IMG/VR virus record: IMGVR_UViG_3300031857_000057
Span: 1 to 64,000 of that record
DNA from: a virus
Direction: 5' to 3' (one strand)
Length of the DNA stretch: 64,000 nucleotides
In this document: in pieces, positions 1-64,000 of the stretch
Position numbering within the stretch: position 1 is the stretch's first letter
Layout of the letters: each line of letters starts with the position of its first letter
Position numbers and translations under genes: made by a program
The notes under the pieces: generated by a model
Database searches by the model: none
The model's input: the letters and a program-made list of their open reading frames with translations, nothing else
Told to the model about the DNA's origin: nothing

Positions 1-386
1 CTGTAGATGTAGCTTTAGATAAATGTTTAAAACATTATGAATCATTGTGGCATTTAAAAATGAATTATAAAGAAGCTTTTAATTTTGTAAAATATCTACC
101 AGGAAAATATTTTAAAATTCATGGAGACCATGGCCCATACTATACCTGTACAATTTCTGCAGTTGTTTATTTAAATGATGATTATGAGGGTGGAGAAATA
201 GAGTTTATAAGACAAGGGCTAGTCGTTAAACCAAAAGCTGGTGACATAGTAATGTTTCCATCTAACTTTGTATATGAGCATGCATCTTTAGAGGTAAAGT
301 CAGGAACTAAATATTCAGTTGTTATTATGACAGATTACAATGAATTTTATCATACGGGTGGATATCATGAATATGTATCAAAATGA
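1..386 (+). CDS. 2OG-Fe(II) oxygenase, prolyl 4-hydroxylase-like (5' truncated by window)
   Basis: Frame is open from the window edge. Motifs HGD, YLNDDYEGGEI, distal H in YEHASLEVKSGTKYS. Confidence 0.9.
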   Translation, partial: VDVALDKCLKHYESLWHLKMNYKEAFNFVKYLPGKYFKIHGDHGPYYTCTISAVVYLNDDYEGGEIEFIRQGLVVKPKAGDIVMFPSNFVYEHASLEVKSGTKYSVVIMTDYNEFYHTGGYHEYVSK

Positions 387-1158
387 CGATACCCAAATAA
401 TTAAATTTAAATCTTTAAGACCGTGGCTTAATTCTAAAAGCAAATCTGTTCCAAGTACAACAACAGATAGCATCCCACAATGGTATAAAGAAGCTGATCG
501 TTTTGCAAAAAATCCAATTAATGGAGAATACTATAAAGCAACAAAAGAAATATGTCCTTTTTCAAAAGAAGATAATCCAAATGATTTTGGTAAAATTCCT
601 ACATGGAAAGCTTGTCCAGCAATAATGGATGGATTCTCAACTGGATATATTTTTAAAACTCCTTGCGATTTAACTTTTTTTAAAAATTCCCGTGGATCTC
701 TTGATGTTAAAATTGATGATGTAAAATATAAAGATTTTTGTGGCAAACGTGGCCCAATGGCACAATTTCATCATCCTAAAGGATACTATTTGGAACACTT
801 TGCTTGGTATGTTGACTGGGGAATAGAGCTTCCAAAAGGTTACAGTGCATTATTTATGACACCAATGAATAGGTTTGATTTACCATTTATTAATACTACT
901 GGTGTCGTTGATTGTGATAATGTACACATGCTTGGAACATTTCCATTTTTTATTATAGATGGCTGGGAGGGCACGATTGAAGCTGGCACTCCATTTATGC
1001 AAATACTTCCTTTCAAACGAGAAAACTGGCAGCAAGAAGTAGTTTTTCAAGATCAGCAAACAATCTATAGTGATATGATGGATAATATTAAATTCTATCG
1101 TCAGCCAGACGGTGGAGTATATAAAAATAAGGTTTGGTCTAGAAGAGAATATAAATAA
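367..1158 (+). CDS. DUF6065-like protein (often associated with oxygenase clusters)
   Basis: WKACPAIMD...PKGYSALF..P.NRFDLPF..TGVVD...GTPFMQILPFKRE resembles the DUF6065-like family. Start moved to ATG 367 (373 also possible). Confidence 0.6.
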   Translation: MNMYQNDDTQIIKFKSLRPWLNSKSKSVPSTTTDSIPQWYKEADRFAKNPINGEYYKATKEICPFSKEDNPNDFGKIPTWKACPAIMDGFSTGYIFKTPCDLTFFKNSRGSLDVKIDDVKYKDFCGKRGPMAQFHHPKGYYLEHFAWYVDWGIELPKGYSALFMTPMNRFDLPFINTTGVVDCDNVHMLGTFPFFIIDGWEGTIEAGTPFMQILPFKRENWQQEVVFQDQQTIYSDMMDNIKFYRQPDGGVYKNKVWSRREYK

Positions 1159-1169
1159 AAGGAGCAAAA

Positions 1170-1826
1170 ATGAAAACGTGGACAGAAAAGAAAAACTTGG
1201 GAAATGGAATCAGTCTTTATAAAAATGTAATTAAGAAAGACATTGATGTTATAAATAGACTTGAAACAATCCTAGCACCAGTTGGAACAGAAACACAATA
1301 TGCTTGGCAGCCAGCATATGTTGGTTACAAAGAATTAATGCCATTATATAGAGATTGTAATGATTTTAAATTTAAAAAAACCGATATAGAAGCAGATTCT
1401 AGTTCAGAGTCTATAGCTTTGCAAGCGTTGTGGCAAGATGTATATGATGCACAGTTTCCAGCTGTTGAAGACTATAGAAAAGATTATAATATAATGGATT
1501 TGAAATATTGGGAAGCTTTTAATTTCATTAAGTATGGCCCAGGACAGCACTTTCAAGAACATCACGATCATGGGTTTTCTTATAACTGTACAGTATCTCT
1601 TGTAGCATATGTCAACGATGATTACGAAGGAGGAGAACTATATTTTAGATTACAAAATTTAAATGTAAAACCAGAAGAGGGTGATTTATTTATTTTCCCT
1701 TCAAATTATATGTATCCGCATAGAGCTATGCCAGTTAAATCTGGAACAAAGTATTCAATTGTAACAATGCTTGATTACAATAAAAAGTTTCATACACAAG
1801 AAATGTATTTGCCAGACGAGGAATAA
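1170..1826 (+). CDS. 2OG-Fe(II) oxygenase, P4H-like
   Basis: HHD, YVNDDYEGGEL, PHRAMPVKSGTKYS. SD AGGAG. Close paralogue of 1..386 (EAFNF.KY.PG, FPSN, VKSGTKYS). Confidence 0.92.
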   Translation: MKTWTEKKNLGNGISLYKNVIKKDIDVINRLETILAPVGTETQYAWQPAYVGYKELMPLYRDCNDFKFKKTDIEADSSSESIALQALWQDVYDAQFPAVEDYRKDYNIMDLKYWEAFNFIKYGPGQHFQEHHDHGFSYNCTVSLVAYVNDDYEGGELYFRLQNLNVKPEEGDLFIFPSNYMYPHRAMPVKSGTKYSIVTMLDYNKKFHTQEMYLPDEE

Positions 1827-2536
1827 TGTTAAATATATCTGTTGAAAAAAACACTTACTCTAATATAAGTATTGCTCCGATGTCTATTAAGAGAGAGTGG
1901 ATGGATGCTACCCCAGATAAACATGCTTATAGATGCTTTCCAGTCACACAAGCCAATATGATTGGGTGGTATCTATATGCAGATCAAGATGTTTCGTTTA
2001 TCTGGAATGGCATCAATAATACATCTTCAGATAATGTTAAAATTATAAAAGGTGAGCATTTTTGCTATACGGGAAGAGGGCAATCAAGCGTTAGCTTTAA
2101 TACTGGACTTGTTTTTAGAACAGACCAAGACATTAGTATGCTAACAATTACCCCAGTAAATTATTTCAGTAATGACTGGGAAGTTATGTCATCATTGATT
2201 AGTACTTCTTGGCACGATAGTGATTTTCCACTAGCTATTAAAGTAAAAACTCCAGATAAAGAAATTACAATAAAGTCTGGTGATCCAATTGCCACAATTA
2301 TACCAATGTCTTTGACTAAATTAGATAATACTGCAATTGAAATGTATGATTATTCAGATCCAAATGGATTAAGGCAAAGAGCACATCAACTTTATGGTGA
2401 GGCCGCACAAGAAATTAATCAATCTGGACAATGGACAGACTGGTATAGAGATGCTATTGACGAAAAGGGAGAGTCGTTAGGACAGCACGAAACAAAGGTC
2501 TTAAGATTAAAAGTAAATGATAATAGAAAAAAATAA
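1826..2536 (+). CDS. DUF6065 family protein
   Basis: REWMDATPDKHAYRCFPVTQANMIGW signature; C-terminal W..WYR motif. Confidence 0.7.
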   Translation: MLNISVEKNTYSNISIAPMSIKREWMDATPDKHAYRCFPVTQANMIGWYLYADQDVSFIWNGINNTSSDNVKIIKGEHFCYTGRGQSSVSFNTGLVFRTDQDISMLTITPVNYFSNDWEVMSSLISTSWHDSDFPLAIKVKTPDKEITIKSGDPIATIIPMSLTKLDNTAIEMYDYSDPNGLRQRAHQLYGEAAQEINQSGQWTDWYRDAIDEKGESLGQHETKVLRLKVNDNRKK

Positions 2537-2545
2537 TAAGAGAAA

Positions 2546-2554
2546 TGGTATAAT
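2546..2554 (+). promoter_or_regulatory. Extended -10 promoter TGGTATAAT, likely leaderless
   Basis: TATAAT at 2549-2554 is followed 6 nt later by ATG 2561. No SD and no -35. Confidence 0.7.
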
Positions 2555-2560
2555 AATTTT

Positions 2561-3235
2561 ATGGACGAAATAGTAAATAAAAATATATATAAGAAAGTAT
2601 CTATAACTCCTTCAGGATGGTTTGGCAATAGTAAAGATATGATTGTTGAGCTAGAAAACTTTATGACTGAAGAAGAAATTGAGTTTTTAGAAAAATCTGC
2701 TAAGTCCATAACAATTTGGGATGTAACAGAAAGTCACACAAATGAAAACGGCACAGTTATATACGACGCAAACTACTGGAAGGATCGTGTAGCAACAAGG
2801 CCATCTTTAGATAAAAATGATCCAAAAATTGGACCAGTAATTGAAGGATTGTTTCATCGTTTGCAACCCATAATTGAAGATTTTTTTAAAGTTAAGGTTG
2901 AGCCAACTGGACAAACAATAGTTAAGTGGCTACCAGGACAATTTCAAAAGCCACATGCAGACAAAGAGTTACACGATGGGCCAGATGCAGGACTTCCTAA
3001 TGATTTTCCATATTACGATCTATCTAGTCTTTTTTATTTAAATGATGATTACGAAGGTGGAGAATTATATTTTCCTTTACAGGGTGTTCAATTTAAGCCT
3101 AAGAGGGGCGCTGCCTATTTTTTCCCAGGAGATAAAAACTTTATACATGGAGTTACAGAAATAAAAAGTGGCATAAGATATACATGTCCATTTTTCTGGA
3201 CAATATTAGAACATACTGGAGATAAAAAACCATGA
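2561..3235 (+). CDS. 2OG-Fe(II) oxygenase, P4H-like
   Basis: ENFMTEEE, HAD, YLNDDYEGGEL, HGVTEIKSGIRY. Confidence 0.92.
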   Translation: MDEIVNKNIYKKVSITPSGWFGNSKDMIVELENFMTEEEIEFLEKSAKSITIWDVTESHTNENGTVIYDANYWKDRVATRPSLDKNDPKIGPVIEGLFHRLQPIIEDFFKVKVEPTGQTIVKWLPGQFQKPHADKELHDGPDAGLPNDFPYYDLSSLFYLNDDYEGGELYFPLQGVQFKPKRGAAYFFPGDKNFIHGVTEIKSGIRYTCPFFWTILEHTGDKKP

Positions 3236-3966
3236 ACAAAAAAAGAATAACAAAAGATATCGTAGTTTTTGAAAACTTTTTAACTCCAGAAGAATGCAAT
3301 GCAATAATAAAAGTGATAGAAGCGCAAGCAGCAAATGAAAAGCTTCAATGGACTCCAATATCCTTCTATGAATCATACTCTTCTGTTCTTCCAAATGATA
3401 ACGATCCAGAGCTTGCAGATTTTGGCCTTTCTGCAACATACTTTTCTGATCTTGAAAAAAGAGTCTCAGAAACAGTTGCAGCTGTACATGACAAAGATCC
3501 AAACGATATACATAAAATTGGATTTCATGCACAAAAATGGGAAAAGGGTGCATTTGCAAGAGAACATTCTGATAATACAGATTTAGAAGGAAACATTGGA
3601 CCTTTTGAAAGAAGCAGGTATGCTTCATTCTTATATTTAAACACTGATTTTGAGGGAGGAAGATTAGTATTTAATAAACAAAATTATGAATTAATTCCAC
3701 AATCAGGATTGCTTGCCTCATTTGCTGGTGGATTTGAAAATACACACGAAGTTTCTTTAATTACAGAGGGAACAAGATACACATTAGGATCATTTTGGGA
3801 TGATAGGGATGAGTCGGCATATCCAAAAGAAACCATAGATGCTTGGGCTGAAGAAATAAAAAAAGTTAGAGAAGATCAAGAAGTTCTTAAATCTTCATGG
3901 AAAAAGCTTCATGAAAAGGGATATAGACTAAACCCTGATGGAAGCGAATATAAGGCAGAAGAATAA
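3232..3966 (+). CDS. 2OG-Fe(II) oxygenase, P4H-like
   Basis: ENFLTPEEC, HSD, YLNTDFEGG, HEVSLITEGTRY. Confidence 0.92.
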   Translation: MNKKRITKDIVVFENFLTPEECNAIIKVIEAQAANEKLQWTPISFYESYSSVLPNDNDPELADFGLSATYFSDLEKRVSETVAAVHDKDPNDIHKIGFHAQKWEKGAFAREHSDNTDLEGNIGPFERSRYASFLYLNTDFEGGRLVFNKQNYELIPQSGLLASFAGGFENTHEVSLITEGTRYTLGSFWDDRDESAYPKETIDAWAEEIKKVREDQEVLKSSWKKLHEKGYRLNPDGSEYKAEE

Positions 3967-3970
3967 TAAT

Positions 3971-4660
3971 ATGTCAGCATTTCTTAAAAAAGAAGCTGAA
4001 GCAGCAGGCTTCAAAACTCAAGAGATTTATGATAAAGTATTATTAATTGAAGATTTTATATCTAAAGAAGAAATAGAAGAATTACTTGATATTATAAAAT
4101 CAATTAAAGAAGAAGACTGGTATATTGAATATAAGTCAAATTTAAAATTATTCTGCATGGAAAAATTTGGTAGAGATGATGTTGAAAACCTTGTTGCCGA
4201 AGGAAAATTTGAAGTAACTAAAAATTGGGAAGATAAAAATTATAACATAAATAATTATGAAATACAAAAAAATATTTTTAATCGTATTAATCCATTAATT
4301 AGATCAGCAAATTCAAACTATTTATTAAGTGGCATGGTAACGCTGCAAAGAATGCAAGAGGGGGTAGAATTAAAATCTCATACCGACCAACATACAGATC
4401 CATCCATACAGTATGCAACCATACTATATATTAATGATGATTATACAGATGGTGAAATATTTTTTAAAAATATAAATTTAAAATTAAAACCAAAACCTGG
4501 ATCTATGCTTGTATTTCCAGGTACTCCAGAATATGAGCATGGAGTTGTTCCAGTAGGACCTGGCCCTATAAGATATGTTCTTGTAGGTTTTGTAAAAATA
4601 ATAGATTTTTATAATAATAACAAGTATAATGATAAATACATAACAAAGGATGGAATGTAA
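3971..4660 (+). CDS. 2OG-Fe(II) oxygenase, P4H-like
   Basis: EDFISKEE, HTD, YINDDYTDGE, HGVVPVGPGPIRY. Start moved to ATG 3971 after the upstream stop. Confidence 0.9.
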   Translation: MSAFLKKEAEAAGFKTQEIYDKVLLIEDFISKEEIEELLDIIKSIKEEDWYIEYKSNLKLFCMEKFGRDDVENLVAEGKFEVTKNWEDKNYNINNYEIQKNIFNRINPLIRSANSNYLLSGMVTLQRMQEGVELKSHTDQHTDPSIQYATILYINDDYTDGEIFFKNINLKLKPKPGSMLVFPGTPEYEHGVVPVGPGPIRYVLVGFVKIIDFYNNNKYNDKYITKDGM

Positions 4661-4661
4661 T

Positions 4662-5432
4662 ATGAAGTTAGAAAAAGTACTAGAAGAGAACATATATTAT
4701 TACACCGATGTTCTTGCAGATCATGAAAAGTTTTTATCCATTATTCTTGAGTTAGATGGCAATTCAGAAGTTGAGCCAGTAATCCCGTCTTGGCAAAGAT
4801 GGTTGTCTAATTCTGGAGATGGCTACTCGTTTGGCGGTAAAAAAGACATGCAGCCAAACAATCTTCACCTATTGTCTGGAGAATTAAAAGAAAAAGCTGG
4901 GTATGTTATATCAGAAATTCAAAGATGCATTAAAGATGTAGCTGAAGCATTTATACGTGATAGAGGCCTAGATGTCCCAAATCCAAATCTATCACCTTTT
5001 GCGGGTATCATGAAGTACATACCTGGATTAGAAATGGGTGCACACTTTGATGCACAGGCTGGAGATGAAAGCCTGTGGTGGTCAATGATTATATATGTTA
5101 ATGATGATTACGAGGGTGGAGAGCTTTCTTGGATTCTTCATGATAAAGATTTAAGAGATCCACAACATGCACATCTAAAACCAAGGTCAGATCTTCATCA
5201 TGAAGAAAACAAAGATTTAATTGATTTTTGGATTAAGCCAGCTGCTGGTTCAGCACTTATTTTTCCATCTACCTTTCCATATAGACATCAGGTTCATATT
5301 ATGAAGTCTGGAGATAAGTATATGTTCCCAGGTTTTATATTTAAAGATGGGTACGATCCAAGTGATCCAGAGTCTATTGAAAAATTTAATGGTGGATCAA
5401 AGGTCGTAAAAAAGAGCCCATATGAGCAGTAG
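4662..5432 (+). CDS. 2OG-Fe(II) oxygenase, P4H-like, with His-rich insertion
   Basis: HFD, YVNDDYEGGEL, HQVHIMKSGDKY. Extra segment LHDKDLRDPQHAHLKPRSDLHHEENK inside the beta-core. Confidence 0.9.
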   Translation: MKLEKVLEENIYYYTDVLADHEKFLSIILELDGNSEVEPVIPSWQRWLSNSGDGYSFGGKKDMQPNNLHLLSGELKEKAGYVISEIQRCIKDVAEAFIRDRGLDVPNPNLSPFAGIMKYIPGLEMGAHFDAQAGDESLWWSMIIYVNDDYEGGELSWILHDKDLRDPQHAHLKPRSDLHHEENKDLIDFWIKPAAGSALIFPSTFPYRHQVHIMKSGDKYMFPGFIFKDGYDPSDPESIEKFNGGSKVVKKSPYEQ

Positions 5433-6051
5433 CTATGAAATCTTAAAAGATCAAATAGTTTACTTCCCTAATGCAGTTCCAAATCATTTAGAAATTGTTG
5501 ATGCAATAGAGTCGGTAAACTCAAAATCTGTTTCCCCCTGGGAAAATTGGTATGCTGGAGATAATAAAGATCATGCTTATGGTCATATAAAATACATGAA
5601 TAGATCTTTTTATAAAGAAGAAGATGCAGAAACTTTAGAAAAAAGTAAATTTATTATAGAGTCTTTGTGTGATTATATGTCAAATTGTGCTATACAATAT
5701 GCAAACATTTTTGGTTTATCAAAAGATCATATTGATTTTGCCATATCTGTTCTTAAACAAGAAACTACAACTATAGGCATTAATAAATATAATGAAAATG
5801 CACATATGGGGCCACACGTAGACCTAAATGATATGAATCATTATATTCAGTATACAATTGTAGTTTATCTAAATGATGATTATGAAGGAGGGGAGTTATA
5901 CTTTCCTAATCATGATATAAAAATAAAACCATTAGCGGGAAGTATTGCCATGTACCCTTCTGGACATCCATATACACATGAATCACTAAATATTACAAAA
6001 GGTAGAAAGATGTTAATAACTCATCACCTAAGAAACAATGAGGCAAGATGA
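5422..6051 (+). CDS. 2OG-Fe(II) oxygenase, P4H-like
   Basis: HVD, YLNDDYEGGEL, THESLNITKGRK. Confidence 0.9.
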   Translation: MSSSYEILKDQIVYFPNAVPNHLEIVDAIESVNSKSVSPWENWYAGDNKDHAYGHIKYMNRSFYKEEDAETLEKSKFIIESLCDYMSNCAIQYANIFGLSKDHIDFAISVLKQETTTIGINKYNENAHMGPHVDLNDMNHYIQYTIVVYLNDDYEGGELYFPNHDIKIKPLAGSIAMYPSGHPYTHESLNITKGRKMLITHHLRNNEAR

Positions 6052-6512
6052 GTGGGGACTTGAAGCCAGAGCATAATGATCTTGTTTCAGAGTATATCAA
6101 TTCTGTAAATAATAAAACTCAAACATCCTACATGCTAACAATTGCAAGAGATGGAGAAGATCCAGTTAGAACAATAATTTATTATTCTAATGCAATAGAG
6201 GCTGCAGAAGCATACAACAAATATACTGATTGGGGTTTTGCAAGAAATTTCTTAACAGTAAAACTGTATGAACCAAATGGTGTAGTTAATCAAAAAGTTT
6301 TAAAAAGAAACCAAGCTGGAGAATGCACATTTGTAAGACAAGATTATATAGAGGCGCAAAAAATATTGTTTAATGTAAAAGAGCATTTGGATTCAAAACA
6401 ATATGAATCTCTAATTAAAGACTTTATGACTTTATTTGCAAAAGACAATTGGAGATTTGATCCCGATAGGTTTTTAAAAGACTCTGGAATTTTAGGAAAA
6501 GCACAAGAATAA
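6048..6512 (+). CDS. hypothetical protein
   Basis: 154-aa ORF coupled to the oxygenase operon by an ATGA overlap. Confidence 0.7.
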   Translation: MSGDLKPEHNDLVSEYINSVNNKTQTSYMLTIARDGEDPVRTIIYYSNAIEAAEAYNKYTDWGFARNFLTVKLYEPNGVVNQKVLKRNQAGECTFVRQDYIEAQKILFNVKEHLDSKQYESLIKDFMTLFAKDNWRFDPDRFLKDSGILGKAQE

Positions 6513-6514
6513 GT

Positions 6515-7546
6515 TTATTCTGAAAGATAATTTTCAATTCCCATTATTTTTTTTGATTTTTCAAGTTGATCTTTATCTGGTGCTCCCCAATAACCTAAAT
6601 ATTTACCACTAAAAATTTCTTTATGATGTTTATTTGCATGCTCTTTTATATATTTTGAAAAACTATCAGATTTTGTAGCATCCTTCCACTGATAATCAGA
6701 ATCTATTCCAGGTTCAGGTTTGTTTAAACTAACAAAAACTGGTTTATAAAAATGAAAAATTCTAAATCCACGACTCAGCAATCTTAATGAAAAATTAATT
6801 TGATCGCCAGAAAATGGATCTTTGGGATAGTGCAAAAAATCTAATAAATATTTAAAAGGATAAAACATCATTGCTGCAAAAACACAGTTACCTTCGTGAA
6901 ATACGGTATCGTTAATAGTTATTTTATTATCATTCCATGGCCCACCATCAACCCAGGCAATACCAACCATGCTTTCCGTTAATCTATTATTGCCATCTAT
7001 TCCATCAGTTCTTATTGATGGCATAAAAGCATTTACGTCATCAATTGTTGAATCAAAATCATTAAAGTGTATTTTTTTGTTTTCTTGCCAGTATAAAGTA
7101 TTTTTATCGTTTATATCATATGTAAATCCATGAGGCATATTACTTAATACAATTTTATCTCCAGCATATTTTTCTGCAACATAATAATTATTTATTAATG
7201 TCTCATCCCAGTTTTTATCAAAAATTGTATGTGCATCTATTTGAAAAATAAAATCATGTTCTTTATCGTACATTAAGGCAGCGTTCATTCTAGAAAAACC
7301 TATTCCAAAAACATAAGGAGAAAAAAATTCTGTATATAATGTATTACTAGATTTTAATAGCGAAACATCCTCTTTTGATCCATTGTAAAGATGCGATTCT
7401 TTTTTATCTAAAACGGTATTAAATATACTAAAATAAATACGCTCAGGATGCTTAGCAGCATATATTGCAGATCTTATTGTGTCTAAAAGGTAATATTCTC
7501 TACAGGAAGCAATTGTTATTAAAATTGTTTTTTCTTTATTGCTCAT
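6515..7546 (-). CDS. GlcNAc transferase, Skp1-hydroxyproline GlcNAc-transferase-like (GT60/'GlcNAc' family)
   Basis: TILITIASCRE..L..T......A.HPERIY, GIGFSR and QIDAHTIFDKNWDETL match the family pattern (IASYRD...QxDSHxxFxxxWD). Start moved to ATG 7546. Confidence 0.8.
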   Translation of the reverse strand: MSNKEKTILITIASCREYYLLDTIRSAIYAAKHPERIYFSIFNTVLDKKESHLYNGSKEDVSLLKSSNTLYTEFFSPYVFGIGFSRMNAALMYDKEHDFIFQIDAHTIFDKNWDETLINNYYVAEKYAGDKIVLSNMPHGFTYDINDKNTLYWQENKKIHFNDFDSTIDDVNAFMPSIRTDGIDGNNRLTESMVGIAWVDGGPWNDNKITINDTVFHEGNCVFAAMMFYPFKYLLDFLHYPKDPFSGDQINFSLRLLSRGFRIFHFYKPVFVSLNKPEPGIDSDYQWKDATKSDSFSKYIKEHANKHHKEIFSGKYLGYWGAPDKDQLEKSKKIMGIENYLSE

Positions 7547-7553
7547 ATTTTTC

Positions 7554-7575
7554 ATTATATCATATATGGTATAAT
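7554..7575. promoter_or_regulatory. Back-to-back divergent extended -10 promoters (TGATATAAT on -, TGGTATAAT on +)
   Basis: Near-palindrome ATTATATCATATATGGTATAAT. Start codons lie 7 nt (- strand, 7546) and 6 nt (+ strand, 7582) downstream of the hexamers. Confidence 0.75.
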
Positions 7576-7581
7576 TTAAAA

Positions 7582-8178
7582 ATGAACCTGCCCAAAGAAC
7601 CATATCATATAATTAAAAATTATTTAGATAAAGATTATTGTAAAGATATGGCTTCATATTTTCTTAAAAATATGGAGGAAGATCCAAGAGAAGGATATAG
7701 CACTTTTGGTATAGGTGGCAAAGAATACTTTTTTGAAGAAGTAAATCCAAAACCAAAACCATATGATCCAAATATGAAGCTATACGATATGATCCATTTT
7801 GGTTATAAATTTTTTATGGAAAATTATCCAATATATGGAGATTTTGAATTAAACAGATCACATGCAAATTTTATGTTTAAAGATGCAATTTTACATGATC
7901 ATAAGGATGATAGAAACTTTAATGAACCGATAGAAACATTGGGAAGCAAGACCCATGTTCTTGGATTATTTTTAACTGATGATTACGAGGGTGGGGAATT
8001 AGTATTTGGAGATTATTCTATTTCATTAAAACCAGAAGTTGGTGATCTTGTATTTTTCCCTGGCTACTATACAAGACATGGTGTAAACAAAGTTACCTCT
8101 GGAGTTAGAATAAATATTTTAAGTCATTATTTTGATATTATAGATAGATCTAAGATTAATCCAGCATACTCAATGTAA
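7582..8178 (+). CDS. 2OG-Fe(II) oxygenase, P4H-like
   Basis: IIKNYLDKDYC, HKD, FLTDDYEGGEL, HGVNKVTSGVR. True start MNLPKE at 7582. Confidence 0.88.
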   Translation: MNLPKEPYHIIKNYLDKDYCKDMASYFLKNMEEDPREGYSTFGIGGKEYFFEEVNPKPKPYDPNMKLYDMIHFGYKFFMENYPIYGDFELNRSHANFMFKDAILHDHKDDRNFNEPIETLGSKTHVLGLFLTDDYEGGELVFGDYSISLKPEVGDLVFFPGYYTRHGVNKVTSGVRINILSHYFDIIDRSKINPAYSM

Positions 8179-8206
8179 AAAAATAGCCCCGCTTTTACAC
8201 GGGGCC
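8177..8206 (-). terminator. Rho-independent terminator between convergent genes
   Basis: GCCCCG/CGGGGC stem (8186-8205); the A-run at 8177-8183 reads as a U-tract on the - strand. Confidence 0.7.
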
Positions 8207-8210
8207 ATTA

Positions 8211-8780
8211 TTATGCATACTTTTTAGGAAATTTGTTTTTCCATTTATGTGTGGCTCCTTTTACATAAGAAGACCAAGAGCTCCAGTCTTTACCGCCTTT
8301 TGTCATATGATATACAATTTTGGCGTTTTTAACTGGGCTAAAAAGCTCGGCATTTAGGTCAAGTTCAAACTTATCTCGTCTGTCTGGACCCAATTCTCCA
8401 ATCATATTAATTTGGAATATACCGTAAGAGCTGTCGCCTGTTTTTGCATTGCCGTTAAAGGCAAATGGACGACCATTAGACTCTGCTTTGGCAACAGCCC
8501 AAGCAGTCCTAAGACCCTTCCCTTTAAACCCAACAGCCTTAAGTAATTCAACCAATTGTCTATCGGTCAAACTATGAGCATTTTCATACTTCTTCAGTAT
8601 TGCTTTACTCTTTGCTCTCTTAGAAACCAAAGAAGCCACCTTGTGGGTGGCCCGAACGTCAATGGATTCTTTCATTAGCAAGTTGTTACGGTCAGCAAAT
8701 GATATTTCTTTCCCGTTGGTCAGAATAGCAAATGCAAGCACCATAATCATTACCCCTGATAGTATTTTATTGTCTCTCAA
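8211..8780 (-). CDS. Lytic transglycosylase (lysozyme-like SLT) with N-terminal membrane anchor/signal
   Basis: AVAKAESNG (catalytic Glu), SYGIFQIN, WSSWS. Hydrophobic N-terminus. SD AGGAGG before the TTG start. Confidence 0.85.
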   Translation of the reverse strand: MRDNKILSGVMIMVLAFAILTNGKEISFADRNNLLMKESIDVRATHKVASLVSKRAKSKAILKKYENAHSLTDRQLVELLKAVGFKGKGLRTAWAVAKAESNGRPFAFNGNAKTGDSSYGIFQINMIGELGPDRRDKFELDLNAELFSPVKNAKIVYHMTKGGKDWSSWSSYVKGATHKWKNKFPKKYA

Positions 8781-8828
8781 GTTTTCCTCCTAGAAACAGT
8801 TATGACACCTTAACGGTGTCATACACCT

Positions 8829-8858
8829 AGTATAACACAAATATTACTGACGAGTCAA
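8829..8858 (-). promoter_or_regulatory. Full promoter TTGACT-18-TATACT with TG extension for the transglycosylase
   Basis: AGTCAA at 8853-8858 and AGTATAACA at 8829-8837 read on the - strand. Confidence 0.7.
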
Positions 8859-8868
8859 CTTCATTTGA

Positions 8869-8877
8869 TGATATAAT
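8869..8877 (+). promoter_or_regulatory. Extended -10 promoter TGATATAAT
   Basis: Upstream of 8907, which has SD GAGG. Confidence 0.6.
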
Positions 8878-8906
8878 ATAAAGACTTAATTTTGAAAGAG
8901 GAATAA

Positions 8907-9323
8907 ATGGCAACATTTAGAGGTTCTGGATCTGGTACATATAATATTGGAGAACGTCCACCCTATGTAAATTGGACAGTCGTTCGTGGAGATACTGCTG
9001 CATTTCGTGTTTATTTAACTGATGATGAGCGGCAACCACTTGTAATTGGAGACTGGACAATATCTATGCAAATTAAAAGACCAACAACAAGTCCAGTGGT
9101 TCCAGGGCAAATAACAGATACTGCAACACTACTATATACTTTAACCCCTGCACCAGATGCAGATGATGAAGTTGGAGAATTCACAGTATCATTAACTGCT
9201 GCACAAACAACAACACTTGAAACAAATGATATTTGGGACATAGAGGTTTCTTTGCCACAAGATGAGATAGTTTGGACAGTGGCACAAGGGAAAATGACAA
9301 TTCTTGAGGATGTAACAGCTTAA
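8907..9323 (+). CDS. Putative virion structural protein (Ig/BppU-like beta-sandwich)
   Basis: RGDT..F.V...GEFTVSLTAAQT...WDIEV...TVAQGK.T...DVT pattern of phage adaptor domains. Confidence 0.55.
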   Translation: MATFRGSGSGTYNIGERPPYVNWTVVRGDTAAFRVYLTDDERQPLVIGDWTISMQIKRPTTSPVVPGQITDTATLLYTLTPAPDADDEVGEFTVSLTAAQTTTLETNDIWDIEVSLPQDEIVWTVAQGKMTILEDVTA

Positions 9324-9547
9324 TGGCAACTGTTACTCTTTATGAGACAAAGCCAGTAAGAACTGCTAGAATAGAGCAAGAAGATCTGGTAAATACTTCT
9401 TTTAGAACAGGTAAAAGAATATCTTTAATAGAAGAGGTTCTACCATTTAGAATTAAGTTTACAGCTATAAAAGTTCCTGGATACGGACCAAATAATGTTC
9501 CGCCTATTCCGTTACAGATTATTGGGTATAGCAACTTTATATTATAA
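9323..9547 (+). CDS. hypothetical protein
   Basis: TAATG coupling to the upstream gene. Confidence 0.6.
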   Translation: MATVTLYETKPVRTARIEQEDLVNTSFRTGKRISLIEEVLPFRIKFTAIKVPGYGPNNVPPIPLQIIGYSNFIL

Positions 9548-9559
9548 AGGGGTGGTTAA

Positions 9560-10273
9560 ATGAAAACAATAACTATAGCAACTCCCATGTATGGTGGCGT
9601 GTGTCATGGAACATATCTAAAGAGCATATTGTCTTTAGTAAATATATTGGGTCAAAAAGGTTATAAAGTTAACTATAGCGATATATCTAACGAATCCTTA
9701 ATTACAAGAGCAAGGAATACACTAACAGAACTATTTTTAAGATCTGGAAATGATTATTTACTTTTTATTGATTCAGACCAAGGGTTTAATCCTGAAGGTG
9801 TGGTAAAAATGATAGAAGAGAATGTTGATCTTGTTGGTGCAGCGGTTCCAATGAAAGGCATAAACTGGGAATCAGTAAAAAATGCTGTTTTACAAAATAA
9901 ACAAGATCTGTCAAATCACACTGCAATTTATAATGTTAATATATCAGAAACACAAAAAGAAGAATATAAAAAAAATCCAAATGTAATTGTTGAGGTAGAC
10001 TACATAGGAACTGGCTTAATGCTTATAAGCAGAAATGTATTTCAAACCCTAAAAGAGTATACGCCTTCATATAGATCTGATCAGCATAGCAGTTCTGGAA
10101 TACAATACGGTGAGACTATATATGATTTTTGGAGAACAGAAGTAGATCCTGAATCAAATAGGTTGCTTTCAGAAGATTATAATTTTTGTAAAATGTGGAG
10201 ATCTTTAGGGGGTAAAATTTATTTAGCTCCTTATACAAAGGTGGTGCATGTTGGAACATATTGGTTTAAATAA
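9560..10273 (+). CDS. GT-A fold glycosyltransferase
   Basis: IATPMYGG, NESLITRARN, LLFIDSD (DxD), IGTGLMLI, LLSEDYNFC, HVG. Confidence 0.85.
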   Translation: MKTITIATPMYGGVCHGTYLKSILSLVNILGQKGYKVNYSDISNESLITRARNTLTELFLRSGNDYLLFIDSDQGFNPEGVVKMIEENVDLVGAAVPMKGINWESVKNAVLQNKQDLSNHTAIYNVNISETQKEEYKKNPNVIVEVDYIGTGLMLISRNVFQTLKEYTPSYRSDQHSSSGIQYGETIYDFWRTEVDPESNRLLSEDYNFCKMWRSLGGKIYLAPYTKVVHVGTYWFK

Positions 10274-10979
10274 GCTTGATGGATTTGGTCCAATTTATGT
10301 TATTAATATGGAACGATCAGCAGATCGTAAAACATACATAGAAAATCATTTTAAAAAATACGGGGTATCAGAATATACTTTCGTAAATGGAATAGATGGA
10401 TCAAAAGAAGATTTAAATGAACTAATAAATAATCTTGACCAGATTACCGTTTCAAAAAATGAAATATCTTGTGGTATGTCTCATCTTAAAGCAATAAAAC
10501 ACTGGTTAGAAACATCTGATTCAGATTATGCCATCATCATGGAAGACGATGTTAGTCTTGAGACTGTAGATTTTTGGACTTTTACATGGAATGATTTTTT
10601 TAGTGCGGTAACTAAAAAATATGATATTTTACAACTTGCAATAACCAATAACTTTATTATAAACAATAGGTTGCATCTAAGAGAACATTTAGACTGGTGT
10701 GCAGCGGTATATTTAATAAAAAGACCATTTGCTGAAAAGCTAGTAAAGAAATATGTAGTTGATGGAAAGTATACCTTTAGTCCTAATAGGTTTTTGTCTG
10801 TTCCAGAAGGGGTTATATATACGGGAAGTCTTTGTTACTCAATACCGCTTTTTACTTATACCACTCAGTTTGAGTCATCATTGAATCAGTCCCATGTAAA
10901 TACTATACATACTAACTGTAGGAATCAAACATTAAGATACTGGCAAAACAACTCTATATTTAAATTAGATTTATTGTAA
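10248..10979 (+). CDS. Glycosyltransferase family 25
   Basis: IYVINMERSADRK, GIDG, EISCGMSHLKA, IIMEDD, AVYLI. Confidence 0.88.
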   Translation: MLEHIGLNKLDGFGPIYVINMERSADRKTYIENHFKKYGVSEYTFVNGIDGSKEDLNELINNLDQITVSKNEISCGMSHLKAIKHWLETSDSDYAIIMEDDVSLETVDFWTFTWNDFFSAVTKKYDILQLAITNNFIINNRLHLREHLDWCAAVYLIKRPFAEKLVKKYVVDGKYTFSPNRFLSVPEGVIYTGSLCYSIPLFTYTTQFESSLNQSHVNTIHTNCRNQTLRYWQNNSIFKLDLL

Positions 10980-10984
10980 TAATA

Positions 10985-10993
10985 TGTTATAAT
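10985..10993 (+). promoter_or_regulatory. Extended -10 promoter TGTTATAAT, likely leaderless
   Basis: ATG at 11000 lies 6 nt after the hexamer; no SD. Confidence 0.7.
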
Positions 10994-10999
10994 TTGGCT

Positions 11000-11446
11000 A
11001 TGGCCAGACTACCACTTTCCACAGTAAAGACAAAGTTCCAGACGGGTGATAGGCCCACGGAACAAGATTATGTTGATCTAATTGATAGTACTTCTGCTCA
11101 AGCTACAGATCTTGGCAGCTATGGTAATAATGAAAACACTATTACTGGAATTGAAAGCGCTACCGTTATTGATAATTTTGATGCAACGGTATGGCGAATG
11201 GTCAAATATATTATCTCAATAGCAAAGACAAGTGCTGGAGATAATAAATTTTATGCTACAGAATTGACTATACTTGTAGACGGTACAGATGTAAACGTTT
11301 CTGAGTATGGAACAATAGACAATGATGGGAATATTGGCACCGTTGCTGTCTCTCGTGCTGGTAGCACAGTTAATATAACTGTGACACCTGTAGTGGGGAT
11401 TACGCCTGTAACAGTTCGTTTTGCACGAATTGGTCTCAAGGCATAA
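11000..11446 (+). CDS. Virion fibre anchor/adaptor protein
   Basis: N-terminal KFQTGDRPTEQDYVDLIDS. The C-terminal beta domain resembles the C-terminus of 11464..13662. Confidence 0.6.
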   Translation: MARLPLSTVKTKFQTGDRPTEQDYVDLIDSTSAQATDLGSYGNNENTITGIESATVIDNFDATVWRMVKYIISIAKTSAGDNKFYATELTILVDGTDVNVSEYGTIDNDGNIGTVAVSRAGSTVNITVTPVVGITPVTVRFARIGLKA

Positions 11447-11463
11447 ACTACAAGGAGATATAA

Positions 11464-13662
11464 ATGGCTACAGTCAACAAAGACTTTAAAATCAAAAATG
11501 GTCTTATCGTTGAAGGTGCAAATGGTACCATCAACGGTTATGACATTCTTACAAAAGACTCTGCCGATCAAACATACATTATTGGATTGATTGGTGGATC
11601 CGCAAACTCGCAGGCAGTTGCTAATACAGTTGTTGCTCGTGATGGTTTTGCAAATTTTGCTGCTAACGTTATTACAGCAGACCTCGTCGGTGATGTTACT
11701 GGTGATGTAACTGGTACAGTTTCTGATATTTCAAACCACGATACAGATGATCTTGGTGAGGGCACATCAAACCTTTACTTCTCAAATGCTCGTGCAAAAG
11801 ATGCAGCAGCAGACTTGCTAACAAGTGCAACACTTACAAATATTACAATTAGCGGTAGTGGATCTGGACTAACAATTACTGCTGAAAACGGTGTTGCAGA
11901 TTCAGATACAGACGACCTTCTTGAGGGTACAACAAATCTTTATTTCACAAATACAAGGGCTCGTGGAGCTGTTAGTGCTGGAGAAGGACTTCAGTACAAT
12001 GGTTCAACAGGTGAGTTCACGGCACACCTTGGATACGGTCTTGAAATTGCTAATAATGCAATTCGTATTGATGATGATGTTATTGCTACTGATGCAGATA
12101 TTTCAAGTGCAGTAAGTGCTCATAACGTAGCATCTGGTGTTCATGGTGTTACAGGTAACGTTGTTGGTACTTCTGATACCCAGACAATTTCCAATAAGAC
12201 ACTTGGATCAAACCTTGATGCTGGTACATATACTATAACAAACCTTGGAACACCAAATAACTCAACAGATGCTGCTACAAAGGCTTATGTTGACGGTGTT
12301 GCTGAAGGTCTTCATATTCATGCTTCTGTTGTTGCTGCTACTACAGCAAATATTAATCTTGCAACAGATCTTGAAAACGGAGATCTTCTTGATGGCGTAA
12401 CGCTTGCTACAGGAAACCGTGTTCTTGTAAAGAATCAGTCTACTGCTTCACAAAACGGTATCTATGTTGTACAAGCTTCTGGTGCTGCTGTTCGTGCAGC
12501 TGACTTTGATGCTCCAGCAGAAGTAGATGGTGGTGACTTCGTATTCGTTACTGGTGGTGGTCAGGCTGACACTGGCTGGGTTCAGACATCTGAACTTGTT
12601 GCTACAATCGGAACAGACCCAATCTACTTCACCCAGTTCTCTGGTGCAGGTACATTTTTAGCAGGGTATGGATTATATCTTGATGGAAATACATTCAATG
12701 CTAATGCTAACGTTCTTGCAAGCATAGATTATGTTTCAGGTGCAATTACTTCTCATGAAGCTCTTCACAGCGGAATCCATGGTGTTACAGGAGATATTGT
12801 TGGAACATCTGATACACAAACATTAAGCAATAAAACACTTGGCAACGCAGTTTCCCTTGGAGCTGATCTTGATGCTGTTAATTCGTATAAGATTGTAAAT
12901 CTTGAAGAGCCATCAAGCAATCAAGATGCTGCAACCAAATTCTATGTTGATAATGCAATTACTGGTGTTGGAAATACAATATCTGGTCTTGATACCGATG
13001 ATGTTGCTGAAGGAAACAACCTTTACTTTACCAATGCCCGTGCAGAAGCAGCTGTTGCAAATCTTGATACTGGAGATCTTGCTGAAGGTACTAACTTGTA
13101 CTTCACAAATGCCCGTGCAGAGGCTGCAATGGTTACACCACTTACAGCTGGCACACAAACAAATATTACAGTCACCTACAACGGATTGACTGGAAATTAT
13201 GACTTTGTTGCAGAAAATGGTGTAGCTGATTCAGATACAGACGATCTTGATGAGGGAACTTCAAACCTTTACTTCACAAATGCTCGTGCCATTGCTGCTC
13301 TTGAAGCTGTAACGCCTAACTTTACAGAGATTGATATCAACAGTGTTGCAACACAGGTTGCTGCAGCTACTGCAAATATTGCAACTGCAAGTCAGGTTAC
13401 GGCATACTCTTGGCCTAAAGCATCTTACCGATCTGCAGAGTTCTTGGTAAAGACTGCTTATAGCACACATACAGAAGTTTCCAAGGTTATCTTGACAATG
13501 GATACGTCTGATAATATTGCAATCACTGAATATGCAATAGTTGGAACAAATGGTTCTGCTTCTACAATCACAGCAGATGTGAGCGGTAGCGATGCAAGAC
13601 TCCGAGTTACAACTCTTAATAATAACTCAACAGTTACCATAGTTGGAACACTGTTAGTATAG
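11464..13662 (+). CDS. Long fibre protein with internal repeats
   Basis: Ala/Gly/Thr-rich, DTDDL.EG..NLYFTNARA repeats, DAATK.YVD fibre motifs. SD AGGAG. Confidence 0.8.
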   Translation: MATVNKDFKIKNGLIVEGANGTINGYDILTKDSADQTYIIGLIGGSANSQAVANTVVARDGFANFAANVITADLVGDVTGDVTGTVSDISNHDTDDLGEGTSNLYFSNARAKDAAADLLTSATLTNITISGSGSGLTITAENGVADSDTDDLLEGTTNLYFTNTRARGAVSAGEGLQYNGSTGEFTAHLGYGLEIANNAIRIDDDVIATDADISSAVSAHNVASGVHGVTGNVVGTSDTQTISNKTLGSNLDAGTYTITNLGTPNNSTDAATKAYVDGVAEGLHIHASVVAATTANINLATDLENGDLLDGVTLATGNRVLVKNQSTASQNGIYVVQASGAAVRAADFDAPAEVDGGDFVFVTGGGQADTGWVQTSELVATIGTDPIYFTQFSGAGTFLAGYGLYLDGNTFNANANVLASIDYVSGAITSHEALHSGIHGVTGDIVGTSDTQTLSNKTLGNAVSLGADLDAVNSYKIVNLEEPSSNQDAATKFYVDNAITGVGNTISGLDTDDVAEGNNLYFTNARAEAAVANLDTGDLAEGTNLYFTNARAEAAMVTPLTAGTQTNITVTYNGLTGNYDFVAENGVADSDTDDLDEGTSNLYFTNARAIAALEAVTPNFTEIDINSVATQVAAATANIATASQVTAYSWPKASYRSAEFLVKTAYSTHTEVSKVILTMDTSDNIAITEYAIVGTNGSASTITADVSGSDARLRVTTLNNNSTVTIVGTLLV
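11740..13290 (+). repeat. Five dispersed DTDD(L/V)xEGxxNLYF(T/S)NxRA repeats and two HGVTGxxVGTSDTQTxSNKTLG repeats
   Basis: Copies start near 11740, 11905, 12991, 13066 and 13234; the second family starts near 12142 and 12778. Confidence 0.85.
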
Positions 13663-13682
13663 TTTAGAATAGAGGAGAACCA

Positions 13683-14141
13683 GTGGCTACAGTTAACAAA
13701 GATTTTAAGGTAAAGAATGGCCTAATTGTTGGTGGTGGTGGAACATTTACTAATGCGGTAACTGTTGCTACCCCGACACTTGGTGGACATGCTACTACAA
13801 AAGATTATGTTGACGCAATCGCTGGTTCTCCTTCTATCCCAGTAGGAAATACTGCACCAGAATCACCATCAAATGGTGATCTTTGGTTTGACACATTAAC
13901 AGAAAGAGTCCACGTATATTATAGTTCTTCTTGGCTGGCAATTGCTAATCTAGAAGATGCAGAAGTGTTACAAGATCATATTCATGATACATCAATTGAT
14001 GGATCAGGTCTTATTGTAAGTACATTTGTAAGCGGTGGAGCTTATAATGAGCCAGGCTACTTGGTTAGTGCTGGATCTTATAATACTAATTCCTGGGAAG
14101 AAACATGGGATGGCGGGATAGCAGTAGATAATTTTAATTAA
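13683..14141 (+). CDS. Short fibre connector protein
   Basis: Same N-terminus as 11464 (MATVNKDFK.KNGLIV); AP.SP.NGDLWFD module; C-terminal WDGG. Confidence 0.7.
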   Translation: MATVNKDFKVKNGLIVGGGGTFTNAVTVATPTLGGHATTKDYVDAIAGSPSIPVGNTAPESPSNGDLWFDTLTERVHVYYSSSWLAIANLEDAEVLQDHIHDTSIDGSGLIVSTFVSGGAYNEPGYLVSAGSYNTNSWEETWDGGIAVDNFN

Positions 14142-14146
14142 TTATC

Positions 14147-14155
14147 TGTTATAAT
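14147..14155 (+). promoter_or_regulatory. Extended -10 promoter TGTTATAAT
   Basis: Intergenic, upstream of SD AGGAG and ATG 14182. Confidence 0.65.
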
Positions 14156-14181
14156 ACTACCATATACAGAGGAGTGTATAA

Positions 14182-16338
14182 ATGGCAACAAGAATGCAAC
14201 AGCGCAGGGGTACTGCGACTCAGTGGACAACAGCCAACCCAATATTAAATGCTGGAGAAATTGGGTATGAGACTAACACAAATAAATTTAAGATCGGTGA
14301 TGGAACAAACCATTGGGCCGATTTAGCATATTTTATTGATGAGGATGCTGTATCAAATTATGTTCTTGATACAGAATTAGGTGAGTTAACACAGGATATT
14401 GTTGATGCCGCTCTTGTTGCAGGAACGGGCGTTACAAAAACCTATAACGACAATGCAAATACTATAACGATTGCAATTGATTCAACGGTTACTACAAACA
14501 GTGGATCACAAACACTCTCTAACAAAAGTATTGATTTTTCAAATAATACAGTAACAGCAACACTATCTCAATTAAATACAGCAATAAGCGATGGAGATCT
14601 TGTATCGGTTGCTGCTCTTTCTAATACATTGTCTGATTACGCATTAGTAAATGATGTGGCCAATATTTATGCTAGTAAAGATTTATTGGCAAATACAATT
14701 GAGGCATCTGCGGGGACTGGACTTATATTTAATCCTGCAACAGATCAATTTGATGTTGATTCAACAACAGTTCAACTTAGAATTACTGGAGTCACAGACA
14801 CAGAGCTTGGTTATTTATCAAATGTAACTTCAGACATTCAAGAACAGATCAATTCTAAGGCTGCATCAGCAGATATTGCAGAACTTTCGGTAGATGCTGT
14901 AGCTCAGGCCTTGTCTGCTGGAACGCATACAAATATTAGCGTTTCCTATAATGATGGATCAAACTCTATATCGCTAACTGGAGCAGTAACATATACAGAT
15001 GAAAATGCACAGGATGCAGTTGGAAATGCTCTTGGAAATGGTCTTTCTTATGATGATAGCACTGGTGCTATTTCTGTAAATACCTCAACAATACAAGCTC
15101 GTGTTGCTGATGTTTCTGATACAGAAATCGGATATCTAAATGGTGTAACTTCTGGAATCCAGTCTCAGATTGATGGAAAAATTTCTTCGTCAAGCACAGA
15201 TACGCTAACAAACAAAACAATTAATTTAGCAAATAATACAGTATCTGGAACTCTTGCACAGTTTAACTCTGCTATATCAGATGATGATATTTTGCCAATA
15301 TCTGGTGGAACACTAACTGGAGCATTAACACTTTCTGGTGCACCAACAGAGTCTCTTCATGCAGCGACAAAAGCATATGTTGACTCTGCTGTTGAAGGAT
15401 TGCACGTTCACCCATCAGTTAGGGTGGCTACAACAACAAATGTTGCTTTAGCTACTGCTCTTGAAAATGGTGATGTACTTGATGGTATAACTCTTGTAAC
15501 AGGTGATCGCATTCTTGTTAAAGATCAAACAACAAAGTCAGAAAATGGTATTTATGTAGTTCAAGCTTCGGGACAACCGACTCGTGCAACTGATTTTGAT
15601 ACAGCTTCTGAAGTTGATAGCGGTGACTTTGTATTCGTAGATTTAGGTAACACCTATGCTAATACTGGATGGGTACAAATTAATACACCAGCAACAATCG
15701 GAACTGATGCAATAGAGTTTGTTCAGTTCTCTGGAGCAGGCACTTATACTGCTGGAACTGGCTTGACTCTTGATGGAACAGTATTTTCAATAGCTAATAC
15801 AGTAGCTACATTATCAGGAACCCAAGTACTAACTAATAAAACAATCAATGGTGCAGATAACACTCTCACAGTAAGAATTGCAAACGATGTTTCTGGACTT
15901 GGATCTGGAGTTGCAACATTTCTTGGAACCCCATCATCTGCTAACTTAGCATCTGCAGTAACAGATGAAACTGGATCTGGAGCACTTGTCTTTGGGACAT
16001 CCCCAACAATTGCTACTCCAAGAGTACAGATGGCAATGAATGCACAAACTGGAACAACATACACACTTGCTCTAACTGATGCATCTAACCGATGGGTGAC
16101 CTGTGACAACACAAGCGCAATAACTGTAACAGTTCCACCATCTGTATTCTCAGTTGGAGATCAAATAGCTGTTCAACAAACAAATACTGGTCAAGTAACA
16201 TTCGCAATTGGATCAGGTGTAACAATTACATCAGCTGGTGCAACAACAGCAGCTCCAAAAATTAGAACACGTTACTCATCTGCAGTAGTAATATGCACGG
16301 GAAGTAATACGTTCACAATTATTGGTGACATAGTTTAA
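14182..16338 (+). CDS. Fibre protein with Mtd_N/hyaluronidase-type N-terminal domain
   Basis: RMQQRRGTATQW..ANPILNAGEIGYETNTNKFKIGDG; C-terminal beta domain ending IIGDIV. Confidence 0.82.
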   Translation: MATRMQQRRGTATQWTTANPILNAGEIGYETNTNKFKIGDGTNHWADLAYFIDEDAVSNYVLDTELGELTQDIVDAALVAGTGVTKTYNDNANTITIAIDSTVTTNSGSQTLSNKSIDFSNNTVTATLSQLNTAISDGDLVSVAALSNTLSDYALVNDVANIYASKDLLANTIEASAGTGLIFNPATDQFDVDSTTVQLRITGVTDTELGYLSNVTSDIQEQINSKAASADIAELSVDAVAQALSAGTHTNISVSYNDGSNSISLTGAVTYTDENAQDAVGNALGNGLSYDDSTGAISVNTSTIQARVADVSDTEIGYLNGVTSGIQSQIDGKISSSSTDTLTNKTINLANNTVSGTLAQFNSAISDDDILPISGGTLTGALTLSGAPTESLHAATKAYVDSAVEGLHVHPSVRVATTTNVALATALENGDVLDGITLVTGDRILVKDQTTKSENGIYVVQASGQPTRATDFDTASEVDSGDFVFVDLGNTYANTGWVQINTPATIGTDAIEFVQFSGAGTYTAGTGLTLDGTVFSIANTVATLSGTQVLTNKTINGADNTLTVRIANDVSGLGSGVATFLGTPSSANLASAVTDETGSGALVFGTSPTIATPRVQMAMNAQTGTTYTLALTDASNRWVTCDNTSAITVTVPPSVFSVGDQIAVQQTNTGQVTFAIGSGVTITSAGATTAAPKIRTRYSSAVVICTGSNTFTIIGDIV

Positions 16339-16361
16339 TATATAAATACATATAAAACATT

Positions 16362-16395
16362 AACACGCTCTTAACAGGGCGTGTTTTTGTTTTTC
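16362..16395 (+). terminator. Rho-independent terminator
   Basis: AACACGCTCT-taac-AGGGCGTGTT followed by TTTGTTTTT. Confidence 0.8.
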
Positions 16396-16403
16396 ATAAC
16401 TTG

Positions 16404-16412
16404 TGCTATACT
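16404..16412 (+). promoter_or_regulatory. Extended -10 promoter TGCTATACT for nrdJ
   Basis: Directly after the terminator and upstream of the RNR gene. Confidence 0.65.
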
Positions 16413-16476
16413 TAAGGGAGTACTTTAGAAAATGCAAAGTACTCATTTTATTTTTTTATTACGAAAGGTTTTATAA

Positions 16477-18507
16477 ATGTCAGATATTTTTTCGTTCCGT
16501 CTTGTAGATGATTTTATTGCTAAATATAAGGATGTAGAGCCACCATTTGGATTTTCTGATGCTGGCAATAACTCCCTTGGAGAAATAACATTTATTAGGA
16601 CATATTCAAGAGTAAAAGAAGACGGAACTAAAGAACGCTGGCATGAAGTCTGTCGTCGTGTTATTGAGGGTATGTATTCAGTACAAAAAAATCACGCTAA
16701 AGAAAACCGCCTACCCTGGAATGATAATAAAGCACAAAAATCTGCTCAAGAGGCATTTGATCGTATGTTTAATCTTAAGTGGACCCCTCCTGGGCGTGGC
16801 ATGTGGGCATTTGGTACCCCAATGACTATGGAAAAGCGCAACTCCGCTGCTCTTCAAAACTGTGCAATGGTATCCACAAAAGATCTTGACAAGAATGATC
16901 CAGGAGCATTGTTTGCCTGGGTAATGGATGCATTAATGTTGGGTATTGGGGTAGGGTTTGATACCGTTGGAGCAGACAAGGATTTTCCTATTTACAGTCC
17001 AACAGAGCCAGCATTTATATATGAGATTCCAGATACTCGTGAAGGATGGGTAGACTCTGTAAGAATGTTACTTAATTCTTACCTAAGACCAAATCAAGCA
17101 ATTCAAGAATTTAACTATGATCTCATACGACCTCTAGGAGCACCCATTAAAGGCTTTGGAGGCGTTGCTAGCGGTCCACAACCACTTATTGATCTACACA
17201 ACCGTATCCGCACAGTCATTGGCTGTAGGGCAGGAGAAAAGCTAGACTCTCGTGCAATTGTTGATATTGTAAACCTTATTGGAACTTGTGTTGTTTCTGG
17301 TAATGTTCGTCGTTCCGCAACCCTTGCTCTTGGTGCTGCTGGAGATGAAGATTTTATTAATCTTAAAAATGGTGAAGTATTTCCAGAACGAAATTCATTT
17401 GATCCAAAAAATCCAGGTTGGGCATGGATGAGTAATAACTCTATCTCTGCAAATGTAGGAACAAAGTATGAAGACTATGTAGATCTTATTGCAAACAATG
17501 GAGAGCCAGGATTTATTTGGTTGGATGTTGCTCGTAATTTTGGTCGTCTTGCAGATCCAGCAGATGGAAAAGATTATCGTGTTATGGGATTCAATCCATG
17601 TGCTGAACAACCACTAGAGTCCTACGAGCTTTGTACATTAGTTGAGGTTCATCTAAATAGGCATGATACAAAAGAAGATTTCTTGCGTACATTGAAGTTT
17701 GCATATCTTTATGGAAAAAGTGTAACACTTATTCCAACACATTGGCCAACAACAAACGGCATTATGCAAAGAAATCGTCGTATTGGAACATCCCTTACTG
17801 GGATTGCTTCATTTGCAGATAAGAAGGGTTTGCCAGCAGTTCGTGATTGGATGGACGAAGGCTACAAGACTATTCGTAAATATGATCATTCATATTCTGA
17901 GTGGCTTTGTGTTCGTGAATCAATTCGTGTTACAACCGTAAAGCCGTCTGGTTCTGTGTCAATTCTTTCTGGGGCTACCCCAGGAGTTCACTGGGCTCCA
18001 GGTGGAGATTACTTCCTTCGTGCTATCCGTTTTGGTGATACTGACCCAATGCTACATCTTTTCAAAGCTGCAGGGTATAAGATTGAAAAAGATCTAGTAT
18101 CAGCAAATACACAAGTAGTATATTTCCCAGTACATTCTGGACATCCACGATCTGAAAAAGATGTAACATTATTTGAGAAGATTGCACTTGCTGCTACTGC
18201 TCAAAAATATTGGTCAGATAATGGTGTTTCTGTTACCCTTTCATTTGATAAGGATACTGAAACTAAGCACATTGCTCCTGCCCTTCATATGTATGAAGGT
18301 CAGCTAAAGGCAGTATCATTTTTACCAATGGGCAATACAGTTTATCCACAGCAACCATATACTCAGATTACTAAGGATGAATATAACTCGTATATTGGCA
18401 AGATTAAGAAGATTAATTGGTCTGCTATTTACGATGGCGTAGATAATCTTGATTCTGTTGGAGAGGCTTATTGCACTACGGATAGCTGTGAGATAAAAAT
18501 TGGATAA
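16477..18507 (+). CDS. nrdJ: Class II (adenosylcobalamin-dependent) ribonucleotide reductase, RTPR-type
   Basis: RTYSR, PPGRG, LQNC, GNVRRSA, GFNPCAEQ, LCTL, TTVKPSGSVS, C-terminal YCTTDSC. No radical-generating small subunit nearby. Confidence 0.93.
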   Translation: MSDIFSFRLVDDFIAKYKDVEPPFGFSDAGNNSLGEITFIRTYSRVKEDGTKERWHEVCRRVIEGMYSVQKNHAKENRLPWNDNKAQKSAQEAFDRMFNLKWTPPGRGMWAFGTPMTMEKRNSAALQNCAMVSTKDLDKNDPGALFAWVMDALMLGIGVGFDTVGADKDFPIYSPTEPAFIYEIPDTREGWVDSVRMLLNSYLRPNQAIQEFNYDLIRPLGAPIKGFGGVASGPQPLIDLHNRIRTVIGCRAGEKLDSRAIVDIVNLIGTCVVSGNVRRSATLALGAAGDEDFINLKNGEVFPERNSFDPKNPGWAWMSNNSISANVGTKYEDYVDLIANNGEPGFIWLDVARNFGRLADPADGKDYRVMGFNPCAEQPLESYELCTLVEVHLNRHDTKEDFLRTLKFAYLYGKSVTLIPTHWPTTNGIMQRNRRIGTSLTGIASFADKKGLPAVRDWMDEGYKTIRKYDHSYSEWLCVRESIRVTTVKPSGSVSILSGATPGVHWAPGGDYFLRAIRFGDTDPMLHLFKAAGYKIEKDLVSANTQVVYFPVHSGHPRSEKDVTLFEKIALAATAQKYWSDNGVSVTLSFDKDTETKHIAPALHMYEGQLKAVSFLPMGNTVYPQQPYTQITKDEYNSYIGKIKKINWSAIYDGVDNLDSVGEAYCTTDSCEIKIG

Positions 18508-18530
18508 AGTGGTTTTGTCAAGTACAAAAT

Positions 18531-18549
18531 TGCTATAATCTGGTATACT
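18531..18549 (+). promoter_or_regulatory. Tandem extended -10 elements TGCTATAAT and TGGTATACT
   Basis: The second hexamer ends 7 nt before ATG 18557 (leaderless geometry). Confidence 0.65.
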
Positions 18550-18556
18550 TATGGTT

Positions 18557-18967
18557 ATGAGTAAGAACATTAATCCTTTAATTAATCCAAAAACTGGTAA
18601 GCCAATTGTAAGCAATGTGCGTCGCCAGGTTATTGAAAAGAAATATAACTGGGGCTTATACGTTTACAAAAAATCTAATGGTAAGTGGTTTACTGATGGA
18701 GAAGGAAATGTTTTAAACATACCTGCTGTCCGTGGAGATCTTACTAAAATTGCAGAGCTTAAACAAGCAGCAAAATATTATGGTGATGAGGGCGACGGCG
18801 AGGCAATATTTGTGCCAGGATTAACTCGTATCTCTGAAGAAGAGCATACGGAGCAAATGGATAGATTTAAAAATGGATTGCTTCCATCAATGAATGACTT
18901 AGGCGCAATTCATGCTGCACAACAAACTTTAAAAGCTCATGGAAGAGATGCATACGAAAATGGATAA
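18557..18967 (+). CDS. Hypothetical protein preceding portal
   Basis: ORF overlaps the portal start; start is 18551 or 18557. Confidence 0.7.
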   Translation: MSKNINPLINPKTGKPIVSNVRRQVIEKKYNWGLYVYKKSNGKWFTDGEGNVLNIPAVRGDLTKIAELKQAAKYYGDEGDGEAIFVPGLTRISEEEHTEQMDRFKNGLLPSMNDLGAIHAAQQTLKAHGRDAYENG

Positions 18968-20564
18968 CAAATACGATTTTATTCAGGCTTCATTAAATAC
19001 TCAGCAAGCAGATGAAAATTTGTTTAAAGATTATGATCCATTTAACAAGTCATGGGACACACTAAAAGATTATTCTGGTATTGATCAAAACTTTAAAAGA
19101 CGCACCACCCGTAATCTAAATAAGTATGTTGCAACAGATAGCAAACAATATTTAGATTCAGCTGGAGCAATTCCTGCAGGACAAAATGCAGAGTCAAAGG
19201 CTATTAATCCTGGAACGGTATATAGAAATGGATACGGGCTATTTGATGTAATTACACCACCATACAATATGTACGAACTTGCTAACTTTTATGATACATC
19301 TTTTGCTAACCATGCAGCAATTGATGCAAAGGTTCAAAATATAGTGGGCTTAGGATATCGTTTTGAAATTACAGATCGCACAATGCTTAATTTTGAAATG
19401 ACAGAAGATGAGGGCAAGGTTGAAAGAGCAAGAGGTCGTATTGAACGAGGCAAGATTTCTATGCGTGATTGGCTAGAATCACTTAATGATGATGAAAGCT
19501 TTGTTTCAATTATGACAAAGGTTTATACTGATGTTGAGGCTACGGGTAATGGATTTATTGAGGTAGGGCGAACTACTGCTGGAGATATTGGCTATATAGG
19601 ACATATTCCAGCAACTACCGTTCGTGTTCGCAGACTACGTGATGGATTCTTACAAATTATTGGTCAAAAGGTTGTTTATTTTAGAAACTTTGGTGCAAAA
19701 AATCAAAATCCAGTAACGGAAGATCGTAGACCCAACGAAATTATTCACATCAAATCTTATTCACCATTAAACACATTCTATGGTATTCCAGACATTATTT
19801 CTGCATTACCATCATTGATTGGAGATCAGCTTGCATCACAGTACAACATTGATTACTTCCAAAACAAGGCGGTACCAAGATACGTTATTGTAACTAAGGG
19901 AGCAAAGCTTTCTGGTGATGCAGAAGATAAGATGTTTAGATTTTTACAAACTGGTCTCAAGGGGCAAAACCATAGAACACTCTATATTCCACTTCCTGGA
20001 GACACCGAAAATAATAAGGTTGAGTTTAAGATGGAACCAATTGAAAGTGGTGTTCAAGAGGGTTCCTTCAAGGAGTACCGAAAACAAAATCGTGATGATA
20101 TTTTAATTGCACATCAGGTTCCTATTTCAAAATTGGGCGGTAGTGATTCAGCAGCAATAGCAGCAGCATTAGCACAAGATCGTACCTTTAAAGAACAAGT
20201 ATCTCGTCCAGCACAAAGAGATCTTGAAAAAATTGTTAATAAGATTATTAAAGAAAAGACTGATATTTTAGAGCTTAGATTTAATGAGCTTACCCTTACT
20301 GATGAAATTGCACAATCTCAGATTATTGAGCGCTATGTAAAGACTCAGGTTATGACTCCAAATGAGGCTCGTGAAAAGCTAGATCTTCCTCAAAGAGCAG
20401 ACGGGGATGAACCATTTGTAATGAGTCCAAGACAGGCAACCGATGCGGCTGCAAATTCTGCAAGAAATAGAGCAAGGGATTCTGAGCGAACAAATAATAA
20501 CTCAGACTCCTCATCCACAATTTCTGGAAGAAATCCACAGGGTGAAGGGCGTTCATCCACATAG
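18960..20564 (+). CDS. Portal protein
   Basis: GNGFIEV, EIIHIK.YSP...YGIP, YFQNKAVP, MTPNEARE.L.LP; position ahead of the protease and capsid genes. Confidence 0.92.
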   Translation: MDNKYDFIQASLNTQQADENLFKDYDPFNKSWDTLKDYSGIDQNFKRRTTRNLNKYVATDSKQYLDSAGAIPAGQNAESKAINPGTVYRNGYGLFDVITPPYNMYELANFYDTSFANHAAIDAKVQNIVGLGYRFEITDRTMLNFEMTEDEGKVERARGRIERGKISMRDWLESLNDDESFVSIMTKVYTDVEATGNGFIEVGRTTAGDIGYIGHIPATTVRVRRLRDGFLQIIGQKVVYFRNFGAKNQNPVTEDRRPNEIIHIKSYSPLNTFYGIPDIISALPSLIGDQLASQYNIDYFQNKAVPRYVIVTKGAKLSGDAEDKMFRFLQTGLKGQNHRTLYIPLPGDTENNKVEFKMEPIESGVQEGSFKEYRKQNRDDILIAHQVPISKLGGSDSAAIAAALAQDRTFKEQVSRPAQRDLEKIVNKIIKEKTDILELRFNELTLTDEIAQSQIIERYVKTQVMTPNEAREKLDLPQRADGDEPFVMSPRQATDAAANSARNRARDSERTNNNSDSSSTISGRNPQGEGRSST

Positions 20565-20587
20565 TATCCACATATTGGATAAAATGT

Positions 20588-20596
20588 TGGTATAAT
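20588..20596 (+). promoter_or_regulatory. Extended -10 promoter TGGTATAAT
   Basis: 9 nt before ATG 20606; no SD. Confidence 0.65.
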
Positions 20597-20605
20597 TGTT
20601 CTGCA

Positions 20606-21919
20606 ATGATTATTAATAAGGCCCATTGGGTCACCGACGGCAACAGTGTTCGTTTTTCAATGCCTATTGGCAAGGTTGATCAAGAGCGTCGTACAGTTTC
20701 TGGTTTTGCTACACTTGATAATATTGATAGGCAAAACGATATTGTAACCACAGAAGCAAGTTTAGCAGCATTTAAAAAGTTTCGTGGAAACCTTCGTGAG
20801 ATGCATGGACCAAATGCAGTTGGTAAGGTTGTTTCTTTTAAAGAAGATCGTTATTTTGATCCAAACACTAAAAAGTTTTATAGCGGAGTTTATGTATCTG
20901 CATATGTCTCAAAGGGTGCACAAGATACTTGGGAGAAAGTTCTTGATGGAACTCTAACTGGTTTTTCAATTGGCGGTAGCATACAAAAGTCTGACGACTC
21001 TTATAACGAAGAACTTGATAAGTCAGTTAGAATTATTAAAGAATATGAATTACATGAGCTTTCACTTGTTGATAGTCCAGCAAATCAATTTGCAAATGTT
21101 ATATCAATTGAAAAAGGCGAGTTGGGTGGATATCTAGCAAAGGCAGTTGTTGATAATGTTTATTGGTGCAAAGATGATGACATTGTTAGACTTTCTGATG
21201 GATTAGAAGAGTCTTGCCCATCTTGCACAGCAACAATGAAAAACATTGGCTTTGTTGAAAAAAGTGAAGACAATATAGAAACAGTAAAGTTCTTAGTTGA
21301 TAGTGCAAAAGGCATTAGAACAATTAAGATGAAAAAGGAGGAAAATCCTATGACAGAAGAAACAATGGCTGTTGAAGAGACTCTAGAAAAGTCTGATACA
21401 GCAGTAGTTGAAAATGTTGAGGTTGCTCCAGAAGCTACAACAGAAGCAGTTGCTGAAGTTGTTGCTGAGGCTCCAGTGCTTGAAAAAGCAGACGAGCCAG
21501 TGGCAGAGATAGTTGCTGAAGAAGTTGCTCCAGCTGCTGATTCTGTAGTAGAAAAATCAGTTGATGCAGTTGTTGATACAACAGCAGAAATTGCAAAGTC
21601 TGTTGCAGAAATTAATGAATCTCTTACTAATGCCTTGAGCAATCTTGCTGAAACAGTTAAGTCTATGCAGGCTAACGTTGAAGCAATTACAAAGTCCCTT
21701 GAAACCGTTACAGGCGAAGTTAAGTCTGTAGCAAGTGAGGTTAGCCAAGTAAAGGGTACTTTTAATGAGTTTGGAAAGCGTGTAGATATGGTTGAAAAAG
21801 ATACAGCTTTCCGCAAGTCTGGCGATCTAGGCGAGATCGTACAGGAATTGGCTGAAAAGCCAGTTCAAAAATCCCTATGGGGCGGTCGTTTCCTCACAAA
21901 TACCGACCTATTTAAATAA
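20606..21919 (+). CDS. Prohead protease (HK97-type) fused to Zn-ribbon-like and scaffold regions
   Basis: LREMH, GFSIGG, ELSLVDSPAN; C..D...CPSC; acidic Ala/Glu/Val-rich coiled-coil C-terminal half. Confidence 0.9.
   Translation: MIINKAHWVTDGNSVRFSMPIGKVDQERRTVSGFATLDNIDRQNDIVTTEASLAAFKKFRGNLREMHGPNAVGKVVSFKEDRYFDPNTKKFYSGVYVSAYVSKGAQDTWEKVLDGTLTGFSIGGSIQKSDDSYNEELDKSVRIIKEYELHELSLVDSPANQFANVISIEKGELGGYLAKAVVDNVYWCKDDDIVRLSDGLEESCPSCTATMKNIGFVEKSEDNIETVKFLVDSAKGIRTIKMKKEENPMTEETMAVEETLEKSDTAVVENVEVAPEATTEAVAEVVAEAPVLEKADEPVAEIVAEEVAPAADSVVEKSVDAVVDTTAEIAKSVAEINESLTNALSNLAETVKSMQANVEAITKSLETVTGEVKSVASEVSQVKGTFNEFGKRVDMVEKDTAFRKSGDLGEIVQELAEKPVQKSLWGGRFLTNTDLFK
21350..21919 (+). CDS. Putative nested in-frame scaffolding protein
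   Basis: Strong internal SD AAGGAGG (21335-21341) 8 nt before in-frame ATG 21350, where composition switches to scaffold-like. Confidence 0.65.
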   Translation: MTEETMAVEETLEKSDTAVVENVEVAPEATTEAVAEVVAEAPVLEKADEPVAEIVAEEVAPAADSVVEKSVDAVVDTTAEIAKSVAEINESLTNALSNLAETVKSMQANVEAITKSLETVTGEVKSVASEVSQVKGTFNEFGKRVDMVEKDTAFRKSGDLGEIVQELAEKPVQKSLWGGRFLTNTDLFK

Positions 21920-21949
21920 TAAGTACAAATTCACTAGGAGGTGAACAAT

Positions 21950-23083
21950 ATGTCGGAACAAGATATCGTAAAGAATTACCCAGGAACAACTGAGGCTCAC
22001 AATCATGACGGACAAGGTGCATTTGCATCTGGTGGTGTCGGAGGTGCTACAGCAACAGGTCCTGATGGTAACCTTTCTCCAGCAGCGTCTCTTGGTAACA
22101 TTTCTCAGGCCACTTTCGGGTCAACAGAAGGTATCAACGCTGTAAATCCAACTGGTACGCCAGGTGGTATCCTTGCCCCTGAGCAAGCTCGTCGCTTCAT
22201 TGACTATGTGTGGGATGCAACAGTTCTCGCCAAAGATGGACGCAGAGTTACTATGCGGGCAAATACCATGGAAATTGAGAAGGTAAATGTTGGTGAGCGT
22301 GTTATCCGTGCAGCAGCCCAGGCTGACAGCACATACACAAACGCTGGCGCAACCTTCACAAAGGTAGAGCTCACAACCAAGAAGATTCGTCTTGATTGGG
22401 AAGTCTCAACAGAGTCGCTTGAAGACAATATTGAAGGAGGTGCGTTGGAAGATCATCTCGTTCGCTTGATGACCAATGCATTTGCTAATGATATTGAAGA
22501 TCTCGCTATCAATGGCGATGGTTCCACAGGCAACTTCCTTTCAATCATGGAAGGTTTCGTACACAAGGTTACAGATGGTAGCGATGCTCACGAAGCACTC
22601 GTTACAGTAAGCAACGATGACTGGACTCCAGTTGTCATGCAGGATATCATCCTCGCAATGCCACGTAAGTATCGTGCAATTAAGAGCAATCTTAAGTTCT
22701 ATGCAGGTACTGATGCATTCCAGGGTATCGTTCGCAATAACGGTACACTTGCTGATGCAATTGCTGAAGCATTCGCTGGTACACCAGCAGGTGCTAACCC
22801 ACAGCGTCAAGCATATCTTGATGGTGCAGGGCAGACATTCGGCAATGCACGTACTACCCGTGTTCTCGGTGTAGATGTTATGGAAGTTCCTTACTACCCA
22901 GCAGATTATGTTGATTTGACATTCCCTGCTAACCGTGTTTGGGGTTTCCAGCGAGACATCACCGTTAACCGTGAGTACAAGCCAAAGAAGGATACAGTTG
23001 AGTACACAGTATTCGTCCGATTTGGTCTGCAATGGGAAGAGCTTGATGCAGTTGCGTTCGCAGATGCAGCATCTGATTCCTAA
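21950..23083 (+). CDS. Major capsid protein (HK97 fold)
   Basis: SD GGAGGTG; GGILAPEQARRFID, EDNIEG, DIEDLAINGD; higher GC and biased codons than neighbouring genes. Confidence 0.92.
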   Translation: MSEQDIVKNYPGTTEAHNHDGQGAFASGGVGGATATGPDGNLSPAASLGNISQATFGSTEGINAVNPTGTPGGILAPEQARRFIDYVWDATVLAKDGRRVTMRANTMEIEKVNVGERVIRAAAQADSTYTNAGATFTKVELTTKKIRLDWEVSTESLEDNIEGGALEDHLVRLMTNAFANDIEDLAINGDGSTGNFLSIMEGFVHKVTDGSDAHEALVTVSNDDWTPVVMQDIILAMPRKYRAIKSNLKFYAGTDAFQGIVRNNGTLADAIAEAFAGTPAGANPQRQAYLDGAGQTFGNARTTRVLGVDVMEVPYYPADYVDLTFPANRVWGFQRDITVNREYKPKKDTVEYTVFVRFGLQWEELDAVAFADAASDS

Positions 23084-23104
23084 TAAAAACTGAATAAATG
23101 AAAG

Positions 23105-23137
23105 AGGAGGGTAGCGTAAAAACTACCCTCCTTCTTC
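23105..23137 (+). terminator. Hairpin terminator after MCP
   Basis: AGGAGGGTAG-8 nt-CTACCCTCCT followed by TCTTC. Confidence 0.7.
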
Positions 23138-23143
23138 ACATTC

Positions 23144-23152
23144 TGCTATAAT
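23144..23152 (+). promoter_or_regulatory. Extended -10 promoter TGCTATAAT
   Basis: After the terminator and before SD GGAGG and ATG 23169. Confidence 0.65.
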
Positions 23153-23168
23153 AGCAGTGGAGGATAAT

Positions 23169-23528
23169 ATGTCAGCACAACTAATAGAAGATTTAAAAAA
23201 GAAAACAGTTCCAGAATTAAAATCATATGCTAAGAAAAATAACATAGATTTGTTTGGTGTTAGTACTAAAAATGAAATACTTGAGGTTATTTTTTCTTTT
23301 ATTCCAACTGAAGCTCAAATTAAAATGAAAAAACAAGATAAAGAAAATGCCAAGGGAGATAAGATAGCTATATTTTCATCTCGCAATCTTTTTTGGAATG
23401 GGGTAGGCGAATTAAACCAAGGATATACTATACTACCAAAGGAGATATCTGAAAAGTGGCTTTCTCATAAAGCTGTTCGTGTAGCAACAGCAGATGAGGT
23501 AGCAAAACACTATAAGATTAAAAAATAA
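23169..23528 (+). CDS. Rho-N/HeH-like helical domain protein
   Basis: LKKKTVPELKSYAKKNNIDL...KNEIL. Confidence 0.6.
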   Translation: MSAQLIEDLKKKTVPELKSYAKKNNIDLFGVSTKNEILEVIFSFIPTEAQIKMKKQDKENAKGDKIAIFSSRNLFWNGVGELNQGYTILPKEISEKWLSHKAVRVATADEVAKHYKIKK

Positions 23529-24499
23529 TGGAAATATTAAGAAAGCCGCCATATCCACTTTCAATATCTTATTCTGTAAATTTTCCAGAAGCAGACTACA
23601 AGCTTTTTATTAAAGACAAAGCTAGAGATATAATTTTATTAGAAGAAGTGGTCACAAGTACAGAAGATTCAAAAATAGAATATGATCTTACCGAGTATTT
23701 TAGTAAATATGACGATTCTTATGAACTATCTATTTATGAATATCCAGAGTCTGAATTAGGCGATATTGTTGTAGAGGACAACCTTGAAATTTTGAGGCCA
23801 TACGTTGATGTTTCCACTATGGCAACTACTGCAAGCGAAATAGCAGAATATGATGGATACGAGAAAATTGCAAGAACTATCATTGATTCAATTGTTGGCG
23901 GATTTTATTATTATACAGATTACGTTGAAACTGTTGGTCAGGGTACAGATTATATGCCGCTTTGGAATCGTACATACAAGATATTAAAAGTTTATGAAAA
24001 TTCTGTTTTGGTTTATGATACATCAAATACAGAAGATGGTCCTGCACTTGCAGACTGGAATTATTTAATTACTAAAGATAAAAGTGCCATAACAAAAGAT
24101 CCAGTTTCTGCCATAGATGGATTCAATAGATCAGAGCAGCAGCCTCCAAATATAATGGTTGCTCCATCAGATTCTTATGCATTGTTTGATACAGAAGATA
24201 GCGGCAACATATACACCATATCCCCTGGAGTAGCTTTTCCAAAAGGATATGATTATATATTTTTGCTAGAGCAAGGGTATAAGGTTGTTCCAAACGATAT
24301 TAAAGATGCAACACTAATGTTAATGGATGATATAAAGTGTGGAAAACTTGACTATTACAAGAGATATATACTTAATTATTCAACAGATCAATTTAGAATT
24401 CAAATTGATAAATCGGCATTAGAAGGAACAGGAAATATTTTAGTTGATAAAATATTGGATAAATATAAAGTCAACATAACAAAACTTGGAGTTTTATAG
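23528..24499 (+). CDS. Head-tail adaptor
   Basis: Position; GYKVVPNDIKDAT; TGNILVDKILDKY. Confidence 0.7.
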   Translation: MEILRKPPYPLSISYSVNFPEADYKLFIKDKARDIILLEEVVTSTEDSKIEYDLTEYFSKYDDSYELSIYEYPESELGDIVVEDNLEILRPYVDVSTMATTASEIAEYDGYEKIARTIIDSIVGGFYYYTDYVETVGQGTDYMPLWNRTYKILKVYENSVLVYDTSNTEDGPALADWNYLITKDKSAITKDPVSAIDGFNRSEQQPPNIMVAPSDSYALFDTEDSGNIYTISPGVAFPKGYDYIFLLEQGYKVVPNDIKDATLMLMDDIKCGKLDYYKRYILNYSTDQFRIQIDKSALEGTGNILVDKILDKYKVNITKLGVL

Positions 24500-24954
24500 T
24501 GGTAATTAATACATGTAACACTCCAGATTTTTTGTATCCCTTAAAAGCAGATATATATTATCCAATAGTTGAGCAGGGCGCATATGGCAATGTTCAAAAA
24601 ACATGGGTTGTTGATAGAACTATAATCTGTAACTTTGCACCAGCTGGAACCGCTTGGGGAGAAGAAGTAAAACCAAATCCTATGATTAATATGGAAATGA
24701 TTCTTTTGGGTAGAGTAAAAGATGATTTAAGAATTAGTGAATCTAGCTCAAAAGATTCAATAGTAAATATTATTATTACAAATATAAGAACAAGAAATGA
24801 TCAACCAATATATATTGAAACTGCTGGCCCAAGATCTGGAAGATCAACTTTATTTGAAATTGCATCAAATGAACCAATCATCAATCCATTTGGAGAAGTT
24901 GATTATTATAAGGTAGTAATTCGTAGATCAGAAAATCAGGCATCAGATCTATGA
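24499..24954 (+). CDS. Head-tail stopper/connector
   Basis: Synteny and size; beta-rich. Confidence 0.55.
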   Translation: MVINTCNTPDFLYPLKADIYYPIVEQGAYGNVQKTWVVDRTIICNFAPAGTAWGEEVKPNPMINMEMILLGRVKDDLRISESSSKDSIVNIIITNIRTRNDQPIYIETAGPRSGRSTLFEIASNEPIINPFGEVDYYKVVIRRSENQASDL

Positions 24955-25628
24955 TTTCAATTAAACTTAATCAATCTAAATTTATATCTGATATGAATAA
25001 TATAGTTAATTATTCAATAGGATTTTTGGATGGAGTTAAGGCTGGCAAAACAGCATTTTTAAAAAATATTGGATTATCAACAAAAGAACTATTAGAAAAA
25101 TTTATTGATGCAAACGCTAGATCTAACCCACAAATGCTTCATCATGTTTATGAATGGTATAGAACAGGTAGTCCAAATGCAAGATTATTTGATATTGATT
25201 ATACAGTTAGTAATATAGGTCTTTCTTTTTATTCAAATTTTAAACAATCAAACTCTATAAAAAATGGATCAACAGTGCCATTTTATAATAAAGCAAGCAT
25301 TATGGAAAATGGAGTTCCAGTTACGATTAAGCCTAAAAGAGCACAAGCTTTGGCATTCCAAGATGGCGGAGAAACAATTTTTACTAAAGGGACAGTTGAA
25401 GTTTTAAATCCAGGCGGAACTAAGGCTGAAAAGGGTTTTGAAAAAACTATTAATATGTTTTTTAATAAATATTTTACACAAGCATTTTTAAAAACAAGTG
25501 GTATTAGACAGTATTTAAAAAATCCTGTGGTATACAAAAAGAATTTAGCTAAAGGCAAGGTAGCTGGAAGGTCTGCGGGTATTTCAACGGGATACGCATG
25601 GATTGCAAAGGCAGGTTATAAAGCATAA
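24951..25628 (+). CDS. Neck/tail completion protein
   Basis: Synteny; basic; TIKPKRAQALAF motif. Confidence 0.5.
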   Translation: MISIKLNQSKFISDMNNIVNYSIGFLDGVKAGKTAFLKNIGLSTKELLEKFIDANARSNPQMLHHVYEWYRTGSPNARLFDIDYTVSNIGLSFYSNFKQSNSIKNGSTVPFYNKASIMENGVPVTIKPKRAQALAFQDGGETIFTKGTVEVLNPGGTKAEKGFEKTINMFFNKYFTQAFLKTSGIRQYLKNPVVYKKNLAKGKVAGRSAGISTGYAWIAKAGYKA

Positions 25629-26212
25629 TGGCAAACGAGACAGAGTTTAATACGCCAGCTATTTGGATTAATAAATATCTTCAAGAAAAGTTAGAACCAA
25701 TATTTGGCAACCCTCCACAATTTTTTCCTACTCAACCTTCAACTTTAGAAGCACTTACCAGCTCATTTCCACCTGGAGATATATTTGCTACATATGATCG
25801 TATGTTTAAAATGAATAGAAGTGGATTCCCTCATATTAAATGTGAGCAAATGTTGTATTATTTTTATTCATTTGGAAACACTCCAGTACCTGATGTTGTT
25901 AGAGCTACAGAAACAATATTTAGGCTTTTAGATAGAGCAGATGAATCTGCCCAAGAGGTAAATAGCTGGTGTTCTAATCGTAGGGTGGATTTAAAAGATG
26001 GCAATTCTCCAGTAGACAACATGTTCTATTTTCATGATTTCAAGGTATATCAGCTAGAAGAGACTAGAGATATTATAGACTTTGGAACAGCAAGGACCTA
26101 TGCTGGCAATAAAATTATCATTGATTTTGACTATCATCAAATGCCAAGTCTGACCAATAATAACTGGACTCCAGAGCCAAAGCTCCGTGGAGACGACAAA
26201 TTGACAATATAA
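25628..26212 (+). CDS. Tail terminator-like protein
   Basis: Directly upstream of the major tail protein. Confidence 0.5.
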   Translation: MANETEFNTPAIWINKYLQEKLEPIFGNPPQFFPTQPSTLEALTSSFPPGDIFATYDRMFKMNRSGFPHIKCEQMLYYFYSFGNTPVPDVVRATETIFRLLDRADESAQEVNSWCSNRRVDLKDGNSPVDNMFYFHDFKVYQLEETRDIIDFGTARTYAGNKIIIDFDYHQMPSLTNNNWTPEPKLRGDDKLTI

Positions 26213-26217
26213 AATGC

Positions 26218-26226
26218 TGTTATACT
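26218..26226 (+). promoter_or_regulatory. Extended -10 promoter TGTTATACT
   Basis: Upstream of the major tail gene (SD GAGGTG). Confidence 0.6.
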
Positions 26227-26285
26227 TAGGTTGAGGAAACACGCCAAAACTTAATATATTCCATTTAAGGAAGAGGTGAAAAAAT

Positions 26286-26921
26286 ATGGCATACACTCGT
26301 GGTACGTCAAGCAACATCATCGTTGGTGCTGCAGCCATGTTCGTAGCAGACACAACTCTTGATCCGAGTTCGTTAGCTTCATTTGGTAATACTGTATCGT
26401 TTAAGGAAACACTTTCCGAAGATGCAGATTATACAAACATTGGTTACACCATGAACGGTCTTGAGCTTCAGTTCCAACCAGACTTCGGTGAAGTCCAGGT
26501 AGATCAGGTTCTTGACGTTGCAAAACTTTACAAGCAGGGAATGCAGGTTAATCTTGCAACTGCTTTTGCTGAAGCAACACTTGAAAATCTTTTGTTAGCT
26601 TTAGCATACAACGACAATCAGCTCTCTGGTAACGCATCTACATCTGCTGGAAAGGTTCTTAATCTTTCTGCAGGCGAGATTGGCGAGTGCCCAGTTGAGC
26701 GTGGTATCGTTGCAGTTGGTCCTGGAACGGGTGACTGCGAAGCCTCAGATACCGTTGAGCGTGTTTACACAGCATATCGTGCTCTCTCAATTGAGAACGT
26801 AACTGTTTCCGCAAAGCGTGATGAGCCTTCAATGTTTGAAGTTTCATTCCGTCTTCTCCCAGAAGACACCTCTGGTTCCTACGGTAAGATCGTAGATCGT
26901 ACCTGGACACCAGCTTCATAA
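26286..26921 (+). CDS. Major tail (tube) protein
   Basis: NIIVGAA, IGYTMNG, VQVDQ, AEATLENL, FRLLP; followed by a terminator and the chaperones. Confidence 0.85.
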   Translation: MAYTRGTSSNIIVGAAAMFVADTTLDPSSLASFGNTVSFKETLSEDADYTNIGYTMNGLELQFQPDFGEVQVDQVLDVAKLYKQGMQVNLATAFAEATLENLLLALAYNDNQLSGNASTSAGKVLNLSAGEIGECPVERGIVAVGPGTGDCEASDTVERVYTAYRALSIENVTVSAKRDEPSMFEVSFRLLPEDTSGSYGKIVDRTWTPAS

Positions 26922-26942
26922 TCTTTATTTAGATTAACACTT

Positions 26943-26973
26943 AGCCCGCTTCTTACGAGGCGGGCTTTGTTGT
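26943..26973 (+). terminator. Rho-independent terminator
   Basis: AGCCCGCTTC-ttac-GAGGCGGGCT then TTGTTGT. Confidence 0.78.
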
Positions 26974-26997
26974 ATGCTAAAATGGTGTAGGGAAAAC

Positions 26998-27687
26998 ATG
27001 GCAACTAAAGTATATTCTATTAAAAATATAAATCTCTTAGATGGAACAGAGGTAGAAATCTCTCCACTAAAAATAAAATATTTGCGTGAATTTATGGATA
27101 CCTTTTCGTTAATTAATAACACAAAAGATGATGATGACTCTATTTTATTACTACTTGAATGCGTTAAAATTGCTATGAAACAATATTATCCTAAAATGAA
27201 ATCTATTGAAGATATAGAAGATAATATAGATATGCCAACAATACATGAAATTTTAGAGCATGCTGGCGGTATAAAAATAAATGATGATTCCAAGGAAACA
27301 GTAAAAGAACAAGCAAATAAAAATGAATCTAAAAACTCCTGGGATGATATAGATCTTGTAAAGTTAGAGTCAGAAGTATTTACCTTGGGTATTTGGAAAA
27401 ATTATGATGAATTGGAAAGATCTATTTCTATGCCAGAACTTATGGCAATAATAGCAGGAAGAAGAGATTTAGATTATGAAGAAAAAAAGTTTTTGGCAGC
27501 GATACAAGGGGTAGATTTAGAAGCCTCTTCTGATCGTGGTCAAAAAGAGTGGGAAGACCTAAAGGCAAGAGTTTTCAGTAAGGGACAAACTACAGACTCA
27601 AAAGATATCCTGGCTTTACAAGGTCAAAACGCTCAAAGATATGGTTTTGGTATTGGAATGGGTCTTGATTATGAGGACCTAAGATAG
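26998..27687 (+). CDS. Tail assembly chaperone, long (GT-like) form
   Basis: Between MTP and TMP. The N-terminal ~105 aa are paralogous to 27733..28056, plus a C-terminal extension. Own promoter TGCTAAAAT at 26975-26983. Confidence 0.7.
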   Translation: MATKVYSIKNINLLDGTEVEISPLKIKYLREFMDTFSLINNTKDDDDSILLLLECVKIAMKQYYPKMKSIEDIEDNIDMPTIHEILEHAGGIKINDDSKETVKEQANKNESKNSWDDIDLVKLESEVFTLGIWKNYDELERSISMPELMAIIAGRRDLDYEEKKFLAAIQGVDLEASSDRGQKEWEDLKARVFSKGQTTDSKDILALQGQNAQRYGFGIGMGLDYEDLR

Positions 27688-27732
27688 CTTTGTTTGTGAT
27701 ATAATTAACATAGCCTAAATAGGAGGAAAATA

Positions 27733-28056
27733 ATGGCAACAACAATTCATGAGGAAAAGACTCTTGTTCTTATTGATGGAACAGAGATCAAGGTTCGTCC
27801 TCTAAAAATCTCTCTTCTTCGTCCATTTTTGAAGAAGTTTGATGGAGTTGCGGCAGTGGCAGAAGATAATGAGAAGTCAATGACACTTCTTGTTGAGTGT
27901 GCTCAAATTGCGATGAAGCAATACAAGCCAGAAATTGCAGATGATCTTGCAAAGTTGGAAGACCTTTTGGATCTACCAACAGTGTATAAGATTGTTGAAG
28001 CTGCTTCTGGAGTAGCGCTTGGAGCAATGCCAGATATTCTTGACGCAAATCAATAA
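27733..28056 (+). CDS. Tail assembly chaperone, short (G-like) form
   Basis: L.DGTE....PLKI..LR.F, EC..IAMKQY.P, D.PT...I.E.A.G shared with the upstream gene. Promoter TGATATAAT at 27697-27705; SD AGGAGG. Confidence 0.72.
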   Translation: MATTIHEEKTLVLIDGTEIKVRPLKISLLRPFLKKFDGVAAVAEDNEKSMTLLVECAQIAMKQYKPEIADDLAKLEDLLDLPTVYKIVEAASGVALGAMPDILDANQ

Positions 28057-28081
28057 TACAATTTAAAATGAGGTGAAATAA

Positions 28082-31000
28082 TTGGCTGATGTAAATGCCG
28101 AAATTGGCGTAAATATAGATACGTCTAGTGCATTAGCACAGCTAAAATCGCTTCAAAGAGAAATAGCAAGGTTTCATTCATCTGTAGCAAGAAGTACAGA
28201 TGCAGCTGCACTTGCACAACGTGATCTGCAGAAGAACTTTATAAATGGCGTAAATGCTATTCAAGGGTTCTCTGCAGAATTACGTACAGTTAGAACTACA
28301 GCAGAAAACTTTTCAGATTCTTTAGAACGCAACAAGTTTTCAATGCGGGAATACTTTAGATATTCTGCAGCTTCAACTAAAACATTTGGTAGATTTTTTC
28401 GTTCTGAGTTAGATACAGTAAATAAGGTAGCTTTAGAAAATGTAAAGAGGCTACAAACTCAATATATTAAGATGGGCCGTGATGCAAACGGTGCAATGAA
28501 AGCTATTGCAGTCATGCCCACAAAGCTTGATTTAAGCAATGTTTCAACTCAGCTACAAATAGCAGCACAAAAACAAGCTTTATTTAATCAGCTTGTAAAA
28601 CAAGGATCTACAAATCTTCTCAACTTTGGTAAAAATACACAGTGGGCTGGTCGTCAGCTCATGGTTGGTTTTACTCTTCCATTAATTGGGTTAGGAACTG
28701 CGGCGACAAAAGCTTTTATGGATATGGAAACTGCTGCTATAAAATTTAAAAAAGTTTATGGAGATTTATTTACAGCACCAGAAGAAACACAATTTGCGCT
28801 TGAATCTATTCAGGCACTTGGAAAAGAATTTACTAAGTATGGTATTGCTGTATCTAATACTGTTGCATTAGCTGCAGAAGCAGCAGCAGCTGGTTTTTCT
28901 GGATCTGATTTACAAGCACAGGTAGCGCAAGCAACAAGACTTCAAGTACTTGGTCAGGTTGATCAACAAAAAGCACTTGAAACAACAATATCGTTACAAA
29001 ATGCTTTTAGGATTTCTTCTGTAGACTTAGCTGATGCAATTAACTTCCTTAACGCAGTTGAAAACCAAACTGTTGTATCGCTTGAAGATATTACTACTGC
29101 TATTCCAAAAGCAGCACCAATCGTAAGAGAGCTTGGCGGAGATATTAAAGACTTAGCATTCTTTATGGCCGCCATGAAAGAAGGCGGTATTAATGCATCA
29201 GAAGGTGCAAACGCATTAAAGTCTGGTCTTGCATCACTTATTAATCCTTCAGATAAGGCAAGAGGAATGCTCAATGATATGGGCATTGATATTGATAATA
29301 TTGTAGAAAGTAATGTTGGAAATCTAAAAGCTACTGTAGTAGAGTTTGCAGAGGCATTAGATGATCTTTCTGATTTACAAAGACAAAGGGCTATTGAACA
29401 ACTATTTGGTAAGTTCCAGCAAGCTCGTCTCTCTGCATTATTTGATAACGTAATTCGTGATGGTAATCAAGCAGCTCGTGTTCTTGATTTAGCAACAGCT
29501 TCTATGGAAGATTTGGCGGCATTGGCAGAAAAAGAATTAGGTCTTACTGCAGATAGCGCAATGAATAAGTTCCGTGCTTCTATAGAAAGCCTTAAAGTTT
29601 CTTTAGTACCAATAGGTCAAACATTTTTAGAAGTTATTACTCCACTACTTGATAAGCTTAATGGTTTATTAGAATGGTTTAATGGTTTATCTGATACAAG
29701 CAAAAAAGTAATTACAAAAGTCATATTTTATATAGGTGGACTTGGCCCAGTATTACTAATGACTATTGGTTTGATGGCTAACTTTATTGCCAATGGTATT
29801 AAAGGTTTAATGCTTTTAAGAAATGGATTTTTAAGATTAACTGGACAATCTAAAGTTTTAGGTGAGCAAACAAACTTTTTAAGTGTAGAACAGCAAAATG
29901 CAGTAGCAGCAGCAGCATCTCTTGAACAATCACACATGAAGCTTCAACAGGCATTTACTGGAGAAGCGGCTGCAGTAAGAAGCCTTATAGCAGAGTATCA
30001 AAGAATGGTTACTGCACAAAATGCAGCAGCTACAAGATTCCCTGGAATGATGAGTCCAGGATTTAAAGTTAAAGGATATGAAAAGGGTGTTGTTTCGGTT
30101 CCAGGACCTAAGGGAGCAGGAGATATTGTTCCATCAATGCTGTCTCCTGGAGAAGCGGTAATTCCTGCAAAAATGGCTCAAAAGTATGCACCTTTAATTA
30201 ATGCAATGATATCTGGAAATATTCCAGGATTTAAAAATGGCTTACCAAGTATTTACGGAGGACAAGAAAGATTGCTCGGTCCCTACACAATGCTTGCACC
30301 AGGTAATACGCCTGGAGGCTTTGGACTTAGTAAAGAATTTTTAGATACAGCTGGATTTGCAGAATCTCTTAGAAATACTGCAGCTGTTGCAGGATCTATT
30401 GAATCAAATATGAGGCTTACTGATAAAACAATACTTTCAATGATTCAGCAAGCAGCTCCATATACTGATGAAATTACAGACCAGCTAAGAATTGCATCAC
30501 GAGAAATGGCTGAATCTGGTCAACAAGCAAAACATATTAGTGAATTGTTTGCAAGAAAAAGACAAGAGATATCTTTAATATTAGATAGGTTGTCAGCTAC
30601 AGGAGCTTCAGGAGCTGGTATTGCATCTGGTATGAGAAAGTTTGCCTACGCCACTAATGCAGATATTATGAGTGGGGGCAACGTAAGAGTTCCAGGAGTA
30701 ACGATTGATCCAAATACTGGAGAAGTAGTTAGAAGCACACACTATAGTATAAGAAGTGGAAAAGCTTCAAGATTCCAGGTAGGAGTTCAAAGGGCTAACC
30801 GATTAGCTCCAATATCATCTACAGAAAAATTAACAAGAGCTCATGTTCTACCAGAATCAAGAGTTCTTGCTGGTGGAATAAGACGACTCGGTGGAGCTGG
30901 TATGGCCCTTCCACCACAAATGCGTACTGCTGCAGAAGCAGAGATACAACGTAGAAGTGCATTAATAGGAGAAAAAATTGCTCTTTCTGCAGTAGCAGCA

Positions 31001-33973
31001 GCTGCAACAGGTGCAGGAACTGCATCTCCATCAAGGAAAACTATTCCAATTGGAGAAGATATTGCTCGTGGTCTTCAGGTTGGAATGATGAACCAAATAG
31101 ATGAGACTAGGGCAGTGGCTGACAGATTATCAAAAACTGCATCCACAATGAAAAGCCCAACAACTGGAAAACCAATAACACAACGAGATATTGCAACAAA
31201 TAAAAAATTAACTGGTCCTCAAATTGGAAAGATGGCAAGTCCTCTTATTTTGCCTGGAGTTCAGCCTTTGCCAGGTGGAAAAATAATACTTCCTGGACAA
31301 GAATCAAAAACATCAAGTGGCTTAATACTTCCTGGACAGCAACAAAAATCATCTAGTGGACTTATACTTCCAGGACAAACTGGAACTCAAAAAGGACTTA
31401 TTATTCCAGGGACACCAAGAACAATTCCTGGACCAAATGTTCCATTAATAATTCCAAGTCAAAGAAGGACTGGCGCAGCGCCTGGAGGATTAATTGATCC
31501 AAGAACTGGTACTTACTTTCCCAAAACAGTTCCTGATTCACAAGCCCCTGGTAAAGTATTAAAAGATACTCAAGAAGGACAGAAACAAAAAACAAAAAGA
31601 TTTGCAAAGGCTCGTGGTGCAGTAGGTAAAAGAGTTACATCAATGCGTGGCAATGCAATGGGTGCTGGTATGGGAGTATCTGCATTAGTATTTGCATTAT
31701 CTATGCTTCCTGGAAAAATTGGTCAACTTGCTAATGCCATCATGCCTGCTGTATTTGCGTTACAGGCATTTGCAATGCTTGCTGGAGCAATAGGTGGCAT
31801 TGGCGCTGCAGTAGTAGCGCTTGGTGTAGGCTTATTTATGTTAAATCAATCAGCTAAAAAATCTGCTGATGAACTTAAAAAGGCTGCAGATTTAGAAGTA
31901 CAAGCTCGTGTAGGTAGTGCAAAATCTATACAAGAGTACGCAGAGTTTACTGGAAGAGCACTTCCTAGTGCAAGAGAATTTAGTAGAAATAATCGTCAAC
32001 TTATATCTGCAAGTGGTCAAGCAGTAGAAAGATTTGCAGATTTTTATAAGCAAGAAGGCAATACATCTACAGCAATAATAAACGAAGCTGCAGTAAGAGG
32101 AACAGATGTTGGAATGCAGGCAGCGGCTATGGATGTTGCACAAAGAGCAGCTATTTTTGGTTTATCTCCACAAGATATTGCAGCAAATATTAAAGCTGCT
32201 TCAGATCTTATTGGTGCAGATCAAGTAGAGTTGAGAGCAAAGGTACAACAGATTCTTGCTCCAAATGGAGAGGATATTACAAAAGAGCCTCTAACGGTAG
32301 AAGCAAGAATGAACTTCTTACAGGAAAGCTCAAAACAAAATATACAAGCAATTCAAAAAGATATTTTAGAACTATCTAAGATTAAGCTTCCAAAATTAAA
32401 TATAAATCCACTTTCTGGAGATATGGCAGTAGGAGGGGTTGGATTATTTAGAAGAGCTATAGATACTGGTAAGAGAATGTCTAGAGGAGAAAGTTTCTCC
32501 GATGCGATGACCACCATGACATTCCAAGAATTAAAACAAGCAGCTGGATATCAACAAGGAATTAATGAATCGTATTCTGGTGGTTTTGGCAGTGAGGTAA
32601 TGGGTGCACTTAAACAAGGTGCAAGAAATATTATGGGGTATGGTTATGAAATTGACACACTTAAGGCATACAAAGATATTCAAGGGTCTGTTTCATCTGC
32701 AACAATGCAATTGTCTATAGCATTTACACAACAAAAAGAATCTTTGGCACTTCTTAATCAACAGTATGCCGATGGATTAATTACTAGGGAACAGTATGAC
32801 GCTGGCCTTGCAACCTCACTGTCAAATTTTGATTTGTTGACAGAAAGTAGCAAGAGTCTTATTAATGAATTAAATAAGATTGATCCAGAAGGTACATTAG
32901 CTGCAGATGCCCTTAAGGGTATGGGAGAAGAGGCATTTTCTGCTTTAAAGAAAACTAATCCAGAGCTATTTAAGAGAATAACAAAATCTATGAAAGAGCT
33001 TGATGGTGCAGCTCAAATTGATATTATGATGGGGTATGCAAAAGGAAGTTTAACAATTCTTGATGTTGCTAGAATTCCAGAAGTACTAAAAGCCATAGAT
33101 GGAATGACTGCCGATGCAGCAATTAACTTTATATTAAACTCAGATTTAAGTCAAGGGGCTAAAGGTAATATGACTGCTGGCCAAGCTCAAGCAGAACTAG
33201 ATAGAATAAATAAAGAACTAGAAGGCGCAGCTTATTATGGTGGTGAAAGAGGAGCATTATTACGAAGAAAAGGAGAAATGGAACTTGCTTTAGCAAATGC
33301 AAAAAAAATGGAAAAGGATGCTCTTGGAGTTAACCAAACAGGACCTCTTGATACAGATACTGGTAAAGGTGCTAATAAGGCTGCATCTGGTATTGATAAT
33401 CTTACAAAGGCTTATGATAAAGAATTAGAAAGATTAAAGAAAAAAAGAGATGCACTTAAGGAAGTTAATGATGAATTAAATCGTCAAAACCAATATCAAA
33501 TGAAACAAATGGATCTTCTTAATCAGGCTGCAAAAGCGAAAATGACAGGTGATTACTTAGCTGCTGCCGCATTACAGCAGGAATCAATGATGGAGGGTGC
33601 TAAATTTGCCAGTGAGAGCAAAGTTATTCAAATGGACAAATTGATAGGTGCTGTTGAAGATAGAAAAGCAAAAATAGAAGATTCTAAAACAATAACTACT
33701 GCAGATAAAAAGTTTTTAGGAAAAATAAAATCTGGAAATTATCAGAGTATTGCTCCTATGCCAACAACGCCAGCAGTTGGTTTTGCAGCCAAGGGTATTG
33801 CTCAGGAAACTGCTACAACACAAATGGCAGGCGGAGCAGTGTATAATGTAACAATGAATGTTTCAGGTGGAAATCCAGAAGAAATCGCAACCAAGGTGAT
33901 TGCTAAGATTAAAACAATTAGTAGCAAAAATAATAAGAGTAATGGCGTAACGTCGTTAGGAACACCACGATAA
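28082..33973 (+). CDS. Tape measure protein
   Basis: 1963 aa, Ala-rich helical; TP901-type core (A..EGGI.ASEGANALKS); hydrophobic segments; position after the chaperones. Confidence 0.93.
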   Translation: MADVNAEIGVNIDTSSALAQLKSLQREIARFHSSVARSTDAAALAQRDLQKNFINGVNAIQGFSAELRTVRTTAENFSDSLERNKFSMREYFRYSAASTKTFGRFFRSELDTVNKVALENVKRLQTQYIKMGRDANGAMKAIAVMPTKLDLSNVSTQLQIAAQKQALFNQLVKQGSTNLLNFGKNTQWAGRQLMVGFTLPLIGLGTAATKAFMDMETAAIKFKKVYGDLFTAPEETQFALESIQALGKEFTKYGIAVSNTVALAAEAAAAGFSGSDLQAQVAQATRLQVLGQVDQQKALETTISLQNAFRISSVDLADAINFLNAVENQTVVSLEDITTAIPKAAPIVRELGGDIKDLAFFMAAMKEGGINASEGANALKSGLASLINPSDKARGMLNDMGIDIDNIVESNVGNLKATVVEFAEALDDLSDLQRQRAIEQLFGKFQQARLSALFDNVIRDGNQAARVLDLATASMEDLAALAEKELGLTADSAMNKFRASIESLKVSLVPIGQTFLEVITPLLDKLNGLLEWFNGLSDTSKKVITKVIFYIGGLGPVLLMTIGLMANFIANGIKGLMLLRNGFLRLTGQSKVLGEQTNFLSVEQQNAVAAAASLEQSHMKLQQAFTGEAAAVRSLIAEYQRMVTAQNAAATRFPGMMSPGFKVKGYEKGVVSVPGPKGAGDIVPSMLSPGEAVIPAKMAQKYAPLINAMISGNIPGFKNGLPSIYGGQERLLGPYTMLAPGNTPGGFGLSKEFLDTAGFAESLRNTAAVAGSIESNMRLTDKTILSMIQQAAPYTDEITDQLRIASREMAESGQQAKHISELFARKRQEISLILDRLSATGASGAGIASGMRKFAYATNADIMSGGNVRVPGVTIDPNTGEVVRSTHYSIRSGKASRFQVGVQRANRLAPISSTEKLTRAHVLPESRVLAGGIRRLGGAGMALPPQMRTAAEAEIQRRSALIGEKIALSAVAAAATGAGTASPSRKTIPIGEDIARGLQVGMMNQIDETRAVADRLSKTASTMKSPTTGKPITQRDIATNKKLTGPQIGKMASPLILPGVQPLPGGKIILPGQESKTSSGLILPGQQQKSSSGLILPGQTGTQKGLIIPGTPRTIPGPNVPLIIPSQRRTGAAPGGLIDPRTGTYFPKTVPDSQAPGKVLKDTQEGQKQKTKRFAKARGAVGKRVTSMRGNAMGAGMGVSALVFALSMLPGKIGQLANAIMPAVFALQAFAMLAGAIGGIGAAVVALGVGLFMLNQSAKKSADELKKAADLEVQARVGSAKSIQEYAEFTGRALPSAREFSRNNRQLISASGQAVERFADFYKQEGNTSTAIINEAAVRGTDVGMQAAAMDVAQRAAIFGLSPQDIAANIKAASDLIGADQVELRAKVQQILAPNGEDITKEPLTVEARMNFLQESSKQNIQAIQKDILELSKIKLPKLNINPLSGDMAVGGVGLFRRAIDTGKRMSRGESFSDAMTTMTFQELKQAAGYQQGINESYSGGFGSEVMGALKQGARNIMGYGYEIDTLKAYKDIQGSVSSATMQLSIAFTQQKESLALLNQQYADGLITREQYDAGLATSLSNFDLLTESSKSLINELNKIDPEGTLAADALKGMGEEAFSALKKTNPELFKRITKSMKELDGAAQIDIMMGYAKGSLTILDVARIPEVLKAIDGMTADAAINFILNSDLSQGAKGNMTAGQAQAELDRINKELEGAAYYGGERGALLRRKGEMELALANAKKMEKDALGVNQTGPLDTDTGKGANKAASGIDNLTKAYDKELERLKKKRDALKEVNDELNRQNQYQMKQMDLLNQAAKAKMTGDYLAAAALQQESMMEGAKFASESKVIQMDKLIGAVEDRKAKIEDSKTITTADKKFLGKIKSGNYQSIAPMPTTPAVGFAAKGIAQETATTQMAGGAVYNVTMNVSGGNPEEIATKVIAKIKTISSKNNKSNGVTSLGTPR
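31241..31510 (+). repeat. (G/K/P)-(L/I)-I-(L/I)-P-G peptide repeats inside the TMP
   Basis: LILPG, IILPG, LILPG, LILPG, LIIPG plus degenerate LIIPS and GLIDP. The DNA unit ATACTTCC(T/A)GGACA recurs three times. Confidence 0.85.
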
Positions 33974-34902
33974 TGGCATTTTTATTAAATTCTGGAATTG
34001 CTGTATCTCTTAATAATACTCCAACAACTGCAACATATGCGTCTGGCGGAGCTGGAGCAGCAACCACTGTTGTTATATCTGCAGCAAACTCTAATATAAA
34101 AATTGGTCAAAAAATTGCTGGAACTGGACTAGCCGCAAATTCAGTAGTTACTAATATTGCAGGAACAACAATAACATTTTCTCCAGCAGCAACATCGCAG
34201 ATATCTGGAACACTTACATTTAGTACGAACTGGTATCATTTAACTGATCATAATAGAAATGAAATTAATATTAATCCCATAGTTATTGAAAAAGAATCAC
34301 GAATGGCAAATGGAACTTTAAGAAAGTTTGTTGTTAGTAAAAAAGATATTGTTTCAGTATCCTGGGATCTTGTTCCAACATCACATACAAACCATACGGC
34401 ACAAATACAGTCAGGAACTGTTGTTGGAAATACTATTGTTTTTGTAACCTCTGCAGCTCATAATTTTACAACATCTTCATCAATCGTTGTTTCTGGCTTA
34501 TCTCCAAGTCCATTTAATATATCTGGTGTAACACCATCTAGCGTAACATCAACAACGTTTATAGTTCCAAAACCTTCAGCAGCAACAGGGGTATCAACTG
34601 GAACTGGTTTTGCACAAGATGTGACCAAAGTTTCTATAACAACGATAGATGGAAAATATGGTGCGGGATGGATTAATGCATTTTATAATGCAAATCATAA
34701 TATTCCTATCTATGTAAAAGTAACTTCTGCTGATTATACTACTCCATCAAGTGGATCTATGCCATCGGATAGCGCACATACATCGGCATTAACTGGAGAA
34801 AAGATTTATCAAGCCTTTATTACAGGGTTTTCTAAATCAATTAGAAAGAGAACAAGAACGACAGACTATGTAGATATGACTCTAGAGTTTACGGAGATCT
34901 AA
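33973..34902 (+). CDS. Distal tail (Dit-like) protein with two inserted Ser/Thr-rich beta modules
   Basis: Directly after TMP. The core LTDHNR...RMANGTLRK...SW...D..LEFTEI is interrupted by two low-complexity inserts. Confidence 0.6.
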   Translation: MAFLLNSGIAVSLNNTPTTATYASGGAGAATTVVISAANSNIKIGQKIAGTGLAANSVVTNIAGTTITFSPAATSQISGTLTFSTNWYHLTDHNRNEININPIVIEKESRMANGTLRKFVVSKKDIVSVSWDLVPTSHTNHTAQIQSGTVVGNTIVFVTSAAHNFTTSSSIVVSGLSPSPFNISGVTPSSVTSTTFIVPKPSAATGVSTGTGFAQDVTKVSITTIDGKYGAGWINAFYNANHNIPIYVKVTSADYTTPSSGSMPSDSAHTSALTGEKIYQAFITGFSKSIRKRTRTTDYVDMTLEFTEI

Positions 34903-37900
34903 TGCTTAGCACTGTTAGTTCATCAATTTTTACTGATTCTAATTCTATTAAAATGACACCAGTGGTGTCTGCTGAATGGAATCAAAATGTTTTTAATCCA
35001 CCGTATGCAACAGTTGCTGGAGATGGAACCTTAAATACTAATTTAACTACATCTGCAACTCTTGTTAATATTACTGGGGCAGATGCAAAACCAGGGTTTA
35101 CAACAAAAAAATATGTAATGACAGCAGATGAAGATACTGTTACGTATACCGTTACTCCTACATCATCAAGCAGTGCATTTAAAGTTATTACTTATATTAA
35201 AACAAACGAAAACTATCCAATCATTGCAAACATATTGGCAAAAGGATCTTTTAGTCAGTTTGGCTCCTCTAGCGTAGAAATTAATTCTTTTGGATGGACT
35301 AAGGTTGAAACATTTATTGGAGGATCTTCGTCATCAGATACTATATCTAGTTTTACGTATACATTTTCTTTTAATAGATTTAGTACTGACGATGATCTTC
35401 CAGAAGTATTTTTTACAGTTCCAGAAGTATATGCTGTAAGTTATTTTAACTATCAATACAATTCTGTATGGCCAACAGACTCTATTTTTACAAACTTTAG
35501 ACCAGGGGAATCATACGTTAATACTGGAAGCTCAAAGTTTTCTTTTCCAAATAACTTTAGACAGGTAACTAAAAATCTTATTGATGGATATGCCTCAGAT
35601 GTATATATGCCAGTAAGCCCAATTATACAAAATCCTAAAACTGTCAATGTTGCTCCACCAGTTCCGTTTTATAAAAATGGATTACTAAGCGATATGAATC
35701 AGTATAAATATTTTGTTTCAGACACTTCTAATAAATCAATAACAGGTCTATACGACAAGGCTGGCATATACACAAATAAGTTAGTTATTAAATTTAATAC
35801 TTTGATGGCTGTTCCAACAATTAATATATACATTGATGGAACAATCATAAATGTAGATGGATCAACATCAATTAACTTAAATACAAATGCTGGTAAAGAA
35901 AATAACGGTATCAGAGAAGATGCAGGCGTACTGGTATTATATTGGACTGGATCTGCATGGACCAGAACAAGATGGTCCTCTATGCCAACATTTAATTCCT
36001 CTGGCGATATTGATAAAATAACAACACTTAATAAAATTCGTGTTACACAAACATCTAATACTGCAAGATCAGCTTTCTCAGCTTACGAGTCTGAATCTTT
36101 AGATTCTGACATAACAAGAATGCAGATAGTTGAACTATCCCCCAGAATTGAAGTTGACTTATCAGATTATATTTTAAGTTTTTCTGTTAAAAAATCTTTA
36201 GATGCAAAAGATACGTATCTTCCAATTTCATCAATTAACTCTGATGATGCATCAATTGTTTTATCTGGCATACCGCTTGGAACAATATCATCATTAGTGC
36301 CCGTATTTTCTAGTCAAAGCAATAGGGCTAATAATATGCTAAGGGGCATGTTTAAAAAGAATATAAAATTTTACATTAATTATTATTTAGAAGATTACTT
36401 TGACAACTCCACAAGATCGCTGGTATCACCAGATACTTTAATTCCAGGTGGTATATTTTATTCTGATAGCTGGGATGAAACTGATGTAACTGAAGTATCA
36501 ATTCAGGCATTTGACGTGGGTAGATATTTACAATCAACTCAGGTAGCGGATTATGTATCAAGCTTGAGAAGCGTAATAGATGTTATATCAAATATGCTAG
36601 ATCTTTCTGGATTTACCGATTATGATTATAACTCTTTGTATGATGTTTGCAACAATAAAAATGTTCCATTAGACCTTGCATACTTTTATGTAAATTCTCA
36701 AGATACAACAATCATAGATGCTTTAAACCAAATATTTCTTCCATATCAGATTGGTGCATTCATTGATGAGTTTGGAGTCATGAAATTTTTAAATCTTGCA
36801 GATATTGTTGGAAATAAAACAGCAAACATTATTATTAATGAAAGCAATATCGCAGATAGTGGATATTCCGTAACAAACAAAGCTAAACCAGGAAAAATAT
36901 CATTAAGGTATCAATCTCCTAAAATTAAAAATTCCGCATCTTTAAATACACTTGAGATAGATCCAAACTCTCCATCATTTATATATACAACTGGTAATGA
37001 AATTGTTTGGGCACAACAAAACTCAGACTCTGTTGGAATGAACTATTTAAATGAAGATATGAATGATACACAAAGTTATTTTGTTATTGATAAGAATGAT
37101 CCACTTGATATATTCCACACATTTAGTATTAATACAAACGGATATGCATTTATAGAAAATGAAATAGTATCTTTTATGTATAAAGAATTTGAGTTTAGTG
37201 ATGAAGTTAATTCTTCTACAGTGTCGGTAAAAAATGAAATTGAGTTTCAGGGAGAACGCAATCGCTTTACTAAAAAATATTTAGTTGGATTAAAGACAAG
37301 TGATGGAACAGAAAAGTTTGAATATAATGCGCTAACAGATTTCACTGGACGTATTACCAATATCCAACGTGGAATGTTTGGAACTAAGGTCGCTCCACAT
37401 ACAGTTTTAACATCTGCCAATGCTTCTAGTAAAGCAATTACTTGTAAAAATATATCTAATATATATGAAATTGTTGGAGACGGAACATATAGTGCTGCTA
37501 CAGATAATCAATTTAAGGCAACAACAACAAATTCTGGTAAGGTAATATTTTATCCTACAACTGAAAGAAGCACTGTCATTACAGAATCTGGAACAGAATA
37601 TTATAAAACATATTCTACAAAGTTTAACTTTGAAAATAATTTAGAACTAGTATCTGGAGGATTATTCTTTAATGCTGGTGTTGGGCAATCAAATGCCTTT
37701 AATGGTACATTTTTTATAGAACTTGTTAGATATAATACTTTGCAAAAAGATGGGGTAACGTGGAACAATCCACCAGTATATAAATATCTTATTGTTGTAT
37801 ATAATGTAGTTGCTGAGCAAAATAATGTTATTGCATATGCAGATGTTACAACTGAGGCCTTATCAATTATTAATAATTTTGAAAAGGTTTTAGAAAAAGA

Positions 37901-39038
37901 AGTAACGGAGGCTGGAGTATCATATACAGCAGTTTCAGATCCAAGATATTCATCGTTTAACCTAAGAGCTACAACATATAAATCTAATGAGGGTGATGGA
38001 GAGGTTGAAGAAGGCACAACAAATCTATTATCAATATTTTTAAATAACATTGAAATTGGAAACTGGGAAGTTCCAGTTGCTGGTGTTGGAGTTACCTGGA
38101 TCCCAATAGATTTAAATCCAGAAACTGGATTACCTAAAAAGATTAGTTTTGAAACAGATCTATCTTCAGGAAATATTTTTGGTGGATTTATATCAACAGA
38201 CCCAGTATTTATAGACGGTATAACATACCCATCTCAATCTGGAACTGTTGCAGGATCAATTAGAGAAATATACGCAACGCACAAAAGCTTAAAAGAAAGA
38301 AGCGTTAATTATTATTTTCAAGATAGAGAATTTTTAAATGGCATGGTACAAGGACAAAATATATTTTCTAGATCTAAGTCCTACATGATGCAAACTAAAC
38401 CAGAGATAGTTGGAATTAATTCATACGATATTCAATACACAAGCCCTGCTGCGGTTTCTGTAGATGTTTGGCCCATCAAGTATCTATTAAAGTACATACC
38501 TGGAACAGAAATCGTTGACCAACAATATGTTCAAAAAAAGAAAGTTGATGAATATGCTTTGTCATATTCTACTATTATGAATACTGGATTTAGAGCAAAG
38601 TTTGCGATTGCAAACAATTCAACCCATATGGTATATTTGAAGAAAGACCCTACAGAAACTATTCAGGGAACCTCAGTGCTTAATCTTTGGACACAAGAAG
38701 TTATTGCACCATCTGACCCAGAAATTATAGAAAAGGTATTAGATCCAGCAAACATATCTGAAACAATTCAACTAGACTCAAATTGGATTCAGTCAAAAGA
38801 ATCTGCAAATAAACTAGTTAATATGATAGCAAGATCAATTGATATTTTTTCACAAGACATAACTGTAAGCATTTTTGGAAATCCCTTAATTCAGGTTGGA
38901 GATGTTGTTCAACTTAGCTATAATTTAAGCGGTATTAGTGATCAAAAATATCTAGTTCATTCTGTATCTCATAGCTTTGATGGTGGTTTAAACACTACTA
39001 TTGTCTTAAATACTGTTGATAAAGGTGTGAGTGTTTAG
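34902..39038 (+). CDS. Large tail tip/hub protein
   Basis: 1378 aa; FIDEFGVMKF; C-terminal IFGNPLIQVGDVV hub motif. Confidence 0.75.
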   Translation: MLSTVSSSIFTDSNSIKMTPVVSAEWNQNVFNPPYATVAGDGTLNTNLTTSATLVNITGADAKPGFTTKKYVMTADEDTVTYTVTPTSSSSAFKVITYIKTNENYPIIANILAKGSFSQFGSSSVEINSFGWTKVETFIGGSSSSDTISSFTYTFSFNRFSTDDDLPEVFFTVPEVYAVSYFNYQYNSVWPTDSIFTNFRPGESYVNTGSSKFSFPNNFRQVTKNLIDGYASDVYMPVSPIIQNPKTVNVAPPVPFYKNGLLSDMNQYKYFVSDTSNKSITGLYDKAGIYTNKLVIKFNTLMAVPTINIYIDGTIINVDGSTSINLNTNAGKENNGIREDAGVLVLYWTGSAWTRTRWSSMPTFNSSGDIDKITTLNKIRVTQTSNTARSAFSAYESESLDSDITRMQIVELSPRIEVDLSDYILSFSVKKSLDAKDTYLPISSINSDDASIVLSGIPLGTISSLVPVFSSQSNRANNMLRGMFKKNIKFYINYYLEDYFDNSTRSLVSPDTLIPGGIFYSDSWDETDVTEVSIQAFDVGRYLQSTQVADYVSSLRSVIDVISNMLDLSGFTDYDYNSLYDVCNNKNVPLDLAYFYVNSQDTTIIDALNQIFLPYQIGAFIDEFGVMKFLNLADIVGNKTANIIINESNIADSGYSVTNKAKPGKISLRYQSPKIKNSASLNTLEIDPNSPSFIYTTGNEIVWAQQNSDSVGMNYLNEDMNDTQSYFVIDKNDPLDIFHTFSINTNGYAFIENEIVSFMYKEFEFSDEVNSSTVSVKNEIEFQGERNRFTKKYLVGLKTSDGTEKFEYNALTDFTGRITNIQRGMFGTKVAPHTVLTSANASSKAITCKNISNIYEIVGDGTYSAATDNQFKATTTNSGKVIFYPTTERSTVITESGTEYYKTYSTKFNFENNLELVSGGLFFNAGVGQSNAFNGTFFIELVRYNTLQKDGVTWNNPPVYKYLIVVYNVVAEQNNVIAYADVTTEALSIINNFEKVLEKEVTEAGVSYTAVSDPRYSSFNLRATTYKSNEGDGEVEEGTTNLLSIFLNNIEIGNWEVPVAGVGVTWIPIDLNPETGLPKKISFETDLSSGNIFGGFISTDPVFIDGITYPSQSGTVAGSIREIYATHKSLKERSVNYYFQDREFLNGMVQGQNIFSRSKSYMMQTKPEIVGINSYDIQYTSPAAVSVDVWPIKYLLKYIPGTEIVDQQYVQKKKVDEYALSYSTIMNTGFRAKFAIANNSTHMVYLKKDPTETIQGTSVLNLWTQEVIAPSDPEIIEKVLDPANISETIQLDSNWIQSKESANKLVNMIARSIDIFSQDITVSIFGNPLIQVGDVVQLSYNLSGISDQKYLVHSVSHSFDGGLNTTIVLNTVDKGVSV

Positions 39039-39049
39039 GCTTGGCCTAA

Positions 39050-39058
39050 TGATATAAT
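39050..39058 (+). promoter_or_regulatory. Extended -10 promoter TGATATAAT
   Basis: Intergenic, before SD AAGGAG. Confidence 0.65.
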
Positions 39059-39077
39059 TATGTATAAAGGAGAATAA

Positions 39078-39563
39078 ATGGCATATGTAAAAATCTCAGA
39101 TCCAGCTATTATAGATTTGGCAGGAGTTCAACAAATTATTAATGTTGTTAATCAACATAGTGATTATTTAAATGTTCTTATTAACAAGCTTGGTGTAGCC
39201 TATACCCCTGACTGGACAGATGGGGATGAAGTTGATGCAGTAAATGATCTTGCAACTACCACAATTAAATATGGTAAAAGAAAAATACGAGATGATGACG
39301 AAGATACCACACCAAATGGCAAAAAGTTTTATGCAAGAAGCGTAACATTTAGTGCTGGCACATCTTTTTCTCAGCCACCATTTGTTGTTGCTACTGTAGA
39401 TAATTCAGATCACGCTTCTAATACACAGTTAGATTTCGTTGTCTCTGTTCATGATGTAACAACTGGTGGATTTACAATTAGACTTATGAGAGCTGGAGCA
39501 CAAGGAACACAAGTTCTTGATGAGGATATTCTTGTAAAATGGATTGCTATCGGTCCAAGATAA
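39078..39563 (+). CDS. Minor tail protein with H-type lectin-like domain
   Basis: VTF...FSQPPFVVAT...VTTGGFTI...VKWIAIG. Confidence 0.7.
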   Translation: MAYVKISDPAIIDLAGVQQIINVVNQHSDYLNVLINKLGVAYTPDWTDGDEVDAVNDLATTTIKYGKRKIRDDDEDTTPNGKKFYARSVTFSAGTSFSQPPFVVATVDNSDHASNTQLDFVVSVHDVTTGGFTIRLMRAGAQGTQVLDEDILVKWIAIGPR

Positions 39564-39575
39564 CGGAACAGGACA

Positions 39576-41912
39576 ATGGCAAAAGCAAAATATAACTCTC
39601 CATTTACTGTTGGTAAAAGACAGACGTTATATCTTGATGCAGATGATCCAAGAGTAGAGGGATTTGAAGCAGGCATATCAGCTTCAAGGGCAGGTGCAGA
39701 AATTGTTATTGTTAATCCAGGTAATGCTGGATTATTAGTTGGATCTGCAGCATCTGCTAGTCCTAAAAGATATCCATCCTCTGCATCTAACCCAAAAGCA
39801 TCAGAAGGAAAAACTCCAACAGATATAAGTAATTTATCTGCTGAATGGCAAACAATATCTGGAGAGCCAGCATTAGTTTTTTCATTTGATATAGATTTAA
39901 CAAGTCCAGACAATGATGATGTTGATGCTTTTATATATACTCTAAATACTGGATCTGGAATAACTCCTCCAATATCTTTTACAAAATTAAATAAAACTTC
40001 TGACGCACAAGAACTTATATTTTATTATTCAGACAATATAAAGTTTTTTGGTATTTTTCAAACAACATTTACTGAATTTAAAGTAAGATCTCGTGATAAA
40101 AGTGGTAATGTTGGGCCAGAAGCAACGCTAACCGTTATTCCATCATATGAAAATGATTTGCCAGCACCAAGCATTACTGTTACATCAATAGCGCAAGGAT
40201 ATTCTGTAGATTGGAATCCAATTGTAGAGTTATATAATTATATATCAGTAGAAGAGGTTATATCTAATGCATCAACTGATCCAGCAGCTGGATATGAGCA
40301 GGCATATTTAAATAGTATAAAACCAGCAGTAATCACAACTCCAACACTAGAGGCAAGATGGGTTAGAGCAAGATTTACAGATAAAGCTGGTACATATGGA
40401 CCATATTCAACAGCATACAAAGTAACACCTACTAATCCAGTTAGTGCAGACAACATTCCACCAGATGCTCCAGCTTCAGGATCAGTAACCGCTGGTATTG
40501 ATAATTCCACTGGCGCTACTATTGGATTTAATGCCTACGTTGACATATCCTGGTCAGCGGTATCCGATGCCACCTTAAAAGGATATAGGATTAGATTTAG
40601 AGAAGACGGAACTAGTAATCCATATTCGTATGTAGATTCACCAGGAACTGGAACATCTTTTAGATTAAACGGCTTATCTATAGGAACAACATATCAAATA
40701 GGAATTGCTTCATATGATGAATTTAATAATACATCTTCTGCCTACACCTCTATAGGAACAGCAATAGCAAATGGAACTCCTTTCATAGGAAAAAATGTAA
40801 CAACTGTCGGCTATTTTGGAGCCTCAGCTACTGGAGATACTGGAACATTTAAGTTTGGATACGGAGTACAGGACAGCGGTGGAACAAAACGAGGACTAGT
40901 ATTTAATTCAAATAACTACTGGTACATAGATTCAGCACAATCAGCATTATTTAAACTAGGCGGAGATACAAATAACTATATACAATGGGATGGAACAACA
41001 TTTATTATTCAAGGTGACCTTAGAGCACAAAAGGGTCAATTTGATGGCAATGTTGAAATAAAGTCTGGTGGATCATTATACTCTGGAAATGTTATTGCTG
41101 GAAGTTTATCTGGTGCTGGATTTATTTTAAATACTAGTGGTTTAACTTTTAATTCTTCTTCTGTAAATGGCATAACAACTATTAATGGGTCAACAGGTCT
41201 TTTGACTACAAAATCTGCCAATATTGGTGGATGGGATGTAACTGCTAATACAATAACAAATACAAGCGGTAGTGGTGTGGTTACTCTTGATTCTACAAAT
41301 GCACAAATAAGATTAACAAGCGTTAACTATACAGCAGGTATAGCAACACCCAATACAAATTCTACATCTGATATTGTATTTTGGGCAGGTGGAGCAAGAA
41401 GTACCGCAGCAGCATTTTATGTTACCGCAAACGGTATATTAAATGCAAATGGAGCCATATTGCAAGGTAGATTAACTACTGGGGCATCTCAGGGTGGGGC
41501 AGAGATGAAGTTTGGAACCAGTGTTGGTGCTAATGGCGAAGATGGATTATATATAAACTCTGCAAATTATTGGTATTCAAATGCAGAGTTTAGCATTGGT
41601 GGAGGTATTTTAAACGGCACTCATGATTCCGTAATAATAGACTTGTTCAATGGTAACGCTAGTTTCTATATGGTACAAATGCCAACATCGGATGATGACA
41701 GTTGGGCAGGAGATCCAACTATTACAAAAAGAACATCAGATGATAAACTTGTTCAGGGCAGAAGGTTTATTTATCTTTCCACGATTACTGGAAGCACAAC
41801 ACCAACAAATCCTACGGGATGGAACAATACAACAAAAACAGGAACAATTACAGATAGCAATGGTACATCACGCAGCGTCAAGGCTGGTGATATACTAATG
41901 ATTCAGGAATAA
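39576..41912 (+). CDS. Fibronectin type III-containing tail protein
   Basis: PPDAP...ISWSAV...GYRIRF...LNGLSIGTTYQIGIASYDEFNN; later Gly-rich beta repeats (IGGW). Confidence 0.8.
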   Translation: MAKAKYNSPFTVGKRQTLYLDADDPRVEGFEAGISASRAGAEIVIVNPGNAGLLVGSAASASPKRYPSSASNPKASEGKTPTDISNLSAEWQTISGEPALVFSFDIDLTSPDNDDVDAFIYTLNTGSGITPPISFTKLNKTSDAQELIFYYSDNIKFFGIFQTTFTEFKVRSRDKSGNVGPEATLTVIPSYENDLPAPSITVTSIAQGYSVDWNPIVELYNYISVEEVISNASTDPAAGYEQAYLNSIKPAVITTPTLEARWVRARFTDKAGTYGPYSTAYKVTPTNPVSADNIPPDAPASGSVTAGIDNSTGATIGFNAYVDISWSAVSDATLKGYRIRFREDGTSNPYSYVDSPGTGTSFRLNGLSIGTTYQIGIASYDEFNNTSSAYTSIGTAIANGTPFIGKNVTTVGYFGASATGDTGTFKFGYGVQDSGGTKRGLVFNSNNYWYIDSAQSALFKLGGDTNNYIQWDGTTFIIQGDLRAQKGQFDGNVEIKSGGSLYSGNVIAGSLSGAGFILNTSGLTFNSSSVNGITTINGSTGLLTTKSANIGGWDVTANTITNTSGSGVVTLDSTNAQIRLTSVNYTAGIATPNTNSTSDIVFWAGGARSTAAAFYVTANGILNANGAILQGRLTTGASQGGAEMKFGTSVGANGEDGLYINSANYWYSNAEFSIGGGILNGTHDSVIIDLFNGNASFYMVQMPTSDDDSWAGDPTITKRTSDDKLVQGRRFIYLSTITGSTTPTNPTGWNNTTKTGTITDSNGTSRSVKAGDILMIQE

Positions 41913-41915
41913 ACA

Positions 41916-44396
41916 ATGCCAATTTACAGACTTAATTCTTCTGGACAGTGGAAGAAGTTCTCAAGCCTTTACCGTCTAAACAACTCTGGTGTTTGGAAAA
42001 GATTTTCTGCATGGTATAGGCTAAACTCATCTGGTATTTGGAAAAAATTATTTTCTTCAGAAGAAGGGCCGAGCATAGCTCAACAAGTTGAAATATCTCA
42101 ATCAACAAATTCAACTACTGGACTAGTTACATTAACTGGAACAAATTATCATTGGACAAATTCAACTTCACTTACTTATTATTTTCAATGGTATAACTCA
42201 GGTAGTTGGCAAACGATAGATGTTGGATCAATAACAAATCCAGCATCAGGATCTTCTAATACTAAAACCTATGTAGTTCAGTCATATGACACTAGCACAA
42301 ATTCAGATAATTTATATAGATTCAGGGTTGTAGCTACAAATATTGTATTAACTAGCAGCTCTATAAGTAACACAACAACCATTAGTACTCCAAGGGATGT
42401 TATAAATGTAACCGCTTCACAAGTCGGAACAGATCTTCAAGCTAGTGTTTCATTTACGGTTGGATCATACACTGGTAGTGTAATAATTAAAAGATATAAA
42501 TATAGTGGGGGAACTTTACAAAGTACCACTGAATTTTATAAAACAACGGCTAGCCCAACAACAATAACACTTGATGAATACGGCAAACAATATAGATTTT
42601 CTGTTACACCATATACTGGCAATATTGTTTCTGGAAATGTTACTGGGTACCCTGGTAATGAAAGTTCATTAACAACTCAGTTTACGTCTAATTTTCCACC
42701 AACTCCAATACAAACTTCTAGCCCAACATTATCAAGTACTGGAAACGTTGTAATTGGAACTACTCTTACTGCAAACAGAGGAACTTATCAAAATAATACT
42801 ATATTTGATGGTAATCCAGATCTTGCAATACAAACACGAGTTTACGGGTGGGTATTTCCTGGCCCCACACTAACAAATGGAACTACAACAGCTCCGCCTA
42901 CACCAGACACAACATCTGGCGGTACACAGTCATTGCTTACTACACAACTTATGGTTAATTATACGTTCTATGCAGTTGATATAGTTATAGCAGCAGATGG
43001 TGCATCTACATACTATTATTATAGTGATTTAAATGCTCGTGCCTTCATCCCATCATTTTCAGACAACTTTAATAGACTTGCTGGAACTGGATCTCAAGGT
43101 CTTGGACAAACCAGCACTGGCAGTTGGTACTGGTCAACCAATGGCGGATTGTATGGACCACAAACACCGTCAATAAATACTAACAACTTTTCTTGGCAAT
43201 TAGATACAGAAGAAATATCTGGAAGGCAGGCCGTTGTTACTTACACCAATCCTTCTGTTGGAAATAGCGCAACTAATTATCCACTTAAAACTATAAATGT
43301 TGGAGATTCTAATGTTGCCTTAAAGGTATCTGTTTCTGATGGTGGCGGTGGGCCTGGCCTAGCTTTTTGGGTTACAAGTGCTGGCTCTTGGTGGGCAGTA
43401 GCACCAGATTATTCTAGCAGTAGCTCTACATCGTATTCATGCAATACCCCAGTAACTTCGTATTCTTGTTATACTCCAGTATCAGTAACTAGCTACACAT
43501 GTAATACTCCACAAACTATAACTACTTATGGTTGCGGCGGCAGCGCCTCCACTTCATTTTGTCCAGATGATTTTACTACAGAATATAATGCATTTACAGT
43601 AGGTAGAAGATGTAGTGGATGCTCAAGCACAACATCATATTCGTATTCTTGCGGAACAGATCAATATGTTTCAAACGATCCTGGAACAGTTGTTGCTTGT
43701 AATTCGCCATCACATAATGGGCAACCATGCTATAAGCTGTTTGTTGGAGAGTTTGGAATTCAGTGGATAGTAAGATATTGTAGTGTTAGTTCTACAACAA
43801 GTTATTCTTATTCAACAGTTAACTCAAGCACAACAAGTGGATGTACTGGTGGTCCAATTTCAACCGATGCATCTGGAACTGGTTGTGGAGGATGCACAGT
43901 GTCAAGTTCAACAGTTACTACGTGTACTGGTGGTCCAATAGGAACTAATTCAAGCGGATCTGGTTGTGGTGGATGTGGAGTTTCTTCTTCAACATCTTGC
44001 AGTGGAGGCCCAATATCAACAGATTCCAGCGGTTCTGGCTGTGGAGGATGTTCAGTTTCTTCTTCAACCACTGTAACATATACAAGTACAATTAAAATAT
44101 TATCTTCAGTTGGTAGTACTGTAACAAGTCAATACAGTCAAACAGTAGCCACTAGCAATTCTGCCTTTATTCCAATATATGGACTATCAGTTGAAACATC
44201 TAATAATACTATTACAGCAAAGGCATATTCAAATACAGCGGTTACAAATCAACTAGGATCAACTTTAACCGCTACCCCATCTAGTCCAACAAAATCCATT
44301 GCTGGTGATTCTGCTGTTGGTATAATTAATACTCCAACGGTAGCTAATAGAATAACTGGCAATAGACTTGACGATTTCGTGTATACTAATGTATAA
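41916..44396 (+). CDS. Tail adhesin: Trp repeats, Ig/FN3 domains, lectin-like tip with Cys-rich insert
   Basis: Three N-terminal YRLNxSGxWKx repeats; YRFRVVA and YRFSVTP strands; FSDNFNR...DDF beta-sandwich; 20 Cys clustered in one region. Confidence 0.75.
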   Translation: MPIYRLNSSGQWKKFSSLYRLNNSGVWKRFSAWYRLNSSGIWKKLFSSEEGPSIAQQVEISQSTNSTTGLVTLTGTNYHWTNSTSLTYYFQWYNSGSWQTIDVGSITNPASGSSNTKTYVVQSYDTSTNSDNLYRFRVVATNIVLTSSSISNTTTISTPRDVINVTASQVGTDLQASVSFTVGSYTGSVIIKRYKYSGGTLQSTTEFYKTTASPTTITLDEYGKQYRFSVTPYTGNIVSGNVTGYPGNESSLTTQFTSNFPPTPIQTSSPTLSSTGNVVIGTTLTANRGTYQNNTIFDGNPDLAIQTRVYGWVFPGPTLTNGTTTAPPTPDTTSGGTQSLLTTQLMVNYTFYAVDIVIAADGASTYYYYSDLNARAFIPSFSDNFNRLAGTGSQGLGQTSTGSWYWSTNGGLYGPQTPSINTNNFSWQLDTEEISGRQAVVTYTNPSVGNSATNYPLKTINVGDSNVALKVSVSDGGGGPGLAFWVTSAGSWWAVAPDYSSSSSTSYSCNTPVTSYSCYTPVSVTSYTCNTPQTITTYGCGGSASTSFCPDDFTTEYNAFTVGRRCSGCSSTTSYSYSCGTDQYVSNDPGTVVACNSPSHNGQPCYKLFVGEFGIQWIVRYCSVSSTTSYSYSTVNSSTTSGCTGGPISTDASGTGCGGCTVSSSTVTTCTGGPIGTNSSGSGCGGCGVSSSTSCSGGPISTDSSGSGCGGCSVSSSTTVTYTSTIKILSSVGSTVTSQYSQTVATSNSAFIPIYGLSVETSNNTITAKAYSNTAVTNQLGSTLTATPSSPTKSIAGDSAVGIINTPTVANRITGNRLDDFVYTNV
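43434..44070 (+). repeat. Nested Cys repeats: 3x YxCxTP ... 3x CxGGPIxTxxSGxGCGGCxVSSST
   Basis: Read directly from the translation; synonymous codons differ between copies. Confidence 0.9.
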
Positions 44397-44397
44397 T
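44368..44397 (+). promoter_or_regulatory. Promoter TTGACG-18-TATAAT
   Basis: Lies in the 3' end of the adhesin gene, upstream of SD AAGGAG and ATG 44415. Confidence 0.6.
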
Positions 44398-44414
44398 AGA
44401 AAAAAGGAGAAAAC

Positions 44415-44639
44415 ATGGAAACCCCCCCAATTAAATTAGCATTCATTATAGATAATGAGGTTGCTGATATTTTACATACTGATGAAAGATTGTCTGCGAT
44501 TTTTTTGAGCAATCCAGTTGTCTTAGATGTTACAGATAAGATTAATTTTAATCCAAATGCTGTTTTGCCTGGTATGATCTATAATCCTGAAACTGACGAG
44601 TATGTAATGCCAGAAATAACAGAAGGTGAAAATGTCTAA
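44415..44639 (+). CDS. Small protein, possibly an adhesin/fibre assembly factor
   Basis: Strong SD; G..Y.PET..Y ending is seen in small fibre-associated proteins. Confidence 0.55.
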   Translation: METPPIKLAFIIDNEVADILHTDERLSAIFLSNPVVLDVTDKINFNPNAVLPGMIYNPETDEYVMPEITEGENV

Positions 44640-44931
44640 AAGCCCTTGGCAGATATGGAAAGAAAAGCAGCCTGGAGATTCAGTAAGACCTTGGGATTTG
44701 ATTAATCCTAATATTGGTAGGGTAGATGATGAGACCTATAGGCTTAGATTTGAAGAAGGCTGCATGAAATGTCCATCTCTGATACAATTGACTAAGACCT
44801 GCAAAAAGTGTGGTTGCTTTATGACTGAAAAGGCAAAACTTCCACATGCTTCCTGCCCGCTGGGTAAATGGGGAGCAGTACAAGATGTACCAGATATTGT
44901 AGATGACGAGGGAAACATTATACAAAGGTGA
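44632..44931 (+). CDS. Cys-rich protein, DUF6171-like
   Basis: R...CMKCP.L....CKKCGCFM..K......CPLGKW. Confidence 0.7.
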   Translation: MSKSPWQIWKEKQPGDSVRPWDLINPNIGRVDDETYRLRFEEGCMKCPSLIQLTKTCKKCGCFMTEKAKLPHASCPLGKWGAVQDVPDIVDDEGNIIQR

Positions 44932-44934
44932 TTT

Positions 44935-45150
44935 ATGGAATTAACAAGTGATGAAAAAAGAGCCATCTTAGAAAGTCATATTAAAAATGCTTTGACAAAT
45001 ATTTATAATTTGCAGATCTCTTTACTTGCTGAACAAGCAAAAGAAAATCCTAACTCTGACATTGTAAATAATCTTTCAGAGCAAAAAACTAACGAAGAAG
45101 CAAAGCGAGATGTTTTGTTACAAGAGTTAGAGAATTTGCCAAATGACTGA
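44935..45150 (+). CDS. hypothetical coiled-coil protein
   Basis: SD AAGGTG; helical. Confidence 0.6.
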   Translation: MELTSDEKRAILESHIKNALTNIYNLQISLLAEQAKENPNSDIVNNLSEQKTNEEAKRDVLLQELENLPND

Positions 45151-45340
45151 AAAAAATGAATTAATTGCAATTGTATTGCAGCAGCGAATTGGTGAACTGG
45201 TTGCTAACTACGAAACTCAAATTGCAGTATTGCGGGCAGAAATAACAGAAATGATTAATAATAATAAACAAAAAGCTGCAGATAAATATTCTGAAGATTT
45301 ATTATCAAAGATAGCAGACAATAAAAATGATGTCTTGTAA
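45143..45340 (+). CDS. hypothetical coiled-coil protein
   Basis: Overlapping operon arrangement. Confidence 0.6.
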   Translation: MTEKNELIAIVLQQRIGELVANYETQIAVLRAEITEMINNNKQKAADKYSEDLLSKIADNKNDVL

Positions 45341-45518
45341 AAGATGCAGTGGCAGAGTTTTTGTAGATAGACAATATAGTAGCGCTATTCATTTAGAAAC
45401 ATTTTGTATCATGTGTGGTCAAAGAAAATTTTTTCATCCACCACAAGATAGTGCGGAGGGTTTGTGGCTACTGGAAAAAGAAAGATTGTTAGCCAAGAGT
45501 ACAATAACGACCCTGTAA
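45327..45518 (+). CDS. Zn-ribbon protein
   Basis: CKRC...CIMCG. Confidence 0.65.
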   Translation: MMSCKRCSGRVFVDRQYSSAIHLETFCIMCGQRKFFHPPQDSAEGLWLLEKERLLAKSTITTL

Positions 45519-46006
45519 TTTCTGGGAATAAAAAGGTCTGGTTTCTTAATGGAGACCTTGTAAGACTACACCACAGTTCAAGATCCACAGGAATGGTTAC
45601 TGTTTATAACATAACAAAAGATAGATTAGAAAGTTGTCTAAGATCTGATTTTAGAAAGAATAGACAAAAAGCTTATACTGTAGCAGAAACTGCAGTGCTT
45701 GTCAATAGGCATCGTAAATACTTTCCTAGATTAATTAAATGGGGTGTTATTCCACCACCAATTGGCTCTAAGCTTAATGGAGAAAGAGGATGGCAAATAA
45801 GATCGTATTACTCTGAATCACAAGTAAAAGAGATACGTGATATACTGGCATCTAGACACATTGGAAGACCAAGAAGAGACAATTTAATAACTAATAATCA
45901 AACGCCTACATCTCAAGAATTGACACGCAGAATGGGCGATGGTATACTTACATATACAAAAACTCCAGACGGTAGATTCATACCAGTTTGGACAGAGAGC
46001 ATATAG
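45464..46006 (+). CDS. DNA-binding protein with MerR-like HTH
   Basis: YTVAETAVLVNRH.......I.WG.IP.P......R.YYSESQV. Confidence 0.65.
   Translation: MATGKRKIVSQEYNNDPVISGNKKVWFLNGDLVRLHHSSRSTGMVTVYNITKDRLESCLRSDFRKNRQKAYTVAETAVLVNRHRKYFPRLIKWGVIPPPIGSKLNGERGWQIRSYYSESQVKEIRDILASRHIGRPRRDNLITNNQTPTSQELTRRMGDGILTYTKTPDGRFIPVWTESI
45920..45948 (+). promoter_or_regulatory. Near-consensus promoter TTGACA-17-TATACT with TG extension, inside the HTH gene
   Basis: TTGACA 45920-45925 and TGGTATACT 45940-45948; points into the replication genes. Confidence 0.75.
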
Positions 46007-46022
46007 AGCCTGGGGAGGGCAA

Positions 46023-46229
46023 ATGCAAAACGAAGAAACAAAGATTAACGTAACTTTGGGTTACACACTTAATTTAGGAAACTTTCAATCACTCAGGTTA
46101 GATCTTGGTATTGTTGATTCTAGACGTGATGGTGAGAATATAGATCAGGCATTTGAGAGAGTCTATAAGTTTGTTGAAGACAAGCTTACCTCTAAAATCA
46201 ATGAAGCCAAGGTTGAGCTAGAATCCTAA
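46023..46229 (+). CDS. hypothetical protein
   Basis: SD GGAGG before ATG 46023; GYTLNLGNFQSLRLD motif. Confidence 0.7.
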   Translation: MQNEETKINVTLGYTLNLGNFQSLRLDLGIVDSRRDGENIDQAFERVYKFVEDKLTSKINEAKVELES

Positions 46230-46537
46230 TGGCTGAACGCAAAGACCGAATGGCTTTGCTCAGTCGCTACAATAAATATTATTTGCAGAGATATGAGCAA
46301 AAGTCTAATCTCAATCTTAATGTAGAGCAGTGGGCTGCAGATGCCCTTGTTGAGTCATATGGCCTAAAAGGTTGTTATGATTTATTAGATTATTATTTTA
46401 AAATAGCTCAAGATCCTTCATGGAATTATTTTGCATATAATGCAGAAAAAATTCTATCTGGTAAACTTGAAGTTGAACAGGACAAAAAAGATAGACAGTA
46501 TCGTAGAGAGCTTGCTAGGAAGTGGTTAAGTGAATAA
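46229..46537 (+). CDS. hypothetical protein (possible helicase partner)
   Basis: Overlaps the dnaB start. Confidence 0.55.
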   Translation: MAERKDRMALLSRYNKYYLQRYEQKSNLNLNVEQWAADALVESYGLKGCYDLLDYYFKIAQDPSWNYFAYNAEKILSGKLEVEQDKKDRQYRRELARKWLSE

Positions 46538-47750
46538 TTCAGAAGCAAAAGTAATATCTGCAGTATTAAATGACAAACAAATGCATGTCTTGCTTCAAGC
46601 TAACCTAGATAATTTACTTAGAACTCATAACGATGTATGGAATTTTGTTAGACATTATTTTGATATTAATGGATCTGTTCCACCATCTTCACTTGTAGTT
46701 GAAAAGTTCCGTGACTTTCAGGTAATACCAGATATTGGTGCGACTAAACATCATCTTGATGAATTACAAACAGAATATTTAAATGATAGCCTTAAGGATA
46801 TATTGAGAACTGCTGCTACAGATGTTCAGGGTGGCAACGGTACACAAGCACTTGAACAACTTATTACTAAGACTTCAGAACTAAAAAAGAACACATCAGC
46901 AATTAGAGATGTTGATGTAACTGATATTGATTCCGCTGTTTCTTATTACGAAAACGTCCAAAAGATGAAAGAGTCTGGGCAAGTAGGAATCAAGACTGGC
47001 TTGCCAGGGTTTGACAATTATCTCCCATCTGGAATTATGCCAGGTCAGCTTGGGGTGTTCTTGGCATACCCAGGAATTGGAAAATCCTGGCTTGCTCTTT
47101 ACTTTGCAGTACAGGCTTGGAAGCAAGGAAGATCTCCCCTTATCATATCTCTTGAAATGAGTGAGACAGAAGTACGTAATCGTGTATATGCGATTATGGG
47201 CGAAGGTCTTTGGTCACATCGTAAACTTAGCAATGGTGAAGTAGAAATTGATATGTTGAAAAAATGGCATGCAAGTAAACTTGATGGCAAGCCTGCTTTC
47301 CATATCATATCCAATGATTCTGGTGGAGAAGTTACTCCATCTGTTATTCGTGGAAAGATTGATCAGTACAAACCAGACTTTGTTATTGTTGACTATCTAC
47401 AGCTAATGTCTCCTAACCAAAGGTCTGAAAATGAAACGGTACGAATGAAAAACCTTTCACGAGAACTTAAGCTAATGGCTATTAGTGAAGAGGTTCCTAT
47501 TATTGCTATTTCATCTGCTACGCCAGATGATGTAAAAGATCTTAGTAGTGCTCCCACACTTGGTCAAACTGCTTGGTCAAGACAGATTGCATATGATGCT
47601 GACTGGGTTATGGCACTTGGTCGTGCTACAAATAGTGATATTATTGAGTGTGTATTTAGAAAAAATAGAAATGGTTTTATGGGAGACTTTTTGGTTCAAG
47701 TAGATTTTGACAGAGGATATTACAAGTATAAAGACTTTGAAGAAAAATAA
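46530..47750 (+). CDS. dnaB: Replicative DNA helicase
   Basis: AYPGIGKS Walker A, SLEMS, IVDYLQLM, DAD, KNRNG. Confidence 0.93.
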   Translation: MNNSEAKVISAVLNDKQMHVLLQANLDNLLRTHNDVWNFVRHYFDINGSVPPSSLVVEKFRDFQVIPDIGATKHHLDELQTEYLNDSLKDILRTAATDVQGGNGTQALEQLITKTSELKKNTSAIRDVDVTDIDSAVSYYENVQKMKESGQVGIKTGLPGFDNYLPSGIMPGQLGVFLAYPGIGKSWLALYFAVQAWKQGRSPLIISLEMSETEVRNRVYAIMGEGLWSHRKLSNGEVEIDMLKKWHASKLDGKPAFHIISNDSGGEVTPSVIRGKIDQYKPDFVIVDYLQLMSPNQRSENETVRMKNLSRELKLMAISEEVPIIAISSATPDDVKDLSSAPTLGQTAWSRQIAYDADWVMALGRATNSDIIECVFRKNRNGFMGDFLVQVDFDRGYYKYKDFEEK

Positions 47751-47751
47751 T

Positions 47752-48306
47752 ATGACTATAACTCCAAGAATTGATAATGGTATTGTTACTGTTTATTCTA
47801 ATGATATAGACCCAAACTACTGGATTGATATTTTAGAAAAGGTAAGCAAAGACTCCTATCCATTTGAACATGTAGAGCGTAGACCACATCAAACTATGGA
47901 GATACCAGCCTTGTACGATAGGCGTGATAGCTATACATCGCTTGAGGTTCGTGCAATGTTTTATAACATACTAAATCAGTCTCTTATTGATTTTATGAAA
48001 AAAAACAATATGAATAAGATGGAGCCATTACGAAACACAATAACAGCATCAAAACTTTTACCATCTATTCCAATGAACGCTCATCAAGATATTACAGATT
48101 CACGAATAGACAGTTTTATTGCTCAACTATATATTAATGATGATTATGAAGGTGGCGAACTATTTTTTCCAGAGCACGGATACGCCTATAAACCAAAAGC
48201 TGGCGATATGGCATATTATAAAATGAACAACATGCACGGTGTACTTGAAACAAAATCTGGATTAAGGTATACTATAGGATATAGTTTATTGGGGCCGTAC
48301 TATTAA
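47752..48306 (+). CDS. 2OG-Fe(II) oxygenase, P4H-like, inserted between helicase and primase
   Basis: HQD, YINDDYEGGEL, HGVLETKSGLRY. Confidence 0.88.
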   Translation: MTITPRIDNGIVTVYSNDIDPNYWIDILEKVSKDSYPFEHVERRPHQTMEIPALYDRRDSYTSLEVRAMFYNILNQSLIDFMKKNNMNKMEPLRNTITASKLLPSIPMNAHQDITDSRIDSFIAQLYINDDYEGGELFFPEHGYAYKPKAGDMAYYKMNNMHGVLETKSGLRYTIGYSLLGPYY

Positions 48307-48307
48307 A

Positions 48308-49237
48308 ATGAGTAAGATTAAAGATTCATACACAGAAGATCAGGTCAAGCGTGTTTTGGCTGGCATTGGAATTGATGTTGAATCTGAAGTAGGACTAGAA
48401 TACATTGTATTTTGTCCATTTCATAATAACTCTAGAACTGCTGCAGCAGAAATAAATAAATACAATGGCATGCTGTTTTGTTTTTCATGTCAAAAAGTTG
48501 CAGATTTACTAGAGACTGTTATGCAGGTTAGTGGTAGAACATATTTTGAGGCATTAAGATATATTAAAAGTAAAGAGAAAGAATCAGATATATCTTTAAC
48601 AATAAATAAAGCATTATATACAAAGCCAGATTTTGTTCAATTTGATGAATTGCTTATTAAAAGACTTAATATGCAAGCGCTTGAATCACCAAGGGCCGTA
48701 AGATATTTTGAGGGTAGAAAGATAACGAAAGAATCTATTTCTAGATTTAGTTTAGGCTATTCTGAAAAACAAGACTATGTTACAGTTCCAGTTCACTCAC
48801 CTGATGGTATGTGTATAGGTTTTGTTGGCAGATCTGTAGAAGGAAAAGATTTTAAGAATACCCCAGGACTTCCAAAGAGTAAGGTATTATTTAATTTACA
48901 CAGAATTAAAAATTCTGAAACAGTATATCTAGTGGAGTCTTCTTTTGATGCCATTAGATTAGATCAGGTAGGTTTCCCAGCAGTCGCAACGCTCGGGGCT
49001 AATGTTTCTGTATCTCAAACTGAGTTGCTTAAAAAATATTTTAACAACATAGTTTTGATTGCAGATAACGATGATGCAGGAAAAACAATGTCAGAAAAGC
49101 TTGTTGATAAACTTGGATCACAAATAACAATAATAAATATAGATAAAAAATATAAAGATATTGGCGACATGGATGATGAATCAATTAGAAAACTTGAGTA
49201 CAAGTTTGACAATTCAATTATCGCTATGCTACAATAG
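48308..49237 (+). CDS. dnaG: DNA primase
   Basis: CPFH...CFSC zinc finger; TOPRIM VESSFDA, DNDDAG, KDIGD. Confidence 0.92.
   Translation: MSKIKDSYTEDQVKRVLAGIGIDVESEVGLEYIVFCPFHNNSRTAAAEINKYNGMLFCFSCQKVADLLETVMQVSGRTYFEALRYIKSKEKESDISLTINKALYTKPDFVQFDELLIKRLNMQALESPRAVRYFEGRKITKESISRFSLGYSEKQDYVTVPVHSPDGMCIGFVGRSVEGKDFKNTPGLPKSKVLFNLHRIKNSETVYLVESSFDAIRLDQVGFPAVATLGANVSVSQTELLKKYFNNIVLIADNDDAGKTMSEKLVDKLGSQITIINIDKKYKDIGDMDDESIRKLEYKFDNSIIAMLQ
49206..49235 (+). promoter_or_regulatory. Promoter TTGACA-18-TACAAT with TG extension
   Basis: In the 3' end of the primase gene, upstream of SD AAGGAG of the SSB gene. Confidence 0.72.
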
Positions 49238-49264
49238 AAAAAACACAAGGAGAAACAAAACAAA

Positions 49265-49918
49265 ATGGCAATCGTAAAAGGATTAAAAAACATAAACGCA
49301 TTAGTAGATAAGCCTAAGTCAGAAGGTTCTGGACTTAAGGTTCGTTGGGTTAAATTGGCAGATGGTCAGTCTGCAAAGATTAGATTTGTTAATGAACTAG
49401 ATTCTGACTCTGCACACTTTACAGAGGATCGTGGTCTAGCCGTTGTGGTATCAGAGCATACCAATCCAAAGGATTATAAGCGTAAGGCAGCCTGCACCCA
49501 GGACTCTGAGGGGCGTTGCTTCGGCTGTGAGATGGCCCGTAAAGAGCCTAAGAGCGGCTGGAGAGCCCGTCTACGCTTCTATACCAATGTTCTTGTTGAT
49601 GATGGTCTAGAAGACCCCTATGTGGCTGTATGGTCGCAGGGTATTAGTAAGCAATCTGCTTTTAATACAATCCGTGAGTACGCACTAGAGACTGGCAGCG
49701 TATCAAATGTGCAGTGGAAGCTAAAAAGAAATGGTCAGGGAACTGAAACAAATTACACCTTGATCCCAGCAGCTCCAGATGCAGAGCCTTTCAAGTGGGA
49801 TGGCGTTGAGCCATTTAACCTTGAGAAGGTTGTTCGTGAGGTCCCCTATCCAGAGCAAGAAGCATTTTACTTTGGATTTGATACACCTTCTGTTACTTCA
49901 ACAAACGTTGACTGGTAA
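49265..49918 (+). CDS. Single-stranded DNA-binding protein (gp32-like)
   Basis: KLADGQSAKIRF, H...C...CFGC, KRNGQGTETNY, acidic/aromatic C-terminus; between primase and polymerase. Confidence 0.7.
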   Translation: MAIVKGLKNINALVDKPKSEGSGLKVRWVKLADGQSAKIRFVNELDSDSAHFTEDRGLAVVVSEHTNPKDYKRKAACTQDSEGRCFGCEMARKEPKSGWRARLRFYTNVLVDDGLEDPYVAVWSQGISKQSAFNTIREYALETGSVSNVQWKLKRNGQGTETNYTLIPAAPDAEPFKWDGVEPFNLEKVVREVPYPEQEAFYFGFDTPSVTSTNVDW

Positions 49919-49921
49919 TAT

Positions 49922-52900
49922 ATGAACTATGTTGGGCTTCATGTCCACACTCATTACTCATTGATGGATGGTGTGGCTACTCCGCAAGAATATGTAAAAA
50001 GAGCACTTGAGCTGGGAATGCCAGCAATTGCAATTACAGATCATGGAACGCTTTCTGGGCATCGTGAAATGTATCGTCTTGCGAAAGAAGCAGGTATTAA
50101 ACCTATTCTTGGCATAGAAGGCTATATGACAAGCAATCGCTTTGATAATAGGGCGAAGGCAGATAGAACAGATCCATTAGATCAAAACTATCATCATATA
50201 GTTCTTCTTGCCAAGAACCAACAAGGTTTAGAAAATCTAAATAAAATTAATGAGATTGCTTGGACTGAAGGATTTTTTAGTAAGCCAAGATTTGATTTTG
50301 AAACATTAGAGAAATATAAAGAAGGTATTATTGTTACATCTGCTTGCCTAAGTGGCTGGATTGCAAAAGCGGTAGAACTAGATGAGCTTGCTATTGCTAA
50401 AAAGCACATAGCGTGGTTTAAAAATACATTTGGCGATGATTACTATATTGAGGTTATGCCTCATAATCCTGAAAGAGTTAATAAAGGATTAATTGATTTA
50501 GCTAAGTCCATGGGTGTAAAGATAGTTGTAACACCAGACTGTCATCACTCAGATACAAGCCAAAAAGAAATACAAGAGTTAATGCTTATCCTAAATACGC
50601 ATGCTAAATTACAAAAAGATGTTACATATGATAAATCACAAAAGCATAAAGACATGATGGACAGGCTTGACTATCTTTATGGGGCAGATCGTCAAATGTC
50701 ATTTAGATCTTTTGATATTCACCTTTTGTCATATGATGAAATGAAAGCATGTATGGCAAAGCAGGGTATAGATAATGACGAGATGTTTGCTAGTACATTA
50801 GAGATTGCAAACAAAGTAGAAGATTATGATATTAAGTCTGGTCTTAATTTGCTACCAGTTCAATATCGTAAACCTATGGAAGAACTCAAAAACCTTGCTT
50901 GGGAAGCAATGGAAGAAAAAAAGCTTACATCTAATTGGCTTGGAAGTGATATATATGAAACTAGACTTAATGAAGAACTAGACATTATTGATCAAAAGAA
51001 TTTTGGTCCGTACTTTCTTGTAGTCCGTAATATGATTAACTGGGCAAAAAAAGAAGGCATCATGGTAGGTCCAGGTCGTGGATCATCTGCAGGATCACTC
51101 TTGTGTTACCTTATCGGTATTACAGATATTGATCCCATTGAACATGATCTCCTATTCTTCCGATTTATTAATCCAGAGCGTAATGACTTTCCAGATATTG
51201 ATACAGATATTCAAGACTCAAGGCGTGATGAGGTAAAAGATTATCTTGTTAAACAATATCGTCATGTTGCATCTATTGCTACATTTTTAGAGTTTAAGGA
51301 TAAAGGTGTTGTACGAGATGTTTCTAGAGCTTTAAATATTCCTTTATCAGATGTTAACAAAGTTTTAAAAACAGTTGATACGTGGGATGATTTTTGTACA
51401 TCCAAGAATTCTGCCTGGTTTCGTGAAAAATATCCAGAGGTCGTAAACTATGGAGATCAGCTTCGTGGTCGCATTAGAGGAACTGGTGTACATGCTGCAG
51501 GAGTTGTTACAAGCAAAGAACCTATCTTTAAACACGCACCACTTGAAACAAGAAGTGTGACTGGATCTGATGAGCGTATGCCTGTAGTGGCGGTAGATAT
51601 GGAAGAGGCAGAGCGCATAGGTCTTATTAAAATTGATGCTTTAGGTTTAAAGACTCTTAGTGTTCTTAAAGATACTATTGATATTATTGATGAAAGACAT
51701 GGCAAAAAGATTGATTTACTGAATATTGATATGGATGATAAAAATGTTTATCAAATGCTTTCAGATGGATATACCAAGGGTGTATTCCAATGCGAAGCAA
51801 CACCATATACAAATCTTCTTGTCAAGATGAGAGTAAATAATCTTTCTGAACTTGCTGCATCCAATGCCTTGGTTCGCCCAGGGGCTATGAATACAATTGG
51901 TAAAGATTATATTGCTCGTAAGCATGGAAGACAAAATATTGACTACATGCATCAAATTTTAAAGGAATTCACAGAAGATACATATGGGTGTATCCTATAT
52001 CAGGAGCAAGTCATGCAAGCCTGTGTACATCTTGGCGGTATGACAATGGCAGAGGCTGATAAGGTAAGAAAGATTATTGGTAAGAAAAAAGATGCCAGAG
52101 AGTTCAATGCATTCCAGGACAAGTTTGTTAAGGGCGCTTCTGCTTATATTGCTCCTAATGCCGCTCTGGATTTGTGGCATGATTTTGAGGCACATGCGGG
52201 GTACTCGTTCAACAAGTCTCATGCGGTTGCTTACTCTACGCTCTCTTACTGGACAGCGTGGCTCAAATACCACTACCCAATAGAGTTTATGTATTCACTT
52301 CTCAAGAATGAGAAGGATAAAGACACGAGAACGGAATATTTGATTGAAGCGAAAAGAATGGGCATTCCAATTAAGTTGCCTCATATTAATGATTCGGATA
52401 AAGATTTTAAAATTGAAGGTAAGGGTATTAGATTCGGTCTTTCTGCCATTAAGTACATCTCTGATACTATTGCTGACAGGTATATTGCTGCTCGTCCATT
52501 TAGCTCATACAAAGAAGTAGAGGAATTTACTTTTACAAAAGGCAATGGTGTAAATTCTCGTGCACTACAGGCCATGAATGCCGTAGGTGCGCTTACATTT
52601 AATGACAATCCATCTAATCCAGAGAAGGTTAGAGAAAACCTATATGACTACTTAAATCTTCCTGAGTTTAATATGCCAATACCACAGCATTATCACGCAT
52701 ACCTTAACGACATTGAAGAATATGAGGAAAAGGGTGCATTCATTTTAATGGGTATGGTAAAATCAATTAAGAGATCTAAAGGATGGTCAAGAGTTGAAGT
52801 TCTGGACAAAACTGGCTCTGTCGGTATATTTGACGATGAAAACACCGCTATTGAGGCTGGTCGCACTTATATCATTCTTGCAAATGATAATAGGGTTGTT

Positions 52901-53209
52901 TCTGCAGTACCTGTTGATGAAGTACATAATTCTTCCGATGCTTTGATAAAGTTTTTAAACTATAAGATGTTGCCATATAAAGATGATGAGATGTTTGTTG
53001 TTTCGTTTAAGCCTAGAGTCACTAAGGCTGGTAAGAAGATGGCATCTCTTACAGTGGCAGATTCTGGTAGAGAATTGCATGCAATAACTGTATTTCCTAC
53101 AGCATTTCCAAAAGCATATATGCATGTACAAGCTGGAAATATTTATAAGTTTAGTTTGGGTAAAACAAAAGATGGCACAGTGATAATGGAGGATGTAGTA
53201 AGTGTTTGA
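49922..53209 (+). CDS. dnaE: DNA polymerase III alpha subunit
   Basis: PHP HVHTHYSLMDG, TDHG; GRGSSAGS; PDIDTD; HAAG; YSFNKSHA. No intein apparent. Confidence 0.96.
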   Translation: MNYVGLHVHTHYSLMDGVATPQEYVKRALELGMPAIAITDHGTLSGHREMYRLAKEAGIKPILGIEGYMTSNRFDNRAKADRTDPLDQNYHHIVLLAKNQQGLENLNKINEIAWTEGFFSKPRFDFETLEKYKEGIIVTSACLSGWIAKAVELDELAIAKKHIAWFKNTFGDDYYIEVMPHNPERVNKGLIDLAKSMGVKIVVTPDCHHSDTSQKEIQELMLILNTHAKLQKDVTYDKSQKHKDMMDRLDYLYGADRQMSFRSFDIHLLSYDEMKACMAKQGIDNDEMFASTLEIANKVEDYDIKSGLNLLPVQYRKPMEELKNLAWEAMEEKKLTSNWLGSDIYETRLNEELDIIDQKNFGPYFLVVRNMINWAKKEGIMVGPGRGSSAGSLLCYLIGITDIDPIEHDLLFFRFINPERNDFPDIDTDIQDSRRDEVKDYLVKQYRHVASIATFLEFKDKGVVRDVSRALNIPLSDVNKVLKTVDTWDDFCTSKNSAWFREKYPEVVNYGDQLRGRIRGTGVHAAGVVTSKEPIFKHAPLETRSVTGSDERMPVVAVDMEEAERIGLIKIDALGLKTLSVLKDTIDIIDERHGKKIDLLNIDMDDKNVYQMLSDGYTKGVFQCEATPYTNLLVKMRVNNLSELAASNALVRPGAMNTIGKDYIARKHGRQNIDYMHQILKEFTEDTYGCILYQEQVMQACVHLGGMTMAEADKVRKIIGKKKDAREFNAFQDKFVKGASAYIAPNAALDLWHDFEAHAGYSFNKSHAVAYSTLSYWTAWLKYHYPIEFMYSLLKNEKDKDTRTEYLIEAKRMGIPIKLPHINDSDKDFKIEGKGIRFGLSAIKYISDTIADRYIAARPFSSYKEVEEFTFTKGNGVNSRALQAMNAVGALTFNDNPSNPEKVRENLYDYLNLPEFNMPIPQHYHAYLNDIEEYEEKGAFILMGMVKSIKRSKGWSRVEVLDKTGSVGIFDDENTAIEAGRTYIILANDNRVVSAVPVDEVHNSSDALIKFLNYKMLPYKDDEMFVVSFKPRVTKAGKKMASLTVADSGRELHAITVFPTAFPKAYMHVQAGNIYKFSLGKTKDGTVIMEDVVSV

Positions 53210-53519
53210 TGAACTAGCAGAACAAATACACGACAATGCAAAGGCAAAAGGTTTTTGGGATAGACCAGCAGATGAAATATTTGTAGCAAAACAAATGATG
53301 ATGATTGTTTCAGAGGTTGTAGAGGCAATGGAAGTTGTTCGTAAAGACATGGATCCAGATAAGCTGTCTGATGAGTTTGCAGATATTATTATTCGTACCC
53401 TTGATCTTTATGCTGGTATGGTAGATGCAGGGTATATGAAAAAGTCTCTTGATTATGCAATTAAAGAAAAGATGGAGATAAACTCCAATAGACCAAAGAA
53501 GCACGGAGTAAGATTCTAG
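53202..53519 (+). CDS. MazG-like NTP pyrophosphohydrolase
   Basis: SEVVEAME...EFADIIIR.LD...KM..N..RP.KHG. Confidence 0.85.
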   Translation: MFDELAEQIHDNAKAKGFWDRPADEIFVAKQMMMIVSEVVEAMEVVRKDMDPDKLSDEFADIIIRTLDLYAGMVDAGYMKKSLDYAIKEKMEINSNRPKKHGVRF

Positions 53520-54535
53520 TGGTAGTAAATGTAGAAGATGTTTTAGCACAATTAAATCCTAAGTTGAGGAAAAGCATATTAGTTGGAGATGCTGTTCCTA
53601 AAACAGAATACGCAGCAACCCCAAGCTTTGGATTAAATAGAGCACTGAATGGTGGTTTGCCGTATGGTCGTCAAGTCCTTATCTGGGGTAGTAAATCAAG
53701 TGCAAAATCTTCACTATGCTTGCAAACAATCGCTTTGGCACAAAAAGAAGGAAAGGTTTGTGCTTGGATAGATGGAGAAATGTCTTATGACAAAGACTGG
53801 GCAGAAAAGCTTGGAGTAGATACATCAAAGCTTATTGTTTCTCAGGCTAGAACAATCAATGAAATGGTTGATGTAGGCGTAAACCTTATGGAGGCTGGTG
53901 TTGATCTTATCGTAGTAGATTCTATTACGTCTCTTCTTCCTGCAATTTATTTTGAAAAGGATTCAGATGAACTCAAACAGTTGGAGAACACAAAACAAAT
54001 CGGTGCAGAATCTAGAGACTTTAGCAATGCATGGAAAATGCTTAACTATGCAAACAATAAAGTTAAGCCAACTTTGCTTATCCTTATTTCTCAGTCTCGT
54101 AATAATATTAATGCTATGTATACTAGCCAGCAGCCTACTGGTGGTCAGGCTACTAAGTTTTATTCCTCAACTGTTGTTAAGCTATTTTCTTCTGAATCCG
54201 AAAACCAAGCGATTAAAGGAAAGATTGCGATTGGAGATAAATTAATTGAAGAAAAGATTGGAAGAAAAGTTAGATGGGAGCTACAATTTTCTAAAACTTC
54301 CCCTGCTTTTCAAGGTGGCGAGTATGATTTTTATTTTAGAGGCGATGGCGTGGGTGTTGATTCTATCGGCGATCTTGTTGACACGGCAGAGCTAATGGGC
54401 ATTGTTTCTAGAACTGGGGCATGGTATAATCTAGAAGATGGAACAAAGGTTCAAGGCAGAGAAGCTTTTGTAAATAGAGTTAAAGAAGATTTGAACCTTC
54501 AAGATTCTATTAGGTCCAAGGTTATGAATGTCTAA
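53519..54535 (+). CDS. recA: RecA-like recombinase
   Basis: GGLPYGR, WGSKSSAKS P-loop, IVVDSI, PTGG.A..FYSS, GAWY. Confidence 0.92.
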   Translation: MVVNVEDVLAQLNPKLRKSILVGDAVPKTEYAATPSFGLNRALNGGLPYGRQVLIWGSKSSAKSSLCLQTIALAQKEGKVCAWIDGEMSYDKDWAEKLGVDTSKLIVSQARTINEMVDVGVNLMEAGVDLIVVDSITSLLPAIYFEKDSDELKQLENTKQIGAESRDFSNAWKMLNYANNKVKPTLLILISQSRNNINAMYTSQQPTGGQATKFYSSTVVKLFSSESENQAIKGKIAIGDKLIEEKIGRKVRWELQFSKTSPAFQGGEYDFYFRGDGVGVDSIGDLVDTAELMGIVSRTGAWYNLEDGTKVQGREAFVNRVKEDLNLQDSIRSKVMNV

Positions 54536-54719
54536 CTATACAACCTATCCTGGTAAGTTTCCATGTAGAACTTGCGGGGAAGAAGTTAAAACATGTAGGG
54601 TTTATCCAGCAACTGGAGAATCTACTTGGATATGTAGTAAAAAACATTTATCTAAAAGCCAACTTTATACTGTTGGATATAAAAAGAAAAAGGATTATGA
54701 GCGAAAAGAACGAGAGTAA
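54528..54719 (+). CDS. Small Zn-ribbon protein
   Basis: CRTC...C.KKH. Confidence 0.6.
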   Translation: MSNYTTYPGKFPCRTCGEEVKTCRVYPATGESTWICSKKHLSKSQLYTVGYKKKKDYERKERE

Positions 54720-54987
54720 AAGGTTGGGGGCTAAGCAGCATAAAAATTCTGGTAGAAATACCAAGAAAGGTGATGCTACTTGGGAAAACTTTACGGTAGA
54801 TTTTAAAGAAAATTCAAAGTCATTTACTCTTAATAAAGATGTTTGGGCAAAAGCAACTACTGATGCTATTAAGAATGGAAATGATCCAGCCATAGTTGTA
54901 GTATTAGGCGATAGCGGAATAAAAACTCGTCTTGCAATTATAGAAGTAGGAATTTTAGAAAATATGTTAGGGGAATATAATGGATAA
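54697..54987 (+). CDS. PD-(D/E)xK Holliday-junction resolvase-like nuclease
   Basis: NSG...KGD......VDFK. Confidence 0.65.
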   Translation: MSEKNESKRLGAKQHKNSGRNTKKGDATWENFTVDFKENSKSFTLNKDVWAKATTDAIKNGNDPAIVVVLGDSGIKTRLAIIEVGILENMLGEYNG

Positions 54988-55294
54988 TAACGAACAGTCT
55001 AAAACAACGTTAGAAATGGTTAATGGTTTATCTGAAATTGCAGAGTTTATGAATGATGAAGAATTGACTACTGCTCTTACCATGATAGCAAAGCTTATTA
55101 TAAAGCCAGATATTCCTATGAATGTGGCAACATTAGAGATCGTTAGACTACAAGCCATCGCATCAAAAATGGCATTCAGAGCTACTTGGATGGCAAATGT
55201 AGATAAAAATGACAGGGCAAAGAAAAATATATACTATACTGCAGCAGAGTCAATCAACAATTTGGTGTCAGCTCTCAAGTATATAATGCGCTAG
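54980..55294 (+). CDS. hypothetical helical protein
   Basis: Operonic ORF. Confidence 0.65.
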   Translation: MDNNEQSKTTLEMVNGLSEIAEFMNDEELTTALTMIAKLIIKPDIPMNVATLEIVRLQAIASKMAFRATWMANVDKNDRAKKNIYYTAAESINNLVSALKYIMR

Positions 55295-55296
55295 TC

Positions 55297-55305
55297 TGAT
55301 ATACT
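55297..55305 (+). promoter_or_regulatory. Extended -10 promoter TGATATACT
   Basis: Intergenic, before SD AAGGA. Confidence 0.55.
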
Positions 55306-55327
55306 TATATATAACAAAAGGAATATA

Positions 55328-56161
55328 ATGACAAAAAATTTATTAAAGCAGGTAATGCTTAAGGAATCAGACAGCAAAAATATAAAAAAGAAACAAGATA
55401 AAATTATAGATTCAGATCAATTAATTGAGAAGATTAAATCTGGATATACTATTTCTCGTGGCCCAAAGCATATGAAAAAGAAAGCGTTTGCCCCTTCTCA
55501 AATTGCATACTCACACGGAGAATGCCCAAGATACTGGTATATTGCTTTTAATGGGGCAGTGTTTCAAGATGATACAGACGCTTATGGTGCAGCAAATATG
55601 CAATCTGGAACTATGTCTCATGACAGAATTCAACAAGCAATGCTGGATGCTGGAGTTGCAAAAGAATATATCAATGATAAAAATGAAAAGACAACAGAGT
55701 TTAAGGTAATATCTGATGATCCGCCAATCTTTGGTTATGGCGATGCCATGATTAATTGGGAAGGCGAAGAAATCGTTGGTGAAATTAAAACAATGATGAG
55801 TGAAGCCTATGAGTATCGTAAGAAAACAAATAAACCAAAGACAGGACACTTAATACAGCTATTAATATATATGAAGGTATTAAAAAAGGCAAAGGGTGTT
55901 TTGATATATGAAAATAAAAACACACATGACCTTATGGTTATTCCAGTTGAAGTAAATGATGGATATAAACAATGGATTGAAAATGCTTTTAGTTGGATGC
56001 GAGAAGTTAGACAAGCTTGGAAAGATCAGCAACTTCCAATAAAAAATTATCGCAATAACTCTAAGATTTGTAAAGGTTGCCCAGTAAGAGAAGCATGTGT
56101 TGAAGCAGGCACTGGAGTAATTAAGATTGCTTCCTTGGAGGAATTGAGTGAAACTCTGTAA
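55328..56161 (+). CDS. Cas4-like PD-(D/E)xK exonuclease
   Basis: PS.....CPR, GT..H, G.GD, EIKT, Q...Y, CKGCP....C. Confidence 0.85.
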   Translation: MTKNLLKQVMLKESDSKNIKKKQDKIIDSDQLIEKIKSGYTISRGPKHMKKKAFAPSQIAYSHGECPRYWYIAFNGAVFQDDTDAYGAANMQSGTMSHDRIQQAMLDAGVAKEYINDKNEKTTEFKVISDDPPIFGYGDAMINWEGEEIVGEIKTMMSEAYEYRKKTNKPKTGHLIQLLIYMKVLKKAKGVLIYENKNTHDLMVIPVEVNDGYKQWIENAFSWMREVRQAWKDQQLPIKNYRNNSKICKGCPVREACVEAGTGVIKIASLEELSETL

Positions 56162-56444
56162 TAGATTTGATTGTGAAACATATTTTCGTCCTAAGGTAAG
56201 CTATCAGGTTTACTGTTCAGATGAATGTAGAGATATTGCAACCAAAGAAAAAATTGCAGAGAGATACCAAGTAACAAAAAGATTAAAAAGAAAAGGCAAA
56301 GTAAGAAAATGTCTTGGAGGGTGCGGAGTTAATTTATCAATATATAATGATGAAGGATTCTGCTCAAACTGTAATGTTGTACAAAAAGAAGTTAATAAAA
56401 TGCTAAAGCAAATTAAAGGATATTTTGATTATGAACAAGATTAA
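56148..56444 (+). CDS. Cys-rich zinc-binding protein
   Basis: C....C, YCSDEC, C.GGC, CSNC. Confidence 0.65.
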   Translation: MKLCNRFDCETYFRPKVSYQVYCSDECRDIATKEKIAERYQVTKRLKRKGKVRKCLGGCGVNLSIYNDEGFCSNCNVVQKEVNKMLKQIKGYFDYEQD

Positions 56445-57003
56445 ACCTAAAAATATTTGTGCTATTGATGCTAGTACAAATACAATTGCTTTTGCTATTT
56501 TTGCTGATGACAAGCTATCAACAACTGGCAAGGTAGCATTTTTTGGACATAACATATATGAAAAAATTATTGATGCTACTGCAAAAACTAGGGCATTTTT
56601 TAGATTATATAATATAGATGCAGTAGTTATTGAGCATACGGTGTTTATGAATTCCCCCAAAACTGCAGCAGATCTTGCAATGGTACAAGGTGCAATTATT
56701 GGCGGTATTGGATTGACTGGAATAAATCAAATAGGCAGAGTATCCCCAATTACATGGCAAAACTATCTGGGAAATAAAAGACTTACAAAAGAAGAGCAGA
56801 TATCAATAAGGTCTGCAAACCCAGGAAAATCTGATTCTTGGTATAAATCTTATGAAAGAAATATTAGAAAAGAAAGAACTTCAAAACTTATTGATATTAT
56901 CTATGATAAAAAAATAGATGATAACGATGTTGCAGATGCCTGTGGCATAGGTCATTGGGCAATACATAATTGGGAAAAAGCTATTAAGTTTGACAAGGAT
57001 TAG
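56431..57003 (+). CDS. ruvC: RuvC-like resolvase
   Basis: CAIDAS, VVIE, P.TW, DNDVADA.GIG. Confidence 0.75.
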   Translation: MNKIKPKNICAIDASTNTIAFAIFADDKLSTTGKVAFFGHNIYEKIIDATAKTRAFFRLYNIDAVVIEHTVFMNSPKTAADLAMVQGAIIGGIGLTGINQIGRVSPITWQNYLGNKRLTKEEQISIRSANPGKSDSWYKSYERNIRKERTSKLIDIIYDKKIDDNDVADACGIGHWAIHNWEKAIKFDKD

Positions 57004-57019
57004 ATATGGCTGCTAAACT
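56990..57019 (+). promoter_or_regulatory. Promoter TTGACA-18-TAAACT with TG extension
   Basis: Straddles the ruvC stop and the start of the small HTH gene; points to the terminase genes. Confidence 0.55.
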
Positions 57020-57161
57020 ATATACAAATGAATCCTGGCTTCGTAAACGATATGTTATGGATAAAAAGACTCCACAAGAGATAGCGAAAGAGTGTGGGGC
57101 AAGCCTAGAAACAATATACGTTTACCTTGCTAAATTTGGATTAAGGAAATCAAAAAGATGA
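57006..57161 (+). CDS. Small HTH protein (51 aa; missing from ORF track)
   Basis: MAAKLYTNESWLRKRYVMDKKTPQEIAKECGASLETIYVYLAKFGLRKSKR; SD AAGGA; ATGA overlap with the next gene. Confidence 0.8.
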   Translation: MAAKLYTNESWLRKRYVMDKKTPQEIAKECGASLETIYVYLAKFGLRKSKR

Positions 57162-57403
57162 CAGAAAAGTTTAATATTACCGTTGATCAGGTAAATCATC
57201 CTACTCACTATACTTCAGATCCGTCTGGTGTTGAGTGTATTCAAATTACTCGTCATCGTAATTTTAATGTTGGCAATGCATTTAAGTATCTTTGGAGAGC
57301 AGGTCTAAAAAATGAAGATACGCAAATAGAAGATCTTAAAAAGGCAATCTTTTATATACAAGATGAAATTAAAAGATTAGAGGGAATTTATGACAAACAC
57401 TGA
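57158..57403 (+). CDS. DUF3310 family protein
   Basis: DQVNHPTHY...ECI...GNAFKYLWRAG.K...EDLKKA..Y. Confidence 0.88.
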   Translation: MTEKFNITVDQVNHPTHYTSDPSGVECIQITRHRNFNVGNAFKYLWRAGLKNEDTQIEDLKKAIFYIQDEIKRLEGIYDKH

Positions 57404-57929
57404 GGTAGAACTTATTAATCATCTTGATGAAGTAAACCGTGTTGTAGAAGAATATTTAAAAGGTAATGATGCTACCAGAATCTCTAAAGATTTGGGTATG
57501 CCGAGGACTCGTGTTGTTGCCCATCTTGATGAGTGGAAGCGTATGGCTTCAGATAATAGTGCAATTCGTGCTAGAGCTAAAGAGGCATTAGCTGGAGCAG
57601 ATGCACATTACAATAAGCTTATTACCAAAGCATATGAAGTTATTGAGGATGCTACAACTACAGCAAATCTAAATGCAAAAACTGCTGGTATTAAACTTGT
57701 AATGGATATTGAATCTAAGCGTATTGATATGTTACAAAAGGCAGGCTTATTAGAAAATAAAGAACTAGCAGAAGAGATGGTTGAGATAGAAAAAAGACAA
57801 GAGGTATTGGTTAATATCCTAAAAGACATTGCATCATCACATCCAGAGGTTAGAGATCTTATTATGCAAAGGCTGTCAAGTATTGCCAGAGAAGGTGAAG
57901 TGATTACAGTTGTCCACGATGTTCAATGA
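57390..57929 (+). CDS. Putative terminase small subunit
   Basis: N-terminal HTH and helical body, directly upstream of the large subunit. Confidence 0.6.
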   Translation: MTNTEVELINHLDEVNRVVEEYLKGNDATRISKDLGMPRTRVVAHLDEWKRMASDNSAIRARAKEALAGADAHYNKLITKAYEVIEDATTTANLNAKTAGIKLVMDIESKRIDMLQKAGLLENKELAEEMVEIEKRQEVLVNILKDIASSHPEVRDLIMQRLSSIAREGEVITVVHDVQ

Positions 57930-59691
57930 TTTTCTTGAAGCGCTAGAAGATAATCATTTTGAAGAAAAGCCAGTAGATGTAGTAACATTTGTTGAGTCTT
58001 CAGAATATTTGGGACAACCACCCCTATCTAAAATACAGTATGAAATAGTTGAGGCCATGAGCCAAATATATCGTAAGCCTGAGCTACAAATTCTGATGGG
58101 AACAGAAGCAGGAGCAAGACATTATGACAAATATACTAAAAATGAAATCATCCTTCAACTTGGCAAGGGTAGTGGTAAAGACCATACTTCTACCGTTGCT
58201 TGTGCTTATGTTGTGTATAAACTATTATGTCTTAAAGATCCTGCCAGATATTTCGGAAAGCCACCAGGAGATGCCATAGACATTATCAATGTCGCTATTA
58301 ACGCTGAACAAGCAAAGAATGTTTTCTTCAAAGGTTTTAGAAATAAAATTGAAAAGTCACCGTGGTTTGCTGGAAAATATGATCCTAAAGTAAACTCAAT
58401 TACTTTTAATAAATCAATAACTGTTTATTCAGGTCATTCAGAACGTGAGTCACATGAAGGTCTAAATTTATTTATGGCAGTACTTGATGAAATATCTGGA
58501 TTTGCTACTGAGGTTGGAACTGGCAATGATCAAGGAAAAACTGCTGACAATATTTATAAAGCATTTCGTGGTACTGTAGATTCTCGTTTTCCTGATTTAG
58601 GCAAAGTAGTTCTTCTTTCATTTCCCCGATATCAAGGTGACTTTATTTCAAAGCGGTATGAAGATGTTATTATGGACAAAGACACTCTTGAACGTAGATA
58701 TAAGTTTGTTATTAATGAAGAGTTGCCAGAAGGACCAGACAATGAATTTGAAATTGTTTGGGAAGAAGATCATATAAAATCATACAAATATCCTAGAATG
58801 TTTGCACTAAAACGTCCAACATGGGAAGTAAATCCTACTAGAAAGATTGATGATTTTAAGATTGCATTTTTGACAGATCCTGGAGATGCAATGATGAGAT
58901 TCCTTTGTACTCCAACATACTCTTCTGATGCATTCTTTAAGCAAAGAGATAAGTTGGAAAAGTGTATGACGCTTAGAAATCCATTGGATAATCACAGACG
59001 TTTTGATTCAAACTTTAAGCCAGATCCAGATAAAACATATTATATTCATGCTGACCTTGCTCAAAAACATGACAAGTGCGCTGTTGCTATTGCACATGTT
59101 GAACGATGGGTAAACATTCAAGTAATAAAAGATTACGAACAGGTAGCTCCTGTAGTTGTTGTTGATGCTGTAGCTTGGTGGGAACCTAAGATAGAAGGCC
59201 CAGTTGATTTATCAGAAGTTAAAAAATGGATTATGAATCTTCGTAGAGAAGGTTTTAATGTTGGAATGGTTACATTTGACCGATGGCAATCATTTGATAT
59301 ACAACAAGAATTAAAAGCAGTAGGCATGAGAACTGATACTGTTTCGGTAGCTAAAAAACACTACGAAGATCTTGCTATGATGATATACGAAGAGCGTGTT
59401 GCAATGCCAATGCTGCCAATTCTATTAGAAGAAATGTCTGAACTAAAGATAACAGATAATGGCAAAAGAGTAGATCACCCTAGAAAGAAATCTAAGGACT
59501 TAGCAGATGCTGTATGCGGAGCGGTATTTGGAGCTATATCGCATACAAGTAGAGACTCTAACATAGAAATAGAAGTCCATACATGGTCTTCTGCCTCCCG
59601 ACTTGCAGAACAAAATAAGGGTATGGTAGAATTGGACAAGGAAATTCCTGACGACGTTATGGACTTTCTAGACGAATATAAACTAATATAA
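57910..59691 (+). CDS. terL: Terminase large subunit
   Basis: LGKGSGKD Walker A, AVLDE Walker B, HADLA nuclease Asp, DHP...SKDLADA. Confidence 0.92.
   Translation: MSTMFNDFLEALEDNHFEEKPVDVVTFVESSEYLGQPPLSKIQYEIVEAMSQIYRKPELQILMGTEAGARHYDKYTKNEIILQLGKGSGKDHTSTVACAYVVYKLLCLKDPARYFGKPPGDAIDIINVAINAEQAKNVFFKGFRNKIEKSPWFAGKYDPKVNSITFNKSITVYSGHSERESHEGLNLFMAVLDEISGFATEVGTGNDQGKTADNIYKAFRGTVDSRFPDLGKVVLLSFPRYQGDFISKRYEDVIMDKDTLERRYKFVINEELPEGPDNEFEIVWEEDHIKSYKYPRMFALKRPTWEVNPTRKIDDFKIAFLTDPGDAMMRFLCTPTYSSDAFFKQRDKLEKCMTLRNPLDNHRRFDSNFKPDPDKTYYIHADLAQKHDKCAVAIAHVERWVNIQVIKDYEQVAPVVVVDAVAWWEPKIEGPVDLSEVKKWIMNLRREGFNVGMVTFDRWQSFDIQQELKAVGMRTDTVSVAKKHYEDLAMMIYEERVAMPMLPILLEEMSELKITDNGKRVDHPRKKSKDLADAVCGAVFGAISHTSRDSNIEIEVHTWSSASRLAEQNKGMVELDKEIPDDVMDFLDEYKLI
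59603..59632 (+). promoter_or_regulatory. Promoter TTGCAG-18-TAGAAT with TG extension
   Basis: In the terL 3' end, upstream of SD AAGGAG of 59704. Confidence 0.5.
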
Positions 59692-59703
59692 ACAAGGAGA
59701 AAA

Positions 59704-61440
59704 ATGAATTCATTGAAGAAGATTGCTATGATCTTGGCTGCAGCCTTGACATTTGGCACATTTTCTGCGATTCCATCTAACTCTGCAGTTCTTGCTGATA
59801 GCTTTGCTATTGATGCAGTTGCAGATACGATTTCGGCAGGCGAGACCGCAACAGCAGTTGTAACTCTCACCTTTATTGCAGAAAATTCTGGCGATACCGT
59901 TTCTGTTCTCTCCCTTGTATCAAGTCAACCAACAGGTGCTGGTAAGTCTGCTGTTCTTTCTGTAGCAGAAACATCCAGTTCAGTTGTTACTCTTGGTGGG
60001 GGGAACACATCTGCTGATATTAGCTCAACAGTTAATGCAGCAGCACAAATTACTGCTAAGCTCAATGTTGCACTTGTTGCACCATCTGCTGCAGGAACAT
60101 ATGTTGTAAATTTGTATCCAGTATTAAAGAGCTCTGGTGGTCGCATTACGGCATCACCGTTGGTCTGGACTGTGACAGTAAATGCATTAGACCTAAAGGC
60201 TTCTGCAACAACATCTACATCTATTATTAATAAGGGTGAGACAATTTCTGCAACTGCAGATGCTACAGTCTTTGCTTCAAAGACAGTATCTTCTGATGCA
60301 GCAGCAGTTATTGTTGTAACTCAAAAGAACGTTGCAGGTGGAAATGCCTCAGAGTCTCTTACAGTAACAGTCTCTGGTCCTGGACTTCTTGGACATGGAT
60401 CAAACCATGCAACCATGACGGGATCTGTTCGTGCAATGGTTGTACCAGCAGGAAATTACATTGGTGTATTTTCTGACGGTACTGCTGGAGTTGGAACAGT
60501 AACTATCACATCTGCTTCAAATGTTGTTCTTGCTACGGAGAAGGTAACATTCTTTGGCGACATTGCTAAGATTGTTGCTACTGCTGCAAAGCCAGTACTT
60601 ACTGTTGGATCAAATGCTGATGCTATTACAGCAGTTGCATACGATGCTAATGGGGTTGTCGTTGGTAGTGGAACATTGCTTGCAACATCAGATACGCTTG
60701 GTGTAGTCAGCAACTCTGCAACATCCGCAACTATTGTTGATGGTGTAGCAAAGTTTAATCTTACTGGTGTAAGAACTGGTAATGCAAAGGTAGGGGTTTA
60801 CTCTGGATCTATTGCAGATACTGCTTCTGTTCGTGTTGAAGGTGCTGCTGCTAAGGTAGTAATTGCCTTTGATAAGAAGCAATATACCCCAGGTGAGGCA
60901 GCAGTTATTACTGTTTCTGTAACAGATGCTGCAGGTCTTGCACTTACTGGTCAAACATTTGCAAATCTGTTTGCAACAGGTGGAATTTCTACATCCTATG
61001 CATTCGGATCAGCAAGTGATGTTATTACTGGTGTTTCTGTAACTACAGATACAACAACAGCAACCAAGACATTTAAGGTATTTATGCCTTCTGCTGAAGG
61101 AGATGTTGTTATTTCTGCCACTGGTGGAACTTCTCTGGTTGAGGCAGGACGTGTAGTGATTCGTGATACTGCGACAGTATTTAATCCTGCACGACAAGCT
61201 TCTGATGAGGCACTTGCTGCAGCACAGGCTGCAACAGATGCTGCAGTAGATGCAACTAAGGCTGCAACTTCTGCTCAGGAAGCCGCTGACAAGGCTGCTC
61301 TTGCTTCTGCAGAGGCTGCTAAAGCTGCACAGGATGCACTAACAGCAGTTAACACTCTTGCACTTGAGGTAGCAAAGATTGTTAAGCAAATTACTGCAAT
61401 GCAAAAGACAATTAACGCAATTGCTAAAAAGCTAAAGTAA
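59704..61440 (+). CDS. Secreted Ig-like (invasin/S-layer-like) surface protein with C-terminal coiled coil
   Basis: Sec signal MNSLKKIAMILAAALTFG; Ala/Thr/Val-rich Ig-like repeats; Ala-rich coiled coil ending IAKKLK. Confidence 0.75.
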   Translation: MNSLKKIAMILAAALTFGTFSAIPSNSAVLADSFAIDAVADTISAGETATAVVTLTFIAENSGDTVSVLSLVSSQPTGAGKSAVLSVAETSSSVVTLGGGNTSADISSTVNAAAQITAKLNVALVAPSAAGTYVVNLYPVLKSSGGRITASPLVWTVTVNALDLKASATTSTSIINKGETISATADATVFASKTVSSDAAAVIVVTQKNVAGGNASESLTVTVSGPGLLGHGSNHATMTGSVRAMVVPAGNYIGVFSDGTAGVGTVTITSASNVVLATEKVTFFGDIAKIVATAAKPVLTVGSNADAITAVAYDANGVVVGSGTLLATSDTLGVVSNSATSATIVDGVAKFNLTGVRTGNAKVGVYSGSIADTASVRVEGAAAKVVIAFDKKQYTPGEAAVITVSVTDAAGLALTGQTFANLFATGGISTSYAFGSASDVITGVSVTTDTTTATKTFKVFMPSAEGDVVISATGGTSLVEAGRVVIRDTATVFNPARQASDEALAAAQAATDAAVDATKAATSAQEAADKAALASAEAAKAAQDALTAVNTLALEVAKIVKQITAMQKTINAIAKKLK

Positions 61441-61454
61441 TTAGCTTATAAAAT

Positions 61455-61485
61455 GGGGGCAGGGAAACTTGCCCCCTTTTTTATT
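61455..61485 (+). terminator. Rho-independent terminator
   Basis: GGGGGCAGG-gaaa-CTTGCCCCC then TTTTTT. Confidence 0.9.
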
Positions 61486-61501
61486 GCAAAAAATTAAATA
61501 A

Positions 61502-61510
61502 TGATATAAT
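61502..61510 (+). promoter_or_regulatory. Extended -10 promoter TGATATAAT
   Basis: Between the terminator and ATG 61529. Confidence 0.6.
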
Positions 61511-61528
61511 TACACCTAGGTAGCCCTT

Positions 61529-63955
61529 ATGAACTATATTCGTAAGTTATTCAGAATACTAATTGTTTCGGGGCTAGTAATAACGACTTCTCTTTTTGGC
61601 ATGTATGCAGCAGAAGCCAATACACAGATAGATCAAATTCAATCCCAACTCGCTGGTTTAGATCCAGTAACAGATGATATTAAAGCGGCCATATCAAATA
61701 TTCAAGGCGCAATAAATAAATCAAATCAATTAAAAAATCAATTAGATTCTGCTATTGAGACTGATAAGAAAAACAAAGAACTTTTAGCAAAGTCAGAAGA
61801 AGAGCTTGAACAATCAAAAGAAGAGTTAGATCTATCTACATCAGAACTTGAAGAGGCTAAATCAACTCTTGAAGAAGCCCTAGCAAAATACAATGAAAAA
61901 GAAGCGGAATTAAAAGAAAAGCTTGATTTAATAGAGTCAATAAAGTCTACTCTAGTATCTGAAAAGGAAAAGTTAGATGCTAAAAAGGCTGAAATAGTAG
62001 TGGTTATAGAACAGATCAAAAATAAGCAAGATCTTGTATCTGGAACAAAATCTGCTATAGCAAGTCTTGAGTCCTCTATATCTGCTTTAAATGGTTCAAT
62101 CAATAGCCAGTCTACAGTGGTAAATAATATTAAGTCAGAAGTTGATTCTTTAAATACAACTATATCATCTTTGACTACCGCAATAACAAACCAACAGTCT
62201 GTTGTTTCTACCGCACAATCAGAATATAATGTTACACAGTCAGCATTAACTTCTGCAACAAACGCAGTTAGCAGTCAGGAAACTGTTGTTGCTACCGCTC
62301 TTACAAATAAAACTAATGCAGAAAATGCAGTTAATAATGCTGGATCAACAGGACTTCAATATACTGTATATGATCTATTGAGGGATGGCTATGTTAATGG
62401 ACAGCATATAGCAGTGCCTGGTTCTGTAATATGTACTGGCGTTTTGAATTCGGGCTCTATGAATCTTCCAGTATGTGGTAATAGATACTATGATGTTATT
62501 GTTAAATTTACTGGAAAAATTACTGTACCATCACACTGGACTTCTACTAAGTTTGCAGGATATACAGATGACGGGTTTAGAATGTATGTGAACGGAAACC
62601 TTGCAGTAAATAATTGGGTAGAGCAAGGAACAACATGGAGCGCTTATTCTCCTATATATGATGTAAGTGTAAATAAAACTTTAAATGTAGAAATTTGGTG
62701 GTACAACGGAGGTGGGCCAGGAAGTTATTTGCTGGGATGGGCAATTCCTGGAGGATTTACTACGGCAGGATGTGACTATACTGGAGGCTGGGGTGTAGCA
62801 TTTAGCTGTAATTTAAATACATTCTCACACGGAGCAGCACCAACACAAGAACAATTAGATGCTAGGGATACAGCAACCGCATTATATAATGTTGAAAATG
62901 CTACATTGCAATCATATATTCAGGCAAAATCGGTAGCACAATCAAATCATGACACCAAGACTGCCACTCTAAGTTCTGCTAATTCAACGTTAGCTTCTTT
63001 GATATCTCAAAAAAATAGTGCACAGTCTAGCCTATCTACAGCCTCATCTAATCTTGAAAAAGAACAGGTAACGTTAGATAAATTATTAGCTGATAGCAAT
63101 GCTTTAAAAAATAATCTGACGGAAAAACAAAATGAATTAGCCAAACAAGAGGCAGAGCTTGCAGAATTAGAATCCAATAAAACTACTTTAGAATCAGAAC
63201 AATCTAGCATAGAATCAGAAATATCTAATAAAGAAACAGAGTTGTCTGCCGAAGAATCAAATTCACAAAACTTGACGGAAGAAAAATCTTCCTTATATTT
63301 AGAATATCAAACAAAAGAAACTGAAAAAACAACGGCAGAATCTAAATTAGAATCATCTAAATCTAGAGTAGAAAAAGCAGAAACAGATTTTGCAAATAAG
63401 ACAACTGAATCTGAAAATTCAGAGAAAAAAATAGAAGACACAGAGGCAGAAAAAGAATCGGTAGAAGATGAAATATCAGACTTATCTTCATCAACACAAG
63501 ATCTTATTGCTAAAACTAAAGAAGAGCAGAGGCTTGCAAAAATAGAAGAGGCTAAAGAAGAAGCTAGAGAAGCTGCAGAATCTGGCGGGGTAATTACGGA
63601 AGAACAAAAAGAACTTATAGTAAATGCATTATTTGAAAATGCTGGCGGGAATCCGATAACAGCAGAAGCAATAGCAGAATCTGGTATAGATTATGAAGAT
63701 CTACCACCAGATACTCCAGTTGAATTAGAAAATGGTGTAGTGCTAACTGCTGAAGTTGCAGATGCCCTTGAAGTATTTGAAGATGTAGGAGAGTTATTCT
63801 CTGAGGTATTTTCTGATCCAGGCAAAGTCTTGATGGCTTTTGCTAATGTGGGTGCGGATATGTCTCCAGAGGTTAGAGAGAAGGCTGAGGATATAGTAGT
63901 TGTCACAGTCATAGTGGGGCAAATTGTAGTAGCAGGATCAATACTTAGGAGGTAA
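61529..63955 (+). CDS. Exported coiled-coil protein with central PA14 domain and C-terminal membrane anchor
   Basis: Signal peptide; GL.YTVY...VKFTGKI...TDDGFRMYVNG....NNW.EQG...WWYNGGG (PA14) flanked by long heptad regions; terminal hydrophobic helix followed by RR. Confidence 0.8.
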   Translation: MNYIRKLFRILIVSGLVITTSLFGMYAAEANTQIDQIQSQLAGLDPVTDDIKAAISNIQGAINKSNQLKNQLDSAIETDKKNKELLAKSEEELEQSKEELDLSTSELEEAKSTLEEALAKYNEKEAELKEKLDLIESIKSTLVSEKEKLDAKKAEIVVVIEQIKNKQDLVSGTKSAIASLESSISALNGSINSQSTVVNNIKSEVDSLNTTISSLTTAITNQQSVVSTAQSEYNVTQSALTSATNAVSSQETVVATALTNKTNAENAVNNAGSTGLQYTVYDLLRDGYVNGQHIAVPGSVICTGVLNSGSMNLPVCGNRYYDVIVKFTGKITVPSHWTSTKFAGYTDDGFRMYVNGNLAVNNWVEQGTTWSAYSPIYDVSVNKTLNVEIWWYNGGGPGSYLLGWAIPGGFTTAGCDYTGGWGVAFSCNLNTFSHGAAPTQEQLDARDTATALYNVENATLQSYIQAKSVAQSNHDTKTATLSSANSTLASLISQKNSAQSSLSTASSNLEKEQVTLDKLLADSNALKNNLTEKQNELAKQEAELAELESNKTTLESEQSSIESEISNKETELSAEESNSQNLTEEKSSLYLEYQTKETEKTTAESKLESSKSRVEKAETDFANKTTESENSEKKIEDTEAEKESVEDEISDLSSSTQDLIAKTKEEQRLAKIEEAKEEAREAAESGGVITEEQKELIVNALFENAGGNPITAEAIAESGIDYEDLPPDTPVELENGVVLTAEVADALEVFEDVGELFSEVFSDPGKVLMAFANVGADMSPEVREKAEDIVVVTVIVGQIVVAGSILRR

Positions 63956-63958
63956 GAA

Positions 63959-64000
63959 ATGAAATGGATTAAAGACAGGGTGCTGGCTATCCTTAATGAA
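63959..64000 (+). CDS. Start of a small protein (3' truncated)
   Basis: SD GGAGGT; MKWIKDRVLAILNE. Confidence 0.55.
   Translation, partial: MKWIKDRVLAILNE

Follow-up and report, generated by a model that had tools for sequence, protein, structure and literature searches.

The final gene in the tail module of the window (the whole stretch of DNA that was analysed, 64,000 nucleotides) encodes an 826-residue protein that is probably the receptor-binding tail protein, i.e., the distal tail fibre, of an uncultured siphovirus. We consider it reasonably likely that this fibre consists of an N-terminal anchor, an FN3 shaft and a ConA-like domain, and that an insert in the latter forms a nested disulfide ladder and specificity tip that is swapped as a whole. 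Comprising about 220 residues and 20 cysteines, the insert is most likely a fold-back ladder stapled by disulfides, with a knob at its far end.

Domain organization of the distal tail protein

The open reading frame (positions 41,916–44,396; all features given here are on the plus strand) is preceded by genes for the tape measure (28,082–33,973), a minor tail protein (34,902–39,038) and an FN3 tail protein (39,576–41,912). The protein matches no Pfam family at E-values up to 0.1 and no PHROG, and neither tblastn nor megablast against 50,697 phage records returned a match. A profile of the family gives 1190 matches, most of which share only the N-terminal part; the fibre-tip family is common in contigs of uncultured phages and wholly without annotation. 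The same phage encodes a DnaE-type polymerase about 53% identical to Streptomyces phage polymerases.

Residues 1–47 (41,916–42,056) form a triple repeat of the motif YRLNSSGxWKxF, in which W12, W27 and W42 are invariant in an alignment of 25 sequences; this region, predicted with low pLDDT, may represent a conserved tail anchor. It is followed at residues ~50–370 (42,063–43,025) by a string of FN3/Ig-like β-sandwiches, modeled with pLDDT of about 90, that we assign as the shaft. By structure the shaft is an FN3 array (Foldseek E-values of 5e-7 to 1e-5 against FN3 arrays, the central fibre protein pb4 of phage T5 being among the matches), whereas a PDB sequence profile gives only weak FN3 matches (E 0.004).

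The C-terminal domain is divided by the insert into two halves. The first half (residues 380–491; 43,053–43,388) ends in the conserved GGGGPGLAFWVTSAGS, with G479, G481, W485 and S491 invariant, and the second half (residues 713–826; 44,052–44,393) includes the return strand 714–732, where pLDDT rises to 97; both belong to the core aligned by VIA-align. The AlphaFold2 model of residues 380–826 aligns to ConA-like jelly rolls through the flanks only (Z 15.1–14.6, 152–187 aligned residues, rmsd 2.8–3.5 Å), the targets being the lectin domain of galactocerebrosidase, the receptor-binding domain of TM4 gp23, CBM66, a GH43 C-terminal domain and a Douge baseplate chain, and a structure search of the ESM Atlas additionally gives the GH43_C2, DUF1349 and 3keto-disac_hyd families. 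The original prediction that the flanking strands belong to one C-terminal β-sandwich is therefore borne out by the model (Z 15 against ConA-like jelly rolls); the assignment is structural, and neither Pfam nor PHROG places the flanking domain in a sequence family. A Foldseek search with the C-terminal model against the PDB returned nothing below an E-value of 1e-3, and the insert, of about 225 residues in this model, has no counterpart in any solved chain searched. In the BFVD, six uncharacterized proteins of uncultured phages were found (E 3e-11 to 9e-22), and named matches were only weak (E > 0.009).

Cysteine content and proposed pairing in the insert

All 20 cysteines of the protein, as counted by script, lie within residues 509–712 (nucleotides 43,440–44,051), namely at 509, 518, 529, 540, 549, 566, 569, 579, 595, 605, 622, 643, 657, 660, 670, 684, 687, 695, 709 and 712; under random placement so short a span has a probability of about 4e-11. 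Other virion proteins encoded in the window are almost free of cysteine: none occurs in the portal, the major capsid protein, the tape measure, the 309-residue protein that follows the tape measure, or the FN3 fibre protein. The insert is held between two ConA-like jelly-roll strands marked by GSWWAVA at residue 490 and TIKILSS at residue 725, and the 213 residues around the cysteines include 48 Ser, 34 Thr and 31 Gly. This composition brought lanthionine-type Ser/Thr-Cys cross-links into consideration, and they were rejected since that chemistry needs no even number of cysteines.

The modules are arranged in the order A-A-A-U-X-B-B-B. An ascending arm (43,389–43,511) consists of the base strand 492–509 and three strands with one cysteine each (Cys509, Cys518 and Cys529), carrying the motif YxCxTP (module A) at residues 507, 516 and 527. 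The contiguous 4-Cys unit U (43,527–43,622; Cys540, Cys549, Cys566 and Cys569), assigned to the turn of the stalk, has the spacing C-8-C-16-C-2-C and is followed by X (43,644–43,781; Cys579, Cys595, Cys605 and Cys622), a knob module of about 45 residues that is flanked by two SSTTSYSYS strands and, with the spacing C-15-C-9-C-16-C, is a 4-Cys module different from U. The descending arm (43,842–44,051) comprises three 3-Cys loops (643/657/660, 670/684/687 and 695/709/712) with the motif CxGGPIxTxxSGxGCGGC (module B) at residues 643, 670 and 695, each followed by a VSSST-type strand; its DNA is a tandem repeat with a period of 75, 2.9 copies and 75% matches. Counts and motif positions thus agree with the earlier description of a single 20-Cys insert of about 220 residues in this order, and the spacing of U agrees with the C/C/CxxC pattern ascribed to its first inner unit. 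That one A and one B together make up a 4-Cys unit, as also proposed there, is supported by P0017, in which A and B adjoin with the C-8-C spacing of U. Among relatives we find 65 U-type modules, and X recurs in otherwise different insert types.

These features suggest the following architecture. One β-hairpin of the ConA-like domain would be extended by the self-contained insert of ~220 residues, in which the chain ascends through three short strands A1–A3 with one terminal cysteine each, turns through U and then the knob X, and descends through three 3-Cys loops B1–B3 with short Ser/Thr strands between them. Each rung would correspond to a U unit split in two, with the cysteine of A bonding to the middle cysteine of B (equivalent to C1–C3) and the B loop being closed by its first and last cysteines (C2–C4). 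The rungs would pair antiparallel and nested, as A1–B3, A2–B2 and A3–B1, which predicts the bonds 509–709, 695–712, 518–684, 670–687, 529–657, 643–660, 540–566 and 549–569 in addition to two within X. If the fibre is oligomeric, the partner of the A arm could instead be the B arm of an adjacent chain. Both the disulfide chemistry and the exact bonds are inferred here.

The number of cysteines after the jelly-roll motif is even in 64 of 69 relatives, and so it is in about 42 of 46 clusters formed at 60% identity. In 11 clusters every member has an even count, and the counts within them differ by 2, 4, 6 or 8; two clusters include an odd-count member, one of which is cut by a contig end. Of the 64 even counts among relatives, 33 are divisible by four and 31 are not, and this favours disulfides over zinc sites with four cysteines. 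Relatives lose C2 and C4 of the 4-Cys unit together, and variants with two cysteines, only C1 and C3, recognizable by the hallmark NVGxRC, are found in at least five lineages; the joint loss points to C1–C3 and C2–C4 bonds.

The same data bear on the suggestion, made in the original prediction, that the knots may bind zinc. The five 4-Cys units would then be structural Zn(Cys)4 sites, with the A cysteine and the three B cysteines contributed to each zinc. In the present protein every unit has exactly four cysteines, four of the units end in CxxC, one A per B would likewise be required, and the second gene downstream encodes a conserved small Cys protein of metal-binding type. The reducing cytoplasm in which virion proteins fold counts against a disulfide ladder and would permit folding with zinc sites. 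Against zinc stand the 31 of 64 even counts that do not divide by four, with sets of 2-Cys and 6-Cys modules being common, and the spacing between C3 and C4, which is 0, 1, 2 or 3 residues in relatives and includes CC and CxC, unlike a single type of zinc knuckle. Moreover, variants retaining C1 and C3 alone persist in several lineages, each unit has one CxxC where a zinc ribbon would have two knuckles, and the particle lives in oxygenated water. A zinc ribbon or Cys4 knuckle is thus not what the spacing and counts describe, and we regard zinc binding as unlikely across the family, and less firmly so in the present protein. An inhibitor cystine knot, with six cysteines per module in three knotted disulfides, was set aside on cysteine number, the modules having four (U, X, and A plus B) or one, two or three.

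For the nested disulfide ladder, two further observations connect the arms. In cleanly parsed architectures, 1-Cys modules (A) and odd-Cys modules (B) occupy opposite arms in equal numbers, from 1/1 to 8/8, with the exception of P0165. This holds for inserts with A first (AAAUXBBB, 3/3; AAAAUXBBBB, 4/4; AUXUUB, 1/1) and with B first (BBBBUAAAA, 4/4; BBBVUpAAA, 3/3; BBVVUpAA, 2/2; UUBVXpA, 1/1), and for L036, where A strands and odd-Cys modules number eight each. In P0165 there are eight A strands to six odd-Cys modules, which reflects either a genuine departure from the rule or the collapse of a repeat during assembly. The expectation that A and B counts match in homologues is accordingly satisfied at 3/3, 4/4, 2/2, 1/1 and 8/8, P0165 (6/8) apart; the module definitions were made after viewing the data and leave many inserts unparsed, so that the rule is drawn from about 12 architectures. 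When the insert alone was searched, the only matches were the seven known members of its own type (AAAUXBBB). The number of rungs varies between close relatives, which indicates that the stalk can be lengthened, in line with the extendable stalk originally envisaged.

Secondly, the spacing from one A cysteine to the next exceeds the linker between successive B modules by about one residue, a relation that holds only if one of the two arms is read backwards. The spacings are a=(8,10) and b=(9,7) in P0001, a=(10,10) and b=(9,9) in P0010 and P0014, a=(8,8,8) and b=(7,7,7) in P0011, a=(12,14) and b=(13,12) in P0018, and a=(12,12,14) and b=(13,12,12) in L003. The longest case, L036, has b=(10,8,11,10,13,13,15) against a reversed a=(11,9,12,11,14,14,12), an exact fit at six of seven positions; among 5040 orderings, just 8 do as well on the six outer rungs, and the parallel order fails. 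This reversed match between the two arms argues, at the level of sequence, for the nested pairing A1–B3, A2–B2 and A3–B1, the pairing scheme of the original prediction.

The structure predictions are consistent with parts of this scheme. In a full-length AlphaFold2 run the whole insert has pLDDT below 35, whereas in the crop covering residues 380–826 the strand 492–509 (pLDDT 90–95), U (82–90) and X (90–96) are confidently modeled and A2, A3 and all three B loops are not (41–52, with about 45 over A2 and A3). Structure prediction, proposed as a check of the nested pairing, thus gives a confident base hairpin, U and X, but does not confirm the middle rungs. Strands 492–509 and 714–732 are about equally long and both have high pLDDT in the crop model; their equal length and the jelly-roll topology suggest that they pair, and if they do so as a hairpin, Cys509 would be placed beside Cys709 and Cys712.

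The low confidence over the A and B regions can also be read as a sign that there is no ladder across the arms, but a flexible, Ser/Thr-rich string of small beads, each folding independently, in which cysteines pair locally and A equals B merely from the need for an even total. Many relatives are indeed purely tandem 4-Cys units (UUUU, UUUUUU) without A or B, and the numbers of A and B are unequal in P0165. However, parity would equally permit 1/3 or 2/4, combinations that do not occur among the clean architectures, which are equal apart from P0165, and local pairing cannot satisfy all cysteines at 3/3 or 1/1. Nor does it explain the reversed match in spacing, as exemplified by the change of a1 from 8 to 10 that accompanies a change of b2 from 7 to 9, and by the case with eight rungs. 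We therefore consider this arrangement improbable, the least plausible of the alternatives weighed here.

Cassette exchange and comparison with known systems

Comparison with relatives separates the history of the insert from that of its surroundings. Relative to L002, residues 1–480 are 82–100% identical and the insert 25–38%, whereas relative to L047 the flanks are 24–69% identical and the insert 78–98%. Within a type, selection on the insert is purifying (dN/dS 0.12 at dS 0.98). Judged from these alignments, the insert is an exchanged cassette whose diversity stems from whole-cassette swaps; it is not hypervariable by mutation, hypervariability being one of the points that the original prediction put up for checking. 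Our data also do not favour repeated insertion of a 4-Cys module into itself. In P0011 (4/4), A2 equals A3 and B2 equals B3, which fits better with tandem duplication within each arm, and lineages with B first and A last cannot be produced by insertion into the loop between C1 and C2. The proposal that variation proceeds without a reverse transcriptase fared better: PF00078 is unmatched in the 103.5-kb record, which is 95% complete, and the control search matched in three genomes.

In the ladder model, the rungs would hold U and X off the lectin domain as a specificity-determining tip, and specificity would change as the whole insert is swapped at its conserved flanks and as rungs are gained or lost. 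Receptor binding would then be assigned to the U/X tip rather than to the lectin face. The ladder might, on the other hand, be real but mainly a rigid, protease-resistant spacer or shield, while the ConA-like domain would itself bind the receptor (in all probability a glycan), as in other lectin domains of actinophage tails. At Z 11–15, the flanks resemble both jelly rolls that bind carbohydrates and receptor-binding domains of phages; such domains are reported to bind cell-wall glycans in the Douge work (PMC13033339), and the selection on the insert is purifying, not diversifying. Yet it is the insert, and not the lectin core, that is exchanged whole between divergent or near-identical proteins, which is the usual signature of a specificity determinant, and all 69 jelly rolls of the family carry a Cys-rich insert, with very different content. 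A mere spacer role thus appears rather unlikely, if somewhat less so than zinc binding.

The closest parallels to the flanking domain are lectin-fold receptor-binding domains of actinobacteriophage tails, namely the C-terminal domain of gp23 of mycobacteriophage TM4 (PDB code 9n6a; Z 15.0) and the baseplate chain of mycobacteriophage Douge (PDB code 8zdo; Z 14.6). With about 175 aligned residues they share its jelly-roll fold, and like it they occupy a distal position in a siphovirus tail protein. Only the flanks align, however, with 6–13% identity and no family detectable at the level of sequence. The Douge baseplate protein BppU is described as carrying a glycan-binding CBM (PMC13033339), and the matched chain of 8zdo may be a different one.

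With the ultralong CDR-H3 of bovine antibodies (PMC5994613, PMC12371982) the insert shares a two-stranded stalk that emerges from a β-sandwich loop, a disulfide-rich knob, and cysteine numbers that are even and variable. The likeness is functional only, since the bovine scaffold is an Ig VH domain with a knob of D-segment origin, unrelated to the ConA-like scaffold of the phage protein. Diversity in the cow arises by somatic mutation, and in the phage insert by swaps of entire cassettes together with changes in rung number. To our knowledge, the cow antibody stalk is without disulfide rungs, whereas the phage stalk is built from split 4-Cys units.

Among eukaryotic extracellular proteins, the granulin hairpin stack and the cysteine-rich modules of TNF receptors are elongated, mostly β-structures with a ladder of disulfides, in which modules with one to three disulfides are gained and lost. 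Their modules are contiguous in sequence, whereas the halves of a phage rung are 130–200 residues apart, and searches with Pfam, a PDB profile and Foldseek revealed no match in sequence or fold between these modules and the insert. Mtd-type proteins diversified by DGRs are likewise variable receptor-binding fibre tips; the phage described here has no reverse transcriptase match and its insert is under purifying selection. Agrobacterium phage Milano provides a precedent for many structural disulfides in virion proteins of a tailed phage, which the abstract of the paper (PMC10811340) presents as a network preventing tail contraction and does not describe as a modular, exchangeable insert at a fibre tip.

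Receptor-binding tips decide which bacteria a phage infects, and the family suggests a route to new specificities without a reverse transcriptase, in which a fixed socket with lectin fold accepts interchangeable cassettes and reach is adjusted rung by rung. If the bonds are confirmed, the insert would constitute a new way of building a rigid protein rod from split mini-domains, as well as a natural display scaffold comparable with the knobs of cow antibodies.

Small genes downstream of the fibre gene

The fibre gene is followed by an open reading frame of 74 codons (44,415–44,639), which tblastn places next to a Cys-rich jelly-roll gene at about 30 loci; there it lies to one side or the other of a DUF6171-like gene. 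It is absent at Cys-poor loci, which retain the downstream genes for proteins of 71 and 65 residues. The DUF6171-like protein itself (101 residues; 44,626–44,931) has six invariant cysteines in the pattern CxxC-x9-CKxCGC-x12-CP and matches phrog_13558 with an E-value of 2e-13; the match to Pfam DUF6171 (PF19668) scores 20.8 bits, under the cut-off of 27 bits, and the nearest clusters in the ESM Atlas are 33–50% DUF6171. Its gene is found downstream of 18 of 19 receptor-binding protein genes with at least six cysteines, and of 1 of 14 with five or fewer.

Any role for the 74-residue and DUF6171-like genes is one that we infer from these data, the DUF6171-like protein being a candidate maturation factor for the Cys-rich tip. 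If the bonds are confirmed, the fibre would be a test case for the formation of ten disulfides in a protein made in the cytoplasm, possibly aided by the two small co-travelling genes. The most far-reaching version of the proposal, i.e., a hitherto undescribed split-unit fold-back ladder with one to at least eight rungs, carried with its knob as a portable cassette on a fixed hairpin and matured by the 74-residue and DUF6171-like proteins, is put forward tentatively, as a possibility that we would not presently favour in full; a stalk-and-knob ladder of such design was not found in the solved structures or curated families searched.

A thioredoxin gene is present at 70.7 kb, for which no tie to the fibre was found. 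DUF6171-like genes are not always neighbours of fibre genes: in Stenotrophomonas phage Marzo the homologue is located among small hypothetical genes, and in Synechococcus phage Sf-FP1 it is unannotated and lies in the fibre region.

A cysteine-rich insert in a jelly-roll tail protein

The 826-aa predicted receptor-binding protein is encoded by the final gene (41916–44396, + strand) of a siphovirus morphogenesis block (18939–44396), which has, ahead of the 826-aa ORF, genes for portal, protease and capsid protein, a tape measure protein of 1963 aa, a minor tail protein of 1378 aa and an FN3-containing tail protein of 778 aa. The replication genes lie downstream of the tail block; one encodes a DnaB-type helicase and another a DnaE-type polymerase, which is ~53% identical to Streptomyces phage polymerases. 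The IMG/VR record comprises 103.5 kb and is rated 95% complete, the window being its first 64 kb; GC content is ~36%. A thioredoxin gene lies outside the window (G000 contig 1, this phage's record, 70700–70930; PF00085, 72.9 bits); no link to the fibre was found, and ribonucleotide reductase would be an obvious candidate client.

The original prediction described the cysteines exactly: all 20 fall within residues 509–712, and the three copies of YxCxTP (module A, one Cys), the three copies of CxGGPIxTxxSGxGCGGC (module B, three Cys) and the flanks GSWWAVA and TIKILSS are present as claimed. Between the two arms lie a contiguous 4-Cys unit, U, and a 4-Cys knob module, X, so that the insert reads A-A-A-U-X-B-B-B. 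The probability of a Cys span this short by random placement is ~4e-11, and the remaining virion proteins are near Cys-free; the Cys arrangement is confirmed and lies well beyond chance expectation.

In the full-length AlphaFold2 model, residues ~50–370 form a confident chain of beta-sandwich domains, with structural matches to FN3 arrays and to the central fibre of phage T5. Residues 380–826, modeled separately (AlphaFold2, 57 aligned sequences, mean pLDDT 79), align with ConA-like jelly rolls at Z ~15; among the best matches are a baseplate chain of mycobacteriophage Douge and, from mycobacteriophage TM4, the gp23 receptor-binding domain. In the Douge paper, the baseplate protein BppU is described as having a glycan-binding CBM, to which the matched chain may or may not correspond. 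Only the flanks are aligned (~175–190 residues); no counterpart of the insert was found in the PDB, and no Pfam or PHROG family matched it. In the model of residues 380–826, the flanking strands 492–509 and 714–732 are confident and of equal length, and if they pair as an extended jelly-roll hairpin, Cys 509 of A1 would lie beside Cys 709/712 of B3 (modules numbered in chain order). Unit U (540–569) has pLDDT values of 82–90 and unit X (579–622) of 90–96, with only 41–52 for A2, A3 and the B loops.

Relatives were collected by word-indexed search (36), by profile search of 1.8 billion representatives (1190) and by scans of viral and metagenome contigs (91 loci). Many match in the N-terminal anchor only, which fits a modular fibre. 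The protein starts with three 15-residue repeats, YRLNSSGxWKxF (window 41916–42056), each with an invariant Trp; this part is common to most of the 1190 profile matches, which carry many different C-terminal domains, and is probably a common attachment socket for interchangeable fibres. The jelly-roll motif GxGxAFW occurs in 69 distinct proteins, and in each of them the same hairpin carries a Cys-rich insert; the extremes are 8 Cys within 30 residues and 40 Cys within 352 residues. The smallest, at this hairpin in the related loci L039, L040 and L041 (ORF from 2800), holds 8 Cys and 5 His in ~30 residues, a composition that looks more like a metal cluster, unlike the large inserts. A different insert type, with 32 Cys, in L083, L086, L087 and L092, has 5-Cys modules first and four A-type strands last, and did not parse. 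The six strong matches in BFVD come from uncultured phages, and every one of them is an uncharacterised protein; the design was not found in the solved structures, curated families and literature searched.

Module grammar and nested pairing

Inserts were tokenised by Cys spacing, with U defined as C-6..13-C-9..18-C-1..3-C, X as the knob-type 4-Cys module, V as another 4-Cys unit, and B, p and A as modules of 3, 2 and 1 Cys. In all cleanly parsing architectures A and B are equal in number and on opposite arms, whether A comes first (AAAUXBBB in five proteins including the 826-aa protein, AAAAUXBBBB, AUXUUB), or B comes before A (BBBBUAAAA, BBBBVUpAAAA, BBBVUpAAA, BBVVUpAA, UUBVXpA, UBVXpA, BUVUpA). 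V pairs with p in a similar manner: in every cleanly parsed string, a single U or X separates V from the p after it. In locus L036 (1390–3216), parsed by hand, eight odd-Cys modules come first and eight A strands after them. The sole clear breach is the relative P0165, which is L036 minus two near-identical 3-Cys B modules and otherwise identical (34 versus 40 Cys; six odd-Cys modules against eight A); this imbalance may be either a real deletion or an assembly-collapsed repeat. That A joined to B gives the pattern of one 4-Cys unit is borne out by the relative P0017, where A adjoins B with the 8-residue gap found between C1 and C2 of U, so that A plus B is a split U.

Which A belongs to which B was addressed by arm spacing, with a the residue count between neighbouring A Cys and b the linker from one B module to the next. 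With one arm read forwards and the other backwards, a is the same as b or exceeds it by 1: a (8,10) and b (9,7) in P0001, P0008 and P0013, (10,10) and (9,9) in P0010 and P0014, (8,8,8) and (7,7,7) in P0011, (12,14) and (13,12) in P0018, and (12,12,14) and (13,12,12) in loci L003 and L006. In the P0010 type, a1 and its nested partner b2 are each two residues longer than in the P0001 type, with b1 unchanged. The rule, derived on the P0001 type, was then checked on the unrelated eight-rung L036 (a rung being one A plus one B), where b is (10,8,11,10,13,13,15) and reversed a is (11,9,12,11,14,14,12); the six outer rungs follow a=b+1 exactly, a fit equalled in only 8 of 5040 orderings, and parallel arm order fails badly. 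Such a reversed match would result from a two-stranded antiparallel ribbon with each B loop pinched off by its own disulfide. The proposed nesting A1–B3, A2–B2, A3–B1 is thus supported by independent comparative evidence, the covariation of arm spacing.

Cysteine bonding and origin of the insert

After GxGxAFW, 64 of the 69 proteins have an even number of Cys, as do ~42 of the 46 clusters formed at 60% identity; one odd case is an ORF truncated by the contig end. Even counts divide into multiples of four (n=33) and others (n=31), members of the 11 clusters with all-even members differ by 2, 4, 6 or 8 Cys, and the C3–C4 gap of the 4-Cys unit varies from 0 to 3 residues in relatives. These features agree with paired Cys and, taken over the whole family, are a poor match for Cys4 metal sites, so that disulfides are favored across the family; in the 826-aa protein itself, with five units of four Cys each, zinc sites are a possible alternative. 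U-like modules that have an aromatic-x-C start and an NVGxRC end and lack both C2 and C4 are found in several lineages (P0027/P0040; P0042/L051; P0043; P0071; P0026/P0039/P0065; one unit in the P0053 tandem array). That C2 and C4 disappear together and leave C1 and C3 in place implies C1–C3 and C2–C4 bonding within the unit. In a split rung, the A Cys would be bonded to the middle B Cys, and the first and last B Cys would close the B loop.

Compared with locus L002, the 826-aa protein is 82–100% identical in residues 1–480 (nt 78–92%), 25–38% in the insert and 55–77% in the C-terminal part; compared with L047, the contig of P0008, the values are 24–69%, 78–98% (nt 72–83%) and 28–50%, respectively. 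This reciprocal mosaic, with breakpoints on the conserved flanking strands, marks the insert as an exchangeable cassette. The insert is not disordered, nor is it invariant, nor does it show the expected hypervariability by mutation: within one type dN/dS is 0.12 at dS 0.98, indicating purifying selection, and whole cassettes are exchanged instead.

Rung number differs between close relatives (P0010, 3/3, versus P0011, 4/4) with near-identical flanking strands by the insert. In P0011, A3 repeats A2 exactly and B3 has the same core as B2, which argues for tandem duplication in each arm and not for a unit inserted into itself; furthermore, insertion into the C1–C2 loop cannot produce the lineages with B first and A last. 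Both observations speak against the recursive self-insertion envisaged originally, and the comparison points to arm-wise duplication and cassette exchange as the origin that should replace it. The B repeats of the 826-aa gene are old, with 75% matches at the DNA level.

Small genes downstream of the fibre

Directly after the 826-aa gene follow a 74-aa ORF (44415–44639) and a gene for a DUF6171-like 101-aa protein (44626–44931) with invariant CxxC-x9-CKxCGC-x12-CP. Among fetched loci with enough downstream DNA, which are related to each other, 18 of the 19 complete fibre genes with at least 6 Cys have the DUF6171-like gene 230–495 bp downstream, against 1 of 14 with 5 Cys or fewer. The 74-aa ORF likewise occurs with Cys-rich jelly-roll genes, whichever the gene order. 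Two genes for predicted helical proteins of 71 and 65 aa (window 44935–45340) served as a control: they are retained next to both Cys-rich and Cys-poor fibre genes, and gene order is thus conserved overall. The link between small genes and Cys-rich fibres is a lead, the loci being mutually related. Cultured phages give a mixed picture of the location of the DUF6171-like gene: in Stenotrophomonas phage Marzo the homologue is among small hypothetical genes, and in Synechococcus phage Sf-FP1 (L094, ~4960–5130) an unannotated ORF lies in the fibre region, immediately upstream of the gene for a virion structural protein (1241 aa, 11 Cys). Also conserved downstream, in nine related loci, is an ORF of 51 aa (window 45327–45482) that has two CxxC pairs in a zinc-ribbon-like pattern.
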